Assembly (NCBI GenBank): GCA_035299425.1
Contig: DATGWP010000024.1
Span: 1,120 to 65,119, forward strand
DNA: 64,000 nt
Direction: 5' to 3'
Source: Chitinophagales bacterium
GTDB taxonomy: Bacteria; Bacteroidota; Bacteroidia; Chitinophagales; LD1
In this document: positions 1 to 64,000 of the stretch, one piece after another
How positions within the stretch are numbered: the first letter of the stretch is position 1
Layout of the letters: the number at the start of each line of letters is the position of its first letter
Made by a program: the position numbers and the translations under genes
Notes under the pieces: model-generated
The model's database searches: none
Seen by the model: the letters and a program-made list of their open reading frames with translations, nothing else
Told to the model about the DNA's origin: nothing

Positions 1-3000
1 CTGGTTCAATAGTATATTTTCTCCTGCCGGTGGGGTAACTGTCCATGTATAATCATTATTAATCACATTGCTTGCACCATCGGTAGTAGATACCAATGTA
101 TAAGTAGTGCCGGCGTTAAGCGATACAGGGCTGCCTACTGTGCCGAGCATAGGTTCATCGCCGCTACCGCCATCGTTATCTATGCGCAGCAGGGTGCCTC
201 CACTACAAGCTCCCGGTGTAAAGTTGCCGGTAAAAATATAACCAGCACCATTGTACGTGGTGTTGTTATTCATTTCGAATATATAATTGCCGGTAGCTGA
301 TACCTGGAATTGTATAACTGAGTAAGTTCTGGCAGGGCCGCTAAAAGAGCAAACAGCATTATTTACTGCACCTACAGGTGTGCTGGCAGTAGAGTTGCTC
401 GACAGCCAGCCTCCGTAAATTCTGTTTGGAATAGCTGGTACAACAAAATTATCTACACATACATTGGATGCGGTAAGATAACCAGTGCCCCCCTGACAAA
501 CACTTACCGGTGTAGTGGTAAGCGGTGTAGGTACATAATTGATGCTAAGCGTGCCGCTGGCCGGCGATATACAATCCGGCGATACGGTAAGCCTAACTGT
601 AACCGTGTGGTTACCGGTAGCCACCCCGCTAAACGTAGGGCTTGACTGGTAGGTACCACCATCCAGTGCATACTCATAATTTACACCCAAAGGGCTGCTT
701 ACACTTATGGTACCTGAAGCTACCGCACAAGTTGGCTGAGCCGTAACCGAAGCAAGTGGTGCAGCAGGTGCCGATGGAGCAGGTGCAATAACTGCATTGC
801 CCGAAGCTGCTGATGTACAGCCAGATGAGCTAAGTGTTACAGTAAACGTGTAAGTGTTACTAGCCGGCAAACCGCTAAAGGTTGCTGAAGTCGTATTGCC
901 TGTAATAGTAGTGCCACCCGGAGCAGCCGTTACTGTCCATGCTGCCGCTGGCAGATTGGTTAAACCTACACTGCCTGTAGTAGTTACACAACCTGGTTGT
1001 GTAATAGTGCTAACCACAGGGGCCGGTGGTGTAACCGGCTGAGTAGGTATAGAAGCAGGATTAGATGGCGCCGACGTGCAACCCGATGATGCTAATGTCA
1101 CTGTAAAGGTATATGTAATGCCTGCTGTAAGGTTGCTAACCGTAGTAGTGGTAGTAGAACCCGTAACGGTAGCTCCGCCCGGCGATACGGTAACGGTCCA
1201 GCTACTGGCCGGCAGGTTGCTTAATGCAACACTGGCTGTGGCCAGGGCACAGGTTGGGCCTGTGATGGTGCCCGCTACCGGTGCAGGCGGTGTAATTGGT
1301 TGTGCCGGCATAACTGCATTACCCGAAGCTACCGATGTGCAACCTGATGAAGTAAGTGTTACAGTAAATGTATAAGTGGTAGCCGCCGGTAAGCCCGTGA
1401 AGACAGCAGAGGTGGCAGAACCGGTGATACTAAAGCCGCCCGGTTGTGCTGTTACTGTCCATGCTGCGTTGGGCAAGCCGCTAAGGTTTACACTGCCTGT
1501 AGATACACTACAGGTAGGTGGTGTGATAGTGCCAACTACCGGTGCAGAAGGTGTAACCGGCTGGGCTGGTATTACTGCATTGCCCGATGCTCCTGATGTG
1601 CAACCCGAAGATTGCAACGTAACCGTAAATGTATAAGTAGTGCTGGCAGTTAAGCCTGCGAAGGTTGCTGTGGTTGTATTACCTGTAATGGTAGCTCCAC
1701 CCGGTGAGGCAGTTACAGTCCAGTTGCTGGCTGGCAGGTTGCTTAGTGCCACACTACCGGTTGCCACGGTGCAGGTAGGCGGTGTAATAGTGCCTACGTT
1801 GGGTGCCGCTGGCGTAATTGGCTGTGCCGGTATTACAGCATTAGCCGATGCTGCCGAAGTACAGCCTGATGATTGTAGGGCGGTAGTAAAGGTATAAGTG
1901 GTGTTTTGCGTAAGGCCGCTAAAAGTAGCGGTAGTTGTACTGCCTGTAATAGTGGCACCGCCCGGCGAAGCAGTTACTGTCCAATTGCTGGCTGGCAGGT
2001 TGCTTAATGCAACACTACCGGTAGCCACACTACAGGTAGGTGGTGTGATAGCGCCTACAGTTGGTGCCGGTGGGGTAACAGGTTGCGCCGGTATTACGGC
2101 ATTGGATGTTGCTCCTGAATTACAACCAGATGATTGCAGCGTTACTATAAAGTTAAAGGTAGTGCCCGCTGCTAATCCACTAAAGGTAGCTGTTGCAGTA
2201 TTTCCGGTTATAGTAGCCCCACCCGGGTTGGCGGTTACGGTCCAGTTGCTGGTAGGTAAACCGCTAAGTGCTACGCTACCGGTTGCCAGGGCGCAGGTAG
2301 GATTGGTAATGGTGCCTACAGTAGGCGCTGCCGGTATAGCTGGCTGTGCGGGTATTACCGCACCCGATGAAGGTGCAGAAGTACAACCTGATGATTGCAG
2401 TGTAACAGTAAATGTTTGTGTTGAATTGGCTGGTAATCCGCTAAAGGTAGCTGTAGCCGTGCTGCCGGTGATCAGCTGTCCGCTTGGTGCTGCAGTTACG
2501 GTCCAGCTGCTGGTAGGTAAGTTGCTTAAGGCAACGCTACCTGTGGCTACTGTACAGGTAGGCGGTGTAATAGTACCTACTGTAGGCACTGCCGGTGTAA
2601 CCGGTTGTGCCGGTATTACAGCATTGGCCGATGCTGCCGAAACACAGCCCGATGACTGTAGCGTTGTAATAAATGTATACGTTGTGTTTTGCGTAAGACC
2701 GCTAAAAGTGGCGGTAGTTGTATTGCCGGTAATAGTAGCACCACCCGGTGTAGCTGTTACTGTCCAGTTGCTGGCAGGTAAATTGCTTAACGCTACACTG
2801 CCGGTGGCTACGCTACAGGTAGGCGGTGTAATAGTGCCAATAGTTGGTGCCGGCGAGGTGGTAGGCTGCGAATTAACTACCGCATTGGCCGATACTGCCG
2901 ATACGCAGTTAACAGAGTTAGTTACTGTAAATGTATAGGTGCCAGATGGCAGGCCGCTTACCGATGTGGTAGTGCCTGTGCCGGTGGTATTTACGCCTCC

Positions 3001-6000
3001 CGGATTTCGGGTAAGTGTCCAGGTTCCTGATGCAGGAAGATTGCCAAGGTTAATAACGCCCGTAGCTGTACCACAGGTAGGCTGGGTAATTGAAACTATA
3101 GAAGGTGCTCCCGGAGTGGCTGGCTGCGCAGGTATAGCTGCCGATGAAGAAGCTACTGATGTGCAACCCGATGATTGCAAAGTTACTGTAAATGTGTAGC
3201 TGGTATTTTGTGCCAGGCCACTAAAAGTAGCTGTGGTAGTATTTCCGGTAATAGTAGCGCCACCCGGGCTGGCAGTTACCGTCCAGTTACTGGCCGGCAA
3301 ATTGCTTAGTGCTACGCTACCGGTGGCCACCGTACATGTTGGTGGTGTAATAGTACCTACAGTTGGTGGGCTGGTTGTTACCGGTTGCGCTGGTATCACC
3401 GCACCGGCCGAAGCTGCTGAAGTACAACCCGTAGAGCCTAAGGTAACTGTAAAGGTTTGTGTGGTATTAGCCGGTAGGCCGCTGAATGTTGCGGTAGTAG
3501 TGCTACCTGTCAGTGTAAGGTTACTAGGCGATGCTGTTATCGTCCAGCTGCTGGCGGGCAGGTTACTTAGTGCAACACTACCTGTGGCTACCGTACAGGT
3601 AGGTGGTGTAACAGCACCTACTGTTGGTGCGGCTGTTTGGTTTACAACTATTTGTTGCGTAACAGAACACCCTTCCAGACTGTAAGTAATTGTATGTGTG
3701 CCTGCACCCGCAGTAGCAGGGTTAAAGTTAGAACCCGATACTCCTGGTCCACTCCATGTACCTCCTGCAACGTTAGCAGTAAGGGCACGTGCGGCCGAGT
3801 TATTACACATAGCAGCATTGCTGCTGGTAATAGTTAAATCACCGGTCTTTACAAACTGCAACTGTGTAAAAGCAGCACCTCCACCCTCTACAGAAACCAC
3901 ATCAAGGGTAGTATTTGGCCCAAGGAATATACCGGTAGTACCGGCCGAAGATGTTATTGTATTAATACAGCAACCAGCGTTATAAAAAGCAGCACCACCG
4001 TTTTTGCTGATGGTGAGATTATCATCGTGACGATAGCTGATGGTGTATATGCCACATGGGAAACCCTGTCTTTTATACCGGTAGCTAAAGTTATCTACAC
4101 CGGTAGTACAGCCAGTGTAGGCCGCACCGCCGGTAGCGTTAATCGTGGTAGCAGATATAGCTGCTGTTTGGGCACTCCATCTTGTATCAGTATTAAAATC
4201 TACGGATGTGTGCGTGTAATAGCCAACGTAGTTTGTTCCTGGTGTAGCAGAATTGTATGCAAATACATTCCATTCGTTGTTGCCGGCAGTTCCATCGGTA
4301 GGCGAAGTAGGTACTGTATACACTATTATTGTAATAGTATTTGAGTAAGCCACAGTTCCACACTTGTCTGTAGCCTTGCGGCGGTAATTATAAGTGCCGG
4401 CTACCGTTATGTTTCCCGGATCATAAGTTGCTGCTGTAGCACCAGGTATACTTACATTGTTTAACTCCCACTGGTAATCTGTGGTACCGTTTGTATTAGC
4501 AGCCGATGTGCCGCCACTTGCTGCGGCCGAGTTGCTTAACACTGGTGGGTCGTAAGGCCCGCACACAGATGTAGACCCGGCATAACCTATGGTACCACCG
4601 CTTAGTGCAGTGGTTACATCCACTACATTCAATGCGCCTTGCGAACCGCCGCCACCTTCAAAGAAGCGGTACTCGACATTATCAGAGGTGCTTAACACAC
4701 CCGTCCAAATCCCATTATGTACATCACAGCAACCGTTGTGTACAAACTGCTGCACGCCATTTACATATACATATACATCGTCATCATGTGTAGGAATATC
4801 AAGTCTGTATACTTTACATGGAAAACCCTGACGCTTGTACACTACAGTGTGATAGTCGGCACTTACTATACCCCCGGTATAAGTGTAGCCGCTAATTAGA
4901 CTGGAAGGGGAACCGTTACCTCCATTTACCCATACATTGGCTGTATTAAAACTCAGAGTATTATCCACGTAGTAACCCTGATAAATATTATTAGAAAGAG
5001 TCAGGTTATTGCCGCAATAAGCATAGACGTTCCATGTGTTAGAACCAAAGGTGGCCGGATTGCCTGCCGTAGATGTTACAGTAACAGTTGTGGTAGCATC
5101 GTAGCTGGCCGGAACATTCTCCGCTCCACAGGATGACCACGACCGGCGCAGGTAAGTCCATGTACCTGCTGCAGACGGGGTATTTGATGGCAATGTCTGG
5201 CTGTTTGTTTGTCCTAAATCTTCCCATGCACTACCAGTACAAGAATTAATACGGTACCAGCGTATATTTAGCGTAGTACCCGAGGCAGCAGTAGCGTTAG
5301 TAGTGCTGTTTATAGTAACAGACTGACCCAGATTTATGGAAGCTGAGGAAGGTGATATAGCACCAGCAGTAGCAGTATTGCCATTTACCGTAATTGTAAA
5401 TGTATTTGAATAAGCTACGTTGCTACATTTATCAACCACTCTTCTTCGATAGGTATAAGTGCCGGCTGTTAGCGCACCGGGATCATAGGTGGCGCCGGTG
5501 GCACCGCTAATAGCTACGGAATTAAGCTCCCACTGATAAGTAGTACTTCCGTTAGTAATGGCGGCACTGGTTCCACCACTTGCATCGGCACTATTGCCAA
5601 AGGCCGGAGGATCGTAACCTGTACACGCAGTGGTACTGCCACCATAAGTAATAGTACCACCATTAAGAGCTGTGGTTACGTCATTTACTGCAATAGAGCC
5701 AAACGACCCACCGCCACCTTCTGACACTCTAAACTCAACTATATCCGATGCGCCTAACACATAAGTGCCGGCATTTTGATTAGCCGTTGGAACCGGTGCA
5801 AAACAACATGCGCTGACATCATATCGGAGCGTACCATTTACAAAAACCTGCCCGCGGTCATCATGGTTAACTAATATCTGGTAGGATTTACAAGGGAAAT
5901 TGGTACGCGAAGCATTCCAAGAGTGGTTATCAGCAGCTACTGCGCAACCGATATAGCCACTTGCTGAACTTGGAGTGCCTCCATCGGGCCACCTGCTATA

Positions 6001-7053
6001 GGTTTGAAACGACAGACTTGGCTCGGTGTAGTAACCGCTATAGTTACTGCTCCAGGCACCTGAGCCACCGGCCGCGTCACCGGCCGCCCATACATACACA
6101 TTCCATGTGTTATTCCCTGGGGTAAGTGCCGGCTGTGTACGGTTAAAAGTTATTTGCCCGTTTGAGCCGCCACCGCCTTCCGAAACACGAAACTCAACTA
6201 CATCCGATGCATTTAAGAAACCCGTCCACACCGCAGTGTGTGGGTCGCAACAGCCAATGTGTTGCCATACGTTAGTGCCATTGATGAATAGCTGAGCTGC
6301 ATCATCGTGCCCGTTAATATCTATACTGTAATAGCCACATATACCGGTTCTTATGGCTCTCCAAGAGTGATTATCGTTACCAATATAACATCCTTTGTAA
6401 TCGTTAGCATCGTAAGGTGTGTTTACCCAACGGTTACCAGTGGAAAAAGATAAGGAAGGCTCGGTGTAGTAGCCGCTGTAATTACTACTCCAGGCACCGC
6501 TGCCGCCAGCCGCGTCCCCTGCCGCATAGCAGTAAACGTTCCATGTGCCATTACCCGCAGTTCCCTGGGCAGGTGAGGCAGGTGGAGAACACCGATAAGT
6601 AAGTATAGCCGAGCCCGATCCATAACCCTGGCAGCTATATCGATTATTCTGCACCCTGTATTCCCCGTCATAGTTCGCGGTCCAGTCAATAATAGATTGT
6701 AAACCGCAGGCATCATCATTATAGGGTCCTACGTATCCACCGCCAGAGTTAAATCCACTTAACTGGGTATCGTACGAACTACCACAGGTTTCATAATGAT
6801 AATTAGCTGTATTTTTAACCTGGAAACGTAAAAAAGCACCAGAGCCAATATTTACTGTTTGGTTATTTACTGTAGGATAATAGGTGTTACCATTTTCTTG
6901 CGCGTTGGCCCAACCGCAGACCTGAGCAGTAACGATCGCTAAGCCATAGAATAAAAGAAAACAGGTAAAAACTATTCGACGGATTAATGAATAATAATAG
7001 TTACTGTTTTGGATATTTTCTGTTTTAATAAAGAGCGAGGTAGAAGTAAACAT
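1..7053 (-). CDS. Giant secreted adhesin-like protein, 3'-truncated by the window edge (>2351 aa): signal-like N-terminus, about 4 PA14-like modules, then about 11 tandem Ig-like repeats
   Basis: Absent from the ORF track because it has no stop inside the window. Hand translation of the minus strand from the ATG at 7053..7051 gives MFTSTSLFIKTENIQNSNYYYSLIRRIVFTCFLLFYGLAIVTAQ... The frame is in phase at 4860 (..HDDDVYVYVNGVQQFVHNGCCDVHNGIWTGVLSTSDNVEYRFFEGGGGS..) and at 1638 (TYTFTVTLQSSGCTSGASGNAVIPAQ..). An in-frame stop would have produced a listed ORF starting at 7053, and none is listed. The HDD..VNG...EGGGGS modules recur near 3880, 4650, 5710 and 6170. Confidence 0.85.
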   Translation of the reverse strand, partial: MFTSTSLFIKTENIQNSNYYYSLIRRIVFTCFLLFYGLAIVTAQVCGWANAQENGNTYYPTVNNQTVNIGSGAFLRFQVKNTANYHYETCGSSYDTQLSGFNSGGGYVGPYNDDACGLQSIIDWTANYDGEYRVQNNRYSCQGYGSGSAILTYRCSPPASPAQGTAGNGTWNVYCYAAGDAAGGSGAWSSNYSGYYTEPSLSFSTGNRWVNTPYDANDYKGCYIGNDNHSWRAIRTGICGYYSIDINGHDDAAQLFINGTNVWQHIGCCDPHTAVWTGFLNASDVVEFRVSEGGGGSNGQITFNRTQPALTPGNNTWNVYVWAAGDAAGGSGAWSSNYSGYYTEPSLSFQTYSRWPDGGTPSSASGYIGCAVAADNHSWNASRTNFPCKSYQILVNHDDRGQVFVNGTLRYDVSACCFAPVPTANQNAGTYVLGASDIVEFRVSEGGGGSFGSIAVNDVTTALNGGTITYGGSTTACTGYDPPAFGNSADASGGTSAAITNGSTTYQWELNSVAISGATGATYDPGALTAGTYTYRRRVVDKCSNVAYSNTFTITVNGNTATAGAISPSSASINLGQSVTINSTTNATAASGTTLNIRWYRINSCTGSAWEDLGQTNSQTLPSNTPSAAGTWTYLRRSWSSCGAENVPASYDATTTVTVTSTAGNPATFGSNTWNVYAYCGNNLTLSNNIYQGYYVDNTLSFNTANVWVNGGNGSPSSLISGYTYTGGIVSADYHTVVYKRQGFPCKVYRLDIPTHDDDVYVYVNGVQQFVHNGCCDVHNGIWTGVLSTSDNVEYRFFEGGGGSQGALNVVDVTTALSGGTIGYAGSTSVCGPYDPPVLSNSAAASGGTSAANTNGTTDYQWELNNVSIPGATAATYDPGNITVAGTYNYRRKATDKCGTVAYSNTITIIVYTVPTSPTDGTAGNNEWNVFAYNSATPGTNYVGYYTHTSVDFNTDTRWSAQTAAISATTINATGGAAYTGCTTGVDNFSYRYKRQGFPCGIYTISYRHDDNLTISKNGGAAFYNAGCCINTITSSAGTTGIFLGPNTTLDVVSVEGGGAAFTQLQFVKTGDLTITSSNAAMCNNSAARALTANVAGGTWSGPGVSGSNFNPATAGAGTHTITYSLEGCSVTQQIVVNQTAAPTVGAVTPPTCTVATGSVALSNLPASSWTITASPSNLTLTGSTTTATFSGLPANTTQTFTVTLGSTGCTSAASAGAVIPAQPVTTSPPTVGTITPPTCTVATGSVALSNLPASNWTVTASPGGATITGNTTTATFSGLAQNTSYTFTVTLQSSGCTSVASSSAAIPAQPATPGAPSIVSITQPTCGTATGVINLGNLPASGTWTLTRNPGGVNTTGTGTTTSVSGLPSGTYTFTVTNSVNCVSAVSANAVVNSQPTTSPAPTIGTITPPTCSVATGSVALSNLPASNWTVTATPGGATITGNTTTATFSGLTQNTTYTFITTLQSSGCVSAASANAVIPAQPVTPAVPTVGTITPPTCTVATGSVALSNLPTSSWTVTAAPSGQLITGSTATATFSGLPANSTQTFTVTLQSSGCTSAPSSGAVIPAQPAIPAAPTVGTITNPTCALATGSVALSGLPTSNWTVTANPGGATITGNTATATFSGLAAGTTFNFIVTLQSSGCNSGATSNAVIPAQPVTPPAPTVGAITPPTCSVATGSVALSNLPASNWTVTASPGGATITGSTTTATFSGLTQNTTYTFTTALQSSGCTSAASANAVIPAQPITPAAPNVGTITPPTCTVATGSVALSNLPASNWTVTASPGGATITGNTTTATFAGLTASTTYTFTVTLQSSGCTSGASGNAVIPAQPVTPSAPVVGTITPPTCSVSTGSVNLSGLPNAAWTVTAQPGGFSITGSATSAVFTGLPAATTYTFTVTLTSSGCTSVASGNAVMPAQPITPPAPVAGTITGPTCALATASVALSNLPASSWTVTVSPGGATVTGSTTTTTVSNLTAGITYTFTVTLASSGCTSAPSNPASIPTQPVTPPAPVVSTITQPGCVTTTGSVGLTNLPAAAWTVTAAPGGTTITGNTTSATFSGLPASNTYTFTVTLSSSGCTSAASGNAVIAPAPSAPAAPLASVTAQPTCAVASGTISVSSPLGVNYEYALDGGTYQSSPTFSGVATGNHTVTVRLTVSPDCISPASGTLSINYVPTPLTTTPVSVCQGGTGYLTASNVCVDNFVVPAIPNRIYGGWLSSNSTASTPVGAVNNAVCSFSGPARTYSVIQFQVSATGNYIFEMNNNTTYNGAGYIFTGNFTPGACSGGTLLRIDNDGGSGDEPMLGTVGSPVSLNAGTTYTLVSTTDGASNVINNDYTWTVTPPAGENILLNQ
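790..3650 (-). repeat. About 11 diverged tandem coding repeats, period 258-264 bp (86-88 aa Ig-like unit: QPTC.VATGSV.LSNLPASNWTVTASPGGATITGNTTTATFSGL..NTTYTFTVT..SSGC.S.AS)
   Basis: Unit boundaries (TYTFTV) recur near 853, 1110, 1375, 1636, 1897, 2155, 2415, 2680, 2938, 3199 and 3460. The plus-strand ORFs 854-3685 in the track are antisense shadows with the same periodicity. Confidence 0.8.
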
Positions 7054-7132
7054 AATCCCATTTGCGTTTAAAAACATTTGTCAAAAAAACCTATTGCAAT
7101 AAGCAGCCTAAAGCTCATTTTGTCAATTCCTG

Positions 7133-7159
7133 CAAAGTTAAATTTGACGGACAAAATTA
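7133..7159 (-). promoter_or_regulatory. Two candidate Bacteroidota -7 boxes (TAACTTTG at 7140..7133; TAATTTTG at 7159..7152) upstream of the giant adhesin gene
   Basis: Both match the TAnnTTTG consensus on the minus strand, 80-100 nt upstream of the ATG at 7053. No experimental support. Confidence 0.25.
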
Positions 7160-7715
7160 GCATGCACATTCACAATTAATAATAACTCTAAGAAACTACG
7201 TGTTTAACGGAAAAAATTGACTCGTCGCTGGCAAATACAATGCCTTAATTGTAAATTACCTGTAGAAGTAGACTTGAAATATCCTTTTTAGGTTAAAACC
7301 ACTATAAATACTACGAAAATGCATTGTTGCAAGTCTGTAATTGGTAAAAACAACAACTCCAAAATCCACAAAAAAGGACATGGGGCATACAAGTATTATT
7401 TTATTGTTAATTTATCCGGTAAGCAGCTAAAAATAAGATGATTAACGTTTCTATAAAAACGAACCCTCATACAGCCGGCAACCTGTTACGCATGCAAAAC
7501 AAATATCAGCACGATTTACATGTTGATTTTCTACTGAACAATTCACCATCAAACAAAATAATACATACCATCTGTGCGGCCGGTCCACATTACTGCCCAT
7601 AGTAAGTATTTACAAGATGAGTTCGTCCTCGATTAAACATGACTTTAATATTAGGCAGCTTATAGCTTATCCGGCATCCATTCAAGGTCCAATAGACTTT
7701 ACAGATTTTGTTCTC

Positions 7716-7756
7716 AAAAAAAATACCGGCAATTTAACTGTGCCGGTATTTTTTTA
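7716..7756 (-). terminator. Rho-independent terminator after the cysH-peroxiredoxin unit
   Basis: Stem ATACCGGCA (7722-7730) / TGCCGGTAT (7741-7749). A-run on the left and T-run on the right. On the minus strand the hairpin is followed by UUUUUUUU. Confidence 0.7.
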
Positions 7757-7766
7757 AACTATTTAC

Positions 7767-8405
7767 CTATTTATTAGGCTGCGGTGTTAAGCGCAGGTAC
7801 GGCTTTACCCGCGTATGGCCTTTAGGGAATTTAGCCGGTATATCTTCATCCTTTACTGCCGGTGCAATTACCACATCTTCTCCATCTTTCCAATTAGCAG
7901 GTGTAGCTACCGAGTAGTTAGCCGTTAGCTGCAGGCTATCAATTACGCGCAGCAATTCATGAAAATTTCTACCGGTTGATGCCGGGTAAGTGATTATGAG
8001 TTTCACTTTCTTGTCAGGCCCTATAATAAACACCGACCTAACAGTAAATGTCTCGTTAGAGTTAGGGTGTATCATATCATACAGGTCGGCAACCTTGCGC
8101 TCAGGGTCGGCTATGATAGGAAAGTTAAGCACGGTGTTTTGTGTTTCGTTTATATCCTTTACCCACTCCTTATGCTTATCCAATTCATCTACACTTACGG
8201 CAATTATCTTAGCGTTGCGCTTATCAAACTCAGCCTTTAGTTTTGATGCCGTTCCAAGTTCGGTAGTACATACCGGTGTAAAATCGGCAGGGTGAGAGAA
8301 AAGAACACCCCAGCCATTGCCAAGCCATTCGTAAAAGTTAATAGTTCCATCTGTAGTTTCTGCAGTAAAATCGGGGGCGATGTCTCCAAGTCGTAAAGTA
8401 GCCAT
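7767..8405 (-). CDS. 1-Cys peroxiredoxin (Prx6-type)
   Basis: 212 aa. N-terminus LGDIAPDFTAETTDG..., peroxidatic motif FTPVCTTE. Length and C-terminal extension are typical of the 1-Cys Prx subfamily. Starts 37 nt after the cysH stop. Confidence 0.9.
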   Translation of the reverse strand: MATLRLGDIAPDFTAETTDGTINFYEWLGNGWGVLFSHPADFTPVCTTELGTASKLKAEFDKRNAKIIAVSVDELDKHKEWVKDINETQNTVLNFPIIADPERKVADLYDMIHPNSNETFTVRSVFIIGPDKKVKLIITYPASTGRNFHELLRVIDSLQLTANYSVATPANWKDGEDVVIAPAVKDEDIPAKFPKGHTRVKPYLRLTPQPNK

Positions 8406-8442
8406 GTGCTGTTTTTGTTTTTTAGTGGTTTATAATAATGAT

Positions 8443-9183
8443 TTAAATAGTCCAGTTGCCGGGTTGCGAGGCCTCGTTTGTATGTATGCCGCATTCCTTC
8501 TCGGTGTTGCCCTCCCACCACCAACGGCCAGAACGTTCGTTATCGCCGGTTCTTACCGCCCGTGTGCAGGGTGCGCATCCTATGCTCAAAAAGCCTTTGT
8601 CTGATAGTTCATTGTATGGAATACTCTCGCTTCGTATCATATCCTTTACTTCCTCTGCAGTCCAGTAAAAAAGAGGATAAACTTTTATCAATCCCCGCTT
8701 CTCATCCCACTCTACCTGACTCTTCTCTGCCCGGTTAGACGACTGCGTAGCACGCACACCCGATAGCCATATTTTCTGTCCTTGCAAAGCGCGGTTCAGT
8801 GGCTCCAACTTGCGCAGGTAGCAGCACTCCTTACGGTCATCTACCGAATTGTAAAAACTATTGGGCCCTTTTTGCTGTAGCATGTTTTGAAGGCGCTCGG
8901 TTTGCGGGTAATAGGTTTCTATGTTTACGCCATACTTCTCATTGGTAGCTTTCCATACATTATAAGTCTCCTGGAACTGGCGGCCGGTATCGATGGTAAA
9001 TACCTTAACCGGAATTTTGTTTTTAAAAATGAAATGAGATATAACCTGCCCCTCTAAGCCAAAGGCTGTAGAGTAACACACAGCCGCAGGAAACTGCTCA
9101 GCAAGCCAGCGCAGCCCATCGGCTACGGTCATGCTTTGCATGGCCTGGTTAATTTCTTCTACCCGTTTTTTTAACTCACTCAT
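8443..9183 (-). CDS. cysH: Assimilatory (P)APS reductase, thioredoxin-dependent (CysH), Fe-S-type cysteine pattern
   Basis: 246 aa. PAPS-reductase fold motifs and C-terminal KECGIH. The cysteine pairs KECCYLRK and GCAPCT are typical of the [4Fe-4S] APS-reductase subgroup. Confidence 0.9.
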   Translation of the reverse strand: MSELKKRVEEINQAMQSMTVADGLRWLAEQFPAAVCYSTAFGLEGQVISHFIFKNKIPVKVFTIDTGRQFQETYNVWKATNEKYGVNIETYYPQTERLQNMLQQKGPNSFYNSVDDRKECCYLRKLEPLNRALQGQKIWLSGVRATQSSNRAEKSQVEWDEKRGLIKVYPLFYWTAEEVKDMIRSESIPYNELSDKGFLSIGCAPCTRAVRTGDNERSGRWWWEGNTEKECGIHTNEASQPGNWTI

Positions 9184-9201
9184 TTTACAATATCATTAAA
9201 A

Positions 9202-9236
9202 CAAAAAAGGCCTCCCCGAAACCGGAAAGACCTTTT
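9202..9236 (-). terminator. Attenuator terminator in the cysH 5' leader
   Basis: Minus strand reads AAGGUCUUUCC-GGUUUC-GGGGAGGCCUU followed by UUUUUGUUUU. The stem is 11 bp including 3 G.U pairs. It ends 18 nt before the cysH ATG and lies inside a 5' leader, not at a gene end. Confidence 0.6.
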
Positions 9237-9256
9237 TGCTATTAGTTTATATATGG

Positions 9257-9343
9257 TTATGCAAAAGCCTCTCCTGTCGCTATTTTCATAGCGCAACACA
9301 TAGTGCAGCAACAAGAGAATTTTATTTGGCTTTGGTTAAACAT
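9257..9343 (-). CDS. Candidate cysteine-rich leader peptide (28 aa) of cysH: MFNQSQIKFSCCCTMCCAMKIATGEAFA
   Basis: Hand-translated and below the ORF-track size cutoff. ATG at 9343..9341, TAA at 9259..9257. There are 5 Cys codons within 7 codons (9313-9293). It sits between a promoter-like motif and the leader terminator. Confidence 0.6.
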   Translation of the reverse strand: MFNQSQIKFSCCCTMCCAMKIATGEAFA

Positions 9344-9358
9344 TAATTTGCTTTGTAT

Positions 9359-9370
9359 TGCAAGTATAAA
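9359..9370 (-). promoter_or_regulatory. Shared 12-nt motif TTTATACTTGCA (copy 1), 15 nt upstream of the cysH leader ORF; contains a near -7 box TATACTTG
   Basis: Identical 12-mer to 9998-10009 (+). Each copy immediately precedes one of the two Cys-rich mini-ORFs. Confidence 0.35.
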
Positions 9371-9380
9371 CTAATAAATA

Positions 9381-9992
9381 GTGAATAACCAAAACATTCC
9401 TTCTAAAAATTTTCTGTTCCCTGTTTTTCTGAGGCTTGAACAGATGCGTGTATTATTAGTAGGGGCCGGCCCCGTGGGGCTTGAAAAAGCCACCGCCATA
9501 CTTAGCAATTGCCCTAACATACAACTACACATAATAGCGGAAGTAGTAAGCCCTGAAGTAAGGGCGCTGCCGGGCAATTTCAGCGGTGTAACCATTACCG
9601 AGCGAAGGTTTAACGATGATGATTTAATTGGCATACAGGTGCTTTTTCTGGCTATAAACAATAAGGAATTGAGCGGTGTTATATATACAAAGGCCCATCA
9701 GCTAAACATACTGGTAAATGTGGCCGACACACCCGATTTTTGCGATTTCTACATGTCGTCAATAGTGCAAAAGGGGCAGCTTAAACTGGCTATCTCTACC
9801 AATGGCCAATCGCCCACTATGGCCAAACGCCTGAAAGAAGTATTGAACGATGCCCTGCCTGACGAACTGGACGACCTGATAGCCAACTTAAACCAGGTGC
9901 GTAACGGCCTGAAAGGAGATTTTGCGGATAAGGTAAAGCAGCTAAACGAGCTGACCAGCTCCCTCAAAATAAAAGAGGGTGGCAATAAATAA
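9381..9992 (+). CDS. sirC: Precorrin-2 dehydrogenase / sirohydrochlorin ferrochelatase (siroheme synthase N-terminal-domain type, SirC/Met8-like)
   Basis: 203 aa with a GTG start. LFPVFLRLEQMRVLLVGAGPVGLEKA is the typical Rossmann N-terminus of CysG-N/SirC. Context is with cobA and cysJI. Confidence 0.8.
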   Translation: MNNQNIPSKNFLFPVFLRLEQMRVLLVGAGPVGLEKATAILSNCPNIQLHIIAEVVSPEVRALPGNFSGVTITERRFNDDDLIGIQVLFLAINNKELSGVIYTKAHQLNILVNVADTPDFCDFYMSSIVQKGQLKLAISTNGQSPTMAKRLKEVLNDALPDELDDLIANLNQVRNGLKGDFADKVKQLNELTSSLKIKEGGNK

Positions 9993-9997
9993 AGTTT

Positions 9998-10009
9998 TTT
10001 ATACTTGCA
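9998..10009 (+). promoter_or_regulatory. Shared 12-nt motif TTTATACTTGCA (copy 2), 7 nt upstream of the second Cys-rich mini-ORF
   Basis: 12/12 identity with the minus-strand copy at 9370..9359. Confidence 0.35.
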
Positions 10010-10016
10010 GTGTTCA

Positions 10017-10088
10017 ATGAAAAATACCACTCATATCCTTTTTTCTATGCACAACATTTGTTGTTGCGTGGCTTGCTGTTGTTGTTAA
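10017..10088 (+). CDS. Candidate cysteine-rich leader peptide (23 aa) preceding cobA-cysJ-cysI: MKNTTHILFSMHNICCCVACCCC
   Basis: Hand-translated. ATG at 10017, TAA at 10086-10088. 7 of the last 9 codons are Cys. It lies in the 198-bp gap between sirC and cobA. The Cys codons form the 5' arm of a hairpin (10072-10081 with 10091-10101). Confidence 0.5.
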   Translation: MKNTTHILFSMHNICCCVACCCC

Positions 10089-10190
10089 TTCAACAGGCAA
10101 GTCTGAGTATTCCATAAAAAAATATTGTTCGGATTTGTTTGCACTAAGCAGAAAGTGGGGTGATGTTATAGTATTATTAAACCGGTAAAA

Positions 10191-10973
10191 ATGAGCAAGA
10201 CAAAAGGTAAAGTTTTCCTGGTAGGCGCCGGCCCCGGCGACCCGGGACTATTCACCCTAAAAGGTGCGGCTGTATTAGCTACTGCCAATGTAGTGCTGCA
10301 CGACCGGCTGGTTAGCCCCGAAATACTAAAACATGCACCGACTACCGCTGAGATACTACTGACCGGCAAACAAGGCTTTGCAAAATCTACTGCCCAAACC
10401 TATATTGATGAGTTATTGGTAAAGTATGCACTGCAAGGCAAAACAGTGGTAAGGCTTAAAGGTGGTGATGTATCCTTCTTCTCCAATATACTCAACGAAC
10501 TGGAAGCACTGGCCGCAAACGAAATAGAGTTTGAAATTATACCTGGCGTTACTTCTGCATCGGGCTGTGCAGCCTACACAGGCATACCGCTTACGGCAAG
10601 AGGATATAGCGATGAGGTTCATTTCCTTTCGCTATACAATGTAGAAGAGGATACTACCAAGCTGGATAGAATAGCTACCATGCAAGGCACTATTGTATTG
10701 TATATGTCAAGCAACAACCTGGCAGAAACCACGCAGCAACTAAAGCATATTGGAATGCCCGATAGAAAGCTGGTGGTGATAGAGCAAGGCACTACGCCCT
10801 TTCAGCAACAGTATTTTACATCGGTGCATAAGGCCGCTGTAGATTTGGCAGGTAAGAAGATAAATTCTCCGGCACTGGTAATTATTGGCGAGGTGGTAAG
10901 CCTGTCCGAAAAATTTAATTGGTATAAAGGCAGCCACAACGGGCACTATTTTAAAGAACTAACTAAGGGATAA
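10191..10973 (+). CDS. cobA: Uroporphyrinogen-III C-methyltransferase (SUMT)
   Basis: 260 aa. KVFLVGAGPGDPGLFTLKGAAVLATANVVLHDRLV and GGDVSFF motifs of the tetrapyrrole methylase family. Confidence 0.9.
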   Translation: MSKTKGKVFLVGAGPGDPGLFTLKGAAVLATANVVLHDRLVSPEILKHAPTTAEILLTGKQGFAKSTAQTYIDELLVKYALQGKTVVRLKGGDVSFFSNILNELEALAANEIEFEIIPGVTSASGCAAYTGIPLTARGYSDEVHFLSLYNVEEDTTKLDRIATMQGTIVLYMSSNNLAETTQQLKHIGMPDRKLVVIEQGTTPFQQQYFTSVHKAAVDLAGKKINSPALVIIGEVVSLSEKFNWYKGSHNGHYFKELTKG

Positions 10974-10974
10974 T

Positions 10975-12669
10975 ATGCTAAGCGAAGAGCAACTACAAAA
11001 GCTTACAGATTTTATTGGTCAATACAGCCGCGAAGAACAGCTATGGATAAGCGGCTATATATCCGGCTTAAATAATGGAGCAGGTAGCGCACCTGCAGGT
11101 GCTGCATTGATAACAGCTAAGGTTACTATTGCTTATGGCACCGAAACCGGAAACTCTAAAAAGATAGCATCGCAACTGGCAGCACGCGCCAAACAGCGTA
11201 AGATAAATGCCAAGGTTGTTAGCCTGGACCAATACAAAACCACAGAGCTTGAAAAGGAAGAATACTTCTTTACCATAGTAAGTACACACGGCGATGGCGA
11301 ACCACCTGCTGCAGCCAAAAAGTTTTACGACTATCTGCACAGCAGCGAAAAAAGCCTACCCAAACTAAAATACAGTGTGCTTGCCCTGGGCGATACAGCT
11401 TATCCTCTCTTCTGCAAAACCGGTGAAGATGTGGATGCACAATTTGAAAAACTGGGGGCGCGCAAAATTGCCGACCGACGGAATTGTGATGTGGATTATG
11501 AAGCAGAGGCCAATGCCTGGATAGATGATATACTCACTAATCTATTAGCTGTACCGGGTGGTAACGCTGCCGAAAAAGCTGTAGAAAAGAAAAAGCCATC
11601 GGGCCGTGTTATTTACAAGGGTAAAATAACCACCAACATAAACCTGAACGATACAGGCTCGAATAAGGAAACTTACCATATAGAAATTTTGCCGGATGGC
11701 ACGGCCCACTATGCACCGGGCGATTCGATAGGTATAATACCGGTAAATTTAGAAAGCGAAGTACAGCAGGTTTTAAAAACCCTGGGCACCATAGGCAGCG
11801 AGTTTGTAACGTATAAAGACAAACGATTCTCCTTTTACCACTTACTAAAAACCACGCTGAATATAAAGCAAATGCCGCAGCGTGTGCTAAACAAATACGC
11901 CGCGCTGGAAGAAATTACCACTGAGATAAAAGGGCCTCTTGATTTTGCCGATTTGCTTAATGCCTTTCCTGCTAAAAAGCTGCAAGGCAATTGGCAGGCA
12001 CTAACCGATTTGCTGGAGCCTATTTCGCCGCGCTTGTATTCGGTAGCAAGCAGCAATGCAGCGCACAATGAAGAAGTGCATATTACAGTTGCCCGCTCTA
12101 CGTTCAAGAAAGACGGTGTAAAGCAATATGGCCTGGCCTCTAACTATTTATCGCAGTTGCCGATAGGCACCGATATTCAGTTTTATGTGCAGAAGAACAA
12201 CGCTTTCCACCTGCCTGCGGATGACAAGGATATTATAATGGTAGGTCCGGGTACAGGTATTGCCCCTTTCCGTGCTTTTGTGGCCGAGCGCGATGCGCGG
12301 GGCGCCGAAGGGCGCAATTGGTTGTTTTTTGGTGACCAGCATTTTAAAACGGATTTCCTGTATCAAACCGAATGGCAAAATTACCTGGAAACAGGCGTGC
12401 TAAATCGTATGGATGTAGCATTTTCGCGCGATACCGAAAACAAGGTGTATGTTCAGCATAAGTTGCAGCAACATGCAGCGGCTGTTTTTGAATGGTTGCA
12501 GGGCGGCGCTTATTTTTATGTATGCGGCGCCAAAGAACCAATGAGTGTGGATGTGGAAGAAACACTGCTGCAGATAATTGACCAGCAAAGTGGAAATGGG
12601 CGAGAATATGCCGAAGAGTATATCAACACACTGAAAGAGGAAGGGAGATATTTAAAAGATGTATATTAA
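10975..12669 (+). CDS. cysJ: Sulfite reductase (NADPH) flavoprotein alpha subunit
   Basis: 564 aa. Flavodoxin-like domain (ITIAYGTETGNSKKIA) followed by an FAD/NADPH ferredoxin-reductase domain (RLYSVASS, GPGTGIAPFRAF, C-terminal YLKDVY). ATG lies 1 nt after the cobA stop. Confidence 0.9.
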   Translation: MLSEEQLQKLTDFIGQYSREEQLWISGYISGLNNGAGSAPAGAALITAKVTIAYGTETGNSKKIASQLAARAKQRKINAKVVSLDQYKTTELEKEEYFFTIVSTHGDGEPPAAAKKFYDYLHSSEKSLPKLKYSVLALGDTAYPLFCKTGEDVDAQFEKLGARKIADRRNCDVDYEAEANAWIDDILTNLLAVPGGNAAEKAVEKKKPSGRVIYKGKITTNINLNDTGSNKETYHIEILPDGTAHYAPGDSIGIIPVNLESEVQQVLKTLGTIGSEFVTYKDKRFSFYHLLKTTLNIKQMPQRVLNKYAALEEITTEIKGPLDFADLLNAFPAKKLQGNWQALTDLLEPISPRLYSVASSNAAHNEEVHITVARSTFKKDGVKQYGLASNYLSQLPIGTDIQFYVQKNNAFHLPADDKDIIMVGPGTGIAPFRAFVAERDARGAEGRNWLFFGDQHFKTDFLYQTEWQNYLETGVLNRMDVAFSRDTENKVYVQHKLQQHAAAVFEWLQGGAYFYVCGAKEPMSVDVEETLLQIIDQQSGNGREYAEEYINTLKEEGRYLKDVY

Positions 12670-12693
12670 TCTGCAGTAAGAAACTTTATAGCA

Positions 12694-14367
12694 ATGGCAA
12701 AAAAGGAAAAACTATCGCCGGTAGAAAAATTTAAGGAAGAAAGCGATGCCCTTCGCGGCACGCTGGCACAGAGCCTTAAAAATGAACTAACCGGTGCAGT
12801 GGCAGAGGCTGATAAAAGCCTGATAAAATTCCACGGTATATACGAGCAGGATAACCGCGACCGGCGCGAAGAACGTGCTGCCAAAAAACTGGAGCGCGAT
12901 TACTCGTTCATGATTCGCCTGCGCTTGCCCGGTGGACTAATGACAAGCGAACAATGGATAGCTACTGATGACATAGCTGAGAAATACTCTACCGGTGTTA
13001 TTAAAATAACCACCCGACAAACCTTGCAACTACATGGTATTGTAAAAACGGATATGAAGCCGACCCTGCAGTGGTTCGACAAGTTTAACCTGGATAGTAT
13101 TGCTGCCTGTGGCGATGTAAACCGCAACGTGGTTTGCAGCGCACACCCAATGCAATCGGAAATACATCAGCAGGTGTTTGAGTATGCCGATAAGATAAGT
13201 ACCCTGCTATTGCCTAAAACCCGCGCCTACTACGAGGTATGGTTGGATGACGAAAAAATAATTGATAAGAAAGAAGAGGAAGATCCATTGTATGGTAAGA
13301 CCTATTTACCGCGTAAGTTTAAAATAGCCATTGCCATACCGCCCAACAACGATGTGGATTTATATGCCAACGATATTGGACTGATAGCCGTGATAGAAAA
13401 TAACGTATTGAAAGGCTTCAACATAGCCGTAGGTGGTGGCATGAGCGCCACGCATGGCAACGTATCTACTTATCCGCGCGTGGCTAGTGTAATCGGCTTT
13501 GCCGATACAGAAGAGAAAGTGCTGAAAGCGGTTTATGAAATTGTAACGATACAGCGCGATTATGGTAACCGTAGTGATAGAAAACTGGCCCGGTTAAAAT
13601 ATACGATTGACAACGAAGGCCTTGATTGGTTTGTACAGGAACTGGAAAAACGATGCGGTTTTGCATTAGAGCCTACCAAACAATTTGATTTTAACCAGCG
13701 CATAGATTACTATGGCTGGCAAAAAAACCATGAAGGCAAATGGTATTACACCCTGTTTGTAGAGAATGGCCGTGTGTGCAATGAAAATGGCGTGGACATG
13801 CGCAAAGCACTTTATGAAATAGCGCAGACAGCCAAAGTAACGTTCCGCTTTACCTGCAACCAAAACCTGATAGTAGGCGATATATCGCAAAAAGATAAAG
13901 CTGCTATCAACAAATTGCTGGCTAAGTATAATCTGATTGAACATACCGAAGCCCGCACCGGTATTCGTAAAAACTCGATGGCCTGCGTAGCCATGCCTAC
14001 CTGCCCATTAGCATTGGCAGAGGCTCAGCGATATTTACCCGAGCTAATATCTAAGATTGAACCACTGCTGGCTGAAAACCAACTGACAAACGATGATATT
14101 ATCATTCGTATGACCGGCTGCCCCAATGGCTGTGCCAGGCCTTACCTGGCAGAGATTGCACTGGTAGGTGTTTCGCCGGGAAGGTATAACCTGCACATTG
14201 GTGGCGATGTATCGGGCGCAAGGCTAAACATCATCTTCCGCGAAAACCAGAACGAAGAAGAAATTTTATATGCCCTTGGCGCTTTGTTTAAAACATACGC
14301 GGAGAAAAGAAATAAGAACGAGGCCTTTGGCGATTTTGTGATACGAGAAAAGTATGTTACCGCTTAA
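12694..14367 (+). CDS. cysI: Sulfite reductase hemoprotein beta subunit (siroheme/[4Fe-4S])
   Basis: 557 aa. FHGIYEQDNRDRREERAAKKLE..RLRLPGG..TTRQTLQLHG at the N-terminus. Cluster cysteines in MACVAMPTCPLA and TGCPNGCARP. Confidence 0.92.
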   Translation: MAKKEKLSPVEKFKEESDALRGTLAQSLKNELTGAVAEADKSLIKFHGIYEQDNRDRREERAAKKLERDYSFMIRLRLPGGLMTSEQWIATDDIAEKYSTGVIKITTRQTLQLHGIVKTDMKPTLQWFDKFNLDSIAACGDVNRNVVCSAHPMQSEIHQQVFEYADKISTLLLPKTRAYYEVWLDDEKIIDKKEEEDPLYGKTYLPRKFKIAIAIPPNNDVDLYANDIGLIAVIENNVLKGFNIAVGGGMSATHGNVSTYPRVASVIGFADTEEKVLKAVYEIVTIQRDYGNRSDRKLARLKYTIDNEGLDWFVQELEKRCGFALEPTKQFDFNQRIDYYGWQKNHEGKWYYTLFVENGRVCNENGVDMRKALYEIAQTAKVTFRFTCNQNLIVGDISQKDKAAINKLLAKYNLIEHTEARTGIRKNSMACVAMPTCPLALAEAQRYLPELISKIEPLLAENQLTNDDIIIRMTGCPNGCARPYLAEIALVGVSPGRYNLHIGGDVSGARLNIIFRENQNEEEILYALGALFKTYAEKRNKNEAFGDFVIREKYVTA

Positions 14368-14369
14368 AA

Positions 14370-15575
14370 ATGAATGCACATTACCGGCAAACCATTTCTG
14401 ACAAACTCGATACCCTTAAACAACAGGGTAACTATCGCTATTTTCAGGATGTAAATAAGTCGGCAAAGCATTTCCCCCGTTTTTATTTTGACGATGAAAC
14501 CGGTAAAAAGAAAAGCGCCGTAAATTGGTGCAGTAACGATTACCTGTGCATGAGTATTCACGAAGATGTTATAAGCAAGTTATCGTTTACAGCCCACCAC
14601 AGCGGCGTGGGCAGCAGCGGCACCCGCAATATATCGGGCACTACCGGCTACCATAAGCAACTGGAAGAAAGCGTAGCTAACCTGCATGGCAAAGAAGCCG
14701 CTATTATTTTCAATAGTGCTTTTCTGGCAAACCTTTCAACCCTTGCCACCCTGGGCAGGGCTTTTAGTGATGCGGTATTTATTTCAGACGAGCGCAACCA
14801 TGCATCTATAATTGAAGGCATACGTAGCAGTGGATGTAAAAAAATTGTATTCAAGCATAATGACGTGCAGCACCTGGAAGAGGTGCTTTCTGCTTTGCCA
14901 GCTGAGCAATCAAAAATCATTGTATTTGAAAGTGTTTACTCTATAAGCGGCAACGTGGCACCGGTACAGGAAATAACAGCGTTAGCAAAAAAATACAATG
15001 CCCTAACTTACATAGATGAAGTACATGCCGTGGGCCTTTACGGTGCTACCGGCGCGGGTATTGCAGGACAGCAAGGACTGCAAAATGAAGTGGATATCAT
15101 CAACGGCACATTTGCCAAAGCATTTGGCACATTAGGTGGTTATATTACTACCGATGCCATGATGGCCGATTACCTGCGCAGCTTTGCCAGCGGGTTTATT
15201 TTCACTACTTCTCTCCCACCTGCTATTTGCAGCGCTACTATCAAAAGCATTGAGCTGGTAAAACAGAATAATGAATGGCGGGAACAATTTCACGGGGCGG
15301 TAAAAAAGTTGCGGGCATTATTGGCCGATAAGCAAATCCCATTTCATACCAACGCCTCGCATGTAACGGCGGTTCATATTGGAGATAACATAAGCTGCAA
15401 AGCGATAGCCGATAGGTTATTGAACGAGTTTGGCATTTACCTGCAGCCTATCAATCCGCCCACTGTAAAAGAAGGAGAGGCCTGTTTGCGGATTACGGTT
15501 ACAGCCAAACATACAGAAAGCGATATGCAACAAATGGTAAATGCACTTTCAATTGTGATGCATGAAACAGTTTAA
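14370..15575 (+). CDS. hemA: 5-aminolevulinate synthase (Shemin/C4 pathway; alpha-oxoamine synthase family)
   Basis: 401 aa. NYRYFQDVNKSAKHFP...VNWCSNDYLCM matches the ALAS signature WCSNDYLGM, as opposed to BioF or Kbl. PLP-lysine context GTFAKAFGTLGGYI. Flanked by hemC and hemB. Confidence 0.75.
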   Translation: MNAHYRQTISDKLDTLKQQGNYRYFQDVNKSAKHFPRFYFDDETGKKKSAVNWCSNDYLCMSIHEDVISKLSFTAHHSGVGSSGTRNISGTTGYHKQLEESVANLHGKEAAIIFNSAFLANLSTLATLGRAFSDAVFISDERNHASIIEGIRSSGCKKIVFKHNDVQHLEEVLSALPAEQSKIIVFESVYSISGNVAPVQEITALAKKYNALTYIDEVHAVGLYGATGAGIAGQQGLQNEVDIINGTFAKAFGTLGGYITTDAMMADYLRSFASGFIFTTSLPPAICSATIKSIELVKQNNEWREQFHGAVKKLRALLADKQIPFHTNASHVTAVHIGDNISCKAIADRLLNEFGIYLQPINPPTVKEGEACLRITVTAKHTESDMQQMVNALSIVMHETV

Positions 15576-17070
15576 AATTGTTTGCCGCAGTTCGTCCCTA
15601 TCTGTTATACAGGCAGAAATTGCACGCCAGTACATTTTAAAAGCAGCACCGGGTACAGAAATAGAAATCGTATTAAAAGAAACCAGCGGCGACCTTGACC
15701 AGAGCCGTCCATTATATGAGTTAGAAGGCCGCGACTTCTTCTCTAAGGAAATTGATGAATACCTATTAACCGGTAAAGCTGATTTTGCAGTTCATTCAAT
15801 GAAAGACCTGAGCGGTAACCGCCTGGACGATGAGCGTTTTGTAAATGCTGTGCCTGAACGAAACGACCCGCGTGATGTTATAATTTTCAATCCGGATGTA
15901 TTAGATAAGATTGCATCGGGCAAACCGCTGGTGATAGGAACTTCTTCTTTACGCAGACAATTGCAGGCTATCAACTTTCTTAAAAAGGCATTGCCGGTGG
16001 TCAATGGTTTATCTGCCTCTACAGAAACCAAAACCATACGCGGCAATGTAGATTCGCGTTTGCAGCAATTGCAGGATGGGAAATTTGACGGTATTATACT
16101 TGCTGCAGCCGGCTTAAACCGATTGCTTACTGGTGGCAATAGCAACGTGGCTTCACTTTTAAGCGGCAAACGGAAAATGTTTCTACCCCTTATTGAATGT
16201 GCGCCGGCTCCGGGGCAGGGTGCTTTATTAATAGAGTGCCTGAAAACGAATAGCTCAGCTGCTGAAATTCTTGCCGGTGTAAATAATACAGCCCTATCTG
16301 CGCAATTGGAAACAGAGAGAAATTCAGTAACCCATTTAGGCGGCGGGTGCCACCAGCAGTATGGGTCTGTCTATATCGATACGCCTCATGGTGGGTTTGT
16401 AAATGTAGCAGGCATAGACGAAAAAGGGAATGATGTTAGCGATATGATATTTGATGTATCGTTGGATATCTCTGGTAAAAAAATGTTCTCTGCCGGCGAC
16501 CATATGAAGGATTTTTTCAGTTACGAATTTCAGAGTGCAGACCTATCCGGATTATCCGATGTTGTTTTCGTAGCACATCACCGCGCTGTTACACCTGCAA
16601 TAGCCGAACAGTTAAAGGATAAACAAGTATGGTGCTCGGGTAGCCGCAGTTGGTATGAGTTGGCCAAGCTGGGTATTTGGTGCCAGGGATGTGCCGATGG
16701 GTTAGGCTTTCATTTCTTATCGAATACGTTCGCTCAGCCATTAACTTCTATAAATAAAGAAACGATAACAATTTTAACCAATACCCAGGCTGCCGAAGAA
16801 TGGGCTAAAGAAAATGTGGTTGCTGTCGGCACTTATAAACTGATTCCGAATTTATCGAAAGAACTATGCGATGGCATAAGTGGCGCCGACATTATCTACT
16901 GGACCAATTTTGAGCAATATCTTGCGGCTAAGCATTTGCTAAAGGCCGGCGTTACACATGCTTGTCCATCGGGCAAAACTGTTGAATTGTTTTTAAAGAA
17001 TAACATTGAGCCGGTGGTGTTTCCCGGTATTAAGGCATTTAATATATGGAGAAAGAAAAACACTATATGA
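15562..17070 (+). CDS. hemC: Porphobilinogen deaminase (HemC) with about 190-aa C-terminal extension, possibly a uroporphyrinogen-III synthase (HemD)-like domain
   Basis: 502 aa. HemC motifs (GTSSLRRQLQ, RGNVDSRLQQLQDGKFDGIILAAAGLNRL, GGGCHQQYG) occupy the first ~300 aa. Assigning the remainder to HemD rests only on pathway logic and weak resemblance. Overlaps the ALAS gene by 14 nt. Confidence 0.8.
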   Translation: MKQFKIVCRSSSLSVIQAEIARQYILKAAPGTEIEIVLKETSGDLDQSRPLYELEGRDFFSKEIDEYLLTGKADFAVHSMKDLSGNRLDDERFVNAVPERNDPRDVIIFNPDVLDKIASGKPLVIGTSSLRRQLQAINFLKKALPVVNGLSASTETKTIRGNVDSRLQQLQDGKFDGIILAAAGLNRLLTGGNSNVASLLSGKRKMFLPLIECAPAPGQGALLIECLKTNSSAAEILAGVNNTALSAQLETERNSVTHLGGGCHQQYGSVYIDTPHGGFVNVAGIDEKGNDVSDMIFDVSLDISGKKMFSAGDHMKDFFSYEFQSADLSGLSDVVFVAHHRAVTPAIAEQLKDKQVWCSGSRSWYELAKLGIWCQGCADGLGFHFLSNTFAQPLTSINKETITILTNTQAAEEWAKENVVAVGTYKLIPNLSKELCDGISGADIIYWTNFEQYLAAKHLLKAGVTHACPSGKTVELFLKNNIEPVVFPGIKAFNIWRKKNTI

Positions 17071-18029
17071 ACCAGCGCAGGCTAAGGGCCAATGAACATA
17101 TACGTGAGTTAGCAGCACAGGTATATGTATCACATAAAGATTTTATACAGCCCGTATTTGTTGACGAAGCGTTAACCGAGCGACAATCGGCAAAACACCT
17201 TACCGGTGTGTACACCGAAACCATCGAATCGGTGCTGCAGCAAACTGAAAAGGATATTGCCGGGGGAGTAACTAAATTCCTGCTATTCCCTGTGCCCGCT
17301 CGAAAATCGGAAAATGGATTTTCATTTGATTTTGCTGCGGAGGTTACAAACCGCTTAAAACAAACTTTTGGCAATTCTATCTGGCTGGCAAACGATGTTT
17401 GCCTGTGCAGCTATACCACGCACGGACATTGCGGTATTTTGAGTAAAGAAGGTGACAGGCTTTTAAACGATGATACAGTAATAGTGCTGGCAGATTATGT
17501 TTTGCAATTAGCCCAGGCCGGCAGCAATTGCATAGCCCCCAGCGATATGAGCGACGGCCGCATTAGCGCTATAAGAGAAGCTTTAGATACTAATGGATAC
17601 GACGTCACCGCTATTATGAGTTACGCCGCTAAGTTTAGCTCATCGTTCTACGGACCATTCCGCGATGTATGTAAATCTGCACCGGGCAAAAGCCAGTTGA
17701 ACAACCGGGCTACTTACCAGTTAGATTATAGAAACCATAAAGATGCTTTAGCGACAGCATTACGCGATGCAGAAGAAGGCGCCGATATACTTATGGTAAA
17801 ACCGGCATTGCCTTATCTCGATATTGTTCAAACAATAAATAAGGCGATACCAAAACCGATAGCAGTTTACCACGTAAGTGGGGAATATGCAGCACTGGAG
17901 TTTCTGGCCCAACAACAGTTAGGAGAACGCGCTGCCTTGCACAAAGAAGTATGGACAGCTTTTAAACGAGCCGGCGCATCTGTAATAATATCTTATGCAT
18001 CGAGAGAGGCAAAAGAGTGGCTTCAATAA
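17067..18029 (+). CDS. hemB: Porphobilinogen synthase (delta-aminolevulinate dehydratase), Zn-type
   Basis: MNQRRLRANEHIRELAAQ...FIQPVFVDE. Cys-rich metal site DVCLCSYTTHGHCG. Active-site context SYAAKFSSSFYGPFRD. I place the start at the ATG at 17067, which overlaps the hemC stop as ATGA. The track start at 17046 is an alternative. Confidence 0.9.
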   Translation: MNQRRLRANEHIRELAAQVYVSHKDFIQPVFVDEALTERQSAKHLTGVYTETIESVLQQTEKDIAGGVTKFLLFPVPARKSENGFSFDFAAEVTNRLKQTFGNSIWLANDVCLCSYTTHGHCGILSKEGDRLLNDDTVIVLADYVLQLAQAGSNCIAPSDMSDGRISAIREALDTNGYDVTAIMSYAAKFSSSFYGPFRDVCKSAPGKSQLNNRATYQLDYRNHKDALATALRDAEEGADILMVKPALPYLDIVQTINKAIPKPIAVYHVSGEYAALEFLAQQQLGERAALHKEVWTAFKRAGASVIISYASREAKEWLQ

Positions 18030-18031
18030 GC

Positions 18032-18427
18032 CTAAGACTCTCCTAGTTTACCTACCAGGCCCATAACCTTATTGAACTGCTTCTCTACAACCGAGTAGAA
18101 GATGTATTTTCCATCACGCTCGGTTTTTACCAGGCCTGCAGTACGTAAAATGGCCAAATGCTGCGACATAATAGATTGCTCTACTTTTAGCTTAGAGCAA
18201 AGTTCGCTTACCACACTTTGATTATTTGAAATAACGTAGCGAAGTATTCTTTGCCTGTCTGCATTCTGCACCGCACGAATAAGGAATGCTGCCCGATTGA
18301 TGTTCTTGGCATTGTCCTTAATTACCTGCGCTTTAGCTGCATTTGCAACCTTATCGGCTTTAGTAACTTTTGTTTTTTTGGGGGTCATGTTGTTGTTTTT
18401 AGCTGTATTTGATGTTTTAGCGGCCAC
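18032..18427 (-). CDS. ArsR/SmtB-family transcriptional regulator with a lysine-rich N-terminal tail
   Basis: Winged-HTH core RQRILRYVISNNQSVVSELCSKLKVEQSIMSQHLAILRTAGLVKTERDGKYIFYS. The track start is a GTG at 18427; the ATG at 18388 (MTPKKTK..) is an alternative. Confidence 0.8.
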   Translation of the reverse strand: MAAKTSNTAKNNNMTPKKTKVTKADKVANAAKAQVIKDNAKNINRAAFLIRAVQNADRQRILRYVISNNQSVVSELCSKLKVEQSIMSQHLAILRTAGLVKTERDGKYIFYSVVEKQFNKVMGLVGKLGES

Positions 18428-18430
18428 AAG

Positions 18431-18526
18431 TTATTACATTTTTTGTAATACAAAGGTAGAAAAACATAATGAATGCTATACCATGATTCAGTTATGCCTG
18501 TTGGAGACCTATCTGATACATCAGAT
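18431..18526. promoter_or_regulatory. Candidate operators upstream of the ArsR-family gene: IR ATTACA-N5-TGTAAT (18433-18449) and perfect palindrome ATCTGATACATCAGAT (18511-18526)
   Basis: Both inverted repeats read directly from the sequence. The 7-2-7 palindrome has too short a loop for an RNA hairpin, so a protein-binding site is more likely. Confidence 0.3.
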
Positions 18527-18624
18527 AATTTAAGAATGCGATAAATCTGAAAGTCATCCATTTCCGTTTCATGCACACCCCCTAAGTTGTCATGTCTAGG
18601 CGCAAAAATGTGCCCTTTAGTAGA

Positions 18625-18909
18625 TCAGATGCTTAGCACATCGGCAAATTCGGGTGTCTTATCAAACACCGATTTCGCAAAAGGGCATAATGGCAAAATC
18701 TTTACCTTATGCTCCCGGGCATATTCCACCGCCGATGTTACCAGCTTTTTCCCCGCACCAGTACCACGCAGTGCGTCACTCACTTCGGTATGATCAATTA
18801 TAATAAGATTCTCTCCTGCTTTGCTAAAAGTCATCTCGGCCAGGCGCTTGCCGTTTTCCTCCACATAAAAAGCGCCTTTGTTGCCTTCTTGTTCAAGTTG
18901 TATTTGCAT
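18625..18909 (-). CDS. Small GNAT-like N-acetyltransferase (YjdJ-type single-domain)
   Basis: 94 aa. F.VEENGKRLAEMTFSKAGENLIIIDHTEV..ALRGTGAGKKLV...A...K.LPLCPF matches the short GNAT (PF14542-like) pattern. Confidence 0.75.
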   Translation of the reverse strand: MQIQLEQEGNKGAFYVEENGKRLAEMTFSKAGENLIIIDHTEVSDALRGTGAGKKLVTSAVEYAREHKVKILPLCPFAKSVFDKTPEFADVLSI

Positions 18910-19005
18910 ACAACAAAAATAAGCATTCGGACGCGACTATTAATACTGAAGAAAAGTTAATTACAGGCTCTTTTCCATTTGTCTTATTTCTTCTAACTTG
19001 CCAGC

Positions 19006-19509
19006 ATGAAAATCTCAATAGTAGTAGCTGTTGCCGACAACAATGCCATTGGTGTAAATGGGAAATTGCCCTGGAAATTGCCTAAGGATATGCAGTACTT
19101 TAAAGAAGTTACCTGGGGCCACCATGTATTAATGGGCCGCAAAACCTGGGACGGTATCCCTCCAAAATTCAGTCCGTTGCCAGGCCGCGTTAACATCATT
19201 GTTACACGCCAGAAGGGGTTTGTATGCGAAGGCTGCAAAGTTGTGGAAAGCGTAGAAGAGGGCATTGAGTTTGCGCGGCAAAGTGGTGAGCAGGAACTGA
19301 TGATTATTGGGGGCGGTGAAATTTACAAACAAGCCCTGCCTAAAACTGATAAGATATATCTAACCAAGGTGCATCACACATTTACCGATGCCGACACCTT
19401 TTTCCAGGAACTTAAGGAAGATGATTGGCAAACTACCAACAGCGAATGGAATATGGCCGATGAAAAAAACGAATTTGATTTCGAATTTCTGGTGCTGGAA
19501 AAAAAATAG
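19006..19509 (+). CDS. folA: Dihydrofolate reductase
   Basis: 167 aa. ISIVVAVADNNAIGVNGKLPWKLPKDMQYFKEVT..VLMGRKTWDGIP, IIGGGEIY. Confidence 0.92.
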   Translation: MKISIVVAVADNNAIGVNGKLPWKLPKDMQYFKEVTWGHHVLMGRKTWDGIPPKFSPLPGRVNIIVTRQKGFVCEGCKVVESVEEGIEFARQSGEQELMIIGGGEIYKQALPKTDKIYLTKVHHTFTDADTFFQELKEDDWQTTNSEWNMADEKNEFDFEFLVLEKK

Positions 19510-19577
19510 CTATTGTATAATGCGCTAAACACATGTTTAATGCAAAGCGAAAAGCAGAACAGCACGCCCTGAGTGTT

Positions 19578-22469
19578 TTACCGCGCTAGTATAACAGAAA
19601 CAGCGCGGCTTGTAAGCGCAGATTGCACCTTTACCGTATAAACCCCATTGGGTAAGGCACTCAAATCAACAGTGCAGGCATTGGCTCTTTGCATATCTGC
19701 AAGTGGCACAGATTTCACCATCTGTCCGATTGTATTGAATACATTGATATCATCTGTAACAACTTCTAAGCTATTCAGGTTCACAAGCACAATTCCGCTG
19801 GTAGGATTTGGGTAAACTGTTACAGAACTATTATCAATATTATACAAACCTGACACAGTTACCTGCACCGGGGCAGATGTATCTGAACAGCCAGCAGCAT
19901 CCGTAACTATCACACTATAACTACCATCTACCTGTGCAGCTAATGTGGAGGAAGTACCATTATTTATAACAGCCCCGTTAAGTAACCACTGATAGCCGCT
20001 ATATGTCTGTACACTAAGCAAATTTCCTTGCTGCAACACTACCGGTACCGGCAAAAAATTAACCGCAACTACAACCGTATCTCGGCGGGACTGATGACAA
20101 CCACCACCTTTAACCCGTAGTTCTGCTACATAGATACCCGGAATAGTATAAACCGCTGTAGTTAAAACACTACCATTAACAACAGGATCAATAGCGCCCT
20201 GCAGGTTCCATATCAACGAATCCTGCCCAGTAGAACCGGTGGCATCAAAAGTAATGCTTTGACCGGCACATACAGTTGTGGCTGTTTCAGTAAATGTAGC
20301 CAGTGCGGGTTGATTGGTAATATATGGATGCATAATAAGAGAAGCATTTATGGCAGATGTACCCGGTGAACCATACATATACCAGATGTTATTACTCTGG
20401 CGTTCCCATATAGCCGAAGGTACAGTTTGCCCGTTCATATTACTTGCAATAGCGAGAGTATCACGAGGTGTGCATGTCCAGCATAAGTTGCTTATATCCA
20501 CGCTGACAAAAAACTTACCTGATGCAGGTAATGCTACCGCAGGGTCAAATTCAACCTGGGTGTAGTTACCGGTTTGTGCTTTGGGTATAATTGCCGCCAT
20601 GGTAACATCCTCGTAACCCAGCAGCGCACCCGGCACGCCTGATGTTCCATCATATATCTTTATGGCTACTGTTTTTTCAGTATTGCTGCTGTATGCTTTA
20701 GTGAAAGCTATGTTTGTTTTAGTAAGGTACGAAGCCGGTGTTGCCGACATATCATAATACATAGCCTTTTCTTTATCGCCGTATACGTTGGTACCATTCG
20801 TATAGCCATTATTAGCACCTTCGTTGTAATTAGCGCCACTCCAGCCAGCCGGCAATGGATAATTAACCGAACGGCAAGGCAAAGGGTTACCTACCGTAAT
20901 GTAGCTATTTGTTGTTTTGGTGTTATTTCCGTTGCCGTTGCTAACGGTTAGCGAAACATCGTAAGTGCCCGGGGCAGAATAAAAAATGGGAGGAGGTGTT
21001 TGGCCGGTATAAGTAGAAGGCGTGCCACCCGGAAAACTCCATACCCAGGTCCAGGGTATATTAGCTGATGTATCGGTAAACGTTACATTACCGCCTGCAG
21101 TAAGGCTGGTTTGGTTAGCTTTAAAACCGGCAATGGGTTGTAACGTTAATGCAGTATTTACGCACTTCATTGCAGACAAAGCGTTAATCCTTCCAGTGCC
21201 CAGCGAACCCACATACCACGGGTTCATAGCGTCAATATTATCGGCACTGTTAAGCATACAATTTACTAGTGCATCGTTGGGCATGGCTGGCACCATCGAT
21301 TTCATTAACCCAAGCAAGCCAGCTACTAATGGCGAAGAAAATGAGGTCCCCCACTCATTATCATAAGTGCTGTTAACCTGTGTGGTATAAACGGCTGAGC
21401 CCGGCGCGCAAACTGATACCCAAGATCCGTAATTGGAAAATGAAGACCTCTCATCACTGCTTGTAGTTGAGCCCACCGCAATCACGCTATCGTAAGCTGC
21501 AGGATAAAATCGCACATCTGTATCATCATTACCCGCACCAGCTACCAGTATACACCCCTGGCTTACAGCATAATTAATTATGTTTTGTTCGGTAACAGAA
21601 TACTGATCACTTCCCCACGACATATTAATAATATCAGCGCCAGCCGAAGCTGCATAATATACCCCTTCAAAAGCACCATATATATTTCCGGGGTCTCCCA
21701 AAGTAGCACCACTCTTTACACACATCAGTTTACAGCTATAACCTATACCCGCTATACCAATTGAATTATTAGTTGCAGCCGATGCCATACCCGCAACCCC
21801 TGTACCATGGTCAAATGATGGATCTGAGGGAGAGGGGTCCCCATCATCATCGCCAGCATCGTACCCATTAACATCATCTATATAACCGTTATTATCATCG
21901 TCTATACCGTTGCCTGCAATCTCGCCCGCGTTTACCCATAAATTAGGAGCAAGGTCAGGGTGAGATGTTTCAACAGCATCGTCAACTATTGCAATTACAA
22001 TATTGCTACCAGTAGAAAAATAGTTCCATGCCGAATCTGCTTTGATGGTATTTAAATGCCATTGTGCGGCGTAGTAGCTGTCGTTAGGTGCTGCGGCAGT
22101 GCGGTGCAAAGGTACTCTTTCGGCATATTCAACTTCTTTGCATTGTTGCAACATTTTAATAGTGACGTCCACCTGCTCATCATTATTAAGCTGCAATAAA
22201 TAAGTACGTTGTAGTGCTGCAGTTGTTTTTGAAGCTATAAATGGCATCGAAAGCTTCTTTATACCAGCCTGCGCGGATACTTTATCTAAAAAAGGAAGTG
22301 TGGATAGGGGGACATCGGCATAGTTACCTACTTTTATTTTTCCCGGTATTTCATCGTTTTTAATCTTAAACCATATTTTACCTTCCTGGAATTTTTGGGG
22401 CGATACGGTTTGTGCCATACTAATGGCGCTACAGGCAAAGGCTGCCAACAGCAATAGAGCTTTTCTCAT
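19578..22469 (-). CDS. Secreted S8 (subtilisin-family) serine peptidase with PKD-like domains and a T9SS type-A C-terminal sorting domain
   Basis: 963 aa. Signal peptide. Catalytic D (AIVDDAV), H (HGTGVAGMA) and S (GTSFSSPLVAG). C-terminus VTVYPNPTSGIVLVNL...VYTVKVQS. Confidence 0.88.
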   Translation of the reverse strand: MRKALLLLAAFACSAISMAQTVSPQKFQEGKIWFKIKNDEIPGKIKVGNYADVPLSTLPFLDKVSAQAGIKKLSMPFIASKTTAALQRTYLLQLNNDEQVDVTIKMLQQCKEVEYAERVPLHRTAAAPNDSYYAAQWHLNTIKADSAWNYFSTGSNIVIAIVDDAVETSHPDLAPNLWVNAGEIAGNGIDDDNNGYIDDVNGYDAGDDDGDPSPSDPSFDHGTGVAGMASAATNNSIGIAGIGYSCKLMCVKSGATLGDPGNIYGAFEGVYYAASAGADIINMSWGSDQYSVTEQNIINYAVSQGCILVAGAGNDDTDVRFYPAAYDSVIAVGSTTSSDERSSFSNYGSWVSVCAPGSAVYTTQVNSTYDNEWGTSFSSPLVAGLLGLMKSMVPAMPNDALVNCMLNSADNIDAMNPWYVGSLGTGRINALSAMKCVNTALTLQPIAGFKANQTSLTAGGNVTFTDTSANIPWTWVWSFPGGTPSTYTGQTPPPIFYSAPGTYDVSLTVSNGNGNNTKTTNSYITVGNPLPCRSVNYPLPAGWSGANYNEGANNGYTNGTNVYGDKEKAMYYDMSATPASYLTKTNIAFTKAYSSNTEKTVAIKIYDGTSGVPGALLGYEDVTMAAIIPKAQTGNYTQVEFDPAVALPASGKFFVSVDISNLCWTCTPRDTLAIASNMNGQTVPSAIWERQSNNIWYMYGSPGTSAINASLIMHPYITNQPALATFTETATTVCAGQSITFDATGSTGQDSLIWNLQGAIDPVVNGSVLTTAVYTIPGIYVAELRVKGGGCHQSRRDTVVVAVNFLPVPVVLQQGNLLSVQTYSGYQWLLNGAVINNGTSSTLAAQVDGSYSVIVTDAAGCSDTSAPVQVTVSGLYNIDNSSVTVYPNPTSGIVLVNLNSLEVVTDDINVFNTIGQMVKSVPLADMQRANACTVDLSALPNGVYTVKVQSALTSRAVSVILAR

Positions 22470-22536
22470 TAATTTGTGGATATTAAATGCGCGGTAATAT
22501 TAATATATTACATGAATATTGCAATTGCAGTAGGCA

Positions 22537-24756
22537 CTATTCGTCCTCCGAATCGAACCTGTTCACTTCCAGCAGGCCATCCAGCGCACCTAAGCGGGCA
22601 GTAAGATCTTCCAACTCCTCTGTATCGTGTACATAAACCATTATCCGGCCCTCGAACACACCATCTTTACTATCAAACGAAATTGAGCGCATATTCAGGT
22701 TCATTTGCCCGGTAATGATATTGGTGATTTTGTTTACCAGCCCCACATCATCTATACCTGTAAGCTTAATACCTGTAAGGAAAGCAATTTCATGCTGCTT
22801 GGTCCATTTGGTTTTTATAATACGGTAAGCGTATTTACTCATTAACTGCACCGCATTGGGGCAATTGGTGCGGTGTATCTTTATACCCTCGTTAATGGTT
22901 AAAAAGCCAAACACATCGTCGCCGGGTATAGGGTTACAACAAGGGGCAAATTTATAATCTATTTTATCGGCGCTTTCGCCCATTATCAGCAGCTCTGCAT
23001 TCTTTTGAAGGGTTTGCTTAACAGCCTCATCAATATTAGAAGCCTGGCTAACATTAGCCGGTTTAGGCAGTTTAATCTTCCCTCCTACTACATCAAACTT
23101 ATTAAACTCTGCTACATCTATTTTCCGGTTGGCAACACTGAAATACAAATCGAGCGGAGATATCATTTTGTAGTAATTCATCAGCAACAAAATGTTAGCC
23201 TCGCTTACTTCAATTTTCAAACTCTTCAACTTGCGCTCCAGAGTTTCTTTCCCCTCTGCACCAATTTTCTTTTTGTCTTCTTTAAGTGATTGCTTAATAA
23301 CCGACCGTGCCTTGGCTGTAACTACAAAATTCAGCCAGTCTTCATTAGGCATTTGCTTGTTACTGGTTAATATTTCTACCTGGTCACCATTTTTAAGAAT
23401 GTGACTCAGCGGCACCAGTTTGGTGTTCACCTTGGCACCAATACACTTTTTACCTACACCACTGTGTATTTCAAATGCGAAATCGAGGGCCGTGGCCCCT
23501 TTCCGTAAACGCTTAAGGTCGCCTTTGGGTGTAAACACAAATATCTCTTCGCTAAACAACTCATGCTTAAAATCATTCACTACTTCCAGTGCAGTAGTAT
23601 CTGTATTGCTAAGCACGCCGCGTATTTTCTCCAGCCATTCATCCATAGCCGTATCTGCGTTGCCCTCCTTGTATTTCCAGTGCGCAGCAAAACCCTTCTC
23701 GGCTATCTCATGCATCCGCTCAGTGCGTATCTGTATTTCTACCCATTTACCGGTGCTACTCATTACCGTAGTATGCAGCGCCTCGTAACCATTGGTTTTG
23801 GGGTTGCTAAGCCAGTCGCGGAGTCTGTCGGGGTTTGGATGGTATATATCTGTAATAGCCGAATAAACACCCCAGCAATCACTTTTCTCTTTATCTACCG
23901 ATGAAGACTTAAGGATTATTCTAATAGCAAACAAATCGTAAATCTCTTCAAATGGGACCCCCTTATTCTTTATTTTATTGTAGATAGAATAAATGGATTT
24001 AGGCCTGCCATATATATCGAAGTTAAAGCCGCGCCTTTCCAGTTCTTCTTTAAGCGGGCGAATAAAATCGTGAATAAACTTTGCGCGCTCCTTCTTTTTT
24101 TCTGCAAGCTTTTGGGCTATGTCACGGTATAGGTCTGGCTCAGTATATTTAAGCGCTAAATCCTCCAACTCTGTTTTCATGGCATATAAACCCATGCGAT
24201 GGGCCAAAGGCGCGTATAAAAACATGGTTTCGCTGGCTATTTTCAGTTGCTTCTCACGCTTAAGCGAGTCAAGCGTTCGCATGTTGTGTAACCGGTCGGC
24301 AAGCTTTATAAGAATAACCCGTATATCATCATTGAGGGTTAATAGTAGCTTTCTGAAATTCTCGGCTTGTATAGATGAGTTAAGGTCAAAAATGCCGGAT
24401 ATCTTGGTAAGCCCGTCAACAATTTTAGAAACCTCCTTATTAAATGTTTTCTCAACCTCCTCCAGCGTAACCTCGGTATCTTCTACCGTATCGTGCAGCA
24501 ACGCACAGATGACCGAGGTGGCGTCCAGTCCCATCTCCTCGCTTACAATTTTAGCCACGGCAATGGGATGCATTACGTAGGGCTCCCCACTTTTACGGCG
24601 CATATCCTTGTGGCTTTCCATAGCAAGTTCAAAAGCCACCCGTATCATTTTCCTTTCCTGCGGGCTTATGCTCTTACGCAGTGAACGGAGAAGGCTACGG
24701 TATTCCTTCAAAATCATCTTCTTTCCACCTTCAATGTCTATCGTTGCGTTTTCCAT
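22537..24756 (-). CDS. relA: Bifunctional (p)ppGpp synthetase/hydrolase (RelA/SpoT homolog)
   Basis: 739 aa. HD hydrolase domain (HPIAVA..LLHDTVEDT), synthetase domain (YSIYNKI..DLFAIRIIL..GYEALHTTV), then TGS and ACT regions. Confidence 0.92.
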   Translation of the reverse strand: MENATIDIEGGKKMILKEYRSLLRSLRKSISPQERKMIRVAFELAMESHKDMRRKSGEPYVMHPIAVAKIVSEEMGLDATSVICALLHDTVEDTEVTLEEVEKTFNKEVSKIVDGLTKISGIFDLNSSIQAENFRKLLLTLNDDIRVILIKLADRLHNMRTLDSLKREKQLKIASETMFLYAPLAHRMGLYAMKTELEDLALKYTEPDLYRDIAQKLAEKKKERAKFIHDFIRPLKEELERRGFNFDIYGRPKSIYSIYNKIKNKGVPFEEIYDLFAIRIILKSSSVDKEKSDCWGVYSAITDIYHPNPDRLRDWLSNPKTNGYEALHTTVMSSTGKWVEIQIRTERMHEIAEKGFAAHWKYKEGNADTAMDEWLEKIRGVLSNTDTTALEVVNDFKHELFSEEIFVFTPKGDLKRLRKGATALDFAFEIHSGVGKKCIGAKVNTKLVPLSHILKNGDQVEILTSNKQMPNEDWLNFVVTAKARSVIKQSLKEDKKKIGAEGKETLERKLKSLKIEVSEANILLLMNYYKMISPLDLYFSVANRKIDVAEFNKFDVVGGKIKLPKPANVSQASNIDEAVKQTLQKNAELLIMGESADKIDYKFAPCCNPIPGDDVFGFLTINEGIKIHRTNCPNAVQLMSKYAYRIIKTKWTKQHEIAFLTGIKLTGIDDVGLVNKITNIITGQMNLNMRSISFDSKDGVFEGRIMVYVHDTEELEDLTARLGALDGLLEVNRFDSEDE

Positions 24757-24943
24757 TTGCTTAAATATACGCTCAATTCAGCGCAAAAAAAAGTTTACTA
24801 AAATCAATTGATTGTTAAAGTGCAAGTTGGAGCAAACACCAGTGTATTTTAAAGGTGACTTATTAACTGTTTTTGGTGATTGTCTATTCTGGCTGCATAC
24901 CATCCGGCAGTTGCTAAATAACTGGTTAAACGCAAGAGAGAGT

Positions 24944-25954
24944 TTATTGTTTGGTCGCTGTAACTTCCTCGTATACCAGACGTGAGATGTCAGAAATTAT
25001 GCCCGACAATTGAGTATTATCATTTCCCCGGGTCATAATACAGAGTAAGTATGGTGAACCCGCCAGATAAATAATACCACATTCATGCAATTGCTTTTGG
25101 CCCGAGCCCGTAACTGCGCTTTCGCTAAATTTATGCGCAATTTGAGTGCCCCGGGGAATACCGGCTGCAATACCTTTATCATAATTATTAGTACTTAATA
25201 TACCCAGCGCCTTTTCAGACATAGCGCGACTAAGATAAGTGGCATTATAAAGCAATCTGAAAAAGCCCGAATAATCCCTTACTGAAACAAGAATGCTATC
25301 GATGTTGCCTGCTGTATTAACACCAATATCAGACATTACAGTCATTATAAAGCCGGCATCTAACTGCTGCTCCAGCAGGGCCTTAGCTTCATAATCTGAA
25401 TTAAGTATCATTCTGTTTACAAGATCCTCTATAGAATATTTGGCCCCCGGCTTTATAAGCGAGGAAGACAAAGGCTCATCTACGGGTTTGATTATACGGC
25501 TATTGTACTTTACCTGTTGTTTAAAAAAACCTGGTTGTGCATCTTCTTTCTTTAGTGCAGCAATCATTATGGGAACCCGTAGTAAGTTGGCAGGCGAAAA
25601 CTTTTCACTTTCGTGAATACCCATCCAGGGACCAAAATTCAAATCGCGGAAATAGACGGATATAAAAGTGGCTTTGTTCTGTTCTTTTGCAGTGTTAATG
25701 TAAGAAATAACTTTCTGCTGCATTTGTGCAACAGAGTTAAGAGGTGATGGATGATAGTTATCGCATTCCAGCAAAGGATTAATATAGGTGTACCCACCTA
25801 AGCGATACTCATTAATTTCTGAACTCCTAACAACTGCTTTTCCGGGAACGTCAGAGTTAGGTTGGGTAAAAGTTAACCGCCCAATAAAATATCCTGCTAA
25901 TGCAGTGAGAGAGCCTAATACAAAAAAGACTAAATACTTAACACGTTTATTCAT
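24944..25954 (-). CDS. Class-A beta-lactamase-like (serine-hydrolase fold) protein, membrane-anchored; catalytic motifs appear substituted
   Basis: Motif-level resemblance only: FSPANLLRV where the F.xASxxK motif is expected, SDYEAKALL, AHKFSES where KTG is expected. Start moved to the ATG at 25954 (MNKRVKYLVFFVLG..) because the track's extension to 25996 overlaps a strong terminator hairpin. Confidence 0.45.
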   Translation of the reverse strand: MNKRVKYLVFFVLGSLTALAGYFIGRLTFTQPNSDVPGKAVVRSSEINEYRLGGYTYINPLLECDNYHPSPLNSVAQMQQKVISYINTAKEQNKATFISVYFRDLNFGPWMGIHESEKFSPANLLRVPIMIAALKKEDAQPGFFKQQVKYNSRIIKPVDEPLSSSLIKPGAKYSIEDLVNRMILNSDYEAKALLEQQLDAGFIMTVMSDIGVNTAGNIDSILVSVRDYSGFFRLLYNATYLSRAMSEKALGILSTNNYDKGIAAGIPRGTQIAHKFSESAVTGSGQKQLHECGIIYLAGSPYLLCIMTRGNDNTQLSGIISDISRLVYEEVTATKQ

Positions 25955-25964
25955 TTGAATACAT

Positions 25965-26006
25965 AAAAAAGACCAAAGCCGTAAATTTTCCTTCAAAATT
26001 TACGGC
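25965..26006 (-). terminator. Rho-independent terminator of the response-regulator/histidine-kinase operon
   Basis: Perfect 12-bp stem GCCGTAAATTTT (25978-25989) / AAAATTTACGGC (25995-26006) with loop CCTTC. On the minus strand it is followed by UUUGGUCUUUUUU. Confidence 0.75.
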
Positions 26007-26097
26007 GAAGGCCCTTCTTAACCTGTTCTTAAATCCAATTTAAAAAAACATTTACGATGCAATACTATCATAGCTTGCAAAAGCAACAGATTAGAAG

Positions 26098-27459
26098 TTA
26101 ATTAGAAAACCTGATAGTAAATTTGGTGCCAATACCAATGGTAGACTCTACCTTAATAGAAAATTTATGGGCCTTGAGAATACGGTGAGCCAGTGCCAGC
26201 CCGATACCAAAACCTTTTACCTTATCCACGCCCGGCGAACGGTAGAAAGGTTCAAAAATGAAAGGGAGGGTTTCTGCCGGTATGCCCGGCCCCTTATCGG
26301 CAATTGATAAAGATATTGACTCTCCTTCTATCATTAGGTTTAGCTGTGCCGTGCCATCCTGCGAATATTTGCAGGCATTCTCTACAATATTTTTTATGGC
26401 TGTAGTCAGCAACTGCCGGTTCCCATAAAAAATTAACTGTTCATCACTTTGTGGTGGATTGGTAAGGTGTATATGCACCTGATAGGCGGGGTACTGCTGC
26501 CTGACAAGTGTTCGGATGTCAAATAACAATTCATCTATGCGCAAAGGGCTGTGAGCCACCACATGGTTAGTTTGCAATCTCGAAAAATTCAACAAATCCT
26601 GTATCATCAATATCAGGTCGTCTAAGTCCTCCAGTACAGAATGCATAGTTTCCCTGTACGATTCGCTATTCCGGTTTTGAATAAGGCTAACCTCCAGTTG
26701 AGATTTAATTTTGGTAAGCGGATTAAACAGCTCGTGCGATGCATTAGATACAAAACCACGCTGCATATTGAAAGAATCTTCCAGCTTATCAAACAAGCCG
26801 TTGAATGTAGATACCAAATCGGCTATTTCATCTTTCTCGGTTAAAGGAACTAATCGCTCAGAATGTTCTACCGGCGACAGGTTTCGCACATTGGTTATAA
26901 TAGTAGTAATGGGATGTAGTGCCTGACCAACAAAAAACCAACCCATAATAAGTGTAACAAACATAGCTGCTACCAGCGTAATAAAAAGCCCGGTACGTAC
27001 TTTGCGTAGCAGCATATCTCCTTTTACATCAATTGCACCGGCAGTTACCACTACATCGGTACCATTACTATGCAGATATATACCAACCACTTTATGAGGC
27101 CCTTCGGCATATCTCACATACTTCTTGCTTCGTATTTCGGCAAACAGCCCAGGCGAAGTTTTAAAATATACGCTATCGTTATTGGTATAAATTTCGTGGT
27201 TAGATGCATTGTAAATAGAAATATTCTCGTGGCTAAGCAAGTCATATTCCGAGCGGTCTATACTTTTTAAAATAGCTGAATCAACTTCATTTACTTTAAG
27301 TAGCAAGTCAGCAGTAATACGGGCCTTTTCTTCAAGTCTGCTATAAAATTCCTGCTGGCTATAACTTTGTATAGATATATAACTTACAAAAGATAACACA
27401 AACACAAGGGCCATAACCAGCATAGTAAAATAAACAGTTAGCCTTGGCTGAATAGTCAT
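26098..27459 (-). CDS. Two-component sensor histidine kinase
   Basis: 453 aa. Two TM segments, HAMP-like linker, H-box SNASHELFNPLT, and HATPase_c G-boxes (DKGPGI, GFGIGLAL). Confidence 0.9.
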   Translation of the reverse strand: MTIQPRLTVYFTMLVMALVFVLSFVSYISIQSYSQQEFYSRLEEKARITADLLLKVNEVDSAILKSIDRSEYDLLSHENISIYNASNHEIYTNNDSVYFKTSPGLFAEIRSKKYVRYAEGPHKVVGIYLHSNGTDVVVTAGAIDVKGDMLLRKVRTGLFITLVAAMFVTLIMGWFFVGQALHPITTIITNVRNLSPVEHSERLVPLTEKDEIADLVSTFNGLFDKLEDSFNMQRGFVSNASHELFNPLTKIKSQLEVSLIQNRNSESYRETMHSVLEDLDDLILMIQDLLNFSRLQTNHVVAHSPLRIDELLFDIRTLVRQQYPAYQVHIHLTNPPQSDEQLIFYGNRQLLTTAIKNIVENACKYSQDGTAQLNLMIEGESISLSIADKGPGIPAETLPFIFEPFYRSPGVDKVKGFGIGLALAHRILKAHKFSIKVESTIGIGTKFTIRFSN

Positions 27460-27462
27460 GAC

Positions 27463-28140
27463 TCAATTTTCTTTTAAGATATAGCCAATGCCGTGTAGGT
27501 TGTGTATTAGCTTTTTACCAAATGGCTTATCCACTTTATTGCGTAGGTAATTGATATAAACTTCAACAATATTGGTTCCTGTTTCAAAATCAATATTCCA
27601 TATATCGCGCGCCAGGTCTGTTCTTGAGATGACTGTATTGGGCTTACGCATAAAATATTCCAACAATTTAAACTCCTGCGCGGTTAAGGTTACCGTAGTA
27701 CCGGCACGTGTCACTTGCTTTAGCTTAAGGTTCACTTCAATATCAGCAAAATGTAATATATCTATAAATTCAGTATGCGGCGCCGAGCGTTTAAGCAGCC
27801 TGCGAATCCGCGCCAGCAATTCGCGAAAATCGAAAGGCTTTGTAAGATAATCGTCGGCACCTGCATCCAGACCTGTTACCACATTATCTTTCGAATCTAT
27901 AGCAGTAAGTAATAAAATCGGAATACTTGGATGTATCGCCCGGATGCGTTTACACAACTCTATACCCGTAATTCCAGGCATAATTATATCCGATACTATA
28001 AGTTGATACTTACCCCCGCTGAATTGTGCAAGACCATCCAGACCATCGTAAGCTACATCTACAGTATATCCACTATCCTCCAATCCCTTTTTCAGAGCAT
28101 TAGCAGTTTTTGTTTCGTCTTCTACAATTAAAATATTCAT
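27463..28140 (-). CDS. OmpR-family response regulator
   Basis: 225 aa. Receiver domain (ILIVEDE...DIIMPG..G) plus a winged-helix trans_reg_C domain (LT..EFKLLEYFMR..., HGIGYIL). Confidence 0.92.
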   Translation of the reverse strand: MNILIVEDETKTANALKKGLEDSGYTVDVAYDGLDGLAQFSGGKYQLIVSDIIMPGITGIELCKRIRAIHPSIPILLLTAIDSKDNVVTGLDAGADDYLTKPFDFRELLARIRRLLKRSAPHTEFIDILHFADIEVNLKLKQVTRAGTTVTLTAQEFKLLEYFMRKPNTVISRTDLARDIWNIDFETGTNIVEVYINYLRNKVDKPFGKKLIHNLHGIGYILKEN

Positions 28141-28489
28141 GTATCAAAAGTATGAGTGGCAACTACGAAGTAAGTTAGAAATTAGTTAGAAGAAATTCCT
28201 TCACACATTATACGTAGCATGTTTCCAAATGAATAGAAAACCAATGGATTTTTTACGTTGTTTTTAAAAACAAGACCCGTTGGTTTAATTCCACAAAATT
28301 ACTGCGTACTTTTCGCCATCACCTCACAGTTACTCAAATTTGGACAAAATTCCGATGGCAAAGCCTTTGCAATTTAACATTTGAGGACTCAAAGGACCAC
28401 TGGGTTCAAAGCATTTATATGCTAAAATCACTGAATTCAGTTATTGCGATTGAATTTATTTAAATAAACCTTTGAGAACCCAATTAGTT

Positions 28490-28783
28490 ATGAAGAAGAT
28501 AGCGGCGAAGGTTAAAAAAAACAAGACTAAAAAGAAAGCAAACGGATTTGCCGGAAAAAAGTTGAAGGTCCTTAAAAGGACCAAAGTGAGTGTTTTAAGC
28601 GAGCGGGAAACCGAAATATTGCAGAACATGGCCAATGGCTTATCCAGTAAAAATATAGCTGATAAGCTATGCATCAGTTTTGATACTGTGGAATCGCATC
28701 GTAAAAGTATTCACCGAAAAATAGGTGTGAATACGGCAACAGAGGCTATAGCATTTGGATTTAGAAACGGACTATTGAATTAA
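28490..28783 (+). CDS. LuxR/GerE-family HTH protein (solo DNA-binding domain with basic N-terminal tail)
   Basis: LSERETEILQNMANGLSSKNIADKLCISFDTVESHRKSIHRKIG. The first ATG is at 28490; the track start at 28472 is a TTG. Confidence 0.8.
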   Translation: MKKIAAKVKKNKTKKKANGFAGKKLKVLKRTKVSVLSERETEILQNMANGLSSKNIADKLCISFDTVESHRKSIHRKIGVNTATEAIAFGFRNGLLN

Positions 28784-28835
28784 CAACCAATTATCTGCCT
28801 TAGCGCGGCCCATAATTGTTCTTAACCCCCTAAAA

Positions 28836-29306
28836 ATGGAACATTTTGTAGCCCCTTATGTGCTCATGGTAGACGATGATGAGGATGACCGCAGCTTGTT
28901 TGCCGAAACTTTTACACACGCTGCCCCGATGGCAAAATTATACCAATTGAGCAGTGGTGCTGCACTTATTCAACATCTGAAAAAAAATCCTTTACCCGAA
29001 ATGATTTTTTTAGATCTGAATATGCCCTGTATTAGTGGGTTTGAATGCTTAATGCATATTAGAAGTGATTCAGAATTAAGCAACATTCCGGTTATTATTT
29101 ATACCACCTCAATGGCTTATATAGATATTGAAGAAGCATTTCACAAAGGTGCCACCTTTTTCCTGCCCAAGCCCGCCAACCTATCCTGCCTGGCCCAGGC
29201 CATACAACATCTTTACGCCTTAAACTTAAAAACCCACCAAACGAATAAAAGTGACTTTGTATTGACATTTCAGTCGCGTCAGAAGGTCCATAAAAGCTAT
29301 TTATAG
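28836..29306 (+). CDS. Stand-alone response-regulator receiver domain protein
   Basis: 156 aa. VLMVDDDEDD...IFLDLNMPCISGFE...PVIIYTTS...K receiver motifs. No output domain. Confidence 0.8.
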   Translation: MEHFVAPYVLMVDDDEDDRSLFAETFTHAAPMAKLYQLSSGAALIQHLKKNPLPEMIFLDLNMPCISGFECLMHIRSDSELSNIPVIIYTTSMAYIDIEEAFHKGATFFLPKPANLSCLAQAIQHLYALNLKTHQTNKSDFVLTFQSRQKVHKSYL

Positions 29307-29322
29307 TGCAGTAATGCACCAG

Positions 29323-29356
29323 CAAAAAAATGCCGCACCCAATTAGGGTGCGGCAT
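29323..29356 (-). terminator. Rho-independent terminator after the 1127-aa T9SS cargo gene (possibly bidirectional)
   Basis: Perfect 11-bp stem ATGCCGCACCC (29330-29340) / GGGTGCGGCAT (29346-29356). On the minus strand it is followed by UUUUUUU. Confidence 0.75.
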
Positions 29357-29377
29357 GGCTGTAAAAAAATCTTCGGC

Positions 29378-32300
29378 TTACTCTATCACCAGATTGTAGC
29401 TGGCAGAGCCCTTCGGCGTATTTACATTTACAATATAAATGCCTTTTGTAAACTGGTTTAGATTAAAGGTATGGCTATAACCCGATGCTATGCTTATACC
29501 ATTCCATTGCTGGAAAGTGCGGCCGGTAACATCCATAATAGCTACTTCCATTTTCCCCTCTACACCAATTGATTTAAGCGTAACAAAATCGCTTGAAGGA
29601 TTAGGATACAATACAATTGAGCCCTGGCTTAACTGATTAATACCAACGCAAACAAAAACTACGATACCTGCTTCAGCCGTGTCGGCACAACCATTAACAT
29701 CGGTAAACGCATACGATATAACGTTGTTGCCTATTGTAGTAGGAGCAAATTCATTATTTGTAACACCTACGCCAAAGAAACTGCCACCGGCAGGGCTTCC
29801 GCCACTAAGTGTAACTGCACCTTCGCCAAAACAGGCTGAGTCTACGGGCAAAGTAAGTGTAACTGTAGGTATGGTATTAATGGTTACATCTACTTCATCG
29901 GTAGCGGTACAGGTATTGGCATCGGTAATGGTTACCGAGTAAGTACCGCTGGCTGATACAACAAGCGTTTGTGCGCTGCTGTTATCGCTCCAGTCGTAGG
30001 TAGCGCCTGCATTGCCGGCATCAAGGGTGGTAGTGCCACCACATTGGGTAACATCGCTGCCAAGGTCTACCGAAGGTACTGTGTTGATCGTTACATCTAC
30101 TTCATCGGTAGCGGTACAAGTATTGGCATCGGTAATAGTTACCGAGTAAGTACCGCTGGCTGATACAACAAGCGTTTGTGCGCTGCTGTTATCGCTCCAA
30201 TCGTAGGTAGCGCCTGCATTGCCGGCATCAAGTGCGGTAGTGCCACCACATTGGGTAACATCGCTGCCAAGGTCTACAGTAGGTATCGTGTTGATGGTTA
30301 CATCTACTTCACCTGTAGCAGTGCAGGTATTGGCATCGGTAATGGTAACCGAGTAAGTACCGCTGGCTGATACAACAAGCGTTTGTGCGCTGCTGTTATC
30401 GCTCCAGTCGTAGGTAGCGCCTGCATTGCCGGCATCAAGTGTGGTAGTGCCACCGCATTGGGTAACATCGCTGCCAAGGTCTACTGTAGGTACGGTGTTG
30501 ATGGTTACATCTACTTCATCTGTAGCAGTACAGGTATTGGCATCTGTAATAGTTACCGAGTAAGTACCACTGGCTGATACAACCAGCGTTTGCGCACTGC
30601 TGTTATCGCTCCAATCGTAGGTAGAGCCTGCGTTGCCAGCATTCAGCGTAGTAGTGCCACCGCATTGGGTAACATCGTTGCCAAGGTCGACGGTAGGTAC
30701 TGTGTTGATGGTTACATCTACTTCATCGCTAGCAGTACAGGTATTGGCGTCGGTGATAGTTACTGAGTAAGTACCGCTGGCGGATACAACAAGCGTTTGA
30801 GCGCTGCTGTTATCGCTCCAATCGTAGGTAGCGCCCGCATTGCCGGCATCAAGTGTAGTAGTGCCACCACATTGGGTAACATCGCTGCCAAGGTCTACCG
30901 TAGGTACGGCGTTGATAGTTACATCTACTTCATCGCTGGCAGTACAAATATTTACATCGGTAATGGTGACCGAATAAGTACCGCTGGCGGATACAACAAG
31001 CGTTTGCGCACTGCTGTTATCGCTCCAATCGTAGGTAGCGCCTGCATTGCCGGCATCTAAGGTAGTGGTACCACCGCATTGAATAACATCGCTGCCAAGG
31101 TCTACCGTAGGTACCGGGTTAATAGTTACATCTACTTCATCGGTAGCGGTACAGGTATTGGCATCGGTTACAGTTACCGAGTAGGTACCGCTGGCAGTAG
31201 CTACAAGTATCTGGGCGCTGCTATTATCGCTCCATGCATAGGTAGCACCTGCATTACCGGCAAACAAGCCAGCAGTGCCGCCGCATTGTACAACATCGTT
31301 GCCAAGGTCTACGGTAGGTACTGTGTTGATGGTTACATCTACTTCATCGCTAGCGCTACAGTTGTTTGCATCTGTTACCGTAACTGTATAGGTATTGGTT
31401 GATGAAGCTACAAGTGTTTGGCTGCTAGTAGCATTGCTCCAGCTATAAGCAGCACCTGCATTGCCAGCATCGAGGGTAACAGTACCTCCACATTGCGTTA
31501 CATCATTACCCAATGCCACAACAGGGTTGCTTACGTTAGTAAGCGTTTTGCCTACAGCAGCAGAATCGGCACAACCTGTAAGGTTGGTTTTAACCATGTT
31601 GTAGGTTCCAGGCGTGCTGGTAGTATAGGTATTAGAATTAGCCAAAGGAATAAGGTTACCATCTACATACCACTGGCTGGTTCCGCCCGAAGTGCCGGTA
31701 AGCGTAACACTGCCACCCGGGCATATTCCGTTGAACCCGCTAATGGTAACCACCGGAACTGCATTAACTCTAACGGCTTTGCTCCAGAAAGTATCCGGGG
31801 CACAACCACCATAATCCAGCAATACATTTACGGTATAGTTGCCCGGGCCATTGTAGGTGTGCGTTCCGCTACCCGACTGAACAGTATCGCGCGAGCCATC
31901 GCCCCATGCATAAATTACTTTATAATCATTTACGCCGGCAGCTCCTATATTTATAGCTGTACCGTTGCAAACAGAATCATCTTCGATAGCAAAAGCCGGT
32001 GGCATAACCAGGCCTCTTAAATCATCTGGGTTAGAGCCAAACTGAGGCCCCCATTGACCAGATGTTTTTATTAAATTAAAAGAACTGCTTATGTTAGAGA
32101 TAAGGAAAGTATCAGCACGCCAGTGCATGGCACCAAATGTTTCGCCATTTGTAGTACCGGTAATAGGAATATTAGTAGCTGTATAAGGGGCAGTGGCCAA
32201 TACTTTTTCGAACACTACAGTGGTATTACCCGACCAGTGGTAAATCAAATCATCTACAGGATTATAGCATATTACCTCACCATCGGCCCCTGCACCCAGC

Positions 32301-32761
32301 GCTGCGGCCAGGGTTTTGTTGCCATTGGTTTTATCAATTTCGTAGAGTGTTTCAGGTACTGTGGCACCGTTGCCGGTTACACCAAACAGCTGACCATCTT
32401 TACGGAAGGTGATTGACGAAAAATTATCGCCCAGGTTACCTACCTGTGTGCATACACCTGTAGGCAGGTCGATGGTGCAAAGCACCCTGCCGGTTACACC
32501 GCTTACTTTACAAATAATATACGTTTTAAACTCACACGGGTCGAAAGCCATACCATTCATACCCGTGATAGTAAAGCCCGGAAGCGTGGGCCCTATACGG
32601 TCCTCTATCTGAAAAGTAACAGGGTCTAAAGACCACAAAGAATCCTGGAAAGGGCTTGCTCCCCAAATCTTTGTTTCAGGGGGATAAGTTTGGCCAAAAG
32701 CGGAAACGGACATCCACAGGGCCAAACATAACGATGTTAAAAGGGTAAAGATTTTTTTCAT
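29378..32761 (-). CDS. T9SS type-A cargo: secreted protein with an N-terminal propeller-like region, a PKD-like domain, 8 near-identical 69-aa repeats and a Por_Secre_tail CTD
   Basis: 1127 aa. Signal peptide MKKIFTLLTSLCLALWMSVSAFGQ. Repeat unit VDLGSDVTQCGGTTTLDAGNAGATYDWSDNSSAQTLVVSASGTYSVTITDANTCTATDEVDVTIN. C-terminus IVLYPNPSSDFVTLKS...IYIVNVNT. Confidence 0.85.
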   Translation of the reverse strand: MKKIFTLLTSLCLALWMSVSAFGQTYPPETKIWGASPFQDSLWSLDPVTFQIEDRIGPTLPGFTITGMNGMAFDPCEFKTYIICKVSGVTGRVLCTIDLPTGVCTQVGNLGDNFSSITFRKDGQLFGVTGNGATVPETLYEIDKTNGNKTLAAALGAGADGEVICYNPVDDLIYHWSGNTTVVFEKVLATAPYTATNIPITGTTNGETFGAMHWRADTFLISNISSSFNLIKTSGQWGPQFGSNPDDLRGLVMPPAFAIEDDSVCNGTAINIGAAGVNDYKVIYAWGDGSRDTVQSGSGTHTYNGPGNYTVNVLLDYGGCAPDTFWSKAVRVNAVPVVTISGFNGICPGGSVTLTGTSGGTSQWYVDGNLIPLANSNTYTTSTPGTYNMVKTNLTGCADSAAVGKTLTNVSNPVVALGNDVTQCGGTVTLDAGNAGAAYSWSNATSSQTLVASSTNTYTVTVTDANNCSASDEVDVTINTVPTVDLGNDVVQCGGTAGLFAGNAGATYAWSDNSSAQILVATASGTYSVTVTDANTCTATDEVDVTINPVPTVDLGSDVIQCGGTTTLDAGNAGATYDWSDNSSAQTLVVSASGTYSVTITDVNICTASDEVDVTINAVPTVDLGSDVTQCGGTTTLDAGNAGATYDWSDNSSAQTLVVSASGTYSVTITDANTCTASDEVDVTINTVPTVDLGNDVTQCGGTTTLNAGNAGSTYDWSDNSSAQTLVVSASGTYSVTITDANTCTATDEVDVTINTVPTVDLGSDVTQCGGTTTLDAGNAGATYDWSDNSSAQTLVVSASGTYSVTITDANTCTATGEVDVTINTIPTVDLGSDVTQCGGTTALDAGNAGATYDWSDNSSAQTLVVSASGTYSVTITDANTCTATDEVDVTINTVPSVDLGSDVTQCGGTTTLDAGNAGATYDWSDNSSAQTLVVSASGTYSVTITDANTCTATDEVDVTINTIPTVTLTLPVDSACFGEGAVTLSGGSPAGGSFFGVGVTNNEFAPTTIGNNVISYAFTDVNGCADTAEAGIVVFVCVGINQLSQGSIVLYPNPSSDFVTLKSIGVEGKMEVAIMDVTGRTFQQWNGISIASGYSHTFNLNQFTKGIYIVNVNTPKGSASYNLVIE
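29879..31534 (-). repeat. 8 tandem in-frame copies of a 207-bp (69-aa) unit; copies 3-8 are nearly identical
   Basis: Plus-strand shadow ORFs recur at 29969, 30176 and 30383 (exactly 207-bp spacing). Protein units differ at only 0-4 residues among copies 3-8. Confidence 0.9.
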
Positions 32762-32891
32762 AACTGTGCTTTTAAGTAAAGAGAATATTGCCGAGCCTAA
32801 AAATAAGCTTTTATAACTACGGGTGATACCTGCCAGTCGGATATAAATAATGTCTTATCAACAGTGTCAGTACAGGTACTATCTCCTGCTT

Positions 32892-35800
32892 CTATCTTAT
32901 CAGCGTAAGGTTGCCCTTCTTCTCCAATAGTTTGCCGTTGCGGTCGCGGGCGGTGATGTAGTAAACAAAGGTACCTACCTGCTGCATAGCACCTTTGTAG
33001 GTACCATCCCAGCCACTGGTGCTAAGTTCGCTAAGGTCGCGCGAGTTGTAAACTACCTCGCCCCACCGGTTGTAAATACGTATTTCGTATTGCTCTATAT
33101 TTTTACCAAATACTATAAAGCGGTCGTTATTGCCATCATTGCCCGGTGTAAATGCCTGTGGAACTTTCAGGTAGCTTTCGCAGGCACCTATATCAATTTT
33201 TACAGTATCGCTTACAGTGCAGCCGCTATCGGTAGCTATTAATATATATTCTACACCGGTAGCATTATTAAACTGCGGGTTTAGGATAGTAACATCGCTA
33301 AGGCCAGTGGCTGGTGTCCATTGCACGTTAGATGTAGAAGCAGTGGCCTGCAGCATTACCGTTTCGCCATCGCAAAGGCTGGTATCTGCACCTGCATTTA
33401 CACTGATGCTAATCACATTAATAAACATTGAATCTATACTACTGCAGCCAATAGCATCGGTGCCACGCAAATAGTAACGGGCAGGCTGATTATTGTTCCA
33501 TACCGGGTTTGGTACATCGGTAGCGCTAAGCCCATCGGCAGGTGTCCATTCTATAGTTGGGGCGGTAGTTACACCCTGCATTACATAATTGCTGCCGGCA
33601 CATATCAATGTGTCGGGGCCGGCATCTACTACCGGTACCGGGTTTACGGTGAGCGCTACGGTATCGCGGTTTTTACATCCGCTGGTATCGGCTACCTGCA
33701 GGTAGAACAGGGCGTCCTGCGTGGCAGGGAAACGGATTACAGGAGTAGTGTCGCCGGTGTTCCAGTAATACGATAAGCCAGCCTTGGTAGAATAGTAAAT
33801 GCGGATATTGACAACACGCGGGCCAATGAAGGCACCAAACGGATAATTGTTGGCTGTGCCCTGCACAAAATCTATAATGCCATCGCTTTTATAAACAGTG
33901 CCTGCCACATTGTTGCCGGGGCTGTAGGCCTGGTTTACCACCGGTGCCGTATTGGTAGTGGTTACATAAAAAGCAAAGGTATCGCCATTGGCAATGGCCT
34001 GATTAACCTGCACAGGTATAACTGTAAACTGCCCAACCGGGGATGGCTGGAAGTTATTATACGCCCCCAACTGGTTCCAGCTAAACTGGCTCTGCTCGAA
34101 GGTGCGGTAGCTACCGCTCTTACCATAAATCTCCGCCTTGATAGGCTGAGCTGTAGAGTATTTAACCGCAAACGAATCGATGATTACATCGCCGTGGGCA
34201 ATGATATTGAACATGGCACCGGGCCTGCCCAAAGAAGCTGTAGCGGTATCAGATGTTGTAAAAAGTTTATCGAGGTCGCCAGAGGTAGCCCTTAACTCTA
34301 CAGTGTCGCCCGCACAGGCTTGCTTATCGTCGCCGGCGTTTACATTGAAGAGGGTAACCACGTTTACATTATAAGTGCCGCTATCGCCGCCACAATCGTT
34401 TAGTGAGAAGTTTCGCAGCGTGAAGGTGCCCAGTGAATCGAAGATTACGGTAGTCTGACTGTTGGCTTCATCCAATATAGAAACCCCATCGGGTGCATCC
34501 CAGTTGTAATAGGTTTCGGCCAGGTAGCCTACGTTATAAGTAACCGTATCGCCCAGGCACACCTGTATAGGGCCCGAGATAGTGGGCACTGGTTTGGTAA
34601 TTAAGGTAAGGCGACCGGCTGCCGAATAAGGGCCAAAACAGCCGAAATTCTTTTCGCGCACATAAAAGATGTAGGTACCCGGATTAGGCGGTGCCGTTGA
34701 AAAATCTACCAGCAAGGGATTATATTCCCATATAAACGGGTTACCGTTGTTAAGAATATTAGAAGCCCACTCATAATCTGATGGTGGATGATTAAAAGGG
34801 TCGATAGTAAGCCCCACGAGTAAATCATTGCACTCTACGGTATCATCCAGTAAAATATCGGGTGCTGTGGTATCGGGAGCACCAATGGTTACACGTATTA
34901 CGCTACCGGTTTGCCCCCAGGGCTGATTGCTGCAACTGCTTACTATGCGCATATAATAAGCACCCGGCGCTACGGGTAACGAGTCGCGCACCGATGGCAT
35001 ACATAACTGGAAATTTCCTCCTACGCTATCGTGGTAAACACCGAGGCCACCGCTGTTTTCCAGACCAAAGGTCATCATGCTGCGCAGCTCTATAGTCCAT
35101 TTATTGCAGGTATCGTAGCTGGCATCACTATTCCACTCATTAGGTTTTATGTTAAGTGTTTGACATAATGGATGCGGGCCCGACTGGATACAGAAGCTAA
35201 GGTCGGTGTGGTTGTTGGTTAGCTCATCGCACTGCGTTAAGCAGAAAGGCCCGATAACAGTACCAATAACTGCCGGCAGCGTAGATACTACGCGGATATA
35301 GTAACCGCAGCCCGGTGGCACGTTGGCCGGTATAAGGCCGCTGATAGTGCCGGGAGGACCGGGATAGGCCTGATCGGATGATAGCGTACCCAACTGATAG
35401 GGCGATGCAAAACTGCCATTGCTATCTGATAGTTGCGCGCGGTATACGTTAACCGGTGTGCCGGGGCCAAATACGCCAATGGAGTTAAACTTCACATCTA
35501 TTACGCTCAGCAGGCAGGTAGTATCGGCATCATTCATTACCGGTGCGCCCACCGTGGTAATAGTCTCCGGGCAATCTACAATTGTGAAACAGGCGCTGGC
35601 TGTGCCCACAATCTGGGGGTCGGGGCTAAGACGGTTAATGCGCACTTTAAAACAAGTACCCGCTACATTATCGGGCACCTGAAAACCAATAAAGCCATTT
35701 GTATCTGGTGCGAAAACAGTAAACACACCACCATTGAACGGTGTGCCGAAGTTACCATTGGCATCGCTCATTTCTATACGGTAAGTGCCATCGCACAAAG

Positions 35801-36569
35801 GCTGGCTTAGCGAATAGCCTATGGTTAAAAAATTATCCTGGCAAACCGTAGTAGGTATCAGCAGGTTTATAGAAACCGAAGCGGGGTTGTTAGGGTTGCT
35901 GTTAAACGTGCCCACGGCTATAATGTCATCTATACCAAACGATATATTGCTGGTGCCACCGTTGCCGCCATTAACCCACCTAAAGCCCATTTGCAGGTTC
36001 TGCACATTATCGAATGCAGGGTCCTGTATCACTTCATACTTCCATTTCGATTGGCCCGAGTATTCGGCCTGGCCGGTTTTAATCCAAGGGCCGCCATCTA
36101 TGCGGTAATAAACTTCGCCATAGGCATTAGAAGGCACGCCCTCGCATATCCAGAAGAAAGTAAAGATAACGTTGCTCATGCCCAGCGTGCAAAATGAATT
36201 GCCCAAAAAAGTAAACCTATCGCTGGCAGTGTTGGTGTTCCAGTTGCAGTTGGATACACCGTTAGAGCCTGCAGCCACAGAATCGTGTATGTGCAGATAT
36301 TTAGAAAACGGCGCACCGTTTATATTGCCACTGACTACACTATCCTGCCGAGGTGTGGCCGGATATAGCGGCGCACCATCATAGGCATTATTTACTATCC
36401 AACTGTTGTTGCCGGTATTGGTACCCACACCACCTGCATTGAAGTTGAATGAATTGGATGGGCCATCAAAGCCCTCGGTAAGCAGCAAAATTTGCTGCTG
36501 GGCGTGGGTGGCAGAGAAAAGAAAAGCGCTAAGTAGTAGTAGGTGTATTTTTTTCACTAGGCTATGCAT
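32892..36569 (-). CDS. T9SS type-B cargo: large surface protein with a gliding-motility-associated C-terminal domain (CHU_C/TIGR04131-like)
   Basis: 1225 aa. Signal peptide. C-terminus PQAFTPGNDGNNDRFIVFGKNIEQYEIRIYNRWGEVVY...WDGTYKG...VGTFVYYI...KKGNLTLIR is the type-B CTD signature. Confidence 0.85.
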   Translation of the reverse strand: MHSLVKKIHLLLLSAFLFSATHAQQQILLLTEGFDGPSNSFNFNAGGVGTNTGNNSWIVNNAYDGAPLYPATPRQDSVVSGNINGAPFSKYLHIHDSVAAGSNGVSNCNWNTNTASDRFTFLGNSFCTLGMSNVIFTFFWICEGVPSNAYGEVYYRIDGGPWIKTGQAEYSGQSKWKYEVIQDPAFDNVQNLQMGFRWVNGGNGGTSNISFGIDDIIAVGTFNSNPNNPASVSINLLIPTTVCQDNFLTIGYSLSQPLCDGTYRIEMSDANGNFGTPFNGGVFTVFAPDTNGFIGFQVPDNVAGTCFKVRINRLSPDPQIVGTASACFTIVDCPETITTVGAPVMNDADTTCLLSVIDVKFNSIGVFGPGTPVNVYRAQLSDSNGSFASPYQLGTLSSDQAYPGPPGTISGLIPANVPPGCGYYIRVVSTLPAVIGTVIGPFCLTQCDELTNNHTDLSFCIQSGPHPLCQTLNIKPNEWNSDASYDTCNKWTIELRSMMTFGLENSGGLGVYHDSVGGNFQLCMPSVRDSLPVAPGAYYMRIVSSCSNQPWGQTGSVIRVTIGAPDTTAPDILLDDTVECNDLLVGLTIDPFNHPPSDYEWASNILNNGNPFIWEYNPLLVDFSTAPPNPGTYIFYVREKNFGCFGPYSAAGRLTLITKPVPTISGPIQVCLGDTVTYNVGYLAETYYNWDAPDGVSILDEANSQTTVIFDSLGTFTLRNFSLNDCGGDSGTYNVNVVTLFNVNAGDDKQACAGDTVELRATSGDLDKLFTTSDTATASLGRPGAMFNIIAHGDVIIDSFAVKYSTAQPIKAEIYGKSGSYRTFEQSQFSWNQLGAYNNFQPSPVGQFTVIPVQVNQAIANGDTFAFYVTTTNTAPVVNQAYSPGNNVAGTVYKSDGIIDFVQGTANNYPFGAFIGPRVVNIRIYYSTKAGLSYYWNTGDTTPVIRFPATQDALFYLQVADTSGCKNRDTVALTVNPVPVVDAGPDTLICAGSNYVMQGVTTAPTIEWTPADGLSATDVPNPVWNNNQPARYYLRGTDAIGCSSIDSMFINVISISVNAGADTSLCDGETVMLQATASTSNVQWTPATGLSDVTILNPQFNNATGVEYILIATDSGCTVSDTVKIDIGACESYLKVPQAFTPGNDGNNDRFIVFGKNIEQYEIRIYNRWGEVVYNSRDLSELSTSGWDGTYKGAMQQVGTFVYYITARDRNGKLLEKKGNLTLIR

Positions 36570-36592
36570 GCTTTAAACAAAATGGGTAGTAT

Positions 36593-38701
36593 TTATTCGT
36601 TCTCGTTTATCAGTTTGCCGTCTAACTCGCCTATAACTTTAAACTCGGTTCTTCTGTTTAGCTGGTGGCAGGCACAATCGCCACTTTGGTCTTGCGGACA
36701 GTCGGCGTACTTGGTGCAATCGTCGAGCGTTTTTGTTTCGCCATAGCCCTTGGCAGTAATACGCGCCTTAGGTATGCCTTTCTCGTTTATCAGGTAGTTA
36801 ACGCAACTTTCGGCGCGCTTTTGGCTCAGGCTGCGATTGTACTCATCGCTACCGCGCACATCGGTGTGCGAGCTTAGCTCGATGATGATTGTAGGGTTCT
36901 CAACCAGGATATTGTAAAGTGTATCCAGCGTTTTTTTAGAATCTGCGCGCAGGTCCGACTTATCGAAATCGTAATAGATATTGTTGAGGCGGTAGGCTTT
37001 ATCCTTCTCAAACTTCTTCATATAAATATCTATTACCTGTGTATCGCTTTTGCTGATACCGGTTGTAGCAAACACCTGAGAAGCCGCAAAGTAACCGGTT
37101 TGTGATGCAGATACTTTGTAAAACTTTTCGGGCTTAAGGTTGAAGAAGTATGGGGTTTCTCCGCGCGAAGAATCGTTGGCAATAATCAAATCTCCTTCGG
37201 TAGTATTTTCGCTGCGTAACGATAGGTTAACGGCTGCACCGCTGATAGGCTGGCCGGTAGCTTCATCTATTACACGGCCTTTAACCGCCAGGAAAAAGCG
37301 GCGGTCGTATTTGTAGCTAAAAATATCGTAACAGCAAGTAGTACCCCGCACTGAAAAAATACCGGGACGGTTAGATACCAGGTAACCTTCTTCGCTGTTT
37401 TTGGCATAACGGAAGTAGTTATCATCGCAAGCGCTGTTGAACGGCGCACCTAAGTTTTCGGCTGTGTTGTTGAACTTTCCGCTGGCATCTGCCTGCGATT
37501 TAAAAATATCGGTGCCACCCATATTGATAAACCCATTGCTGCTATAGTACAGCGTATTGGTTTTAGAATCGAAAAACGGAGTCAGCTCATCGCGGTCGCT
37601 GTTTACTTTAATGCCGGGGTTACGTGGCGCACCAAACTCTCCTGTCTTTTTATTCACCTGGCTTATCCATATATCAAAGCCACCTTTGCCACCTTCGCGG
37701 TTAGAAACAAAATACAGCGTTTCAATGCCGTTTGTTTTGGCATAATACGGCTGTGTATTGCTGGATTTAGGTGCATTAATTTCAGGGCCCAGCGCTTTGC
37801 CTTTGCTCCACTCCAGATCTTTCATCTCGCTCATGTATATCTGGCATACCGGTGTAAGCAAGCCATCGCAAATAGTATAGAACATCTTGTTGCCATCTTC
37901 GCTAAACGATGGGTTAGAGATGTGCTTGCCTTCTTCGTCGAATGTTTTAACCTGTGTTTTAGCGCTGTAGGTTTCGCCGCTAACGTTAGCTGTAAACAGT
38001 TTTACCTGTGCATCAGCTTTGTTGCTATCAGCCCTATCGGGGCGCATGGATAATACGGTATCGCTGTTGATGCTGGCAAAGTAGAGCACATCGTTACGCA
38101 GAGCTGGCGCCATATCGGCGTAGTTGCTGTTTACCTCTTTACCTATGTGGTGGATTTTTACAAATGGGTCTGGCTTGGCTTCTTTAATAGCGAAGTTGCA
38201 GCCATCGCTTTCTATGCGTGCCCACTTCTTCATTTTTACGGCATCGGCCTCTTTATATATTTTAATAAAGCGCTTGAACATAGGTATAGCCTCGCTGTAC
38301 TTGCCCTGCATTTTGGTAGTAAGCGCAGCAAAGTATAAGGCGCGGGTGTTGCTTACTGAGTCAGCATCGTAACAACGCTGAAAGTAAGTGGCTGCATTTT
38401 CGTAATCGCGGGCCAAGAAATAGGTTTGCGCCAGGTTAAAAAGAATGGACTTCTCTTCAGGTGAGTTCTCCAGTATTTTCAAATACAAATCGGTAGCAGC
38501 AAATATGCTCCCCTCGTTAAAAGCAGCATCGGCCTGCTTCATGTATTTTTTCTTGTTGTATTTGCCTGCACCATCAGCAGCACCGGCTACATTGGCCATG
38601 CATAGCATACAGGCCATAGCCACCAATGTATAAGCGGCCTTACTGCTAAATGTGCTCGAAATTAATTGGTATATATTTTTCATTCTTGGGTTCTGGGGCA
38701 A
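36593..38701 (-). CDS. PorE-like OmpA-family protein (TPR + TolB-like beta-propeller + carboxypeptidase-regulatory-like + OmpA_C peptidoglycan-binding domain)
   Basis: 702 aa. TPR-like N-terminus. Repeated propeller blades (LYFASINSD, MFYTICDG, LYFVSNREGGKGGFDIW, LYYSSNGF..GGTDIF). CRD segment (VKGRVIDEATGQPISGAAV). OmpA_C segment (NNIYYDFDKSDL...LSSHTDVRGSDEYNRSLSQKRAES). Confidence 0.8.
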   Translation of the reverse strand: MPQNPRMKNIYQLISSTFSSKAAYTLVAMACMLCMANVAGAADGAGKYNKKKYMKQADAAFNEGSIFAATDLYLKILENSPEEKSILFNLAQTYFLARDYENAATYFQRCYDADSVSNTRALYFAALTTKMQGKYSEAIPMFKRFIKIYKEADAVKMKKWARIESDGCNFAIKEAKPDPFVKIHHIGKEVNSNYADMAPALRNDVLYFASINSDTVLSMRPDRADSNKADAQVKLFTANVSGETYSAKTQVKTFDEEGKHISNPSFSEDGNKMFYTICDGLLTPVCQIYMSEMKDLEWSKGKALGPEINAPKSSNTQPYYAKTNGIETLYFVSNREGGKGGFDIWISQVNKKTGEFGAPRNPGIKVNSDRDELTPFFDSKTNTLYYSSNGFINMGGTDIFKSQADASGKFNNTAENLGAPFNSACDDNYFRYAKNSEEGYLVSNRPGIFSVRGTTCCYDIFSYKYDRRFFLAVKGRVIDEATGQPISGAAVNLSLRSENTTEGDLIIANDSSRGETPYFFNLKPEKFYKVSASQTGYFAASQVFATTGISKSDTQVIDIYMKKFEKDKAYRLNNIYYDFDKSDLRADSKKTLDTLYNILVENPTIIIELSSHTDVRGSDEYNRSLSQKRAESCVNYLINEKGIPKARITAKGYGETKTLDDCTKYADCPQDQSGDCACHQLNRRTEFKVIGELDGKLINENE

Positions 38702-38722
38702 TTGGGTTATCTAATTCAAAAC

Positions 38723-39802
38723 CTACATCATAGGGCAAGGCACCAATATTGGGGTGCTTAGGTTGCTTCGCTTAAAGCAGCCCTGGTAAATAATGGCTAA
38801 CTCAAAACCACCGCGGCTACCGGTAGCCCCTTTCAGGCTGCTGGTATTAATATCGTAAGCAAACAAAAATTTGGTATTGAACACCTGCACACCGGCGTTT
38901 ATTACAGCGGCATCGGTGCCTGTAATGCGGTACCAGCCACCTATGCTTGGCACCACCAATGTCTTCGCTGTTTGAATATGGTATTCGAAACCGGTACCCA
39001 CGTTGGCCTCCATAGCCTTGTTTTGATACTGGAATATAAAGTTAGGGGTGATGTAAAAATTCTTTACCGGACGGATGCGCAGGCCCTCGTGTACTGTAAA
39101 GCGCATAGGCAGCTTTACGCTCTTATCGCCCAGGAAAGTTTCTTTGGGCTGCACTAAGTGATACACTGTGAAGCCAGTCATCATACCAATTACATCGTTA
39201 AAAGCGCTTTGGTGCAACAGGCCCGCCTGCATATCGAAATAACCTTTAGGCTTTACAAAGTTTTCGCCGTTGTTCTGGTTCAGGTTAAAATCCTGCATAC
39301 CATTATCGAATTGCGCAGGGAAAGCCAATTGCTGCCATTGCAGGCTTTTAACGGTATAGCCCAGCTGAATACCCAGGCCCAGAAAGTGGCGGTGGCTTTT
39401 GCCCAGCCCCTTATGAAAGGCGGCCGAAAGCATGGCACTGCTCATGGTTAATTTGCTATCGCCGCTTTTGTCGCCTACAAACATAGCGCCTACTCCAAAA
39501 ATATCGTTGGGCAGCTTGTTCTGCAGCAGCTTCATATCGAAGGATGCCGAGTAGGTGTTAAAGGGTGTAGATATGCTTCGCCACTGGTTGCGGTATATGC
39601 CGGCTGCCCTATAGCTACAATCTGTAACACCGGTTAGCGCCGGGTTAAGGTTTAGGGGGCTGGCATAAAACATACTAAAGTGGATATCCTGGGCGCTTAA
39701 CCGCATGGTAGCACTAACAACGGTAAAGGCAATAAATAGACGTATAAGTATCTTCAATCGGTAGGTTTTAATAATTGCATTAAAAATAGGAAAAATCATC
39801 AC
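38723..39802 (-). CDS. PorP/SprF-family type IX secretion system membrane protein
   Basis: 359 aa. Signal peptide followed by QDIHFSMFYASPLNLNPALTG, the family's N-terminal signature. Beta-barrel-like alternating sequence. Confidence 0.85.
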   Translation of the reverse strand: MMIFPIFNAIIKTYRLKILIRLFIAFTVVSATMRLSAQDIHFSMFYASPLNLNPALTGVTDCSYRAAGIYRNQWRSISTPFNTYSASFDMKLLQNKLPNDIFGVGAMFVGDKSGDSKLTMSSAMLSAAFHKGLGKSHRHFLGLGIQLGYTVKSLQWQQLAFPAQFDNGMQDFNLNQNNGENFVKPKGYFDMQAGLLHQSAFNDVIGMMTGFTVYHLVQPKETFLGDKSVKLPMRFTVHEGLRIRPVKNFYITPNFIFQYQNKAMEANVGTGFEYHIQTAKTLVVPSIGGWYRITGTDAAVINAGVQVFNTKFLFAYDINTSSLKGATGSRGGFELAIIYQGCFKRSNLSTPILVPCPMM

Positions 39803-39859
39803 GCCAAGGAAAGTGAAAAGGATTTATTTATTTTCGGGTTACAAATTTACGTTCAGCAT

Positions 39860-40048
39860 ATGAAGACTATCCTTTTGTTTTTTGCCATGGCAGCCATCCT
39901 GTTTTCGGTTAACTCGTGCAAAAACTGCACTGTATGCCACAACTACCCTGCTGCCGATGTAGAGTTATGCAAAAAGGATTTTGCCAGCGATGATTCGTAT
40001 AACTCTGCCTTCCGCTCGTATGAGGGCATGGGGTATGAGTGTGATTAA
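39860..40048 (+). CDS. Small Cys-rich predicted lipoprotein (62 aa), paralog of 45430..45624
   Basis: Signal peptide with lipobox (FSVNSC), then CKNCTVC...ELC...YEC. The cysteine spacing is the same as in the 64-aa ORF at 45430..45624. Confidence 0.6.
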   Translation: MKTILLFFAMAAILFSVNSCKNCTVCHNYPAADVELCKKDFASDDSYNSAFRSYEGMGYECD

Positions 40049-40255
40049 AGGCCGGCCCTTAAATCCCGACCACCTCGTCTCGCTTCGCGAGCCACTCCTC
40101 CTTAAATGCCGCCGTGTTGCGGCGAAGGAGGAGAGTTTAACAGCCCCAACGCAGTAACAGCCAATACAAAATGTGTTTGCCACATGGGCACAAAGAAGGG
40201 CGGAATACAGCCTATGCAGCTGCAGAAAAAAACACACTTTTTTGCGAAGCGCAAA

Positions 40256-40357
40256 ATGTGTCAACCCAAAACACAATTAACCAGCTGATTATCAGGAAAG
40301 TAAAATTTTAGGTGTCAACCCAAAACTTGAGAATGTGTCAACCTGGGTGTTTTGGGA
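40256..40357. repeat. Three direct copies of GTGTCAACC(C/T) plus an inverted repeat CCCAAAAC / GTTTTGGG in an intergenic region
   Basis: Copies at 40258-40274, 40312-40328 and 40335-40343. CCCAAAAC (40319-40326) pairs with GTTTTGGG (40349-40356). Further hairpins lie upstream (CTCCTCCTT...AAGGAGGAG, about 40096-40134). Confidence 0.5.
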
Positions 40358-40443
40358 TTACATTTTTTATATTAAAATAAATAATAATTTATTGAATGTA
40401 AAAGTATAGTACTCTATTGCTATCCTCTTTTAGTATACCCACT

Positions 40444-43400
40444 CTATAACTTAATGAGCTTTTGGGTGAAGATGTTGCCATTAGCCGAAACACGGATGGT
40501 ATATACTCCAGCCGCAACAGTTATGCTTATTTCTGACCTGGCCGTAGTTACTTGTAAATGGTATACTAACCGGCCTGTTGCATCAAATATTTCTGCAATC
40601 ATACCCGGAATAAAATTTCCAACTTCCAAAGTCCAGTTACCGTTTTGCAAGGGATTGGGATATACAAGCACTTTCTGATCTGAAAGAACAGCGAGTCCAT
40701 TGTACAGAAACTGAACTGATGGAGATGTACCTGTGCAGCCATCGGCGTTGGTTACCTCTACAGAATAATTGCCGGATTGAATTGGCGCATAGGTTGCAGA
40801 TGTAGCACCAGGTATAGCCTGTGTTCCGACATACCATTGATAAGAAGCGCCCGGGCCTGCCTGCAACACCGCTCCGTTTACTGCTACGACCGGTGCCGGA
40901 ATTGACGATTGGATAATCACCAGTTCGTTAGAGGCAAAAGAGCAACTGGCCTCATCGGTTACAGTAACCAAATAAGAGCCGGGAGTAGAAACTGAAATGC
41001 ACTGCAAACTTTCGGTATTGCTCCACAAATAACTGCTGTACCCTCCCGGAGCGCATATTACAGCAGTATCGCTGCCACACAATACATTTCTATCTGTTAC
41101 AATTGTTGGACCGCCCATTCTAAATGGATTGAGTAAAATTACGGTATCGTAAACGCAGCCCATGGAATCAACAGCGCGGAAAGAATACACTCCCCCGGCC
41201 AGCGAACCAATTTGCGAATTGTTGCTGAAGATTACACTATCACGCATCCACACTATATCTACCGGTTGGGCAGCCGTAATGCCGGTAACTTCTATACTAC
41301 CATTGTTTAGCCCACAAGTAGGCTGTACTATAGCAAATGAGGCAGATACCGGTAGGCTTTGCTGCACATTAACCGATTGGGTTGCAGAACAAATACTATC
41401 GCTTACTGTAACGGAGTATATACCCGGCGATAGATTGGTGATATTATCCCCGGTGGTGCCGTTGCTCCATATATACGTATAACTGCCGGCGCCTGCAACC
41501 ATTGCCGTAACAGAACCATTATTGTAACCACAGGTAGTATTATGGGCTACTAAAACAAGCGGTAACACTGCTGATTCTACCACCTGTGTGGATGCAGTGG
41601 CCGAACACCCGGCGCCCTGACTGACAGTAACGGAATAATTGCCCCCCGGAAGATTAGCTATGGTAGCACCTGATGAATTGTTGCTCCATACATACGTATA
41701 GTTACCAGGCACCACCGGCGTAGCCGTTACGGTACCATTATTTTGCCCGCAATACGCATTAGTAGAAATTAATTCTACGTTAAATGAGTTAGTATCGCCC
41801 ACAACTATAGTAGCCACAGCAGGGCATGCTGCCGCATCGGACTCTATCAAGCTTACACTATCTATAGCAAAACCTGGGTCGGTGCCCTGACCATCGTTAT
41901 TATTAACCCAACGGAATGCAAATCTGAAATTCGATTTATCCTGAAAGGCTGAAGGTATATTTACAGTAGCATAGGAGCAGGCCTGCACATTGCTGTACTT
42001 TGTTGGCATATCTAACCATGTAAGGCCGCTATCGGCACTAAAACGAACCAGGCCATAATCGGATACACCATCTCCGCCCACCTGATACTTAAACTTCAAT
42101 GCAAGATGATCTCTACCCACCGTAGAAATAGGGGGAGAAATAGCGCAAACATCTGTAGTAGCTTCGCCTAATATGGGATTAGGAATTGGGGAGCCCTGAT
42201 TATAGGTACATTCGGCCTCACCCAGACATGCAAAAGAAGCAGGGTTACAAGTTATATGCAGGTAGTTGCCGGCATTACAGTTGCAATCTGTGTTATTATT
42301 AATTGTCCACAGATTAGGTGTTGCGCTATTGTTACCCGGCCCATTGGCAAAAGTCCATCCATTGGTAATGCTATTAAAATTTTCAGTATAAAAAATAAAA
42401 TCGGCTAAAGCAGCAGGGGTTACCGTAACTGTATAGCTACCTGGCGCAAGGCCTGCAATAGTAGAAGTTGTTTGCCCATTACTCCATAAATACGCATTGG
42501 CACCACCGTTTGCCATAGCCGTGGCTGTGCCATTGTTATTGCCACAAAATGCCGGCGTAGAATTAAAAACAAAAGATATATCAGCCGGTGCACCTTCTAT
42601 TACTGCACTATCAATAGAACTACAATTGCCCGGGCCCGTAACAGTAACATAATAAGTACCTACAGGCACATTACTAATTGCCGACGACCAGCTATTGTTA
42701 CTCCAGTGATACGTAAAAGGGCCAGTGCTATTGTCTACGGTAACAAAAGCATCGCCACCATGGCAGTTGTTGGTGGTGGTTACGGTAACAACCGGAGGCG
42801 TATAATCACCAACCTGGGCTACAGCAGTAGCTGAACAGCTTAGCCCATCTGTAACTGTTACCGTGTAACTACCCGCAGATAAGAAGTAAATTGAAGAATA
42901 CTGTCCGCCATTTGACCATGAATATTGAAAAGGCCCATTGCAACTTGCGACCTGCACCGTAGCAGCCCCATTACTTACATTACAATTGGTATTAGTAGTC
43001 AGAACATTTAAAGACATAGCGCACTCGTTTGGAGCTGCCGGAGAAATCTCCACATCATCTATATAATAATAGATATACGGATTTACGAAAGCCGGACCAC
43101 AATGATGGGGGCATACGGTAGTACTGGTATCGTTTTTAAAATTACCTATTATAAAATATTGTTCGCCGCCAGTAGCCGTATACAACCACTTCAACTCGAC
43201 CCAATTGGTGGTATCCATTATACACGGACCGCAATAGCTTAACTGCGGTGTTACATTAATTATGGGCTGGCCCGCGCAACCATCGCGCATATAAAGTGTA
43301 TTAGAAAAATAAACACCGATATCATCGCTGCCAGCCATTATATCTTCTGGCAGGCTTACATAAAACCGGACTATATATGACTGACCGGCTACCAAAGGAG

Positions 43401-43767
43401 AGGATGTGTGGCCCTGTATATATTCCCTGTAATTATCGTTTGCCAGGTTACAGGATGATTGCCCTTCTGCCAGGATAATGCCTGCATGATTTGTACCGGT
43501 ACGCGAAGGTTGATAGCCAAGCAGAGCATTAGGGCTGTTAGCGCCCCCATTAAGCGGAGAACAGGTAGCATAAATGTCGGTAGTAGTGCAGCTGTTTGAT
43601 CCGCTATTGCCAGTAGACCAGTCCACCACGAGCGGAAACTCGCTTATGCCACCCGGACATGCGGTTACAACTTCGAAGGATGGGTTAAGAACGAGATTTT
43701 GAGATCTGGCGCTAAATGCTGCTAAACAGCAACACCACAGCAGGATAATGTGCCGGGTTTTTTTCAT
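40444..43767 (-). CDS. T9SS type-A cargo with multiple SprB-type repeats and an embedded beta-sandwich module
   Basis: 1107 aa. Signal peptide. Recurring C.(x)NNG..TA...GG...Y.Y.WSNG.T...I..L..G.Y.VTVT....C repeats. C-terminus VLVYPNPLQNGNWTLEV...VYTIRVSANG..FTQKLIKL. Confidence 0.85.
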   Translation of the reverse strand: MKKTRHIILLWCCCLAAFSARSQNLVLNPSFEVVTACPGGISEFPLVVDWSTGNSGSNSCTTTDIYATCSPLNGGANSPNALLGYQPSRTGTNHAGIILAEGQSSCNLANDNYREYIQGHTSSPLVAGQSYIVRFYVSLPEDIMAGSDDIGVYFSNTLYMRDGCAGQPIINVTPQLSYCGPCIMDTTNWVELKWLYTATGGEQYFIIGNFKNDTSTTVCPHHCGPAFVNPYIYYYIDDVEISPAAPNECAMSLNVLTTNTNCNVSNGAATVQVASCNGPFQYSWSNGGQYSSIYFLSAGSYTVTVTDGLSCSATAVAQVGDYTPPVVTVTTTNNCHGGDAFVTVDNSTGPFTYHWSNNSWSSAISNVPVGTYYVTVTGPGNCSSIDSAVIEGAPADISFVFNSTPAFCGNNNGTATAMANGGANAYLWSNGQTTSTIAGLAPGSYTVTVTPAALADFIFYTENFNSITNGWTFANGPGNNSATPNLWTINNNTDCNCNAGNYLHITCNPASFACLGEAECTYNQGSPIPNPILGEATTDVCAISPPISTVGRDHLALKFKYQVGGDGVSDYGLVRFSADSGLTWLDMPTKYSNVQACSYATVNIPSAFQDKSNFRFAFRWVNNNDGQGTDPGFAIDSVSLIESDAAACPAVATIVVGDTNSFNVELISTNAYCGQNNGTVTATPVVPGNYTYVWSNNSSGATIANLPGGNYSVTVSQGAGCSATASTQVVESAVLPLVLVAHNTTCGYNNGSVTAMVAGAGSYTYIWSNGTTGDNITNLSPGIYSVTVSDSICSATQSVNVQQSLPVSASFAIVQPTCGLNNGSIEVTGITAAQPVDIVWMRDSVIFSNNSQIGSLAGGVYSFRAVDSMGCVYDTVILLNPFRMGGPTIVTDRNVLCGSDTAVICAPGGYSSYLWSNTESLQCISVSTPGSYLVTVTDEASCSFASNELVIIQSSIPAPVVAVNGAVLQAGPGASYQWYVGTQAIPGATSATYAPIQSGNYSVEVTNADGCTGTSPSVQFLYNGLAVLSDQKVLVYPNPLQNGNWTLEVGNFIPGMIAEIFDATGRLVYHLQVTTARSEISITVAAGVYTIRVSANGNIFTQKLIKL

Positions 43768-43821
43768 AGTGTTCAGGTTATAGGTAACACTAATATATAA
43801 AAAGGTTCTGGATTTGACCTA

Positions 43822-43858
43822 AAACAAAAAAAGAGCAACCCCTTTCGAGATTGCTCTT
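43822..43858 (-). terminator. Rho-independent terminator after ahcY
   Basis: Stem AGAGCAA (43832-43838) / TTGCTCT (43851-43857). On the minus strand it is followed by UUUUUUUGUUUU. Confidence 0.7.
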
Positions 43859-43906
43859 TATATTTTTTAAGGCCGCCGGCGTGAGCCAACGACCTGAAAG
43901 TTAATA

Positions 43907-45226
43907 CTAGTAACGGTAAGCCTCTGGCTTGTAAGGGCCGGTCTTTTTAACGCCGATGTAGTTGGCTTGCTTGTCGTTCAGTTCTTCTAATTCCACACCA
44001 ATTTTCTCAAGGTGTAGTTTAGCTACCATTTCGTCCAGGTGCTTAGGCAAAGTGTAAACGCGGTTTTCGTAGCGTTCTGCATGCTGCCATAATTCTAACT
44101 GGGCAAGTGTTTGGTTGGTGAACGAGTTGCTCATTACAAACGAAGGGTGGCCTGTTGCGCAACCTAAGTTAACCAAGCGGCCTTCGGCCAATACGATGAT
44201 ATCTTTACCATCTACAGTGTACTTATCTACCTGTGGCTTGATAACATCTTTGGTAGTGCCATAGTTAGCGTTTAACCATGCCATATCAATTTCGTTATCG
44301 AAGTGGCCAATGTTGCACACTACAGCGTTGTGTTTCATAGCACGGAAGTGCTTATCCTGTATAATATCGCAGTTACCGGTAGCAGTTACAATGATGTCAG
44401 CCTCGGCAATGGCAGTGTCCATTTTCTTAACTTCGTAGCCTTCCATAGCTGCCTGAAGTGCGCAGATAGGGTCGATTTCGGTTACAATAACACGCACACC
44501 TGCGTTGCTTAATGAATCGGCAGAACCTTTACCTACATCGCCAAAACCAGCTACAACAGCTACTTTACCGGCCATCATAAGGTCAGTTGCACGACGGATA
44601 GCATCTACTAAGCTTTCGCGGCAGCCGTACTTGTTATCAAACTTAGATTTGGTAACAGAGTCGTTGATGTTGATAGCAGGCAATAAAAGCGAGCCATTCT
44701 TTTCTCTCTCATATAAACGGTGAACACCGGTAGTAGTCTCTTCAGAGATACCACGGATGCCTTGTACCAACTCAGGGTATTTATCAAATACCATGTTGGT
44801 AAGGTCGCCACCATCATCTAATATCATGTTCAAAGCCTTGCCGCCTTCGAAAGCGAAAAGAGTTTGCTCGATACACCAGTTAAATTCTTCCTCGTTCATA
44901 CCTTTCCAGGCAAACACAGGGAAACCTGCAGCAGCAATAGCAGCAGCAGCCTGATCTTGTGTAGAGAAGATATTGCATGAACTCCAGGTAACTTCTGCAC
45001 CCAGTTCGGCAAGTGTTTCAATCAAAACAGCTGTTTGAATGGTCATGTGCAGACAGCCGGCAATACGAGCACCTTTCAGGGGCTTCTCTTTACCATGCTT
45101 GGCGCGCAGGGCCATTAATCCCGGCATTTCGGCCTCAGCCAATTTAATTTCTTTACGGCCCCACTCTGCAAGGCTCATATCTTTTACTTTGTAGTTCACC
45201 TTTGTTTCGGTTGATGTATTTGACAT
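43907..45226 (-). CDS. ahcY: Adenosylhomocysteinase
   Basis: 439 aa. [30 protein letters not shown] at the N-terminus. NAD-binding [11 protein letters not shown]-terminal [10 protein letters not shown]. Confidence 0.95.
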
Positions 45227-45245
45227 AGTTTAATTTTAGAAGGCG

Positions 45246-45253
45246 CAAATTTA
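45246..45253 (-). promoter_or_regulatory. Candidate -7 box TAAATTTG for ahcY
   Basis: Exact TAnnTTTG match on the minus strand, 19 nt upstream of the ahcY ATG. Confidence 0.4.
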
Positions 45254-45374
45254 CTAAAAAACAGGACAATTTATGTGGTTTATTAAGCGGATTAGTTAAT
45301 AAGTGTGTGGGTTAACAATCGGCTGCATATACCCTTGTAAAACAATGATTTGGGAAATTTGTTCGATAAAGCTG

Positions 45375-45404
45375 ATAAAAAAAGCCGTTTCTTTCGAAAC
45401 GGCT
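45375..45404 (-). terminator. Rho-independent terminator after the small lipoprotein gene
   Basis: Stem AGCCGTTTC (45383-45391) / GAAACGGCT (45396-45404). On the minus strand it is followed by UUUUUUU. Confidence 0.75.
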
Positions 45405-45429
45405 CTTACAATTAAATTTGAATTAACGA

Positions 45430-45624
45430 CTAGTCCCAAGTACCACCACTTGCAGTGCAAGCAGCCTTAAGGGCGTCAAGCTGCGTAGAAGAGTAATCAT
45501 CTGAGCAGTACTCAGACTTAGTACCGCTAACAGTACAGGTGTTACAGCCTTTTTTACATGACGAAACTGAAGTAGAAAGGGCTGCAAGAGCCAAAACAGA
45601 GAACAATAACTTTTTCATAGTCAA
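45430..45624 (-). CDS. Small Cys-rich predicted lipoprotein (64 aa), paralog of 39860..40048
   Basis: Signal peptide with lipobox (SVSSC), then CKKGCNTC...EYC...AAC. Has its own terminator. Confidence 0.6.
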   Translation of the reverse strand: MTMKKLLFSVLALAALSTSVSSCKKGCNTCTVSGTKSEYCSDDYSSTQLDALKAACTASGGTWD

Positions 45625-45839
45625 ATTGGGGTTTAAATGAAATAATAAAATAAATATATGGCTTTATATTTAACTGCAAAATTTTCGCGCATATTTTTTT
45701 ATTTACCCAATCAACTAATTATCAACACGTAAACTTACTTCTCGCCCGGTAATGAGAGTACAGATATATACTTAAAAAGAAGTAAGATATGAGCTAATTT
45801 GGGCAATAAAAAGGAGAATTACGCAAAATAATATATGGT

Positions 45840-47660
45840 TTATTGCCTCTTCTTTTCAGCAATCCAGCTATTTATTAACTCCTCTAAAGTGGTAAGCGAC
45901 ACGGCACCATTGGTAAGCACTACATCGTGAAACTGGCGGATGTCAAACTTATCGCCCAGTTCTTTTTTAGCATGTGCACGCAGGTCTAGTATTTTCATCA
46001 TGCCCACTTTGTAGCCTGTGGCCTGGCCGGGCCATAAAAAGTAGCGCTCAATCTCTTTTTCTATATCGCCTTTGGCATTGGCTGTGTTTTGCAAAAAGTA
46101 TTCGATAGCCTGCTCGCGGGTCCAATGCTTGGTATGTATACCGGCATCTACCACCAGGCGCGCTGCGCGGAAAATTTCCATGCTCAGGCGCCCGAAATCA
46201 GAATAAGGGTCTTCATACTTACCTGCTTCCTTACCCAGCTTTTCGGCATACAGGGCCCAGCCTTCTATATATGAGGTAAAGAACTCGTGCTTGCGAAACT
46301 CCGGCAGCCCCTTTAACTCCTGCGCAATAGCAATTTGCATGTGGTGGCCCGGTATAGCCTCGTGGTAGGTAAGGGCCTCCATCTGGTATTTGGGCTCATC
46401 GTCCATATTGTAGCAGTTTACATAATAGCGGGCAGGGCGCGAGCCATCTTCTGCAGCATCTTCGTAGAAAGCACCACCGGCGCTTTTGGCACGGAAGGCC
46501 TCTACCTCTTTAACCACCAACTCTGCTTTGGGCAAGGTGGCAAAAAGCTGTGGCAACAGCACCCGCATGGTATCTATATACTTATTGGCATCGGCCAGTA
46601 CTTCTTTTCTACCGGTAGCATCGTTGGTGTATTTAAAGCGCTTATCGGTGCGCACGTATTCGAAAAACTGCTGCAGAGAATCGCTGCCAAAGTTTACCTG
46701 CTTCATTATCACGCGCATTTCATCCTGTATGCGGGCTACCTCTTTAAGCCCGGTTTGGTAAACATCTTCGGCGCTCATGTCAGTAGTGGTATGAAAACGC
46801 AATTGGGCATTGTAATAGTCACCGCCATTGGGCATGCTCCATGCACCCTTCTCGCCATTGGCTTTTGCTTTGGGTTCAATGGTTAACCAATAATCGAGCA
46901 GGCGCTGGTAGCTGCTTTTTACAGTAGTGCGGATAGTTTCGGCGGCTTGCGCTTTTAGCATGCCTTTTACCGAGCCATCTGTTTTAAGGGCATCTACCTT
47001 AGAAGAGAAATCGCTGAGTAACACATTGTTTTCATCGCTCTTATCACAGTTGGCTATAAAGGTTTTCAAATCTTCGGTTACATATTTAAAGGTAAAGTAG
47101 GGTGGAACAACACCTATTTCTTCGCTCTTTTTTAGGTTAACCAGTGTTTGGTCGAATACCTTATCTATCTTTTTCAACCGGCTTAGGTAAGCCTCGGCAT
47201 CGGTAACCGAATCTACGCGGTGAACGTTTACCAGGAAAGCGGGCAGGTCGTTATGTATACCGCCCATTTGTGTAATTTCGAAACCATGGTGGCGCCATTT
47301 ATTGCCCTCTTCCCAACGCTTAATGTCTTCTTCAAACATGCGCACGCTGAGCTTTGTCTGGGCATCTAAAGCATCCAGGTTGAAGTTCTTTTTAATAGAA
47401 TCTATCACGGCTTTTGAAATGGCCAGTTCTTTATCGGCGTTCTCATCGCTGCGGTCGCTCCAGCTATCGTAATCGGTTTTAAGCCCCAGTGAAGAAGCCT
47501 GCTCGGGGTTGCGGGCAATGGCTTCGTCGTATTTAAGGTCGAAGAAATCGTTTACCTTTTTCGATTCGGCTGCTATTTCTTCGGCACTGTATGTTTTAGT
47601 CTGGTTTTTCATATTGCAGGATGCTAATAGAATAAGAAGATATATGGGAAAGTGTTTCAT
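45840..47660 (-). CDS. DUF885-family secreted protein (putative metallopeptidase-like)
   Basis: 606 aa. Lipoprotein-like signal (LLASC). Family motif THEAIPGHHMQ and EGWALYAE. Confidence 0.8.
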   Translation of the reverse strand: MKHFPIYLLILLASCNMKNQTKTYSAEEIAAESKKVNDFFDLKYDEAIARNPEQASSLGLKTDYDSWSDRSDENADKELAISKAVIDSIKKNFNLDALDAQTKLSVRMFEEDIKRWEEGNKWRHHGFEITQMGGIHNDLPAFLVNVHRVDSVTDAEAYLSRLKKIDKVFDQTLVNLKKSEEIGVVPPYFTFKYVTEDLKTFIANCDKSDENNVLLSDFSSKVDALKTDGSVKGMLKAQAAETIRTTVKSSYQRLLDYWLTIEPKAKANGEKGAWSMPNGGDYYNAQLRFHTTTDMSAEDVYQTGLKEVARIQDEMRVIMKQVNFGSDSLQQFFEYVRTDKRFKYTNDATGRKEVLADANKYIDTMRVLLPQLFATLPKAELVVKEVEAFRAKSAGGAFYEDAAEDGSRPARYYVNCYNMDDEPKYQMEALTYHEAIPGHHMQIAIAQELKGLPEFRKHEFFTSYIEGWALYAEKLGKEAGKYEDPYSDFGRLSMEIFRAARLVVDAGIHTKHWTREQAIEYFLQNTANAKGDIEKEIERYFLWPGQATGYKVGMMKILDLRAHAKKELGDKFDIRQFHDVVLTNGAVSLTTLEELINSWIAEKKRQ

Positions 47661-47693
47661 GTGTGTTAATGTGTTGTTGCTTTAATATCAAGG

Positions 47694-48206
47694 TTATACC
47701 GATGCTACGCCTTTAATTTTGCAAAGCCAGCTAAGGTGGCCGGCGTGCATACCCTCGTGGCGAATGCAGTGCTGAACCATCATGCGGTTGGTTTTAACGC
47801 CGCCGAAACCAAAACCAAAGGCATTCTCCTCTCCCATCTTTTCATCGGTAAGGCTAAGCAGGTGTGCGTGTGCATTTTCGTGACCCTGCTTTAGTAAATC
47901 GAGCAGGTATTTCATATCCGGCTTATCTTCGTGCAGGTTACCGGCAGAGCCTAATTTATAGTTATCCAGCCAGGGCAAATCGAAGCCCTTGCCACCGGTA
48001 GCTTTTACAATTAAAAAATCTTCGGCCCACACCAGGTGCGCTGCCAGCCATGCTGCCGAGTTAAGTTTTTGCCCGTTGGTTTCCCATTGCATATAGGGGT
48101 CGGCGTTTTTCAATAGACTGAAATACCACCTGGTAAGGTCGCGCACTTTTTGAAAAGTATCGGCCAGTAAAATTGCTTCGTTATTCATGGGCGTGTGTTT
48201 TGGCAA
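47694..48206 (-). CDS. DinB-family protein
   Basis: 170 aa. Four-helix-bundle His pattern (AAHLVWAEDF..., HCIRHEGMHAGHL). Confidence 0.6.
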   Translation of the reverse strand: MPKHTPMNNEAILLADTFQKVRDLTRWYFSLLKNADPYMQWETNGQKLNSAAWLAAHLVWAEDFLIVKATGGKGFDLPWLDNYKLGSAGNLHEDKPDMKYLLDLLKQGHENAHAHLLSLTDEKMGEENAFGFGFGGVKTNRMMVQHCIRHEGMHAGHLSWLCKIKGVASV

Positions 48207-48446
48207 AACGAAGATGGAAATTTATAGCAGAACAAAAATGCGGGGCGGTTAATGGGGTGTTAATGAAAATACATGCAGCCAGGAATGCGCGAATAATGAT
48301 TAAAGGCCCAACTACTACCAGCGGTTAAAACCACCGGCAATTTGATAAGCGGAATATTTGTTAAACACGGGCTAAAGCCCGCAAGACAAACTACATTGCA
48401 CATTAGCTATTTTATACTCTACTTAGCACCCTAAAACCATAACACT

Positions 48447-48845
48447 ATGTACGGAGAATTTTTAGATACTATAAATAACTGGCAGCCGGAAATTGAACTG
48501 ACAGTTAAAGCCAGGTTTATACAGCGCGGTACCAATACCCCTGTAACCGGAGAGGAATACACGGCACGCTTATACGATAAAGATTTGTTCAGCGATGATG
48601 ATTACCTGGGCCATGCGCAGCTGGATGCCAATGGTGAAGCGCATATACATTTTTTCCCTACCGACTTAACCAATCATGATTTGGGATTTGAAAGATTGCC
48701 TGATTTATACATCCTTCTTTTTAAAGACAACCTGGTTCACTTTCAAACCAAGGCATGGGATAATGTGGATTTTGAAAAACTTGCCAGGCTGGATAAAAGC
48801 GAAGGTCAGGTACTGGACTTTGGCACTTTCTTGATTGACAAATAG
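48447..48845 (+). CDS. Hypothetical protein (132 aa)
   Basis: Clean ORF with typical codon usage. I recognise no motif. Confidence 0.5.
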   Translation: MYGEFLDTINNWQPEIELTVKARFIQRGTNTPVTGEEYTARLYDKDLFSDDDYLGHAQLDANGEAHIHFFPTDLTNHDLGFERLPDLYILLFKDNLVHFQTKAWDNVDFEKLARLDKSEGQVLDFGTFLIDK

Positions 48846-48860
48846 CAACCGTGTACGTGT

Positions 48861-49337
48861 ATGAATATGCCACAGCTTATTGCCAGGCAGCTGCATGAGG
48901 TTTACTTTGGCGGCAACTGGACAACTACCAACCTGCGCGATAGTGTACAGGATGTAACCTGGCAGCAAGCCATGGCACAGGTAAATGGCTTAAATACTAT
49001 TGCCACACTGGTTTACCATAGTACATACTTTGTAACCGCGTTGCTGGATGTGTTAAGCGATAAGCCGCTAACCGCCAGCGATAGGGAAAGTTTTATCCAT
49101 CCGCCGATTGCGTGTGAAGAAGACTGGCAAAGCATATTAACTACCGCGTGGCTGCAAGCAGACAAAGTGGTAGAATTGCTAAAGCAATTGCCCGAAGAAA
49201 AGCTGGCTGAAAATTTTAGCGGCGATAAATACGGCACTTACTACCGCAACATTGCCGGTATTACCGAGCACCTGCATTATCACCTGGGGCAAATTGTGCT
49301 AATAAAAAAACTGCTTAGAGAGCAGGGTAAACTTTGA
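48861..49337 (+). CDS. DinB-family / DUF1572-like protein
   Basis: 158 aa. LVYHSTYF... and TEHLHYHLGQIVLIKKLL histidine pattern. Confidence 0.6.
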   Translation: MNMPQLIARQLHEVYFGGNWTTTNLRDSVQDVTWQQAMAQVNGLNTIATLVYHSTYFVTALLDVLSDKPLTASDRESFIHPPIACEEDWQSILTTAWLQADKVVELLKQLPEEKLAENFSGDKYGTYYRNIAGITEHLHYHLGQIVLIKKLLREQGKL

Positions 49338-49343
49338 CGGAAA

Positions 49344-49559
49344 TTATGCCTCGTCTTTTGTGGTTTTTACCAGGCCTATGCCGGATATAAAAAACACGAG
49401 GCCCAATATACCATATACAAGTAGTGAGCGTATATCGCGCATGTTGCCACCGGTGCTGGTAAAAACTACAGCGGCGTAAATAAGCCCTGCAATACCAAGC
49501 AAGGTTAGTATAGCACCAAATATTCGTTTAATGTTCATAAATGTTAATTTAACATTCAC
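49344..49559 (-). CDS. Small membrane protein (2 predicted TM helices)
   Basis: 71 aa. Two hydrophobic stretches (IFGAILTLLGIAGLIYAAVVF; LLVYGILGLVFFISGIGLV). Confidence 0.5.
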   Translation of the reverse strand: MNVKLTFMNIKRIFGAILTLLGIAGLIYAAVVFTSTGGNMRDIRSLLVYGILGLVFFISGIGLVKTTKDEA

Positions 49560-49617
49560 TTGGCAATATACGTGCCGAAGGCCTGATTGCCGGAAATGGG
49601 GAAATGCTTATAGACAG

Positions 49618-51168
49618 CTATGCAGTAGCAGCTTCGGGCATATTGGCCAGGCGGTTGGCTCTTAGCTCTTCGGCATAGGTACTTTTGTTAAGGCAGGCCC
49701 GGCACCAGATAAGCAGGTTAAAATCCAGCAGGTAGTTAAAGTCTTCCTGCCTGCGCTCCTGGTTTACCTTTTCAAGCCATGGCAGCATGTCGGCCAGTAG
49801 CTCTTGTTTTTCGGCTTTGGGCAAACCATGCTGTAGTTTGCCCAGGTAAGAAATTACCTGTTTCAGATAATCGGAAACAATATTGTTCTTCTTCATAAAA
49901 TACTGGGTGTTGTTCAGCGCACTTTCCATAAGCGAAAGATTGTTTTGCTCATAATGCACCAGGGCCACCAGCAACCGGGCATAAGCCGGCACGGCCATAA
50001 AGGATACGTTTTCGTGTGCAATGGTTTTTTCTAACCAGTGCAGGCATTTATCGCGGTCGCCGACCACGTAAAACAATATGCTGAGGTAAAAGCAGCTCAT
50101 CATATTATTGTTGCCAATTAGTGGACTGTTGCAAACAAGCAAATTGCTTTCGGCATCCAGCACTTCGGCATACTCCATTTTGCGCAGCTGGCTTATTACG
50201 GTAAGGTACATCAGCTGGTTTTTGCTGTATAGCTTTTGGCGGTAAATTTCCAGTGCGGGGTCTTTAAAACGGGTATTTTGCAATACCTGCAGCTGATGTT
50301 CGGCTTCGTCCATCAGTTCCATATTAAGGGCTATAAGAATGATGTTGCTGATGTTGGCGAGATACTGGGAAGTAACTTTTGTATCCAGCTCTATCTCCTT
50401 AAACATCTCGTTGGTTAACTTAAGATACTTCAGCGCATCGTTATCATCGCTGATGATGCAGGAGTACAGGTAAAGGGCTGTGTAAATCTTGCCCTTGCTA
50501 TGGTACCCCCAGTTAAGGCCTTCGGTGAAATAAGGATGGTTTTTAACGGCATCTGCTTTGGCCTTTATTTCGGGGGTTAATGTGCCTACACCAATTACTT
50601 CATCAAAAATTACCTTCATTTCGTAGGTCATCTCCTCCAGCACCAATCCCTTTTGTATCTGCTCGTTCACCTCTTTTACTTCCACCTTAATAGCCTTGAT
50701 AGCTTCTACCGGGTACTTTGCTATGTGCCTTATCATCAGGCTCATTTTGGTGGCCTTAAACTGGTACTCCATAGAAATATTGTAGCACTGCTGCGCCTTG
50801 CGGATGCTATCGTTAATCAAATCCATAGCCTGATCATCCAGCCCCTTATCCATCAGGTTCTGTACGTCCAGCAGGTTTTCGGTCAGCTTATAGTTGGTAT
50901 TGTTGGCCGTGTGGTAGCTACGCAGGCACCGCATAAGCTGGGCATACAGGTAATTTTTCTGCGCGCTCAGGTTGAATTTCTTATCCCCTTTGGCAAAGTA
51001 CTTCTTAATAGGTTCCTCATTGTACTCATCTGCTTTATCCAGCAGGTCGAACAATTTGAGATAGTCGTTGCCGGTTGATTTTTCGCCATAGCGGGCAGCA
51101 AATTTTTTGAAATATCCCTTTTCGTTCTTATCCAGCGACTTTACAAGTAAAAAAAGATTGTCAATCAT
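49618..51168 (-). CDS. Hypothetical cytoplasmic all-helical (TPR-like) protein, divergent from the giant-protein operon
   Basis: 516 aa. No signal peptide. Helix-repeat-like composition. No motif recognised. Confidence 0.55.
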   Translation of the reverse strand: MIDNLFLLVKSLDKNEKGYFKKFAARYGEKSTGNDYLKLFDLLDKADEYNEEPIKKYFAKGDKKFNLSAQKNYLYAQLMRCLRSYHTANNTNYKLTENLLDVQNLMDKGLDDQAMDLINDSIRKAQQCYNISMEYQFKATKMSLMIRHIAKYPVEAIKAIKVEVKEVNEQIQKGLVLEEMTYEMKVIFDEVIGVGTLTPEIKAKADAVKNHPYFTEGLNWGYHSKGKIYTALYLYSCIISDDNDALKYLKLTNEMFKEIELDTKVTSQYLANISNIILIALNMELMDEAEHQLQVLQNTRFKDPALEIYRQKLYSKNQLMYLTVISQLRKMEYAEVLDAESNLLVCNSPLIGNNNMMSCFYLSILFYVVGDRDKCLHWLEKTIAHENVSFMAVPAYARLLVALVHYEQNNLSLMESALNNTQYFMKKNNIVSDYLKQVISYLGKLQHGLPKAEKQELLADMLPWLEKVNQERRQEDFNYLLDFNLLIWCRACLNKSTYAEELRANRLANMPEAATA

Positions 51169-51330
51169 GGTTCGAGATTTATCACTTAAATGCTATAACC
51201 TATTGAATTTCAACACAAAACAAATATCGTCAATAACATTTTGTGCTCTTCAACTCCCTATTTAAAGGTAAATATTATTTTAAAATAATTAACACGTTAT
51301 CACATATTTGATAGCGAAAAATTATCAACC

Positions 51331-54300
51331 ATGAGAAAATTATTCCCCATACTATTTCTTTTGGCAGTGTGCTGCCTGCCGGTTTCACTGTTTGGCCAGA
51401 ATGAAGTAACGGTTACAGCGCAGGTTACGCCACCCTACTCACCTTATCTGTCTACGTATGTTGACCAACCCAACAAGGTGATAGTAACCCTGATAAATAC
51501 TACCAACCAAACGCAAAACCTGCGCCTGTGGATACGCATATCAGGCGACAACGGCATAAGTGTTACTACACAACAAAGCTGGAAACCAACTGAGGCTATT
51601 ACCCTTAGCCCCACCGGTTCGCAGGGATTTATAAAAACACTGGATTTTACCAGCGAACAAACCCGCAGCTATTTTGATGAAGGCCATACCGACCTGGTAG
51701 GAATAACCAAAGCGCAGCTGATACAAAACCAGGCACTACCCGAAGGTAACTATACCATATGTGTACGCGCCTACGATTACAATACATCGCAGCCCCGCTC
51801 GATGGATGCCTGCAGCAGTTTTCCTATTTACTATATAGACCCACCGGTAGCTATGCAGCCCAACTGCGCTACTACCTTAACGGCCAGCACGCCGCAGTTT
51901 GTTCTATTCTCGTGGACTCCACCTGCCACAGCGCCCGGTAATATACAGTATGAGTTTACCCTGAAAGAAGTGCCTAACAACATGAACCCGAACGACATTA
52001 TTAAGAACAATGTTTTTCCGGTAGTGTTTAATACCACGCAAACCGGTAACAATACGCTTGTATACAATGTAGCCCAACCGGCGCTTAACACCGGCAAAAA
52101 ATATGTATGGCGGGTAAAGGCTGTAGACCCTAACAACAGCGTGCAGTTTAAAAACGGCGGCTACAGCGAGCCATGCTACTTCAATTACGAAGCGGCACAA
52201 ACCGCCCCACGCACCGACACGGTGCCCCGACCTGAAACACCGGTGGCGGGTACTATTATTTTAAAAATACCAGCCAACAACTCTACTACCGATGCGGTGC
52301 TTTCGTCTAACACATCATCTGTAGCCGACCATTATAAATTTGAATGGAAACCGGCACCGGTGACCACTAATACGGGTGCTCCATTAACCTACACGTTGCG
52401 CATAGCGCATGTATCTGCCGGGCAATCGCCTGCGCAGGCACTTGGTATAGACTCTCAGGTAGTAACCAAAGCCGTACTTGGTACTGCGTATAACTACACC
52501 AAGCTATCTGACTTTGTGCCCGGCGAAACCTATGCCTGGGAAGTAAAATATGTGCAAAATGGTGTGGTGAAACACTATAGCGATAAGTGGACTTTTAAAG
52601 TAAAGAAGAATTATGGCAAGTATAAGGTGAGCGGCAAAATAGAATATTGCTACACCCTGCCTGCAGTAAGTAGCTGGAGTAGTTCCTCATCAAGTATTAT
52701 AAGTGGAAGCATAGGCATACCCAATACGGCAGGTGGCCAGGTGGGTACTAGTGTAAACGGTGGGGCCTTAGCTATAAACAACAAGGGCACCCTGCCCTAC
52801 AAGAATAGTATAGTAGCTTTTTATAAAGCTATATTGGTAAAAGAAGGGAATAACCCGGTAGTGGCCATGGATGGCACCGATTTAATAAAAGCCAGCCAGG
52901 CAAGCGGCGGAAGCCCGTATTTTCAGGATGCCGGCGAACTGGTAGGCATAGCTTTTACCGATGAAAACGGCCGCTTTGATTTTAGCACCGATGAAGTGCT
53001 GGGCAAAGTATATGAGGCCACCGCACAGGGTAAAACATATAATTACCATAAAGCTTTAAAAGTTACACTGGGCCCCCAGAGCAACCTGTATATAAACAAC
53101 CCCGATGAATATGTAATACTGGAGGGTGGCACATCGGTAGAAAAGAATTTTTATGCGCGGGTAAAATCTTTTAAGCTAAAGGTTAAGTTTAAAGAGCTGC
53201 CTAAGAAAGATTATTACAACAAAACACAACCGGTAGACCCTTTATCGAAAAACATAACGCTGTATGTGCTGCGCGAAAAACGTTACCCCACTTATAACTT
53301 TCCGGTAAATGAAGGAACCAGTGATTTTGCAAATAACGAGGAACTGAACCTGTGTTTCTGGCCGGGGTGGTGTACCAAGTATGCCGTAGTAGCCAAAAAG
53401 AAAACCAAAACAAACATAACTACCACCTTTGAAGACCTGGTAGTAAATGACCCTAATAACCCGGCTAATGATAAACTGTATTTGTATGCTACAATAGATG
53501 GCAGAAGCGAAATGGTAATGTTGCCGCAGGAGTTTCGCAGCACCGATGGAACATCTAATACCTGCACACTCAACTTTAATGATTTTACTTTTCAGGCCAG
53601 CAGCGATTACGAAAAACAATACAACAGCGGTTGCCTTACCCGCAGCACTACTATAATTCCTAAAATGCTAATCAGCTCGCAGCTATCGGGCCGGTTAGTA
53701 TCGCACTGGGCCATGCAGAAAAACCCAAACGATAAACAGAACGATAAAGCGGATAAGCCAATTGCCAATACCAAGGTAAAACTGATGGCCTATGTAACCA
53801 AAAAGCAGGCTGATGGTACCGAAAAAATGGTATCCTCATTTAAGCCCGAACTGATGGATGTAACCACTACCGATGAGAACGGCAACTTTAAATTTGATGT
53901 AAATATTTTCTCTGATTCATCTAACAAAAGTACACTGCTGGGTTCGTTCGGTTTTTGGGGTGGCGAGTACTACCGCGTGCTGCGTGTAGTGGTAGATAAC
54001 CCCTACTACTTTAGCCCCGATAACAGTTTTGTAATAGATGGCGGCTACGAATACGAAGTAGGCACACTTAGCTGCAATGTGCGCGAGGCCCGCTTATCGG
54101 GCGTGCTGCGCGATGATGCCGCTACGCCAAAACCTATTGCCAACCAGCGTGTATACCTATGCCGCTGGGATGGATGGATAGATGACTATGTACCTGGCGA
54201 CGAAGGACAAGCCAGCACAGTTACCGTACCCAAAATTTATGACAAAGACAATTACGAGTATCGCGTAATAGCTGAAACTACCACCGACGCCAATGGCAAG

Positions 54301-57300
54301 TTTAGCTTTAACCGCCTGGTAGGTGCAGGCAACTCGCTTACTACCGGTTATACCGACTGGCCTTACTTTGTGCATGTGCAGCCCGATGAGCTATCTACCA
54401 ATAATTACATAACAGAGTATCCGAAGGATTACACGTTCAACGTAGGTATGGATGCTACCGGGTTTAAGCAGTTTAACTCCGAACAGTTTCCGGTGGCGCT
54501 AACCATGGCCGGCGATGTAACTGCTACAGCACTTAAGCCTACTATACGCGGGGTAGTGCATCCAAAATCAAACATGGGCTTTACTACGCTGGAAGGTGCC
54601 AAGGTTTACCTGCTACGATATACCGATGCAGAAGTGGACTGGACAAATACTATAATACCCGGACTAATGGATTGCTGCTTTGATGGCAACCAAAGCGATG
54701 CCTATGCTTACCTGGGGTTGGGTTATATACAAAGCAGCGCCAAATATAAATTGCACGCCACCCAAATTACGGGGCCCGATGGCAGGTTTGTGTTTAATGA
54801 CCTACCTACAAAAAGTATCTGGGGCTCTAACTTCCACTACGTGGTATGGGTAGAGAAAAATGGTTTCTTAACTGAGGTGGTAAAAGTAGCGGGAGGTGCA
54901 CCTTTACTAAAAGGCCAGCAGTTTCCGGTTTATATAGATCTGCGTTTACCGGTAGAAGTAAAGGTGAAAGTAAAAAGCTACGACAGCGACTTTGGCGTGC
55001 CATCTAAAATTATAGTGGGCAATGCCTATAGCTGGAGCCAGACACACGGTATAAATTGCCAGCTTAAAAACTACATGTACATATGCGATGAAGAAGCAAC
55101 GATACTATGCCCTACAGGTAAAGTAAAGTTGTATGTATACCCCGAAAACCAGGATGCCTACCTGCCCGATTCATTTGAAGTAACTATAAAGCAAAGCAGC
55201 AACAACCTGGCACCGCTGGAGGTGCGCGAACGCATGCACGACATAGGTTTTATGATGTATGATAAAAACACGAATGCATTATTATCAAAACAGGGTGCCA
55301 TACTAACTGAGGCTAACGTGAACGCTTTTAAAGGTGTATGCGTAACACAGGACCCGCAAAAACCAATTTTAAAAACAAACCATGCCCCCAACTGCCAGTT
55401 TAAAAGCAACGCTACCGATTTTAAATTTATTGCCTTTGGTTTTGATGCCACCGGTGTGCCTTATGTGCCTAAGCTGGTGAATGTGCACAGCAACCCGCAA
55501 TACTACGAGGGCTGGTGCGATGTGAGTGTGCAGCTTGAGCGCGGGGGCACCTTTACCGGCACTGTTAAACTTGGTACTACACCAGTGGCCGGGGCCCGGG
55601 TGTATGTAGACCCTCAGTTTACCGGTGGTGTACCTATTGAAACCACTACCGATGCCAGTGGCAGCTACATGCTAAGCGGTGTGCCATTGAAAAAAGATGT
55701 GGTGATATATGCTGTAAAGCAAAATTACATAGGCGATAAAATTATCCTTTCATACACCAGCAGTTCGGGACAAAAGTATAAGCTATCGCCTGTAATGAAC
55801 ACCTACACCAAAAACTTTACTATTAAAGAGTGTAACCTGGATATTGCCACCATACTTGGTTTTAAAGTAGAGGCCACCGATATGGTGCTGCCACTAAATG
55901 GCAACATTAAACTTTCGGGGCGCTTTGTTAACCTGCCCGGCAACGAAGTGGTAAGTGGCACCGATAATTCTAACCTGACTTTTTCGAATATAGAGTTAAA
56001 GGCAGGCAGTACTAATGGGGCCAGTGGCAAACCAAAGGCGGTACCGGTTAGCTTACCTATATATACTAACAACATTGGCTTTCCGGTAAAGGTATACAGC
56101 ACCCTTAGCGGTAATGTAATTGCATCGGGCTGGAGCGGTGTAGAAATAGCTGAGAAAACAGACATTATACCATCGGGCAACATGACCCAGGCACCTACTA
56201 CCGTAACCATGGGGGTAATTAAAGGCAGCCTGCTGGTAAATGCTACCTCTTTTGCCGATGGAATAAAATTCAACAAATCATACATTGGTGCAAGGCCTAA
56301 GGGTGCAACCACATCGGTGTTTGATGCACTTAACTCCAATGGAGCTAAACCAGTGGGCACTATGGGCGGCTTTACGGTAGAAGATGTAAGCGGCAGTAAC
56401 CTCAGGTTTAATTTATTTAACCGCTACCCTAATGCTGAAGCCGACAAAGCAACATCTACCCTGACCAGCGGCGATGTGCTTACACTGGATACCAAGCTGC
56501 ATACCAACCTTAACAATGTAACGCCGAAAGATGTAGCCTTAGCGGTGGGCAAAGTTGTGTTTAAACCCAAAAGCTATACTGTGGATATTAACAGCACAAA
56601 GGCTATCAGCATACCGCTTGGTAACTGGAGTGTAAGCAGCAGCGACTGGATACTATCTAAAGCAGGTGGGCTTGTAATGAAAACCGGTAAGCTGAATACA
56701 GCGGTATCGGTACCGTTTAAAAACATGAGCCTGACTTATACCGACCTGATGTACGGCGAGTTTGAATTTAACGGCATGACACTGGGTGGCATAGTGCCAC
56801 TTACTATCAAGTCAGATGCTACCCGTACCTTTGGTTTTGATAAAGGTACCATGGGAGGTACCTGGACATTTATAATATTACCGGGACAAAACAGCAGTTA
56901 CTGTTCATCGTTTGGCAACCTGCCCGGCATGACCGGTAGTAACCAGTTCTATATACAAAGCATACGGTCGTTTAGCAAAACAGAACAGGCCAAGGTAGAA
57001 CTAAAGAACGGAGCACCACCAATAGGAATATACGGCGTATCTACCTTTGCACCGGGAAGTATGGATGTGGGCGCTGATAACATTGCTATGATTGGCTCTA
57101 TTGATTTTGGCATACCGGCACTGGCTTACAACAGTAATATGAAACTGATGTGGAAGAAAACATCATCGGGCACACAGCTGCAAATGCCGGAGGCCCCAAC
57201 CTTTAGTTTAAAATCGAAAGGCATACAGTTTAACCATGCCTCAAGCGATGCATATACATTCAGCAATAACCTGTTTGTATTAAAGGGGGTGATGAAGGAT

Positions 57301-58425
57301 GAAAAAACATCGCCAAACAATTACGCCTTTAATGTAGAGCTGCGCAAAACACCGGGCTCTATCAAAATACAAACCTTTGATGCCAACAACAAATTCCTGT
57401 ACACCAGCGGTGGCAACCGTGGGTTAGAGAAAGTAAACGGCTCTATGAGTGTATCGGGTACCAACTGGAGCAACTTTGAATTTACCGGTGATATGTTTGG
57501 CATGGATGGAGGAATTAAAGAGAGTAACAAGAAAGTATCGATGACCATTAAGGGGGATATAGTAGCCAGCCCGGGGAATAAGATGGGTGTGACCGGTGTA
57601 GAAACCCCAATGGGCAATATGAATTTTGTTTACGATTTTCAGCAACAGGCCTTTGTTGGTTCATCGCACATAGGCTCGGACATAGGCGACCAACATGCCG
57701 AGATTGATATGGAACTAATGATAGGCAGCGGCAAGTACTACGTAGCCGGTTCGGGCGAAATGACCTTTCCGCCTGATTTCTGGATAAAGAAAGCGAGTGC
57801 AGCCTTCTTTGCCGGCAAGGTAAGCACCTTCCCTACCACCGTATCTTCTATGTTCGCTAACTTTACGTACGATCATTCTACACCGGCTTTCTTAACCGGC
57901 GCATATACCGGTGTGGCAGGTGCCTTTGGGGTTAAGATGCCGATACCAAAAGTGCCGCAGTTCTCCCTCAACTTCAAACCATTTATTAGTATGGGTATAG
58001 AGCATGAGATAAGCATCAATGCCATTACCTCGCTCAACTTTTCCGAAACACCTACACTGGCTTTAAATGCCAGCGCCTGCGCTTACTTAAAAGCGTATGC
58101 CGGCGCATCGGTAGGGGTGGGTTGTTTCCACCTGGAGGCTGCAGCCAAAGCAGGAGTACAGATAAGCGGTGAGTTTAATAAGAACGCAGCCAGCATAGCC
58201 GGTTCGGCCGAGTTGAAACTAAGCGGTAGCGGCGAGTTGGGTGTAGGCTGCTGCGATAGTGATTGCGACCATCCATTCTACTGCCCTTGTATTACCGGTG
58301 GTATAGGTGTATGCTTTAGCGGCGAAATACACGGCAACTACAGCACCGGTGGTGGACTTGACATAGGCAGTGATGGAGTAGGATGCAGCAGCGGCAGCTG
58401 TGGCAACCAAATGAAATGCAACTAA
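51331..58425 (+). CDS. Giant secreted protein (2364 aa) with several carboxypeptidase-regulatory-like beta-sandwich modules and a Cys-rich C-terminal tail; no recognisable T9SS CTD
   Basis: Signal peptide MRKLFPILFLLAVCCLPVSLFGQ. CRD-like signatures (TDENGRFDFS, TDENGNFKFDV, TDANGKFSFNRL, GPDGRFVFNDLP, ARVYVDP..TTTDASGSYMLSGVP). The last 61 aa contain 12 Cys (GVGCCDSDCDHPFYCPCITGG..CSSGSCGNQMKCN). Confidence 0.8.
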   Translation: MRKLFPILFLLAVCCLPVSLFGQNEVTVTAQVTPPYSPYLSTYVDQPNKVIVTLINTTNQTQNLRLWIRISGDNGISVTTQQSWKPTEAITLSPTGSQGFIKTLDFTSEQTRSYFDEGHTDLVGITKAQLIQNQALPEGNYTICVRAYDYNTSQPRSMDACSSFPIYYIDPPVAMQPNCATTLTASTPQFVLFSWTPPATAPGNIQYEFTLKEVPNNMNPNDIIKNNVFPVVFNTTQTGNNTLVYNVAQPALNTGKKYVWRVKAVDPNNSVQFKNGGYSEPCYFNYEAAQTAPRTDTVPRPETPVAGTIILKIPANNSTTDAVLSSNTSSVADHYKFEWKPAPVTTNTGAPLTYTLRIAHVSAGQSPAQALGIDSQVVTKAVLGTAYNYTKLSDFVPGETYAWEVKYVQNGVVKHYSDKWTFKVKKNYGKYKVSGKIEYCYTLPAVSSWSSSSSSIISGSIGIPNTAGGQVGTSVNGGALAINNKGTLPYKNSIVAFYKAILVKEGNNPVVAMDGTDLIKASQASGGSPYFQDAGELVGIAFTDENGRFDFSTDEVLGKVYEATAQGKTYNYHKALKVTLGPQSNLYINNPDEYVILEGGTSVEKNFYARVKSFKLKVKFKELPKKDYYNKTQPVDPLSKNITLYVLREKRYPTYNFPVNEGTSDFANNEELNLCFWPGWCTKYAVVAKKKTKTNITTTFEDLVVNDPNNPANDKLYLYATIDGRSEMVMLPQEFRSTDGTSNTCTLNFNDFTFQASSDYEKQYNSGCLTRSTTIIPKMLISSQLSGRLVSHWAMQKNPNDKQNDKADKPIANTKVKLMAYVTKKQADGTEKMVSSFKPELMDVTTTDENGNFKFDVNIFSDSSNKSTLLGSFGFWGGEYYRVLRVVVDNPYYFSPDNSFVIDGGYEYEVGTLSCNVREARLSGVLRDDAATPKPIANQRVYLCRWDGWIDDYVPGDEGQASTVTVPKIYDKDNYEYRVIAETTTDANGKFSFNRLVGAGNSLTTGYTDWPYFVHVQPDELSTNNYITEYPKDYTFNVGMDATGFKQFNSEQFPVALTMAGDVTATALKPTIRGVVHPKSNMGFTTLEGAKVYLLRYTDAEVDWTNTIIPGLMDCCFDGNQSDAYAYLGLGYIQSSAKYKLHATQITGPDGRFVFNDLPTKSIWGSNFHYVVWVEKNGFLTEVVKVAGGAPLLKGQQFPVYIDLRLPVEVKVKVKSYDSDFGVPSKIIVGNAYSWSQTHGINCQLKNYMYICDEEATILCPTGKVKLYVYPENQDAYLPDSFEVTIKQSSNNLAPLEVRERMHDIGFMMYDKNTNALLSKQGAILTEANVNAFKGVCVTQDPQKPILKTNHAPNCQFKSNATDFKFIAFGFDATGVPYVPKLVNVHSNPQYYEGWCDVSVQLERGGTFTGTVKLGTTPVAGARVYVDPQFTGGVPIETTTDASGSYMLSGVPLKKDVVIYAVKQNYIGDKIILSYTSSSGQKYKLSPVMNTYTKNFTIKECNLDIATILGFKVEATDMVLPLNGNIKLSGRFVNLPGNEVVSGTDNSNLTFSNIELKAGSTNGASGKPKAVPVSLPIYTNNIGFPVKVYSTLSGNVIASGWSGVEIAEKTDIIPSGNMTQAPTTVTMGVIKGSLLVNATSFADGIKFNKSYIGARPKGATTSVFDALNSNGAKPVGTMGGFTVEDVSGSNLRFNLFNRYPNAEADKATSTLTSGDVLTLDTKLHTNLNNVTPKDVALAVGKVVFKPKSYTVDINSTKAISIPLGNWSVSSSDWILSKAGGLVMKTGKLNTAVSVPFKNMSLTYTDLMYGEFEFNGMTLGGIVPLTIKSDATRTFGFDKGTMGGTWTFIILPGQNSSYCSSFGNLPGMTGSNQFYIQSIRSFSKTEQAKVELKNGAPPIGIYGVSTFAPGSMDVGADNIAMIGSIDFGIPALAYNSNMKLMWKKTSSGTQLQMPEAPTFSLKSKGIQFNHASSDAYTFSNNLFVLKGVMKDEKTSPNNYAFNVELRKTPGSIKIQTFDANNKFLYTSGGNRGLEKVNGSMSVSGTNWSNFEFTGDMFGMDGGIKESNKKVSMTIKGDIVASPGNKMGVTGVETPMGNMNFVYDFQQQAFVGSSHIGSDIGDQHAEIDMELMIGSGKYYVAGSGEMTFPPDFWIKKASAAFFAGKVSTFPTTVSSMFANFTYDHSTPAFLTGAYTGVAGAFGVKMPIPKVPQFSLNFKPFISMGIEHEISINAITSLNFSETPTLALNASACAYLKAYAGASVGVGCFHLEAAAKAGVQISGEFNKNAASIAGSAELKLSGSGELGVGCCDSDCDHPFYCPCITGGIGVCFSGEIHGNYSTGGGLDIGSDGVGCSSGSCGNQMKCN

Positions 58426-58453
58426 TTATTAGGGAAAGGAAAAAACAAAGAAG

Positions 58454-60463
58454 ATGAAAAGAGTAGCAATAATATTACTTGCCGTGTTTGCCACTTTGTT
58501 TAGCAACGCACAGAACAAAGCAGCCTTCGGTGGTATCAACGGCATCTACGTATTCAATCCGTTTGACCCGGCATCGCCCAAAAAGCCCAATGCCAAAGGC
58601 GCAGTGAAGTATAAACTGGATCGCCGCGAGACCGGTGGTACATGGCAAAGCGTGGGCACCTACAACTGCCCGGTAAGCGAAAGCGAGCTAACCAATAACT
58701 ACCATAAAAACTACCGGTTTGTATTAGGCAAAGAGTTTACCAACCCCAATAACATACTACGGTTATGGCAGGAGTATAACAAAACCCCACGATGGGATTC
58801 GCTGGCCTTCTTTTTTTACGACCGGGCAGCAGCCCTTGCTATGTGCTACCAGTTTATAGATACCGTAGCACGCACCGGCGTAAGCTACGAGTACCAGATA
58901 AGCGAACTGGATAAGAGTGACAAAGTGCTAACCTCGCTAACCACCAATGCCGTATCGTATCCTAACAACAACGTATTTACTTCGGCGCCTAAATCATCGA
59001 GTGTTGAAGGAAGCCAGACACAGGCCTACATAGTATGGAACCAGGAGAATACATCGCGCCCGGTGTTTTACAGAATCTACCGTAAAAACGGAGTGCAGGG
59101 TGAATTTGAGTTTTTGCAAAATGCCAGCAATATATCGCGCGGTACTAACAGCGATAAATTTACACTTGAATACCGCGACCGCAGCGTGGGCGCTAACCAG
59201 ATGTATTTTTACTATGCTGTGCCCTGCGATGGTTTTGGCAACACCGGTAAAGCATCGGATACCGTGCTGGTAAAAACATATGAGACAAAAGACATTTTAA
59301 CGCCGCAATATTTCATTGCCGAAAAATTACCGGGCAAAAGGGGCGTACTGCTTAAATGGCGGCTGAACACCTCGCAAAGCGTAGCCGGTATAGAGGTTTT
59401 CCGCAGCGAGAACTATGATGGTACTTTTAGCAAAATAGGTGTAGCCTCCGAAAGCGATACCAGCTACAGCGACTTAACGGCAGCACCGGCCAAAATATAT
59501 TACTACTACCTGCAAATGATTGACCGGTTTCAGCATACCAGTGTGCGCACGCCGCGTACCTCGGCATTATTTGAAGATACACGCGCACCGCGCGCACCGC
59601 GCTATTTAACAGCCGGCATGCAGGGCGATAAAGTAAAAATACAATGGACCACGGCCGATAAAGAGATTGCGGGTTACTATGTATACCGCTCGCTGGGCCA
59701 CGATTCTGCATACACACTTATCTCTGATTTTATACCAGCCAAAGATTCGGTTACTACATATGTAGATGAGAGCAACGACCTGAAATCGGAGTATGGATAC
59801 TCGTATGCAGTAACACAAGAGAACACCAGCCACGTAGCCAGTAAACAAAGCTACCCTGCATACCTGCCCAGCCAGATGAAGGCCAGCGAAGCCCCATTGG
59901 CCCTGCACCTGCAGGTGGGTGCCGGCAAACAAGGTGCTATGCTGTTTTGGGATAACATGCAAAACATGAATGGTGTGATAGGTTATATAGTGTATAAAAG
60001 AAAAAAAGGCGATGGAGAAATGAAACCGGTATCGGAAGGTATGCTTTCGGCCAGCCGTAATTTTTATGCCGATACGTTGCTTGAGTTAGGCAATGTATAT
60101 GAGTATGCCGTGCAAACTATGATGGTGAGCGGCAACAACTCGGCCATGAGCGATGTGGTAAGCTATACCTACGGCGACCTTTCAGTAGTAATACCGGTGG
60201 GCCTTACTGCTGCCTACGGCGAAACCGGTGTAGAACTGAACTGGACAGAGGTAGACAAAAAGCGCGTGAAAGAAGTGCAGGTTTACCGCGCCGAACGCGG
60301 CGGATCAAGCGCGATGAAATTAGGAATCGTAGCTAATGATAAATCGCAATACATGGATATGACCACTACAGCAGGTAAGGCATACTACTATTACCTGGTA
60401 GCCATAGGTACCGATGGTACCGAGAGCGATAAAAGCGATGCCGTATTTGTAAACGCGGAATAA
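58454..60463 (+). CDS. Secreted protein with about 6 fibronectin-type-III-like modules
   Basis: 669 aa. Signal peptide. Six recurring FN3 G-strand-like signatures (YEYQISELD, YFYYAVPCDGFGNTG, YYYYLQMIDRF, YSYAVTQEN, YEYAVQTMM, YYYYLVAIGTDGTESDKS) at about 100-aa spacing. Confidence 0.7.
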   Translation: MKRVAIILLAVFATLFSNAQNKAAFGGINGIYVFNPFDPASPKKPNAKGAVKYKLDRRETGGTWQSVGTYNCPVSESELTNNYHKNYRFVLGKEFTNPNNILRLWQEYNKTPRWDSLAFFFYDRAAALAMCYQFIDTVARTGVSYEYQISELDKSDKVLTSLTTNAVSYPNNNVFTSAPKSSSVEGSQTQAYIVWNQENTSRPVFYRIYRKNGVQGEFEFLQNASNISRGTNSDKFTLEYRDRSVGANQMYFYYAVPCDGFGNTGKASDTVLVKTYETKDILTPQYFIAEKLPGKRGVLLKWRLNTSQSVAGIEVFRSENYDGTFSKIGVASESDTSYSDLTAAPAKIYYYYLQMIDRFQHTSVRTPRTSALFEDTRAPRAPRYLTAGMQGDKVKIQWTTADKEIAGYYVYRSLGHDSAYTLISDFIPAKDSVTTYVDESNDLKSEYGYSYAVTQENTSHVASKQSYPAYLPSQMKASEAPLALHLQVGAGKQGAMLFWDNMQNMNGVIGYIVYKRKKGDGEMKPVSEGMLSASRNFYADTLLELGNVYEYAVQTMMVSGNNSAMSDVVSYTYGDLSVVIPVGLTAAYGETGVELNWTEVDKKRVKEVQVYRAERGGSSAMKLGIVANDKSQYMDMTTTAGKAYYYYLVAIGTDGTESDKSDAVFVNAE

Positions 60464-60508
60464 AAACCAGCCGGTAAAATTGCTAAGTGAGCGCATTAAA
60501 ACGAGTGA

Positions 60509-62239
60509 ATGATTAAAGGCAACGCAAAACTTTTATTGGTTATCCTGTTTACCTGCCTGCAGTGCTATGCACTTAGCGCGCAGGACCTGGGCAACATAAA
60601 GCAACAGAACCCTTTTGAGATTTCGGGCACGGCAAGCACCAGTGTGGGTTATTACAAAGCCAACTCCTTCAACAGCACGCGCAAGCCGTATGCCTACTCT
60701 ATTATGCTGGCACCTACTATCTCCGTTTATGGTGTGCAGATACCGCTGAACTTTACATTTACCGAAGGTTCGAGAAGTGTAAGCAACCCCTTTGCGCAGT
60801 TTGGCATTAACCCATATTACAAATGGGTGAAGGGATACTTTGGCTGGACCAATATGAGCTGGAGCCCCACCACGCTAAACGGTAAAACATTTTTGGGCGC
60901 AGGTATAGAATTAAACCCATCGCTGTTTCGCTTTGGGGCGTTTTATGGCATAATGAACCCAGCCATAAAAGAAAACCTCCTGGGACCTAATGCGCAGCAA
61001 CCTCAGTACAAACGCCGCGGCTGGGGCCTGAAACTGGGTGTGGGTAATGCCGATAATCATTTCGATTTTATATGGCTGCACAGCAAAGATGTAGTAGGCT
61101 CAATACCGGTGCCAAAGGATACTCTTAACCAGATAAACTATACCCCGCAGGAGAACGCCATATTTGGTATAAAGAGCCACCAGGCTATGTTTAAGAAGAA
61201 ACTAACCTGGGATGTAGATGGCTCGGTAAGCGCAATTACCCGCAACTTGAACTCGGAGCTGCTGGACATAGGCACCGGTTTCGGTACTAAGTTTTTGAAG
61301 ATAGCTATTCCTCCGCGCCTATCTACCAGCTATGCCTGGACGGTGCACAGCAACTTAACCTATAAAGCAGAAACGTACTCGCTGGGGTTTGATTATAACC
61401 GCATACAGCCCGAGTATGTAAGCCATGGGCTGGATTATATTTTGAACGACCAGCAAAAATTCAGCGGGGTGCAGACCTTTATGGCCAGCAAGAAGAAAAT
61501 AAACGTAAGCTTTACCGAATTTTACCAGCACGATAACCTGAACAAACGCAAAGCGGTGAAAACACACCGTACCGGCCTGGGCATGAACATGGGGCTGAAT
61601 GTAAACAAACATTTTGGTGCGGCTATCTCCTACAGCAACTATTTCACGTTTCAAACTAAAGGGTTGAAAGAACTTAAAGACTCTACCAAACTTTACCAAC
61701 TACAACAAACGGCTGTGTTTGCCCCTTATTACTTAATAGCCAATGCCAAGATGGTACATAACATTATGCTATCGCTGGCATACTCAAGGCTGGATGATTT
61801 TAATAAAGTGACCTCGCAGTTTTCGAAAAACAGCACTATTAATGCAAATGTGGGTTACACACTCTCTGTAAACAAAATAGGTTTTACAACATCACCCTCT
61901 TTCAATGTGCTTTACTCGCAATCGCCGGCATTTACTTTGCTGAGTGTGGGGCCTACTATTGGATTTAGCAAAACAGTGCTGAAGGGCAAGATGGCACTAA
62001 GCACCAGCATTACTTTTATAGCATCGCGCCAAAACGCAGTATGGACTACCAAGACCATTACCAATACATTAGGGCTAAGCTACAGGGTTACCAAAAACCA
62101 CGCCCTTAAGTTCAGCAACAACATACTCTACAATATGTTTGTGGCCAGCAGCACGTATGAGTTTAAAGGCGATATAACCTATACTTATACGTTTGGCTAT
62201 ATAGTTAAAAGCAAAACCGAGCAGCAGAAAAACTTCTAA
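60509..62239 (+). CDS. Predicted outer-membrane beta-barrel protein
   Basis: 576 aa. Signal peptide. Pervasive alternating hydrophobic/polar beta-strand pattern rich in aromatic residues. Terminal residue Phe (..EQQKNF). Confidence 0.6.
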   Translation: MIKGNAKLLLVILFTCLQCYALSAQDLGNIKQQNPFEISGTASTSVGYYKANSFNSTRKPYAYSIMLAPTISVYGVQIPLNFTFTEGSRSVSNPFAQFGINPYYKWVKGYFGWTNMSWSPTTLNGKTFLGAGIELNPSLFRFGAFYGIMNPAIKENLLGPNAQQPQYKRRGWGLKLGVGNADNHFDFIWLHSKDVVGSIPVPKDTLNQINYTPQENAIFGIKSHQAMFKKKLTWDVDGSVSAITRNLNSELLDIGTGFGTKFLKIAIPPRLSTSYAWTVHSNLTYKAETYSLGFDYNRIQPEYVSHGLDYILNDQQKFSGVQTFMASKKKINVSFTEFYQHDNLNKRKAVKTHRTGLGMNMGLNVNKHFGAAISYSNYFTFQTKGLKELKDSTKLYQLQQTAVFAPYYLIANAKMVHNIMLSLAYSRLDDFNKVTSQFSKNSTINANVGYTLSVNKIGFTTSPSFNVLYSQSPAFTLLSVGPTIGFSKTVLKGKMALSTSITFIASRQNAVWTTKTITNTLGLSYRVTKNHALKFSNNILYNMFVASSTYEFKGDITYTYTFGYIVKSKTEQQKNF

Positions 62240-62245
62240 AAGAAA

Positions 62246-64000
62246 TTATCGCAACAGTTTCTTTACACAATACGAATTTTCGTTTTGCAGGCGTACTAAG
62301 TAAACTCCCTGCGGCAAGTGCGTAACATCTACCTGTGCACCACTTTCTACCGAAGGCTGCTTAAATACTTCACGGCCGTTTACATCTACCAGTTGCACAT
62401 CCAGTTGATCAAAATCGCCGGTTACTTTAAATACACCGGTGGTAGGGTTAGGCATTATCTCTACATCCTCCAACAATAGCTTTGGCACACCGGTATAAGC
62501 TGCCGCGTTCAGGTTGATATTATCTATATAAAAAGCGTTGGTATAGTAGCTGGTATATTCTATACGGAACATAAAATTGCTTACCGCCTGCGCACCGGTG
62601 AGGTTAAAACTATATGTTTTCCATTGCAGCGAATCGGCAGGCACCCAGTTAGAGTCAGTTTGCGGTGAACTAACCGTGCGCAGATTAGCACCAAAGCGGC
62701 GGCCCTTGCTTAGCCATGTTTGGCCGCAATCGGTAGAGATAAATACTTCTAACCCATCATCGTTGTTCTGCTTCTTCTGGCTGCAGGCATATTTTAAACT
62801 AAACAAAGCAGTACCGGCATTACTCATATCGGCACTACCCGATGCCAGCACTGTGCGGCCGGTGTAGGCAGCAGTAGTATCGGCCATGCGTATCACAGCC
62901 GCTCTGGGGCTGTTGAATCCTTCTCCGGTATTACTTAAGGTAAACCTCAGGTTGCCATTATCAAAACTGTTTATCAGGCCGGTTTCGTTTACAGCGTTTA
63001 CAGTTTCAAACCCTTCTACAAAAAACGGATAGGCCGTATAGGGGTTAACGCGAATTAAAAACGAATCGCTGGTTAGGGTGGTAGCCCCTTTGGATGCAGT
63101 AAGTGTTACATAATAATCGCCGGGCACATCATAAGTATGCACCGGGTTTTGAATAGTGCTGGTAGTATTGTCGCCAAAATTCCAAAGCCATGTATCGGGT
63201 GTGGCCACGCTTAAGTCAGTAAACTGAACGGAATCGCTATAGCATATAATACTCTTATCGGCAGTAAACGCAGCCTTGCAAATAGTAGCAAGGCCAATGC
63301 CGGTAGCTGTATGGTTAGCCGGTGTTATCAGGTTATTGCGGTTAGCCACCGGAGAGTTAACAGCCGCCCGCATACGCTGGCGTTGCCCTTGTGTAAACAT
63401 AAAATTGCAGTAGCTATAGTCCATGGCATTCTGCACGTTATCTACCGCACTGCTGCACGATGCTGCTGTAAGGTTGCAGTTGCTCCAGCCAATAGTAGAT
63501 GGAGTATCCTGCACATCATCCCCAATAGCGCAGTTAGCCTGCTGGCCTACAGGCTGGTAAAAATAACCAGGCACATTATTGCCGCCCCATATATGGAACA
63601 GGTTAAGATAATGCCCCACCTCGTGCGCCATTACCACCGATGTATACTCTGATGATGTGCCTATGTTGCCCAGGTAACTGTCATCTATCACTACTCCATC
63701 CCACTCGGGTTTGGCGGCTGCCTGGTCGGGCATAAGGCAGTGGCCGGCAAGGTTAGCTATACTGCGTACTACATATACATTCAGGTATTTAGCAGGGTCC
63801 CAATGTATCAGGTTCTTTACGCTGTGGTCGCCAATTTTGGTAAGCGGCGATGCTATACGGTTAATGCCATTAGTGCAATTGCCATTTGGGTCCAGCTGCG
63901 CCATTTTAAATTCTATTTCACAGTTGGCGGCTATGGGTTTAAAGGCGGCGACTATATTGGCCGAGTCGGGGTTCTGGTTGGCAAAGTTCCGGTTGAGCAC
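62246..64000 (-). CDS. M43-family (cytophagalysin/pappalysin-like) zinc metalloprotease with a PKD domain and a T9SS type-A CTD; 5'-truncated by the window edge
   Basis: HEVGHYLNLFH zinc motif. PKD signature (FTDLS...WLWNFGDNTTS..NPVHTY..PGDYYVTLT). C-terminus VEIMPNPTTGVFKVTG...GVYLVRLQNE. Confidence 0.88.
   Translation of the reverse strand: MLNRNFANQNPDSANIVAAFKPIAANCEIEFKMAQLDPNGNCTNGINRIASPLTKIGDHSVKNLIHWDPAKYLNVYVVRSIANLAGHCLMPDQAAAKPEWDGVVIDDSYLGNIGTSSEYTSVVMAHEVGHYLNLFHIWGGNNVPGYFYQPVGQQANCAIGDDVQDTPSTIGWSNCNLTAASCSSAVDNVQNAMDYSYCNFMFTQGQRQRMRAAVNSPVANRNNLITPANHTATGIGLATICKAAFTADKSIICYSDSVQFTDLSVATPDTWLWNFGDNTTSTIQNPVHTYDVPGDYYVTLTASKGATTLTSDSFLIRVNPYTAYPFFVEGFETVNAVNETGLINSFDNGNLRFTLSNTGEGFNSPRAAVIRMADTTAAYTGRTVLASGSADMSNAGTALFSLKYACSQKKQNNDDGLEVFISTDCGQTWLSKGRRFGANLRTVSSPQTDSNWVPADSLQWKTYSFNLTGAQAVSNFMFRIEYTSYYTNAFYIDNINLNAAAYTGVPKLLLEDVEIMPNPTTGVFKVTGDFDQLDVQLVDVNGREVFKQPSVESGAQVDVTHLPQGVYLVRLQNENSYCVKKLLR

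Follow-up and report, generated by a model that had tools for sequence, protein, structure and literature searches.

A predicted cysteine-specific leader-peptide attenuator upstream of cysH in a Chitinophagales bacterium

The cysH leader found in a 64,000-nucleotide stretch of Chitinophagales DNA (the window) is likely to act as a ribosome-mediated transcription attenuator specific for cysteine, as judged from the elements, geometry and conservation of its sequence. The first gene under the predicted control, cysH (8443-9183, minus strand, ATG at 9183), was assigned by Pfam (PF01507, PAPS_reduct, E = 4.6e-47), which places it in the cysteine pathway. Its product is of the iron-sulfur, APS reductase-like type, with the CC...CxxC and ECG[IL]H motifs invariant in the alignment. 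A 1-Cys peroxiredoxin gene (7767-8405, minus strand; Pfam AhpC-TSA and 1-cysPrx_C) lies 37 nt downstream of cysH and is probably co-transcribed with it, and the same gene order was found at the related loci L091, L093, L096, L099, and L100. The upstream neighbour, a gene for a siroheme-synthase N-domain protein (plus strand, ATG at 9444), is divergent; thus, no gene ends at the leader terminator described below, and its assignment to a neighbouring gene was rejected.

Translation of the minus strand upstream of cysH revealed a leader ORF, MFNQSQIKFSCCCTMCCAMKIATGEAFA (9257-9343), consisting of 28 codons and a stop (ATG to TAA). Five of the 28 codons specify cysteine and are arranged in the blocks CCC and CC (9313-9305 and 9298-9293, together spanning 9293-9313), which are separated by a Thr and a Met codon. 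A search of the window for intergenic poly-Cys ORFs, defined by an ATG start, a length of up to 60 codons, at least four Cys in seven residues, and a position outside long ORFs, returned only two, the leader ORF (9343-9257, minus strand) and a second one at 10017-10088 (plus strand), compared with a chance expectation of 0.013 per window in shuffled intergenic sequence. Each of the two lies upstream of one of the window's two sulfate-assimilation operons. A chance origin of the leader ORF was rejected, since it is conserved and such ORFs are strongly enriched in intergenic sequence. Leader ORFs of 20-30 codons were absent from the called genes in every gene-called relative examined.

A candidate -7 box, TATACTTG (9361-9368, minus strand), lies 17 nt before the leader ATG and resembles TAnnTTTG, reportedly the promoter consensus of Bacteroidota; a candidate -33 element of the same promoter type, TTTG (9390-9393, minus strand), was read from the sequence 21 nt further upstream. 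The motif TTATAnTTG at the -7 box is invariant in nine of nine aligned leaders, and from its spacing transcription is predicted to start about 10-14 nt upstream of the leader AUG, which would leave a 5′-UTR of that length. A sigma-70 promoter scan gave no match in the leader, a result that carries little weight because Bacteroidota use a different type of promoter.

Four RNA segments were identified on the minus strand. Region 1, UUCUCUUGUUG (9309-9319), with the core UUCUCUUG at 9319-9312, extends into the first Cys codons and, in minimum free energy (MFE) folds, forms a helix with region 2. Region 2, CAGGAGAGGCUUUUGC (9261-9276), contributes CAGGAGAG (9276-9269) to the 1:2 helix and GGAGAGGCUUUU (9274-9263) to the 2:3 helix, corresponds to the last five sense codons of the leader ORF, and mimics the sequence of region 4. 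It begins about 17 nt after the last Cys codon and is followed, 3 nt past its end, by the UAA stop (9259-9257). Region 3, CAAAAAGGUCUUUCCG (9223-9238; core AAAAGGUCUUUCC at 9236-9224), forms the 5′ arm of the terminator, and region 4, CGGGGAGGCC, with the core GGGGAGGCCUU at 9217-9207, forms the 3′ arm and, together with the U-run UUUUUUGUUUU, extends over 9198-9218. A terminator scan defined this element as a 15-pair hairpin (9237-9204) followed by TGTTTT, which ends 18 nt before the cysH ATG and leaves the start region uncovered. A small hairpin, GCUAU-GAAA-AUAGC (9279-9292, minus strand), is located between the Cys codons and region 2 and might act as a pause site or spacer; a hairpin was found at this site in per-sequence folds of eight of nine relatives, with differing stem sequences. 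The earlier note on this DNA had described the 28-codon ORF and its Cys codons, as well as regions 1-4, the stop, and the terminator; the ORF proved to be exact to the base in sequence and translation, and the remaining elements were located exactly where they had been placed by sequence, fold, and terminator scan.

The MFE fold of 9380-9184 holds both the 1:2 helix and the terminator, with a free energy of -58.1 kcal/mol, compared with -37.9 ± 3.7 kcal/mol for shuffled sequences (z = -5.4; none of 200 shuffles was as good). When a ribosome mask was applied in equilibrium folds, the terminator was always kept, and the antiterminator appeared only once region 4 was withheld. Since the terminator always wins at equilibrium, the switch would have to be kinetic.

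These elements are consistent with the following mechanism, in which transcription from the Bacteroidota-type promoter, translation of the leader ORF, stalling, and the response in vivo are predicted. When Cys-tRNA(Cys) is abundant, the ribosome would pass the five Cys codons to the UAA stop (9259-9257) and sit on region 2 (9276-9261); regions 3 and 4 would then form their hairpin, and transcription would terminate at the U-run (about 9203-9198), before cysH. When cysteine is scarce, the ribosome would stall on the Cys codons (9313-9293) and cover region 1, leaving region 2 free to pair with region 3, which would block the terminator and permit transcription of cysH and the peroxiredoxin gene. 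If the leader is not translated, the 1:2 and 3:4 helices should both form, and termination would be expected. Given a ribosome footprint that reaches about 12-15 nt beyond the A site on the 3′ side, the geometry fits: region 2 would be masked by a ribosome at the stop but not by one at the Cys codons.

Conservation was assessed in nine distinct sequences (the window and loci L002, L003, L004, L090, L091, L093, L094, and L096; CysH 67-82% identical), which form one clade, so that the counts given below are not independent; the window's lineage is represented by metagenome-assembled genomes only. Three further copies (L100, L001, and L099) are partial, being cut inside the leader. In nine of nine, the leader ORF has 26-28 codons with five or six Cys, keeps its AUG and stop position, and holds its Cys positions in frame with mixed codon use (TGT/TGC, 30/19); the last Cys lies 10-12 codons before the stop in every sequence, and in all except one the second Cys block has a Met codon next to it. 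At the peptide level, an N-terminal MFxQ[ST]QI and the CCC..CC pattern are conserved. The more distant locus L098 (CysH 61% identity) has neither a Cys leader nor a terminator.

The terminator and its U-run are kept directly before cysH in all nine leaders, and 94.9% of the terminator helix is paired, compensatory changes having been identified in four of its pairs; all five whole-structure measures exceeded those of 500 out of 500 shuffles. In both the MAFFT and the covariance-model alignments, the terminator arms are off by one column for L003, L002, and L093, which makes the pair counts conservative. The 1:2 helix was observed in the per-sequence folds of nine of nine leaders and is 88-97% paired in the alignment, with a register that varies between sequences; CAAA was found paired with UUUG in 97% of the sequence-pair cells (35 of 36). 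For the 2:3 helix, the alignment gives 89.8% pairing, and sliding the 3′ partner lowers this value to 76% or less. If region 1 is masked and region 4 is left out of the fold, region 2 pairs with region 3 in the MFE folds of nine of nine sequences (-11.7 to -23.5 kcal/mol), and shuffling of the upstream part seldom produced an equal pairing (0-22 of 200 shuffles). Covariation in the 2:3 helix is weak: only two pairs vary on both sides, G/A opposite U makes up most of the variation, and about 10% of shuffles equal two of the five measures. In region 2, the motif GGRRAGGYUUUG is retained, but L003 and L090 read it in different frames while their Cys codons remain in frame, indicating that the constraint there acts on the RNA rather than on the peptide.

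The conservation of the mini-ORF and its Cys run, which the earlier note had proposed as a check, was thus borne out in nine orthologous leaders. Of the compensatory changes it had suggested looking for, those in the 3:4 helix were found; the 1:2 helix is well paired, and the 2:3 helix covaries weakly. Its trp/his-type attenuation scheme is supported at the level of sequence, with every element present and conserved, and its suggestion that a ribosome at the stop would mask region 2 agrees with the constant spacing between the last Cys codon and the stop and with the position of region 2 in the last five codons.

Cys leaders were also found beyond this clade and this operon. The second poly-Cys ORF of the window (10017-10088, plus strand) is unrelated to the first, lacks a terminator, precedes the divergent sulfite-reductase/siroheme operon, and is present in every clade member; a conserved hairpin is located just after it (10096-10139). 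A metagenome scan with a CysH alignment recovered relatives that are all distant (42-56% identity) and fall outside the window's clade; this set informs on breadth rather than on covariation. A genome-contig search with a single CysH protein gave nine loci, three of them useful. Poly-Cys leader ORFs were located upstream of cysH in 15 of 80 more distant loci, and in 13 of the 34 that have at least 100 nt of non-coding sequence there. Most poly-Cys leaders before cysH in other Chitinophagales have no terminator and represent a second, common type. In many other genomes, cysH and cobA-cysJI are preceded by unrelated leaders that terminate in 4-8 consecutive Cys codons, and the peptides of these other leaders have nothing in common except the Cys runs. 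The covariance model R1 gave two additional weak candidates, L056 (E = 0.014) and L062 (E = 0.026), in which inspection revealed a Cys-containing ORF, a region 4 mimic, and a terminator; they are regarded as putative homologues only.

No existing Rfam model describes the leader: a scan of 7000-12000 (E up to 10) with 4227 models, among them those of the Trp, His, Leu, and Thr leaders and of sulfur-related riboswitches, left both strands of 9184-9400 without a match. Elsewhere in the intergenic region, a single weak match was obtained, to Plastid-rpoB (9409-9444, opposite strand, E = 7.3). Weak Thr_leader matches at 7698-7777 were attributed to the terminator after the peroxiredoxin gene and rejected.

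Other explanations of the cysH leader were weighed against attenuation. Cysteine might be sensed by stalling, with cysH translation initiation, mRNA stability, or Rho access as the output and the hairpin in a structural or stabilizing role, as might be expected given that translation is the level of control in the only Cys leaders studied by experiment, and that the window's second leader and most poly-Cys cysH leaders in other Chitinophagales have no terminator. We consider this unlikely, given that nine of nine leaders carry a canonical terminator, with a GC-containing stem of 10 to 15-18 pairs, a U-run, and compensatory changes, that region 2 precisely mimics the terminator 3′ arm, and that the hairpin stops 18 nt short of the cysH AUG and does not occlude it.

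Riboswitches often control sulfur metabolism genes, and the leader fold is very stable; the TGT/TGC variation would also fit G-U and G-C pairing to region 2. A metabolite or protein switch (a riboswitch or protein-mediated antitermination), in which the ORF and its UGY repeats are by-products of a U/G-rich strand pairing with the purine-rich region 2, is nevertheless very improbable: no Rfam match was obtained in the leader, the AUG, the 26-28-codon frame, and the stop are kept in all nine sequences even though region 2 changes frame in two, and a structural by-product fails to explain the unrelated runs of 4-8 Cys codons before cysH and cobA-cysJI elsewhere. Equally little credence is given to the proposal that the product of the ORF is a functional micropeptide, Cys-rich, with a metal- or redox-related role and co-expressed with cysH, and that the terminator is partial and constitutive. 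The peptide-level conservation of MFxQ[ST]QI and CCC..CC and the adjoining peroxiredoxin gene would suit such a role, but the C-terminal third is kept as RNA and not as peptide, as the frame shifts in L003 and L090 indicate, and the conserved codons at the N-terminal end double as part of the 1:2 helix through the CAAA-UUUG pairing. Moreover, neither a signal peptide nor a partner gene was found, and other poly-Cys leader peptides share the Cys runs alone.

Protein regulators, CysB and CymR among them, are usually credited with the control of sulfate assimilation, and little is known of how Bacteroidota regulate their sulfur metabolism. Through a conserved Cys attenuator, sulfur sensing in these abundant soil and freshwater bacteria would become directly accessible to testing, and the cysH leader could serve as a compact cysteine-responsive genetic part for Bacteroidota; the seed alignment and covariance model (A3/R1) are ready for a new RNA family. 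We lean modestly towards a broader reading, in which sulfate assimilation and its dedicated siroheme supply in Chitinophagales constitute a ribosome-sensed "cysteine regulon", independent of that in mycobacteria, with its own poly-Cys leader for each operon, at least two output mechanisms, and Met codons possibly adding a dual response. If so, the regulon would comprise cysH-prx and a separate operon in which cobA-cysJ-cysI precede genes for an aminotransferase (possibly ALA synthase) and hem genes; the outputs would be a complete trp-type terminator/antiterminator and a second form, which lacks a terminator and centres on a conserved hairpin with a long loop; and the Met codons adjoining the Cys blocks could let the cysH attenuator answer to methionine as well as cysteine. 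The concept of a ribosome-directed regulon would then apply outside mycobacteria as well.

To our knowledge, cysteine is missing from the textbook amino acids under classical leader-peptide attenuation, and we know of no earlier classical transcription attenuator for it; the cysH leader would be the first. A full-text literature search, with subscription-only papers outside its scope, found no cysteine leader in Bacteroidota and no description of cysteine combined with a complete terminator/antiterminator in that phylum. The Cys leaders it did find are all from Actinobacteria and lack intrinsic terminators. The novelty framing of the earlier note is narrowed to this combination by these Cys leaders and by the attenuators reported in Bacteroidota.

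Classical leader-peptide attenuators include those of trp, his, leu, thr, ilv, and pheA in E. coli and Salmonella, represented in Rfam by Trp_leader, His_leader, Leu_leader, and Thr_leader. The cysH leader shares with them a short ORF rich in codons for the pathway end product, four segments with 1:2, 2:3, and 3:4 pairings, an intrinsic terminator right before the first structural gene, and a stop positioned so that the terminating ribosome masks region 2; its assignment as a cysteine-sensing, Bacteroidota addition to this class is supported by these sequence features. It differs from them in the amino acid sensed, in its Chitinophagales host with a TAnnTTTG-type promoter and no Shine-Dalgarno sequence, and in the placement of region 2 inside the ORF rather than after the stop, and it has no sequence or covariance-model similarity to the Rfam leader families.

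Cys-codon leader ORFs were predicted by comparative genomics upstream of cys/cbs operons in Actinobacteria (Seliverstov et al. 2005, PMC1262725), an approach and a type of short ORF that recur here. Those leaders have "no obvious terminators", Rho having been proposed, and are closer to the second leader (10017-10088) than to the cysH leader. In mycobacteria, poly-Cys short ORFs were shown experimentally to be cysteine sensors, and in the case studied, with a leaderless mRNA, translation of the following gene is controlled through exposure of its Shine-Dalgarno site (Canestrari et al. 2020, bioRxiv 10.1101/834739). Both systems have a run of Cys codons in an upstream short ORF, which senses cysteine by ribosome stalling in mycobacteria and is predicted to do so here, and in both several sulfur or cysteine operons have their own Cys ORF, two of them in the window. 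The cysH leader differs in having a full terminator/antiterminator and a predicted short 5′-UTR, and its competing structure is an intrinsic terminator that does not cover the cysH start region. Since the phylum differs and there is no sequence relationship, the Chitinophagales Cys leaders presumably originated independently of the mycobacterial ones. Within Bacteroidota, leader-peptide attenuators of ilvE and hisG have been listed for Flavobacterium psychrophilum (PMC9723704 supplement, which includes no cysteine or sulfate-assimilation leader). These share with the cysH leader the phylum, the proposed mechanism, and a short ORF in a structured 5′ region, and differ in sensing through Ile or His codons, where the cysH leader would sense through Cys codons.

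The leader upstream of cysH lies on the minus strand and contains an open reading frame (ORF) at 9343-9257, with the translation MFNQSQIKFSCCCTMCCAMKIATGEAFA followed by a stop; its Cys codons were read at 9313-9305 and 9298-9293. Four segments of this RNA can be assigned to alternative helices: region 1, UUCUCUUG (9319-9312), region 2, CAGGAGAG/GGAGAGGCUUUU (9276-9263), region 3, AAAAGGUCUUUCC (9236-9224), and region 4, GGGGAGGCCUU (9217-9207), which is followed by a U-run, with the cysH ATG at 9183. The positions given to all of these features in the earlier note matched upon re-reading of the sequence. A consensus scan detected a terminator-like hairpin of 15 pairs at 9237-9204, followed by TGTTTT. 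Folding of the 197-nt leader gave a minimum free energy (MFE) of -58.1 kcal/mol, whereas 200 dinucleotide shuffles gave -37.9 ± 3.7 (z = -5.4) and none folded as well; the MFE structure includes the terminator as well as the 1:2 helix. A small hairpin, GCUAUGAAAAUAGC (9292-9279), separates region 2 from the Cys codons and possibly serves for pausing or spacing; per-sequence folds placed a hairpin here in eight of nine leaders, with stems of varying sequence.

These nine distinct leaders were from the window, L002, L003, L004, L090, L091 (=L092), L093, L094 (=L095), and L096 (=L097), and were obtained from a species-genome collection and from contigs encoding CysH homologues 67-82% identical. 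Additional partial copies were present in L099, L100, and L001, a Chitinophagales MAG whose CysH shares 98% identity with the window's. A TTATAnTTG box, which fits the Bacteroidota -7 consensus (TAnnTTTG), is invariant in all nine. Each leader also has an A-rich stretch, a start codon (AUG), an ORF 26-28 codons long in which five or six Cys form two blocks, and 10-12 codons between the last Cys and the stop. TGT and TGC are interchangeable (30 and 19 occurrences, respectively). In 8/9 leaders, Met codons lie next to the second block of Cys codons (9298-9287 in the window, minus strand), and these may, speculatively, add methionine sensitivity, such that both sulfur amino acids are sensed. In the nearest relative outside the clade, L098 (CysH 61% identical), the divergent gene arrangement is kept; its leader ORF, MLHLRQINKSSMLNELQTTNS (within 480-708), has no Cys codons and no terminator follows, the attenuator having been either lost or never gained.

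RNAalifold recovered the terminator and the 1:2 helix. In the leader alignment (A2), pairing reaches 94.9% in the terminator helix, where 4 of 13 pairs have changed in a compensatory manner, and 88-97% in the 1:2 helices; sliding the partner column lowered pairing, and each of five whole-structure measures was above 500 of 500 column shuffles. The earlier note had proposed checking orthologous leaders for the mini-ORF with its Cys run, which all nine keep, and for compensatory changes in the pairings, which were seen in 3:4. The 2:3 antiterminator, of 12 pairs, is 89.8% paired (76% or lower when slid), with double-sided change at just two pairs and a mixed shuffle control, the observed values being reached by 7 to 85 of 500 shuffles. 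Most substitutions in this helix exchange one purine for the other across from a U. The sequence of region 2 essentially repeats that of region 4 (GGAGAGGC versus GGGGAGGCC in the window, GGGAAAGUAUU versus GGGGAGACCUAUU in L091). In ribosome-masked folds with all four regions present, the terminator won every time. When the nucleotides under a ribosome stalled on the last Cys codon were masked and region 4 was left untranscribed, the MFE structure paired region 2 with region 3 in 9/9 leaders (-11.7 to -23.5 kcal/mol), a pairing matched by shuffles of the upstream part in 0-22 of 200 trials. Because the terminator wins at full length and 2:3 forms before region 4, the switch would be kinetic, as in trp.

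The geometry of the leader fits the classical attenuation model. With the last Cys codon in the A site, a ribosome would protect the RNA to roughly 9281; stalled there, it would cover region 1 and leave region 2 (9276-9261) free, allowing the antiterminator to form and cysH to be transcribed. A ribosome that has reached the UAA (9259-9257) would instead occupy region 2, favoring the terminator, and without translation 1:2 and 3:4 would both form, leading to termination. Conservation, geometry, and context back the Cys-attenuator interpretation, and the element is most probably a cysteine-specific, ribosome-mediated transcription attenuator of the classical type. The main alternative, in which the leader senses cysteine with an output other than termination, appears unlikely; the terminator and U-run stand immediately before cysH in all nine leaders. 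A riboswitch or protein-controlled switch is more doubtful still. The ORF could also encode a functional micropeptide, which is just as improbable: the region 2 motif, GGRRAGGYUUUG, is kept as nucleotides while the frame shifts in L003 and L090, whose C-termini read ...MGRRLG and ...NREVLA, in place of ...TGEAFA, with the Cys codons still in frame. Since codons are constrained in mid-ORF and the end is constrained as RNA, a regulatory leader is indicated rather than a functional peptide.

The genes that follow this predicted attenuator encode CysH, a PAPS_reduct-family protein, and a 1-Cys peroxiredoxin; the CysH motifs CC...CxxC and ECG[IL]H are invariant, and the enzyme is therefore of the iron-sulfur, APS-reductase-like type. 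The upstream neighbor, encoding a siroheme-synthase N-domain protein (start 9444, plus strand), is divergent, which rules out the leader hairpin as the terminator of a neighboring gene. Sub-threshold Rfam matches to Thr_leader and STnc240 (7698-7777, both strands, E 0.015-2), just past the peroxiredoxin gene, are most simply a bidirectional terminator hairpin and not a leader.

Cys-rich stretches are frequent in the off-frames of coding DNA. Outside long ORFs, the window contains just two ATG-started ORFs of at most 60 codons with at least four Cys in seven residues, where shuffled intergenic sequence gives an expectation of 0.013 per window. These are the cysH leader ORF and MKNTTHILFSMHNICCCVACCCC (10017-10088, plus strand), located between the siroheme-synthase gene and a plus-strand operon of seven reading frames. 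The operon includes cobA (10191), cysJ (10975), cysI (12694), and, within 14370-18029, a class-I/II aminotransferase (possibly ALA synthase), hemC (porphobilinogen deaminase; at 502 aa, long enough to accommodate a possible hemD-like extension), and hemB (ALA dehydratase). By these positions, each of the two transcription units in the sulfate-reduction locus opens with a correct-strand poly-Cys mini-ORF. The hem genes, with the nearby SUMT and siroheme-synthase N-domain genes, constitute most of the siroheme supply line, which is apparently controlled by the second Cys leader. An ArsR/MarR-type winged-helix regulator (18032-18427, minus strand) is convergent with the end of this sulfite-reductase/haem operon. 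The second leader has its own upstream TATACTTG box, is kept in every clade member (L002-L004, L090-L096), and lacks a terminator. A conserved 10-bp hairpin with covarying pairs, GCAARUCUGA...UCGGAUUUGU, follows on its 3′ side (arms at 10096-10106 and 10128-10139, plus strand; loop of 20-25 nt), and its Cys codons are able to pair with CAACAGGCAAG directly past the stop.

Of 80 more distant metagenomic cysH loci (CysH 42-56% identical), 15 have a poly-Cys ORF in the 450 nt ahead of cysH; restricted to the 34 loci whose non-coding upstream sequence is at least 100 nt long, the count is 13. CC-pair ORFs occur in three more (L015, L025, L056). In all fetched loci together, the intergenic DNA (31 kb) contains 25 poly-Cys mini-ORFs and the coding DNA (466 kb) 23. 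For 14 of the 15 loci the nearest CysH is from Ferruginibacter or Ginsengibacter (60-79% identity), and for L062 it is a Sphingobacteriaceae sequence (59%); a Ferruginibacter genome has MLYISSIMCKCICCTTAGCCSDPL upstream of cysH. From this taxonomic spread, poly-Cys leaders appear widespread in Chitinophagales. Operon-internal cysH genes (e.g., Pedobacter nototheniae, L102) have no leader directly upstream. The majority of distant leaders have a ...CCCC-stop ending without a terminator, resembling the second leader of the window. A design with a terminator occurred only in the window's clade and in two weak covariance-model matches, L056 (2853-2960, E 0.014) and L062 (688-845, E 0.026), where short Cys-containing ORFs (MKYNCCSKSEELLSFVFL and MSKINLNKMSNCCCKCCKRSNQLLPYRKT, respectively) precede strong terminators. 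Inspection showed the terminator 3′ arm mimicked inside each ORF, and these loci possibly share the design by convergence.

Upstream of the poly-Cys leader, 13 of 16 terminator-less loci (L017, L019, L023, L027, L028, L030, L031, L035, L040, L042, L048, L069, L101) have a TAGAC motif, frequently as (G/A)TAGAC, against a background rate of 0.025 per 75 nt; the motif is absent from both of the window's leaders. Its offset is fixed in 11 loci, 21-22 nt past the start of the TAnnTTTG box, and a GTCTA adjoining the box often completes an inverted repeat with it; the motif could be a transcription-factor operator or a 5′-end hairpin. Just ~9 nt separate the box from the leader AUG in L035, L040, and L042, and these transcripts would therefore be nearly leaderless.

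Rfam 15, which the earlier note had suggested consulting, has no family matching the cysH leader. The note's framing of a Cys leader in Bacteroidota as unusual held in that open-access full text yielded no cysteine leader peptides outside Actinobacteria (an earlier description elsewhere is possible), but Cys leaders are known from Actinobacteria. A 2005 study predicted them there, noting no obvious terminators (PMC1262725); they were later characterized in M. smegmatis as translational attenuators on leaderless mRNAs (10.1101/834739), and were still described as translational attenuators in 2026 (PMC13236596). The leader-peptide attenuators reported for Bacteroidota are those of ilvE and hisG, with none for cysteine (PMC9723704 supplement). 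The present element suggests that a second phylum may have a cysteine regulon sensed by the ribosome, and it offers a clean, testable case of a mechanism that is itself textbook. Its signal is analogous to that of the mycobacterial Cys short ORFs, whereas the ribosome-binding-site sequestration that defines them is not seen, and every sequence-level feature of classical leader-peptide attenuators is present. It is therefore placed with the classical leader-peptide transcription attenuators, resembling trp and his in its proposed mode of action, with the combination of cysteine as the signal and Bacteroidota as the host apparently undescribed within that class.

Follow-up and report, generated by a model that had tools for sequence, protein, structure and literature searches.

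A glycine-to-siroheme pathway predicted within the assimilatory sulfite reductase gene cluster of a Chitinophagales bacterium

Placing cofactor genes inside the operon of the client enzyme is a known principle. The cysH operon of Bacillus subtilis carries sumT, sirB and sirC (ylnD/E/F), and E. coli and Salmonella possess nirBDC-cysG; in both arrangements the siroheme genes are expressed together with the reductase. In the transcription attenuators of the trp, his, leu and thr operons, the biosynthetic genes are preceded by a short leader ORF enriched in codons for the regulating amino acid. As for the early tetrapyrrole enzymes, a 2026 review states that 5-aminolevulinate synthase (ALAS) is confined, among bacteria, to the alpha-proteobacteria (PMC13564367). 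According to the account given in PMC8698207, HemC and HemD are fused in Leptospira interrogans (Guegan et al. 2003), and, as summarized in PMC13564367, heme auxotrophy occurs among free-living aerobic bacteria (Kim et al., PNAS 2021). Our literature search found no paper on a siroheme-only early tetrapyrrole pathway in heme auxotrophs, or on an operon of the kind described below.

We analyzed a stretch of 64,000 nucleotides (the window) from the genome of a Chitinophagales bacterium. Its siroheme locus resembles the B. subtilis cysH operon and nirBDC-cysG in that genes for the conversion of uroporphyrinogen III to siroheme adjoin those for a sulfite or nitrite reductase. Unlike those systems, it also encodes ALAS, HemB, HemC and a HemD-like domain, no other tetrapyrrole pathway supplies uroporphyrinogen III, and the candidate control element is a leader ORF of Cys codons. 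What sets it apart is the presence of the whole pathway from glycine to siroheme. We consider the region, with a probability of roughly 75%, to be a self-sufficient siroheme-supply module for the assimilatory sulfite reductase. Its features are as follows.

7767-8405: 1-Cys peroxiredoxin, after cysH (AhpC-TSA, 116 bits)
8443..9183, minus strand: cysH, PAPS/APS reductase (Pfam PAPS_reduct, 161 bits)
9257..9343, minus strand: Cys-rich mini-ORF MFNQSQIKFSCCCTMCCAMKIATGEAFA, upstream of cysH (mini-ORF scan; C24 10376-10462)
9381..9992, plus strand: sirC, CysG N-terminal domain homologue; precorrin-2 dehydrogenase and presumed sirohydrochlorin ferrochelatase (TIGR01470)
10017..10088, plus strand: Cys-rich mini-ORF MKNTTHILFSMHNICCCVACCCC in the sirC-cobA spacer (sequence reading and genome-wide mini-ORF scan)
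10191..10973, plus strand: cobA, uroporphyrinogen-III C-methyltransferase, SUMT (TIGR01469)
10975..12669, plus strand: cysJ-type flavoprotein of assimilatory sulfite reductase (three domains)
12694..14367, plus strand: cysI, siroheme- and [4Fe-4S]-containing hemoprotein of sulfite reductase (TIGR02041)
14370..15575, plus strand: ALAS of the Shemin (C4) route (TIGR01821)
15562..16452, plus strand: hydroxymethylbilane synthase (HemC) part of a 502-aa fusion (TIGR00212)
16453..17070, plus strand: HemD-like C-terminal domain of the same ORF, with the uroporphyrinogen-III synthase fold (AlphaFold model)
17046..18029, or from the ATG at 17067, plus strand: hemB, porphobilinogen synthase (NF006762)

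The cysH gene and the siroheme/cys cluster are divergently transcribed. On the plus strand, sirC is followed by a spacer of 198 nt (9993-10190) with the Cys-rich mini-ORF, and then by cobA, cysJ, cysI, ALAS, hemC with its tail, and hemB. ORFs and family scans bore out these identities and this order, which had first been proposed from the letters of the DNA (the sequence-only reading). Read directly, the junctions were a 1-nt gap for cobA/cysJ, a 24-nt gap for cysJ/cysI, a 2-nt gap for cysI/ALAS and a 14-nt overlap for ALAS/hemC; hemC and hemB overlap by ATGA with the hemB start at 17067 and by 25 nt with the start at 17046. The cobA/cysJ, cysI/ALAS and ALAS/hemC junctions agree with those proposed earlier, as does hemC/hemB if the start is 17067. 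The description of seven tightly packed genes holds for six of them, from cobA to hemB, but not for sirC with its 198-nt spacer. The composition of the contig and cluster is typical of the genome.

SirC scored 113.3 bits with TIGR01470 (cut-off of 62.3) and contains the Pfam domains NAD_binding_7 (PF13241) and Sirohm_synth_M (PF14824). It presumably doubles as the chelatase, being bifunctional as CysG and Met8p are; the conserved clusters that we inspected showed no separate gene for a chelatase. CobA reached 243.7 bits with TIGR01469 (cut-off of 185). The domain set of CysJ is complete (Flavodoxin_1, FAD_binding_1 and NAD_binding_1), and its score of 561 bits with TIGR01931 lies under the equivalog cut-off of 668. 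CysI, the client of the siroheme pathway, scored 772 bits with TIGR02041 (equivalog cut-off of 756.55) and 777.7 bits with NF010029 (cut-off of 457), and showed 74% identity to the solitary CysI of a genome of the same genus, G132. HemB scored 344 bits with NF006762 (cut-off of 297) and 345 bits with Pfam ALAD.

The sequence-only reading had left it to phylogeny whether the ALAS-like gene is instead related to BioF or Kbl. Its product scored 500.8 bits with the ALAS family TIGR01821 (curated cut-off of 338.55), as opposed to 339 bits with bioF (below the cut-off of 426) and 304 bits with Kbl (below the cut-off of 460). The five best sequence matches in the PDB were all ALAS (303 to 364 bits), among them full-length matches of 343 to 364 bits to 7x98, 2bwn and human ALAS2, whereas KBL, AONS and SPT entries reached at most 206 bits. 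A BioF or Kbl identity was thereby ruled out, and by family scores and PDB matches the gene at 14370..15575 is a true 5-aminolevulinate synthase. The protein belongs to a clade of cys-linked Bacteroidota ALAS with 100/100 support. Like the alpha-proteobacterial and mitochondrial enzymes (Rhodobacter capsulatus HemA, 2BWN; 7X98; human ALAS2), it has the PLP-lysine motif, GTFAKAFG being aligned to GTLAKAFG. Unlike alpha-proteobacterial ALAS, it occurs in a Bacteroidota host, its gene lies within a sulfur-assimilation operon, and it is predicted to feed siroheme rather than heme or bacteriochlorophyll. ALAS in Bacteroidota, with at least 127 matching Bacteroidota-type species genomes, of which 80 were examined, contradicts the alpha-proteobacteria-only textbook statement that the 2026 review repeats (PMC13564367).

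The hemC ORF (15562-17070) encodes 502 aa, of which TIGR00212 spans residues 5-268 with 188.7 bits (cut-off of 164). D82 is aligned to the catalytic Asp D84 of the E. coli enzyme and C263 to its dipyrromethane cofactor-binding Cys242, and Foldseek matched the HemC part to PBGD over ~300 columns with TMt up to 0.78. A possible HemD-like tail on HemC, suspected in the sequence-only reading, was recovered by fold and not by sequence. The tail (~200 aa) had no match to Pfam HEM4 (PF02602) even at E ≤ 1, its profile found no uroporphyrinogen-III synthase (U3S) among the PDB sequences, and hhalign against the HEM4 protein of the same genome gave an insignificant probability of 0.5%. The AF2 model of the tail, however, had a pLDDT of 93.8, and all 12 of its fold matches in the PDB at E ≤ 1e-4 were U3S, from Thermus, Shewanella, Pseudomonas and Helicobacter, with TM of 0.35 to 0.63 and identities of 10 to 16%; the next match had E = 3e-3. 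The model thus points to a divergent uroporphyrinogen-III synthase (HemD) fold, for which isomer-III activity is predicted. Like the L. interrogans fusion, the protein would combine hydroxymethylbilane synthase and a uroporphyrinogen-III synthase domain in one polypeptide; unlike in that protein, the tail is too divergent for Pfam HEM4 and recognizable by fold only. As sequence models miss this U3S-fold domain, automated annotation would report a gap in the pathway.

The fusion of the tail to HemC occurs in 60+ loci. The tail profile matched 322 cluster representatives (E ≤ 1e-10), most of them ~500 aa long and with HemC in the same protein, and the family comprises a few hundred 50%-identity clusters, nearly always HemC-fused, with some members fused to ALAS as well (proteins of 800 to 917 aa). 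A separate HEM4-family gene is present on contig C69 of the same genome, and it could perform the HemD step. A HEM4-like gene (320 to 350 aa) stands next to DUF4271 in every genome of the family, even in those without tetrapyrrole genes, and HEM4 gave no match at all in 6 of the 50 cluster genomes. The canonical HEM4 paralogue beside DUF4271 is not pathway-linked.

With these gene identities and the HemD fold of the tail, the glycine-to-siroheme route proposed earlier would be complete. ALAS would condense glycine and succinyl-CoA to 5-aminolevulinate (ALA), HemB would convert ALA to porphobilinogen, and the HemC domain would turn porphobilinogen into hydroxymethylbilane, which the HemD-fold tail would cyclize to uroporphyrinogen III. 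Methylation by CobA would then yield precorrin-2, and SirC, of the CysG-N type, would oxidize it and insert iron. The resulting siroheme would load CysI, which would receive its electrons from CysJ.

A dedicated early branch with a single client had been proposed, together with a check for the C5 pathway and for a second hemB/hemC set. The genome (98% complete, 242 contigs) was searched accordingly, and we found no GluTR, no HemL above the cut-off, no UroD, no ferrochelatase (the family including CpfC), no AhbA/B and no further cobA-like tetrapyrrole methylase, cobA being the sole one detectable. Each of hemB, hemC, cobA, sirC and ALAS is single-copy. Given that the other branches are absent and the genes are single, the cluster is the only tetrapyrrole pathway detected, and it ends at siroheme. 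The hem genes being the only copies had been named beforehand as a point against a dedicated branch; it does not speak against one here because there is no heme branch to serve. The organism is predicted to be a heme auxotroph that has kept tetrapyrrole synthesis only for siroheme and imports heme, so that hemB, hemC and HemD-like genes are no proof of heme prototrophy. This has consequences for metabolic reconstruction and culture media of Chitinophagales-type bacteria of soil, water and wastewater. Like the auxotrophs of Kim et al., as far as they are described in the citing review, these are aerobes with heme proteins and without heme biosynthesis; unlike them on that same description, a complete early tetrapyrrole pathway would be retained solely for siroheme.

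The same genes might instead form a general tetrapyrrole trunk that also makes heme via unrecognized late enzymes, its link to cysJI being one of gene order only. The sole copies of hemB, hemC and ALAS and the two heme-copper oxidases (COX1 genes) of the organism fit such a trunk, as does G042, a genome of the same order that lacks GluTR and has ALAS next to UroD and hemC in a cluster of the heme type, so that ALAS in Bacteroidota can feed heme. We nevertheless regard the general trunk as improbable. UroD, ferrochelatase and AhbA/B were missing, even with queries from the same genus; GluTR and UroD are both missing in 46 of 50 genomes with the ALAS-cys cluster as well; and a sulfite reductase gene adjoins ALAS at no fewer than 61 of the 80 loci examined in other species, the module keeping company with cobA and sirC. 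Heme-copper oxidases occur in 50/50 cluster genomes and COX1 in 76/76 genomes, which, with the two COX1 genes here, points to a need for heme.

The missing heme branch could also be an assembly artefact. The same-genus genome G132 has a solitary cysI and a classical heme cluster (hemH / GluTR-hemC-hemD-hemE-hemF-hemB-hemL) in a single ~10-kb locus, so that the joint absence of these genes here counts as one event, not five; a comparable cluster could lie in an unassembled gap among the 242 contigs of our genome, in which case there would be a normal heme pathway plus the ALAS module as a second trunk for siroheme alone. Consistent with this, UroD was strong in 4 of the 50 cluster genomes and GluTR was present in exactly those same 4. 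We also searched our genome with the G132 heme-cluster proteins as queries (flanking orthologues were 76 to 93% identical), and GluTR, HemD, UroD, HemF and ferrochelatase were all not found. In our genome, the three genes that flank this G132 locus sit on a continuous contig of 28 kb with no heme genes adjoining, and 5 of 7 other members of the genus likewise lack GluTR and UroD, including G128 (6 contigs) and G124 (10 contigs). An artefact of this kind thus appears unlikely, and even if real it would strengthen rather than overturn the reading of a dedicated siroheme branch. Among family relatives, a GluTR-type trunk was found in 5/5 genomes with cysI versus 1/19 without it.

The neighbourhood survey across Bacteroidota that had been suggested also supports the siroheme module. 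In most of the 80 loci, hemC (with its tail) and hemB follow directly 3' of ALAS; given recurrence on this scale, the gene grouping is no coincidence. The cysI-ALAS-hemCD-hemB order is kept across families, and the ALAS clades follow the type of the linked sulfite reductase, with 6 label changes against 22 expected.

The sequence-only reading had tentatively placed the cluster under cysteine-responsive leader control. The mini-ORF MKNTTHILFSMHNICCCVACCCC has 7 Cys within its last 9 codons and is a candidate cysteine-sensing leader. Intergenic Cys-rich mini-ORFs number just 6 in the 4.9-Mb genome, and 4 of the 6 precede sulfur-assimilation genes (cysH, cobA-to-hemB, cysE-cysK and metY-metX-hom), a regulon-like pattern that supports cysteine-responsive control. 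On the cysH side, a terminator-like hairpin is present at 9237-9204. Against this part of the claim, no plus-strand terminator was found in the 9993-10190 spacer, no terminator/anti-terminator pair could be defined at cobA, unlike in classical attenuators, and the cobA leader fold is unexceptional (z = -1.6). Cysteine-responsive control of the cluster is plausible on this sequence evidence. Like the trp, his, leu and thr attenuators, the genome has codon-enriched leader ORFs, here at four sulfur-related operons; unlike in those systems, the sensed amino acid would be cysteine and the regulated genes would include a tetrapyrrole pathway. We infer that cobA to hemB form a single transcript, which would be switched on when scarce cysteine stalls ribosomes in the leader ORF; with this joint switch-on, apo-CysI and its cofactor would be made together. 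The locus would then show co-regulation of a cofactor pathway and its single client enzyme, probably via cysteine-sensing leader peptides. Since sirC sits upstream of the leader, its control may differ. That the hem genes are mere neighbours of cysJI, with their own promoters, no sulfur regulation and a functionally meaningless spacing, is very hard to credit given the 1- to 2-nt gaps and 4- to 14-nt overlaps, the conserved gene order with its few label changes and the regulon-like behaviour of the Cys mini-ORFs, even though the promoter scan gives no usable information in Bacteroidota and terminator logic was not found in the cobA leader.

More broadly, we lean slightly towards viewing ALAS, HemC with a cryptic HemD, HemB, CobA and SirC as a portable siroheme kit of the Shemin type, with which aerobic heme-auxotrophic Bacteroidota could retain sulfate assimilation. 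Cysteine supply, through a Cys-codon leader, rather than heme, iron or oxygen would govern tetrapyrrole synthesis in these organisms, and ALAS would be widespread and vertically maintained outside the alpha-proteobacteria. HemB and HemC of the ALAS cluster showed 33 to 39% identity to the native heme-cluster proteins of the same genus (39% for HemB), as opposed to 36 to 53% (HemC domain) and 49 to 65% (HemB) to other ALAS-cluster copies. This closer relationship suggests that the ALAS-hemCD-hemB unit arrived as one block. The sulfate activation genes cysD and cysN were found on contig C149 of the same genome.

ORF calling placed seven plus-strand ORFs between 9381 and 18029 of the window, and the seven-gene siroheme and sulfite reductase cluster noted from the sequence was confirmed.

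Genes of the cluster in order, with the scores of their protein family models
sirC, +, CysG N-terminal-type protein; TIGR01470, 113 bits (cut-off 62)
cobA, +; TIGR01469, 244 bits (cut-off 185)
cysJ, +, flavodoxin, FAD and NAD domains; TIGR01931, 561, under its cut-off of 668
cysI, +; TIGR02041, 772 bits (cut-off 757)
ALAS (5-aminolevulinate synthase), +; TIGR01821, 501 bits (cut-off 339)
hemC, 502 aa, +; TIGR00212, 189 bits (cut-off 164), residues 5-268 only
hemB, +; NF006762, 344 bits (cut-off 297)

As read directly in the sequence, cobA and cysJ are separated by 1 nt, cysJ and cysI by 24 nt, and cysI and ALAS by 2 nt, and ALAS overlaps hemC by 14 nt. The hemC/hemB junction is an ATGA with the hemB start at 17067, or a 25-nt overlap with the ATG at 17046. 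The tight packing described in the sequence-only reading thus held for the junctions but not for sirC, which is separated from cobA by a 198-nt spacer with the mini-ORF MKNTTHILFSMHNICCCVACCCC inside it, at 10017-10088. The genes for cysH and a peroxiredoxin lie upstream in divergent orientation, and at the downstream end an ArsR-family gene is convergent with hemB across a 2-nt gap.

Sequence comparisons identified the ALAS gene product as a real ALAS. It scored under the cut-off of each of the BioF, Kbl and serine palmitoyltransferase models. The best five matches in the PDB were all ALAS (7x98, 2bwn, human ALAS2, yeast), with 303 to 364 bits, and the top non-ALAS relative scored 206 bits. 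The PLP-lysine motif aligned with the PDB ALAS sequences. In a tree with the BioF/Kbl-like paralogues of the same genome as the outgroup, the protein nested in a clade of cys-linked Bacteroidota ALAS with 100/100 support. The possibility that the gene is BioF/Kbl-like by phylogeny can therefore be set aside, because the score above the ALAS cut-off, the PDB matches, the aligned motif and the tree placement all point to ALAS. An exact-sequence look-up of the protein returned no record.

The HemC part of the fusion is canonical, with C263 aligned to C242, the dipyrromethane cysteine of E. coli HemC, and D82 aligned to D84. The last ~205 residues had no Pfam match, even at E <= 1. A 41-sequence profile of this tail gave no match to PDB sequences, and profile-profile alignment (hhalign) with the HEM4-family (uroporphyrinogen-III synthase family) protein of the same genome gave nothing significant. 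The AlphaFold models had pLDDT values of 93.6 for the full HemC-tail protein and 93.8 for the tail by itself. HemC matches dominated the fold search with the full-length model, and a tail-only model was therefore required. With this model, all 12 PDB matches at E <= 1e-4 were uroporphyrinogen-III synthases (U3S), and the next match was at 3e-3. The TM-scores of the tail with U3S were moderate (0.35 to 0.63), as expected of a hinged two-domain enzyme. The suggestion that the tail is HemD thus gained the U3S fold of the model but no sequence match to HEM4; the homology was visible by fold search alone, all sequence searches being negative. Over 60 related loci encode HemC and the tail in one ORF. 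When a library of 1.84 billion representatives was searched with the tail profile, 322 proteins matched at E <= 1e-10, mostly of ~500 aa with the tail at ~300-510, and a few of 800-917 aa. In the representatives P0049 (917 aa), P0122 (812 aa) and P0136 (802 aa), the HemD-like tail is C-terminal, and these proteins are long enough to be putative ALAS-HemC-tail triple fusions.

The canonical HEM4-family protein of the genome (305 aa; C69:35027-35644 (-), the same as L005:1441-2358) is encoded on another contig, adjoining a DUF4271 gene. A 320-350-aa HEM4 paralogue occurred in all genomes of the window's family, including those without tetrapyrrole genes, and the HEM4 search gave no match at all in 6 of 50 genomes with the cluster. 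A gene present in every family genome and absent from six cluster genomes is unlike a pathway enzyme, and uroporphyrinogen-III synthesis is probably not its role, or not its sole role. Genomes with a C5-type set of early tetrapyrrole genes (the trunk) carried a second HemD of ~240 aa beside GluTR. From its fold and distribution, the tail is the predicted cyclase of the pathway.

We searched the whole genome for other tetrapyrrole branches. A C5 pathway or a second hemB/hemC set, either of which the sequence-only reading had considered, was not seen: GluTR was not found in this 98% complete genome, HemL had no match above the cut-off (top score 181 bits versus 527), and hemB, hemC, cobA, sirC and ALAS were present in one copy each. 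UroD and ferrochelatase were not found in the same genome either. The sulfate activation genes cysD and cysN are present, as are two genes for heme-copper oxidases. The cluster thus appears to be the only tetrapyrrole pathway of the genome, ending at siroheme. Considering that no other branch was present and that heme-copper oxidases were, heme would be supplied from outside, and the organism is a predicted heme auxotroph.

A single assembly gap could, in principle, have concealed the heme genes. In G132, a member of the same genus, all heme genes lie in one ~10-kb locus (hemH and GluTR-hemC-hemD-hemE-hemF-hemB-hemL), so that their joint absence is one event and one gap could suffice. However, no orthologues were found with the G132 heme proteins as queries, although the flanking orthologues were 76-93% identical, and no heme gene adjoins the three flanking genes, which lie on one continuous 28-kb contig. 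Furthermore, 5 of the 7 other genus members were also without GluTR and UroD, including G128 (6 contigs) and G124 (10 contigs). Cobalamin as the client was ruled out because cobA is the only tetrapyrrole methylase of the genome, with no other found even at E = 10, and a siroheme-dependent heme route was ruled out because the AhbA/B siroheme decarboxylase was not found. The reading of the cluster as a dedicated glycine-to-siroheme pathway is thus supported.

Species-representative genomes were scanned with the window ALAS; at least 127 relatives matched, and 80 loci were kept. Most matches carried Chitinophagaceae or Chitinophagales labels, Chitinophagaceae isolates among them, and a small number came under Kapaibacteria or Ignavibacteria. 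The usual gene order was (prx)-cysH-cysD-cysN-cobA-cysJ-cysI-ALAS-hemC·tail-hemB-sirC. A cysJI-type reductase adjoined ALAS in 33 loci, and a divergent 687-aa ferredoxin-type NIR_SIR protein took its place in 28, so that the association read from the window recurred, with a sulfite reductase beside ALAS in at least 61 of the 80 loci. The ALAS clades followed the reductase type, with 6 label changes compared to ~22 with shuffled labels. Whole-genome searches sampled 76 genomes, of which 50 had ALAS-cys loci. All 50 had a heme-copper oxidase, whereas strong UroD matches were limited to four (with a weak 64-bit URO-D-family match in one more) and GluTR to the same four. On these gene contents, carriage of the cluster accompanies predicted heme auxotrophy in 46 of the 50 genomes.

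A true ALAS was found in only 2 of 121 evenly sampled genomes of the window's order. Among 30 relatives of the window's family, cysI occurred in five and was solitary each time, with no synteny to the window cluster around it. All five carried a GluTR-type trunk, and three of them lacked UroD, a C5-fed, siroheme-only version; any trunk was found in 1 of 19 family relatives without cysI. This difference indicates that the trunk was retained in the family essentially where sulfite reductase was retained. In G127 and G139 of a sister genus, which have cysI and no UroD, the order was GluTR-hemC-hemD-(AAA/DUF4143 gene)-hemB (loci L100 and L101), which parallels the siroheme-only state with a C5-type supply; neither cobA nor sirC was located in these two genomes.

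The window cysI is 74% identical to that of G132, whereas hemB and hemC are 39% and 33% identical to the G132 heme-cluster copies. Compared with other ALAS clusters, hemB is 49-65% and the HemC domain 36-53% identical. This pattern suggests that the ALAS-hemCD-hemB unit came as a block beside a native cysI. The arrival would be old, since the composition is genome-typical. Composition also ruled out mis-binning or recent transfer: by tetranucleotide distance the contig ranked 58th among 146, and the cluster was equalled or exceeded in atypicality by 43% of random 8.65-kb pieces. The contig also carries housekeeping genes, among them relA/spoT, AdoHcy hydrolase and T9SS PorP. Elsewhere in the window, a 516-aa ORF at 49618-51168 (-) had no Pfam family at E <= 1e-5.

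The last siroheme steps are encoded beside the reductase in the B. subtilis cysH operon and the enteric nirBDC-cysG, whereas the window cluster holds the whole route from glycine, in organisms without another tetrapyrrole pathway. A full-text search, covering the key literature in part, turned up no account of an ALAS gene within a cys operon of Bacteroidota. A 2026 review places ALAS, among bacteria, only in alpha-proteobacteria (PMC13564367), whereas this route starts with ALAS in Bacteroidota. Leptospira interrogans is reported to have a HemC-HemD fusion (Guegan et al. 2003, cited in PMC8698207); the HemD domain described here differs in being unseen by sequence models. The main additions are the fold-level HemD assignment, siroheme as the sole predicted tetrapyrrole end product genome-wide, and the 46/50 link with lost heme synthesis.

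For regulation, the genome was scanned for intergenic mini-ORFs with an ATG start, 10-45 codons and five or more Cys within 9 codons. Six were found, four of them directly upstream of sulfur genes.

Mini-ORFs upstream of sulfur genes
Cys-rich mini-ORF before cysH-prx
10017-10088, +, Cys-rich mini-ORF MKNTTHILFSMHNICCCVACCCC before cobA through hemB
G000:C160:31089-31142, +, mini-ORF MLVQTIACCCCCSPAGE before cysE-cysK, outside the window
G000:C165:5674-5751, +, mixed Met/Cys mini-ORF MFHNAHIISSVQHAMCCMCCCCCMC before metY-metX-hom, outside the window

The mini-ORF MLVQTIACCCCCSPAGE is followed by a clear GC hairpin and a T-run, and directly 3' of it lie serine acetyltransferase-like (271 aa) and cysteine synthase-like (318 aa) genes, named from their sequences; the element looks like a textbook-type Cys attenuator for cysE-cysK. 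Downstream of MFHNAHIISSVQHAMCCMCCCCCMC are O-acetylhomoserine sulfhydrylase-like, homoserine O-acetyltransferase-like and homoserine dehydrogenase-like genes. Among related loci, similar Cys-rich mini-ORFs lay upstream of cysH in 8 of 34 and upstream of cobA in 3 of 44. This regulon-like pattern supports candidate cysteine-sensing leaders. The cysteine-responsive control proposed for the cluster is in line with the mini-ORFs at sulfur genes, but no pair of terminator and anti-terminator was definable at the cobA leader, the fold of which was unexceptional. The terminator scan of the plus strand from sirC to hemB gave nothing convincing, and no riboswitch or leader family passed its Rfam gathering threshold anywhere in the window. 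A sigma-70 scan, whose model does not fit Bacteroidota promoters, gave 20 sites versus 19.7 expected. A promoter-like 12-mer, TTTATACTTGCA, precedes both Cys mini-ORFs of the window on opposite strands (9359-9381 region; 9998-10009). The sirC gene lies upstream of the cobA leader, and its start (GTG 9381) is 11 nt from the minus-strand copy, that of the divergent cysH leader; the sirC promoter must therefore overlap this leader.

Some variations existed among the related loci. The 687-aa NIR_SIR protein has a HEPN-like region at its C-terminus (L053:7694-9757 (-) and 27 similar loci), and clusters of this variant have a DUF2490 gene between hemB and sirC. At some loci (L010:16625-18172 and L032:19091-20710), proteins of 515-539 aa join SirC to a membrane domain of TauE/SafE type, from the sulfite-exporter family. 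Locus L032 is from a Kapaibacterium; its ALAS and hemC·tail are separated by an HTH gene and a PemK/MazF toxin gene (L032:10897-11558), and a Met/Cys-rich mini-ORF, MMDMMCCCCCMCFTMMCTMMCTMCN, lies upstream of cobA. A Cyclobacteriaceae MAG (L039) has the operon cobA-cysJ-cysI-ALAS-sirC without hemC or hemB; immediately upstream are divergent copies of these two (32-37% identical), and GluTR and UroD are encoded in this genome as well. ALAS alone is joined to the cys operon there. In G042, of the window's order, an ALAS (53% identical) lies beside UroD and a standard hemC, with no GluTR (L097, G042:C11:121000-140000), and seems to supply the usual route to heme, which gives Bacteroidota ALAS a second context.

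What the first reader, a model, noticed from the sequence alone, without database searches (positions are those of the whole stretch)
10017..10190. Second, even denser Cys-codon mini-ORF between sirC and cobA-cysJ-cysI, without an obvious terminator
**What the sequence shows.** The 198-bp gap after sirC contains the ORF ATG(10017)...TAA(10088), encoding MKNTTHILFSMHNICCCVACCCC. Seven of its last nine codons are Cys. It shares the ..FS..CCC..CC layout with the cysH leader peptide.

The second Cys run forms the 5' arm of a hairpin: CUUGCUGUUG (10072-10081) pairs with CAACAGGCAAG (10091-10101), giving 10 bp with a 1-nt bulge. A translating or stalled ribosome would melt this hairpin.

**What I could not find.** There is no GC-rich hairpin followed by a U-run between 10089 and 10190. 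The output mechanism is therefore unclear. Candidates are a non-canonical terminator, Rho-dependent termination, or control of translation or mRNA stability.

**Why it matters.** Two independent Cys-run mini-ORFs flank the same sulfate-assimilation locus, which makes coincidence unlikely. An alternative reading is that these are functional Cys-rich micropeptides, for example metal- or sulfide-binding.
Basis: partly seen in the sequence, partly recalled or inferred. Interest (0 to 1): 0.8.

Follow-up and report, generated by a model that had tools for sequence, protein, structure and literature searches.

The report
Terminator-less cysteine-sensing leader before sulfite reductase genes
A 23-codon mini-gene ending in seven cysteine codons, sitting inside a conserved two-state RNA switch just upstream of the sulfite-reductase/siroheme genes, is very probably a cysteine sensor read by the ribosome, of a kind proven only in mycobacteria and not found reported for this bacterial phylum, and how its signal reaches the genes is still unknown.

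Summary
ATG 10017..TAA 10088 encodes MKNTTHILFSMHNICCCVACCCC, and no shuffle of the window reaches that Cys density.

It is conserved. The same sirC / Cys-run mini-ORF / cobA-cysJ-cysI layout occurs in 6 lineages of one Chitinophagaceae clade. The start codon, the stop codon and both Cys runs are kept while the rest of the peptide drifts.

**New here:**
- The 3' arm of B can instead pair with a U-rich strand (10129-10141) to form helix C-ext.
- B and C-ext share about 10 nt.
- They are nearly equal in energy in the five lineages computed (window -15.5 vs -14.0 kcal/mol).
- Each beats shuffled controls.

No lineage has a canonical terminator at hairpin B or helix C. The cysH leader of the same genomes is a textbook terminator-type attenuator. 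I found no conserved helix linking the switch to the cobA start, and the spacer is C-poor, which argues against a classical Rho site.

**Verdict:** a ribosome-read cysteine attenuator with a B to C-ext switch is well supported. The output step is unresolved. It is a new variant of a known kind, closest to the mycobacterial polycysteine short ORFs. Interest is moderate to high.

The parts
10000..10009 (+). Promoter-like box TATACTTGCA. It resembles the Bacteroidota -7 element TAnnTTTG (my knowledge of the consensus). It lies 7 nt before the leader ATG, or 9 nt counting from the end of the 8-nt TATACTTG core. It implies a very short 5' UTR.
   Evidence: The exact 10-mer occurs only twice in 64 kb, at 10000-10009 (+) and 9359-9368 (-), each just upstream of a Cys leader. 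The TAT(A/C)(C/A)TTG core is kept 9-11 nt before the ATG in all lineages. The transcription start was not measured.
10017..10088 (+). Leader ORF, 23 codons: MKNTTHILFSMHNICCCVACCCC, stop TAA. Cys run 1 is 10059-10067 and Cys run 2 is 10074-10085.
   Evidence: Homologous ORFs of 23-26 codons with two Cys runs occur in L137, L001, L139-L142, L144/L145, L146 and L147.
10045..10071 (+). Hairpin A. An ACAACA-type anti-Cys-codon stretch (10045-10055) pairs with Cys run 1 (10060-10071). It lies inside the ORF, so a translating ribosome melts it.
   Evidence: MFE fold. RNAalifold keeps a core of six pairs: five are invariant and the sixth holds in 4 of 6 sequences. By eye, equivalent hairpins are present in L146 and L147 (sequences).
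10070..10103 (+). Hairpin B (helix 1:2). Cys run 2 (10070-10084) pairs with segment 2 (10091-10103). The leader stop codon sits in the loop.
   Evidence: -15.5 kcal/mol. The duplex is better than shuffles at p<=0.008 in 6 of 8 loci (L144 0.024, L146 0.072).
10094..10141 (+). Helix C-ext (helix 2:3). Segment 2 plus UCUGAGUA (10094-10109) pairs with the U-rich 3' strand (10126-10141, ...UUCGGAUUUGUUUG). It shares about 10 nt (10094-10103) with hairpin B, so the two exclude each other.
   Evidence: RNAalifold picks this helix. -14.0 kcal/mol against -15.5 for B. Better than shuffles at p<=0.006 in 7 of 8 loci. 92.3% of cells are paired against <=58.7% when the partner is slid, and the covariation score was reached by 2 of 500 shuffles.
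10142..10157 (+). Small hairpin D (CACU / AGUG), directly after helix C-ext.
   Evidence: RNAalifold pairs columns 174-177 with 186-189, with G-C and U-G replacements. Equivalents read by eye are ACACUU/AAGUGU (L139), CAUC/GAUG (L144) and ACGC/GCGU (L146). Its function is unknown.
10191..18029 (+). Genes presumed to be controlled: cobA (10191-10973), cysJ (10975-12669), cysI (12694-14367), 5-aminolevulinate synthase (14370-15575), hemC/D-like (15562-17070), hemB (17046-18029).
   Evidence: NCBIfam hits above the curated cut-offs, except cysJ (561 bits against a cut-off of 668). The genes are tightly spaced or overlapping.
9381..9992 (+). sirC (precorrin-2 dehydrogenase / siroheme synthase N-terminal domain). 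It lies upstream of the leader and is not preceded by a Cys leader of its own.
   Evidence: TIGR01470, 113 bits. In L147 the region upstream of sirC has no Cys ORF.
9204..9368 (-). Sister element: the cysH leader. Box at 9368-9359, ORF 9343-9257 (MFNQSQIKFSCCCTMCCAMKIATGEAFA), GC-rich terminator plus U-run at 9237-9204. A classical attenuator.
   Evidence: Terminator scan. Fold z = -4.39. Conserved with a terminator in L001, L139/L141, L144 and L146.

Best explanation
This is a ribosome-read cysteine attenuator for the cobA-cysJ-cysI-(ALA synthase-hemCD-hemB) transcription unit.

**Proposed sequence of events**
1. A promoter-like box directly upstream gives a transcript with a very short 5' UTR.
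2. The 23-codon leader is translated.
3. By default (cysteine replete, or no ribosome on the runs), Cys run 2 pairs with segment 2 to form hairpin B. B is slightly the more stable conformer in each lineage computed.
4. When Cys-tRNA is scarce, the ribosome dwells on the Cys codons. Any stall from the third codon of run 1 to the end of run 2 covers the 5' arm of B.
5. Segment 2 is then freed and zips up with the U-rich strand 10126-10141 into helix C-ext.
6. So the conformer ratio B : C-ext reports cysteine supply.

**Output.** I take C-ext to be the ON state. The output is most likely not intrinsic termination. My best guess is post-transcriptional: in the B state about 38 nt of AU/U-rich RNA (10104-10141) lie exposed. 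This exposed stretch lowers expression of the A-rich, Shine-Dalgarno-less cobA start region or exposes the message to decay. C-ext hides it.

**Status of each step**
- Shown: the ORF, its conservation, helices B and C-ext, their mutual exclusion and near-equal energies, and the lack of a terminator.
- Inferred: that stalling drives B to C-ext, which conformer is ON, and the whole output step.
For: **The ORF and its conservation**
- Its Cys density is beyond chance.
- It is conserved in 6 lineages with drifting non-Cys residues and 23-26 codons.
- It always lies upstream of the sulfite-reductase/siroheme genes.
- Related genomes put Cys-run ORFs before cysH in 31 of 48 loci.

**The switch**
- Local fold energies B / C-ext: window -15.5/-14.0; L001 -15.8/-15.2; L139 -13.8/-13.2; L142 -16.0/-12.4; L144 -9.8/-9.5.
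- Both helices beat shuffles.
- C-ext is 92% paired with G-U/A-U/G-C exchanges and fails when slid.
- RNAalifold independently finds C-ext.

**Ribosome position**
- With the ribosome footprint masked, a stall at the first Cys codon leaves B. Stalls anywhere in run 2 give a full 15-16 bp C-ext.

**No terminator**
- None is found at hairpin B or helix C in any lineage.
- The inner hairpin of C alone is only -1.9 to -7.6 kcal/mol.
- The same genomes build a canonical terminator for the cysH leader.

**Precedent**
- Polycysteine short ORFs in mycobacteria attenuate translation without terminators (bioRxiv 10.1101/834739).
- Many other Chitinophagaceae cysH leaders pair the Cys run directly with ACAACA 5-21 nt before the cysH ATG.
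Against: **The output step has no positive evidence**
- No conserved helix joins the U-rich strand to anything downstream (RNAalifold gave 0 pairs).
- Its best duplex with the cobA start region is no better than with shuffled start regions in 7 of 8 loci.
- In the window it ranks only 15th of 26 against other gene starts.
- Predicted accessibility of the cobA start changes little between the two states.

**Polarity is not secure**
- A ribosome stalled at the first two Cys codons of run 1 leaves B intact.

**Limits of the comparison**
- All homologues come from one clade, so the reading frame is inherited, not independently reinvented.
- Both Cys runs are also RNA-pairing strands, so part of their conservation could be structural.
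- The transcription start, translation of the ORF and the response to cysteine are all untested.
Confidence: 0.55

Rival explanations
1. Same sensor and same switch, but the output is premature transcription termination without a canonical terminator. It would be factor-dependent (Rho, as in tna, mgtA or corA leaders) or act at a weak non-canonical site. The exposed single strand of the B state would be the entry or release site.
For: - Near-isoenergetic alternative helices suit an irreversible co-transcriptional decision.
- Leader ORFs without terminators upstream of actinobacterial cys operons were first proposed to act through Rho (PMC1262725).
- In L001, L146 and L147 the sequence after hairpin B is U-rich (sequences).
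- The few C residues of the spacer that are conserved lie in UC/CC contexts (alignment A5).
Against: - The spacer is C-poor and G exceeds C (9-16% C, C/G 0.46-0.78). That is the opposite of classical rut sites.
- The U-rich tail after B is not conserved (4 of 10 U in the window, L139 and L144).
- No terminator-like site is called at hairpin B or helix C in any lineage. The only sites called are hairpin A in L144 and the D region in L001.
Confidence: 0.25
2. Reverse polarity, mapped like the trp attenuator. Run 1 is the sensor and hairpin B is the antiterminator. Helix C, with its U-rich 3' strand (UUUGUUUG) pre-paired to an upstream complementary tract, is a weak intrinsic terminator. It would form when an unstalled ribosome runs over run 2.
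For: - A ribosome stalled at the first Cys codon leaves B intact.
- B removes the basal pairs of helix C.
- The 3' strand is U-rich in most lineages (A5).
Against: - The inner hairpin is only -1.9 to -7.6 kcal/mol.
- The far end of the supposed U-tract covaries with its partner (C-G, U-A, G-C at columns 34:84).
- In L147 the strand reads GGGUUUGCC. Together these mark it as a helix strand, not a U-tract.
- Stalls on the four codons of run 2 would switch the operon off under starvation.
- The scan finds no terminator here.
Confidence: 0.12
3. The ORF encodes a functional Cys-rich micropeptide (binding metal or sulfide, or redox-active), and the RNA helices are incidental.
For: The Cys-rich C-terminus is conserved.
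Against: - Apart from the Cys runs the peptide is not conserved, for example MKNTTHILFSMHNI against MSLASKFCNFLLNNNK.
- The Cys codons lie in helices that covary with non-coding partners.
- The position immediately upstream of cysteine-pathway genes recurs across the family.
- The sister leader is a textbook attenuator.
Confidence: 0.04
4. A chance ORF in a TG-rich spacer, with no function.
For: None, beyond the low overall fold z-score of the spacer (z = -0.65).
Against: - Cys density is beyond every shuffle.
- Start, frame and stop are conserved in 6 lineages.
- The helices are conserved.
Confidence: 0.02

Closest known systems
Mycobacterial polycysteine leaderless short ORFs (Ms5788A type; Canestrari et al., bioRxiv 10.1101/834739)
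   Same: - A short ORF ending in a run of Cys codons, placed first in a transcript of cysteine-metabolism genes.
- No terminator.
- The Cys codons themselves form one strand of an inhibitory helix that a stalled ribosome opens.
- Several loci in one genome share the device. Here there are two leaders; the authors call the mycobacterial set a 'ribulon'.
- The 5' UTR is probably very short.
   Different: - In mycobacteria the Cys codons pair directly with the Shine-Dalgarno region of the next gene. Here they pair with a segment about 90 nt upstream of cobA, and that segment has a second conserved partner, so there are three strands rather than two.
- Bacteroidota generally do not use Shine-Dalgarno pairing (my knowledge).
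- No pairing to the cobA start region is conserved.
- The phylum is different, and there is no evidence of common descent.
Classical leader-peptide transcription attenuators (trp, his, leu, thr; and the cysH leader of this same window)
   Same: - A leader ORF with a run of cognate codons.
- Mutually exclusive helices 1:2 and 2:3, with strand 1 inside the ORF and the stop codon just before strand 2.
- A cognate biosynthetic operon downstream.
   Different: There is no 3:4 terminator: no GC-rich stem plus U-run in any lineage and no conserved partner for strand 3.
Leader ORFs that select between RNA conformers controlling Rho-dependent termination (tnaC/tna, mgtL/mgtA, corL/corA; from my knowledge)
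   Same: Translation of a short ORF decides between alternative structures, and there is no intrinsic terminator.
   Different: Those systems expose C-rich, G-poor rut sites. This spacer is C-poor. Rho dependence is untested.
uORFC-8-2 motif upstream of cysS in Rhodobacterales (PMC8632094), and the candidate cys leaders of Actinobacteria (PMC1262725)
   Same: Leader ORFs with Cys codons that sense Cys-tRNA. The actinobacterial ones were likewise noted to lack terminators.
   Different: uORFC-8-2 has only two Cys codons, a terminator with a U-run, and controls the tRNA synthetase. The taxa and architecture also differ.

Membership tests
Classical ribosome-mediated transcription attenuator | Short translated leader ORF with clustered codons for the amino acid made by the downstream operon | tested here: met
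   Seven Cys codons among the last nine. The sulfite reductase and siroheme genes lie downstream. The ORF is conserved in 6 lineages. Translation itself was not tested.
Classical ribosome-mediated transcription attenuator | Mutually exclusive alternative helices, one strand of which lies in the ORF | tested here: met
   B (10070-10084 with 10091-10103) and C-ext (10094-10109 with 10126-10141) share about 10 nt.
Classical ribosome-mediated transcription attenuator | An intrinsic terminator (stable stem followed by a U-run) as one of the alternatives | tested here: not met
   No site in 10089-10190, and none at hairpin B or helix C in the five other lineages. The inner hairpin of C is only -1.9 to -7.6 kcal/mol. 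No conserved 3:4 helix.
Mycobacterial-type polycysteine translational attenuator | Polycysteine short ORF as the first cistron of a cysteine-related operon | tested here: met
Mycobacterial-type polycysteine translational attenuator | Leaderless transcript (5' end at the start codon) | tested here: inconclusive
   A conserved promoter-like box ends 9-11 nt before the ATG, which suggests a 5' UTR of a few nt. The start site was not measured.
Mycobacterial-type polycysteine translational attenuator | Cys codons base-pair with the ribosome-binding region of the downstream gene | tested here: not met
   The partner of the Cys run is 10091-10103, 88 nt or more upstream of the cobA ATG. The U-rich 3' strand freed in the B state shows no conserved or above-background pairing with the cobA start region. 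Direct pairing of the Cys run itself with the cobA start was not scored. The feature is met in many other Chitinophagaceae cysH leaders.
Mycobacterial-type polycysteine translational attenuator | Expression of downstream genes rises on cysteine limitation and depends on the Cys codons | not testable with these tools
   Needs reporter fusions or proteomics.
Leader-ORF-controlled Rho-dependent terminator | C-rich, G-poor unstructured rut region exposed in the OFF conformer | tested here: not met
   The spacer is 9-16% C with C/G 0.46-0.78 in all 8 loci.
Leader-ORF-controlled Rho-dependent terminator | Termination abolished by Rho inhibition | not testable with these tools
   Needs bicyclomycin or Rho depletion.
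Any Rfam family | Covariance-model match | tested here: not met
   No hit at gathering thresholds in the window. Only chance-level hits (E >= 0.34) in 9150-10250.

The most novel reading that the evidence does not exclude
The element is a new output class of amino-acid attenuator, specific to Shine-Dalgarno-less Bacteroidota. It would be a three-strand switch driven by ribosome position, with no terminator and no sequestration of a ribosome-binding site. The regulated entity would be exposure of a U-rich single strand. That strand would be read by a factor (an RNase, an unusual Rho or another RNA-binding protein) or by the initiation machinery. Together with the terminator-type cysH leader and the direct-pairing cysH leaders of sister genera, the family would show one sensor wired to three different outputs.
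Probability: 0.3. Interest if true: 0.75.

Novelty: new variant of a known kind. Interest (0 to 1): 0.6.

Why it matters
**Cysteine control in Bacteroidota.** Cysteine control by leader peptides has been proven only in mycobacteria. Searches of the held literature found nothing for Bacteroidota, and Rfam has no model that matches.

**What this locus offers.**
- It suggests that Chitinophagaceae run sulfate assimilation and a dedicated siroheme supply line through Cys-codon leaders.
- One clade of genomes carries two versions side by side: a textbook terminator version at cysH and a terminator-less version at cobA-cysJI.
- That pairing is a natural experiment on how an attenuator works where Shine-Dalgarno pairing is not used.

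**Testability.** The conserved B / C-ext switch gives three short strands that can be mutated and compensated directly.

**Practical use.** The Cys-run ORF is a simple marker for annotating cysteine regulons in this family.

Tried and rejected
1. **Canonical terminator.** The scan of the window spacer and of five homologous spacers found none at hairpin B or helix C. The only hits were incidental: hairpin A followed by the T-rich Cys run in L144, and the D region in L001.
2. **Helix C as a terminator with UUUGUUUG as its U-tract.** Rejected. The inner hairpin is too weak, the supposed tract covaries as a helix strand, and it reads GUUUGCC in L147.
3. **Hairpin B as a terminator.** The tail after it is U-rich in only 3 of 6 lineages, and this model gives the conserved C-ext helix no role.
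4. **The U-rich strand sequestering the cobA start.**
   - The duplex is no better than with shuffled start regions or with other gene starts.
   - RNAalifold finds no conserved pairs from the strand to +30 of cobA.
   - Accessibility differences between the states are small.
5. **Rho entry site.** The composition argues against it.
6. **A second small ORF over UUC GGA UUU GUU ('FGFV').** There is no conserved start codon and the frame differs in L144, so the conservation is at the RNA level (read from the sequences).
7. **Rfam.** Nothing.
8. **Metagenome scan with CobA.** It returned only relatives at <=59% identity (over partial matches) with no Cys mini-ORFs. Close relatives came instead from the protein search plus exact-protein look-ups.
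9. **Covariance model of the switch, searched in 93 held sources.** Only the known members matched, plus one weak hit upstream of cysH in L079.

Full report
**1. The observation**

The window is from a member of the Chitinophagaceae. Its CysI is 84% identical to that of a MAG labelled 'uncultured Chitinophaga sp.' (L001).

The gene order, from NCBIfam hits, is as follows:

| Gene | Coordinates | Strand |
|---|---|---|
| peroxiredoxin | 7767-8405 | - |
| cysH | 8443-9183 | - |
| sirC | 9381-9992 | + |
| cobA | 10191-10973 | + |
| cysJ | 10975-12669 | + |
| cysI | 12694-14367 | + |
| 5-aminolevulinate synthase | 14370-15575 | + |
| hemC/D-like | 15562-17070 | + |
| hemB | 17046-18029 | + |

- The 198-nt sirC-cobA gap holds ATG 10017..TAA 10088, encoding MKNTTHILFSMHNICCCVACCCC.
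- Seven Cys codons in nine is the maximum over all six frames of the window. No shuffle of 200 reached it; their maxima were 4 to 6.
- No GC-rich hairpin plus T-run lies between the ORF and cobA. The same scan does find the cysH leader terminator at 9237-9204.

**2. Conservation**

- A genome-collection scan with CysI gave 80 loci. Most have a different layout: cysH ... cobA-cysJ-cysI-sirC, all on one strand. Only L001 shares the window's split layout.
- A protein search with CobA, followed by exact-protein look-ups, found more members of the split layout: L137, L139-L142, L144/L145, L146 and L147.
- All of them carry a 23-26 codon ORF between sirC and cobA:

| Locus | Leader peptide |
|---|---|
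| L137 | ...CCCMACCCC |
| L001 | MKSQYPHISVSAGNMCCCKACCCC |
| L139 | MQNTSIHISCLCNNKCCCNTCCCCC |
| L144 | MSLASKFCNFLLNNNKCCSNCCCR |
| L146 | MKNGFISIVYQTSNTSKCCCSCCCCD |
| L147 | MKKHTTFLSSSANICCSMVCCIC |

- The CobA proteins of these loci are 57-90% identical to the window's.
- The start, the frame, the two Cys runs and the stop are kept. The rest of the peptide is not.
- Among the other Chitinophagaceae loci, 31 of 48 have a Cys-run mini-ORF directly upstream of cysH.

The ORF is therefore a selected feature tied to cysteine-pathway genes. Its conserved part is the Cys codons, not a peptide fold.

**3. Anatomy**

- **Promoter-like box.**
  - TAT(A/C)(C/A)TTG ends 9-11 nt before the ATG in every lineage.
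  - The exact 10-mer TATACTTGCA occurs only twice in the window, once before each Cys leader.
  - It resembles the Bacteroidota -7 element (my knowledge) and implies a 5' UTR of only a few nucleotides.
  - The start site was not measured.
- **Hairpin A.** An ACAACA stretch pairs with Cys run 1 inside the ORF.
- **Hairpin B.** Cys run 2 pairs with segment 2 (10091-10103). The stop codon sits in the loop.
- **Helix C-ext.** RNAalifold on six homologues did not choose B. It chose a 13-bp helix between 10094-10106 and the U-rich strand 10129-10141, UCGGAUUUGUUUG.
- **Hairpin D.** A small covarying hairpin follows C-ext.

C-ext overlaps B by about 10 nt of segment 2, so the two exclude each other. 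Their local fold energies track each other in each lineage computed:

| Locus | B (kcal/mol) | C-ext (kcal/mol) |
|---|---|---|
| window | -15.5 | -14.0 |
| L001 | -15.8 | -15.2 |
| L139 | -13.8 | -13.2 |
| L142 | -16.0 | -12.4 |
| L144 | -9.8 | -9.5 |

- Each duplex beats shuffled partners: p<=0.008 for B in six of eight loci and p<=0.006 for C-ext in seven of eight.
- On an 8-sequence alignment, C-ext is 92.3% paired. This falls to 18-59% when the 3' strand is slid by 1-3 columns.
- Exchanges include G-U to A-U or G-C, and three different Watson-Crick pairs occur at the outermost position. The covariation score was reached by 2 of 500 shuffles.
- L147 is telling: its strand 3 reads UUCGGGUUUGCC and strand 2 reads GGCAAAUCUGA. 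That is a helix, not a U-tract.

**4. What the switch senses**

I masked a ribosome footprint at successive A-site positions.
- A stall on the first Cys codon leaves B intact.
- A stall anywhere in run 2 frees segment 2 and gives the full 15-16 bp C-ext.
- A ribosome at the stop codon gives a shortened C.

B is slightly more stable than C-ext in each of the five lineages computed. It is therefore the expected default when no ribosome sits on the runs, and C-ext is the state held by a ribosome dwelling on the Cys codons.

This is the 1:2 / 2:3 logic of classical attenuators. That stalling drives the switch is an inference; nothing here measures it.

**5. The output**

Here the evidence stops.

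*Intrinsic termination.*
- No lineage has a canonical terminator at hairpin B or helix C.
- The inner hairpin of C alone is -1.9 to -7.6 kcal/mol.
- The U-rich strand behaves as a helix strand.
- By contrast the cysH leader of the same genomes is a textbook attenuator (z = -4.39). By eye on those folds:
  - its Cys codons lie in strand 1;
  - its strand 2 (ACAGGAGAGGCUUUU) can pair with the 5' arm of a GC-rich terminator followed by a U-run.
- The organism can therefore build a terminator-type attenuator, and at this locus it does not.

*Translational sequestration.* In many other Chitinophagaceae the Cys run pairs directly with ACAACA 5-21 nt before the cysH ATG. That is the mycobacterial design. 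In the window's second leader no such link to cobA is seen:
- RNAalifold finds no conserved pair from strand 3 to +30 of cobA.
- The best duplex with the cobA start region is no better than with shuffled controls in 7 of 8 loci.
- In the window it ranks 15th of 26 among gene starts.
- Predicted accessibility of the start region differs by only about 0.05 on average between the states.

*Rho.* The spacer is C-poor, with G exceeding C.

I therefore commit to the sensor and the switch. For the output I rank three options:
1. A post-transcriptional effect of exposing or hiding the roughly 38-nt AU/U-rich stretch 10104-10141. The effect would fall on translation of a Shine-Dalgarno-less, A-rich start region or on RNA decay.
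2. Factor-dependent or non-canonical termination.
3. Reverse-polarity weak intrinsic termination.

**6. Comparison with known systems**

- **Closest in function:** the polycysteine leaderless short ORFs of mycobacteria. Compensatory mutagenesis showed that ribosomes stalled in the Cys tract open a helix that hides the ribosome-binding site (bioRxiv 10.1101/834739).
- **Earlier comparative work:** leader peptides 'without obvious terminators' upstream of actinobacterial cys operons (PMC1262725).
- **A terminator-type example:** a two-Cys-codon uORF precedes cysS in Rhodobacterales (PMC8632094).
- **The phylum:** leader-peptide attenuation as such is reported or suspected in Bacteroidota (PMC9723704 and PMC7366714). 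I found no report of cysteine leaders there, and Rfam has no matching family.

The present element fails the defining structural feature of both the classical family (a terminator) and the mycobacterial family (Cys codons pairing with the downstream ribosome-binding region). It shares their sensing principle. I therefore file it as a new variant of a known kind.

**7. Caveats**

- All second-leader homologues belong to one clade (6 lineages, 8 distinct sequences), so the covariation statistics are modest.
- Energies are nearest-neighbour predictions.
- The promoter, translation of the ORF, the response to cysteine and the polarity of the switch are all untested.

Noticed in passing
window 9204-9368 (-): The cysH leader (ORF 9343-9257, MFNQSQIKFSCCCTMCCAMKIATGEAFA) is a complete classical attenuator. 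By eye on the fold, the Cys codons lie in strand 1 and strand 2 (ACAGGAGAGGCUUUU) can pair with the 5' arm of a GC-rich terminator plus U-run at 9237-9204. Fold z = -4.39. It is conserved with its terminator in L001, L139/L141, L144 and L146.
   Followed up: partly
L006-L080, 40-85 nt upstream of cysH: 31 of 48 Chitinophagaceae cysH loci carry a mini-ORF ending in CCC or CCCC, for example MVLPAFSFSKRPCCCC. In many, the Cys run is complementary to ACAACA(A/C) 5-21 nt before the cysH ATG, with no terminator. L033, for example, pairs ACGUGUUGUUGU with CCAACAACACGUU at -15.8 kcal/mol. This is the mycobacterial translational design in a phylum that lacks Shine-Dalgarno use.
   Followed up: partly
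window 10000-10009 (+) and 9359-9368 (-): The exact 10-mer TATACTTGCA occurs only twice in 64 kb, each time just upstream of a Cys leader. It could be a shared promoter -7 box, an operator for a common regulator, or a trace of duplication of the leader.
   Followed up: partly
window 14370-18029 (+): A 5-aminolevulinate synthase (TIGR01821, 501 bits), a hemC/D-like fusion and hemB follow cysI directly, with overlapping or abutting ends. They look like a private tetrapyrrole supply line for siroheme under the same control. As far as I know, the one-step (C4) route to 5-aminolevulinate is unusual outside Alphaproteobacteria.
   Followed up: no
L079:470-700: The covariance model of the switch gives one weak extra hit (21 bits, E 0.68) upstream of cysH in a different lineage. 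The leader there is a 35-codon ORF ending ...ACCCFICCSCCI. By eye, it is followed by CAACAAGG...CUUGUU, which could form analogous B and C-ext helices. A GC-rich hairpin (GGGCAG/CUGUCC) lies further downstream. This may be an intermediate architecture.
   Followed up: partly
window 44880-45017 (-): This is the other Cys-dense stretch in the window (6 Cys codons in 9, ...[11 protein letters not shown]...). It lies inside a 439-codon ORF (43907-45226, -) but is bounded by stops after 46 codons, so it must be another frame. It is most likely a by-product of a repetitive coding stretch, not a leader.
   Followed up: partly
window 4300-6950: Long stretches recur at roughly 430-nt and roughly 1.2-kb spacing; for example GGCTCGGTGTAGTA(A/G)CCGCT occurs near 6030 and 6460. 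This suggests a large repetitive surface-protein gene on the minus strand. In L139 the corresponding neighbour carries PKD and Por_Secre_tail domains.
   Followed up: no
window 10110-10115 and homologous positions: The loop of helix C keeps a UUCC(A/U)U motif, just after UCUGA, in 5 of 6 lineages, although the rest of the loop varies from A-rich to U-rich. No partner or function was found.
   Followed up: no
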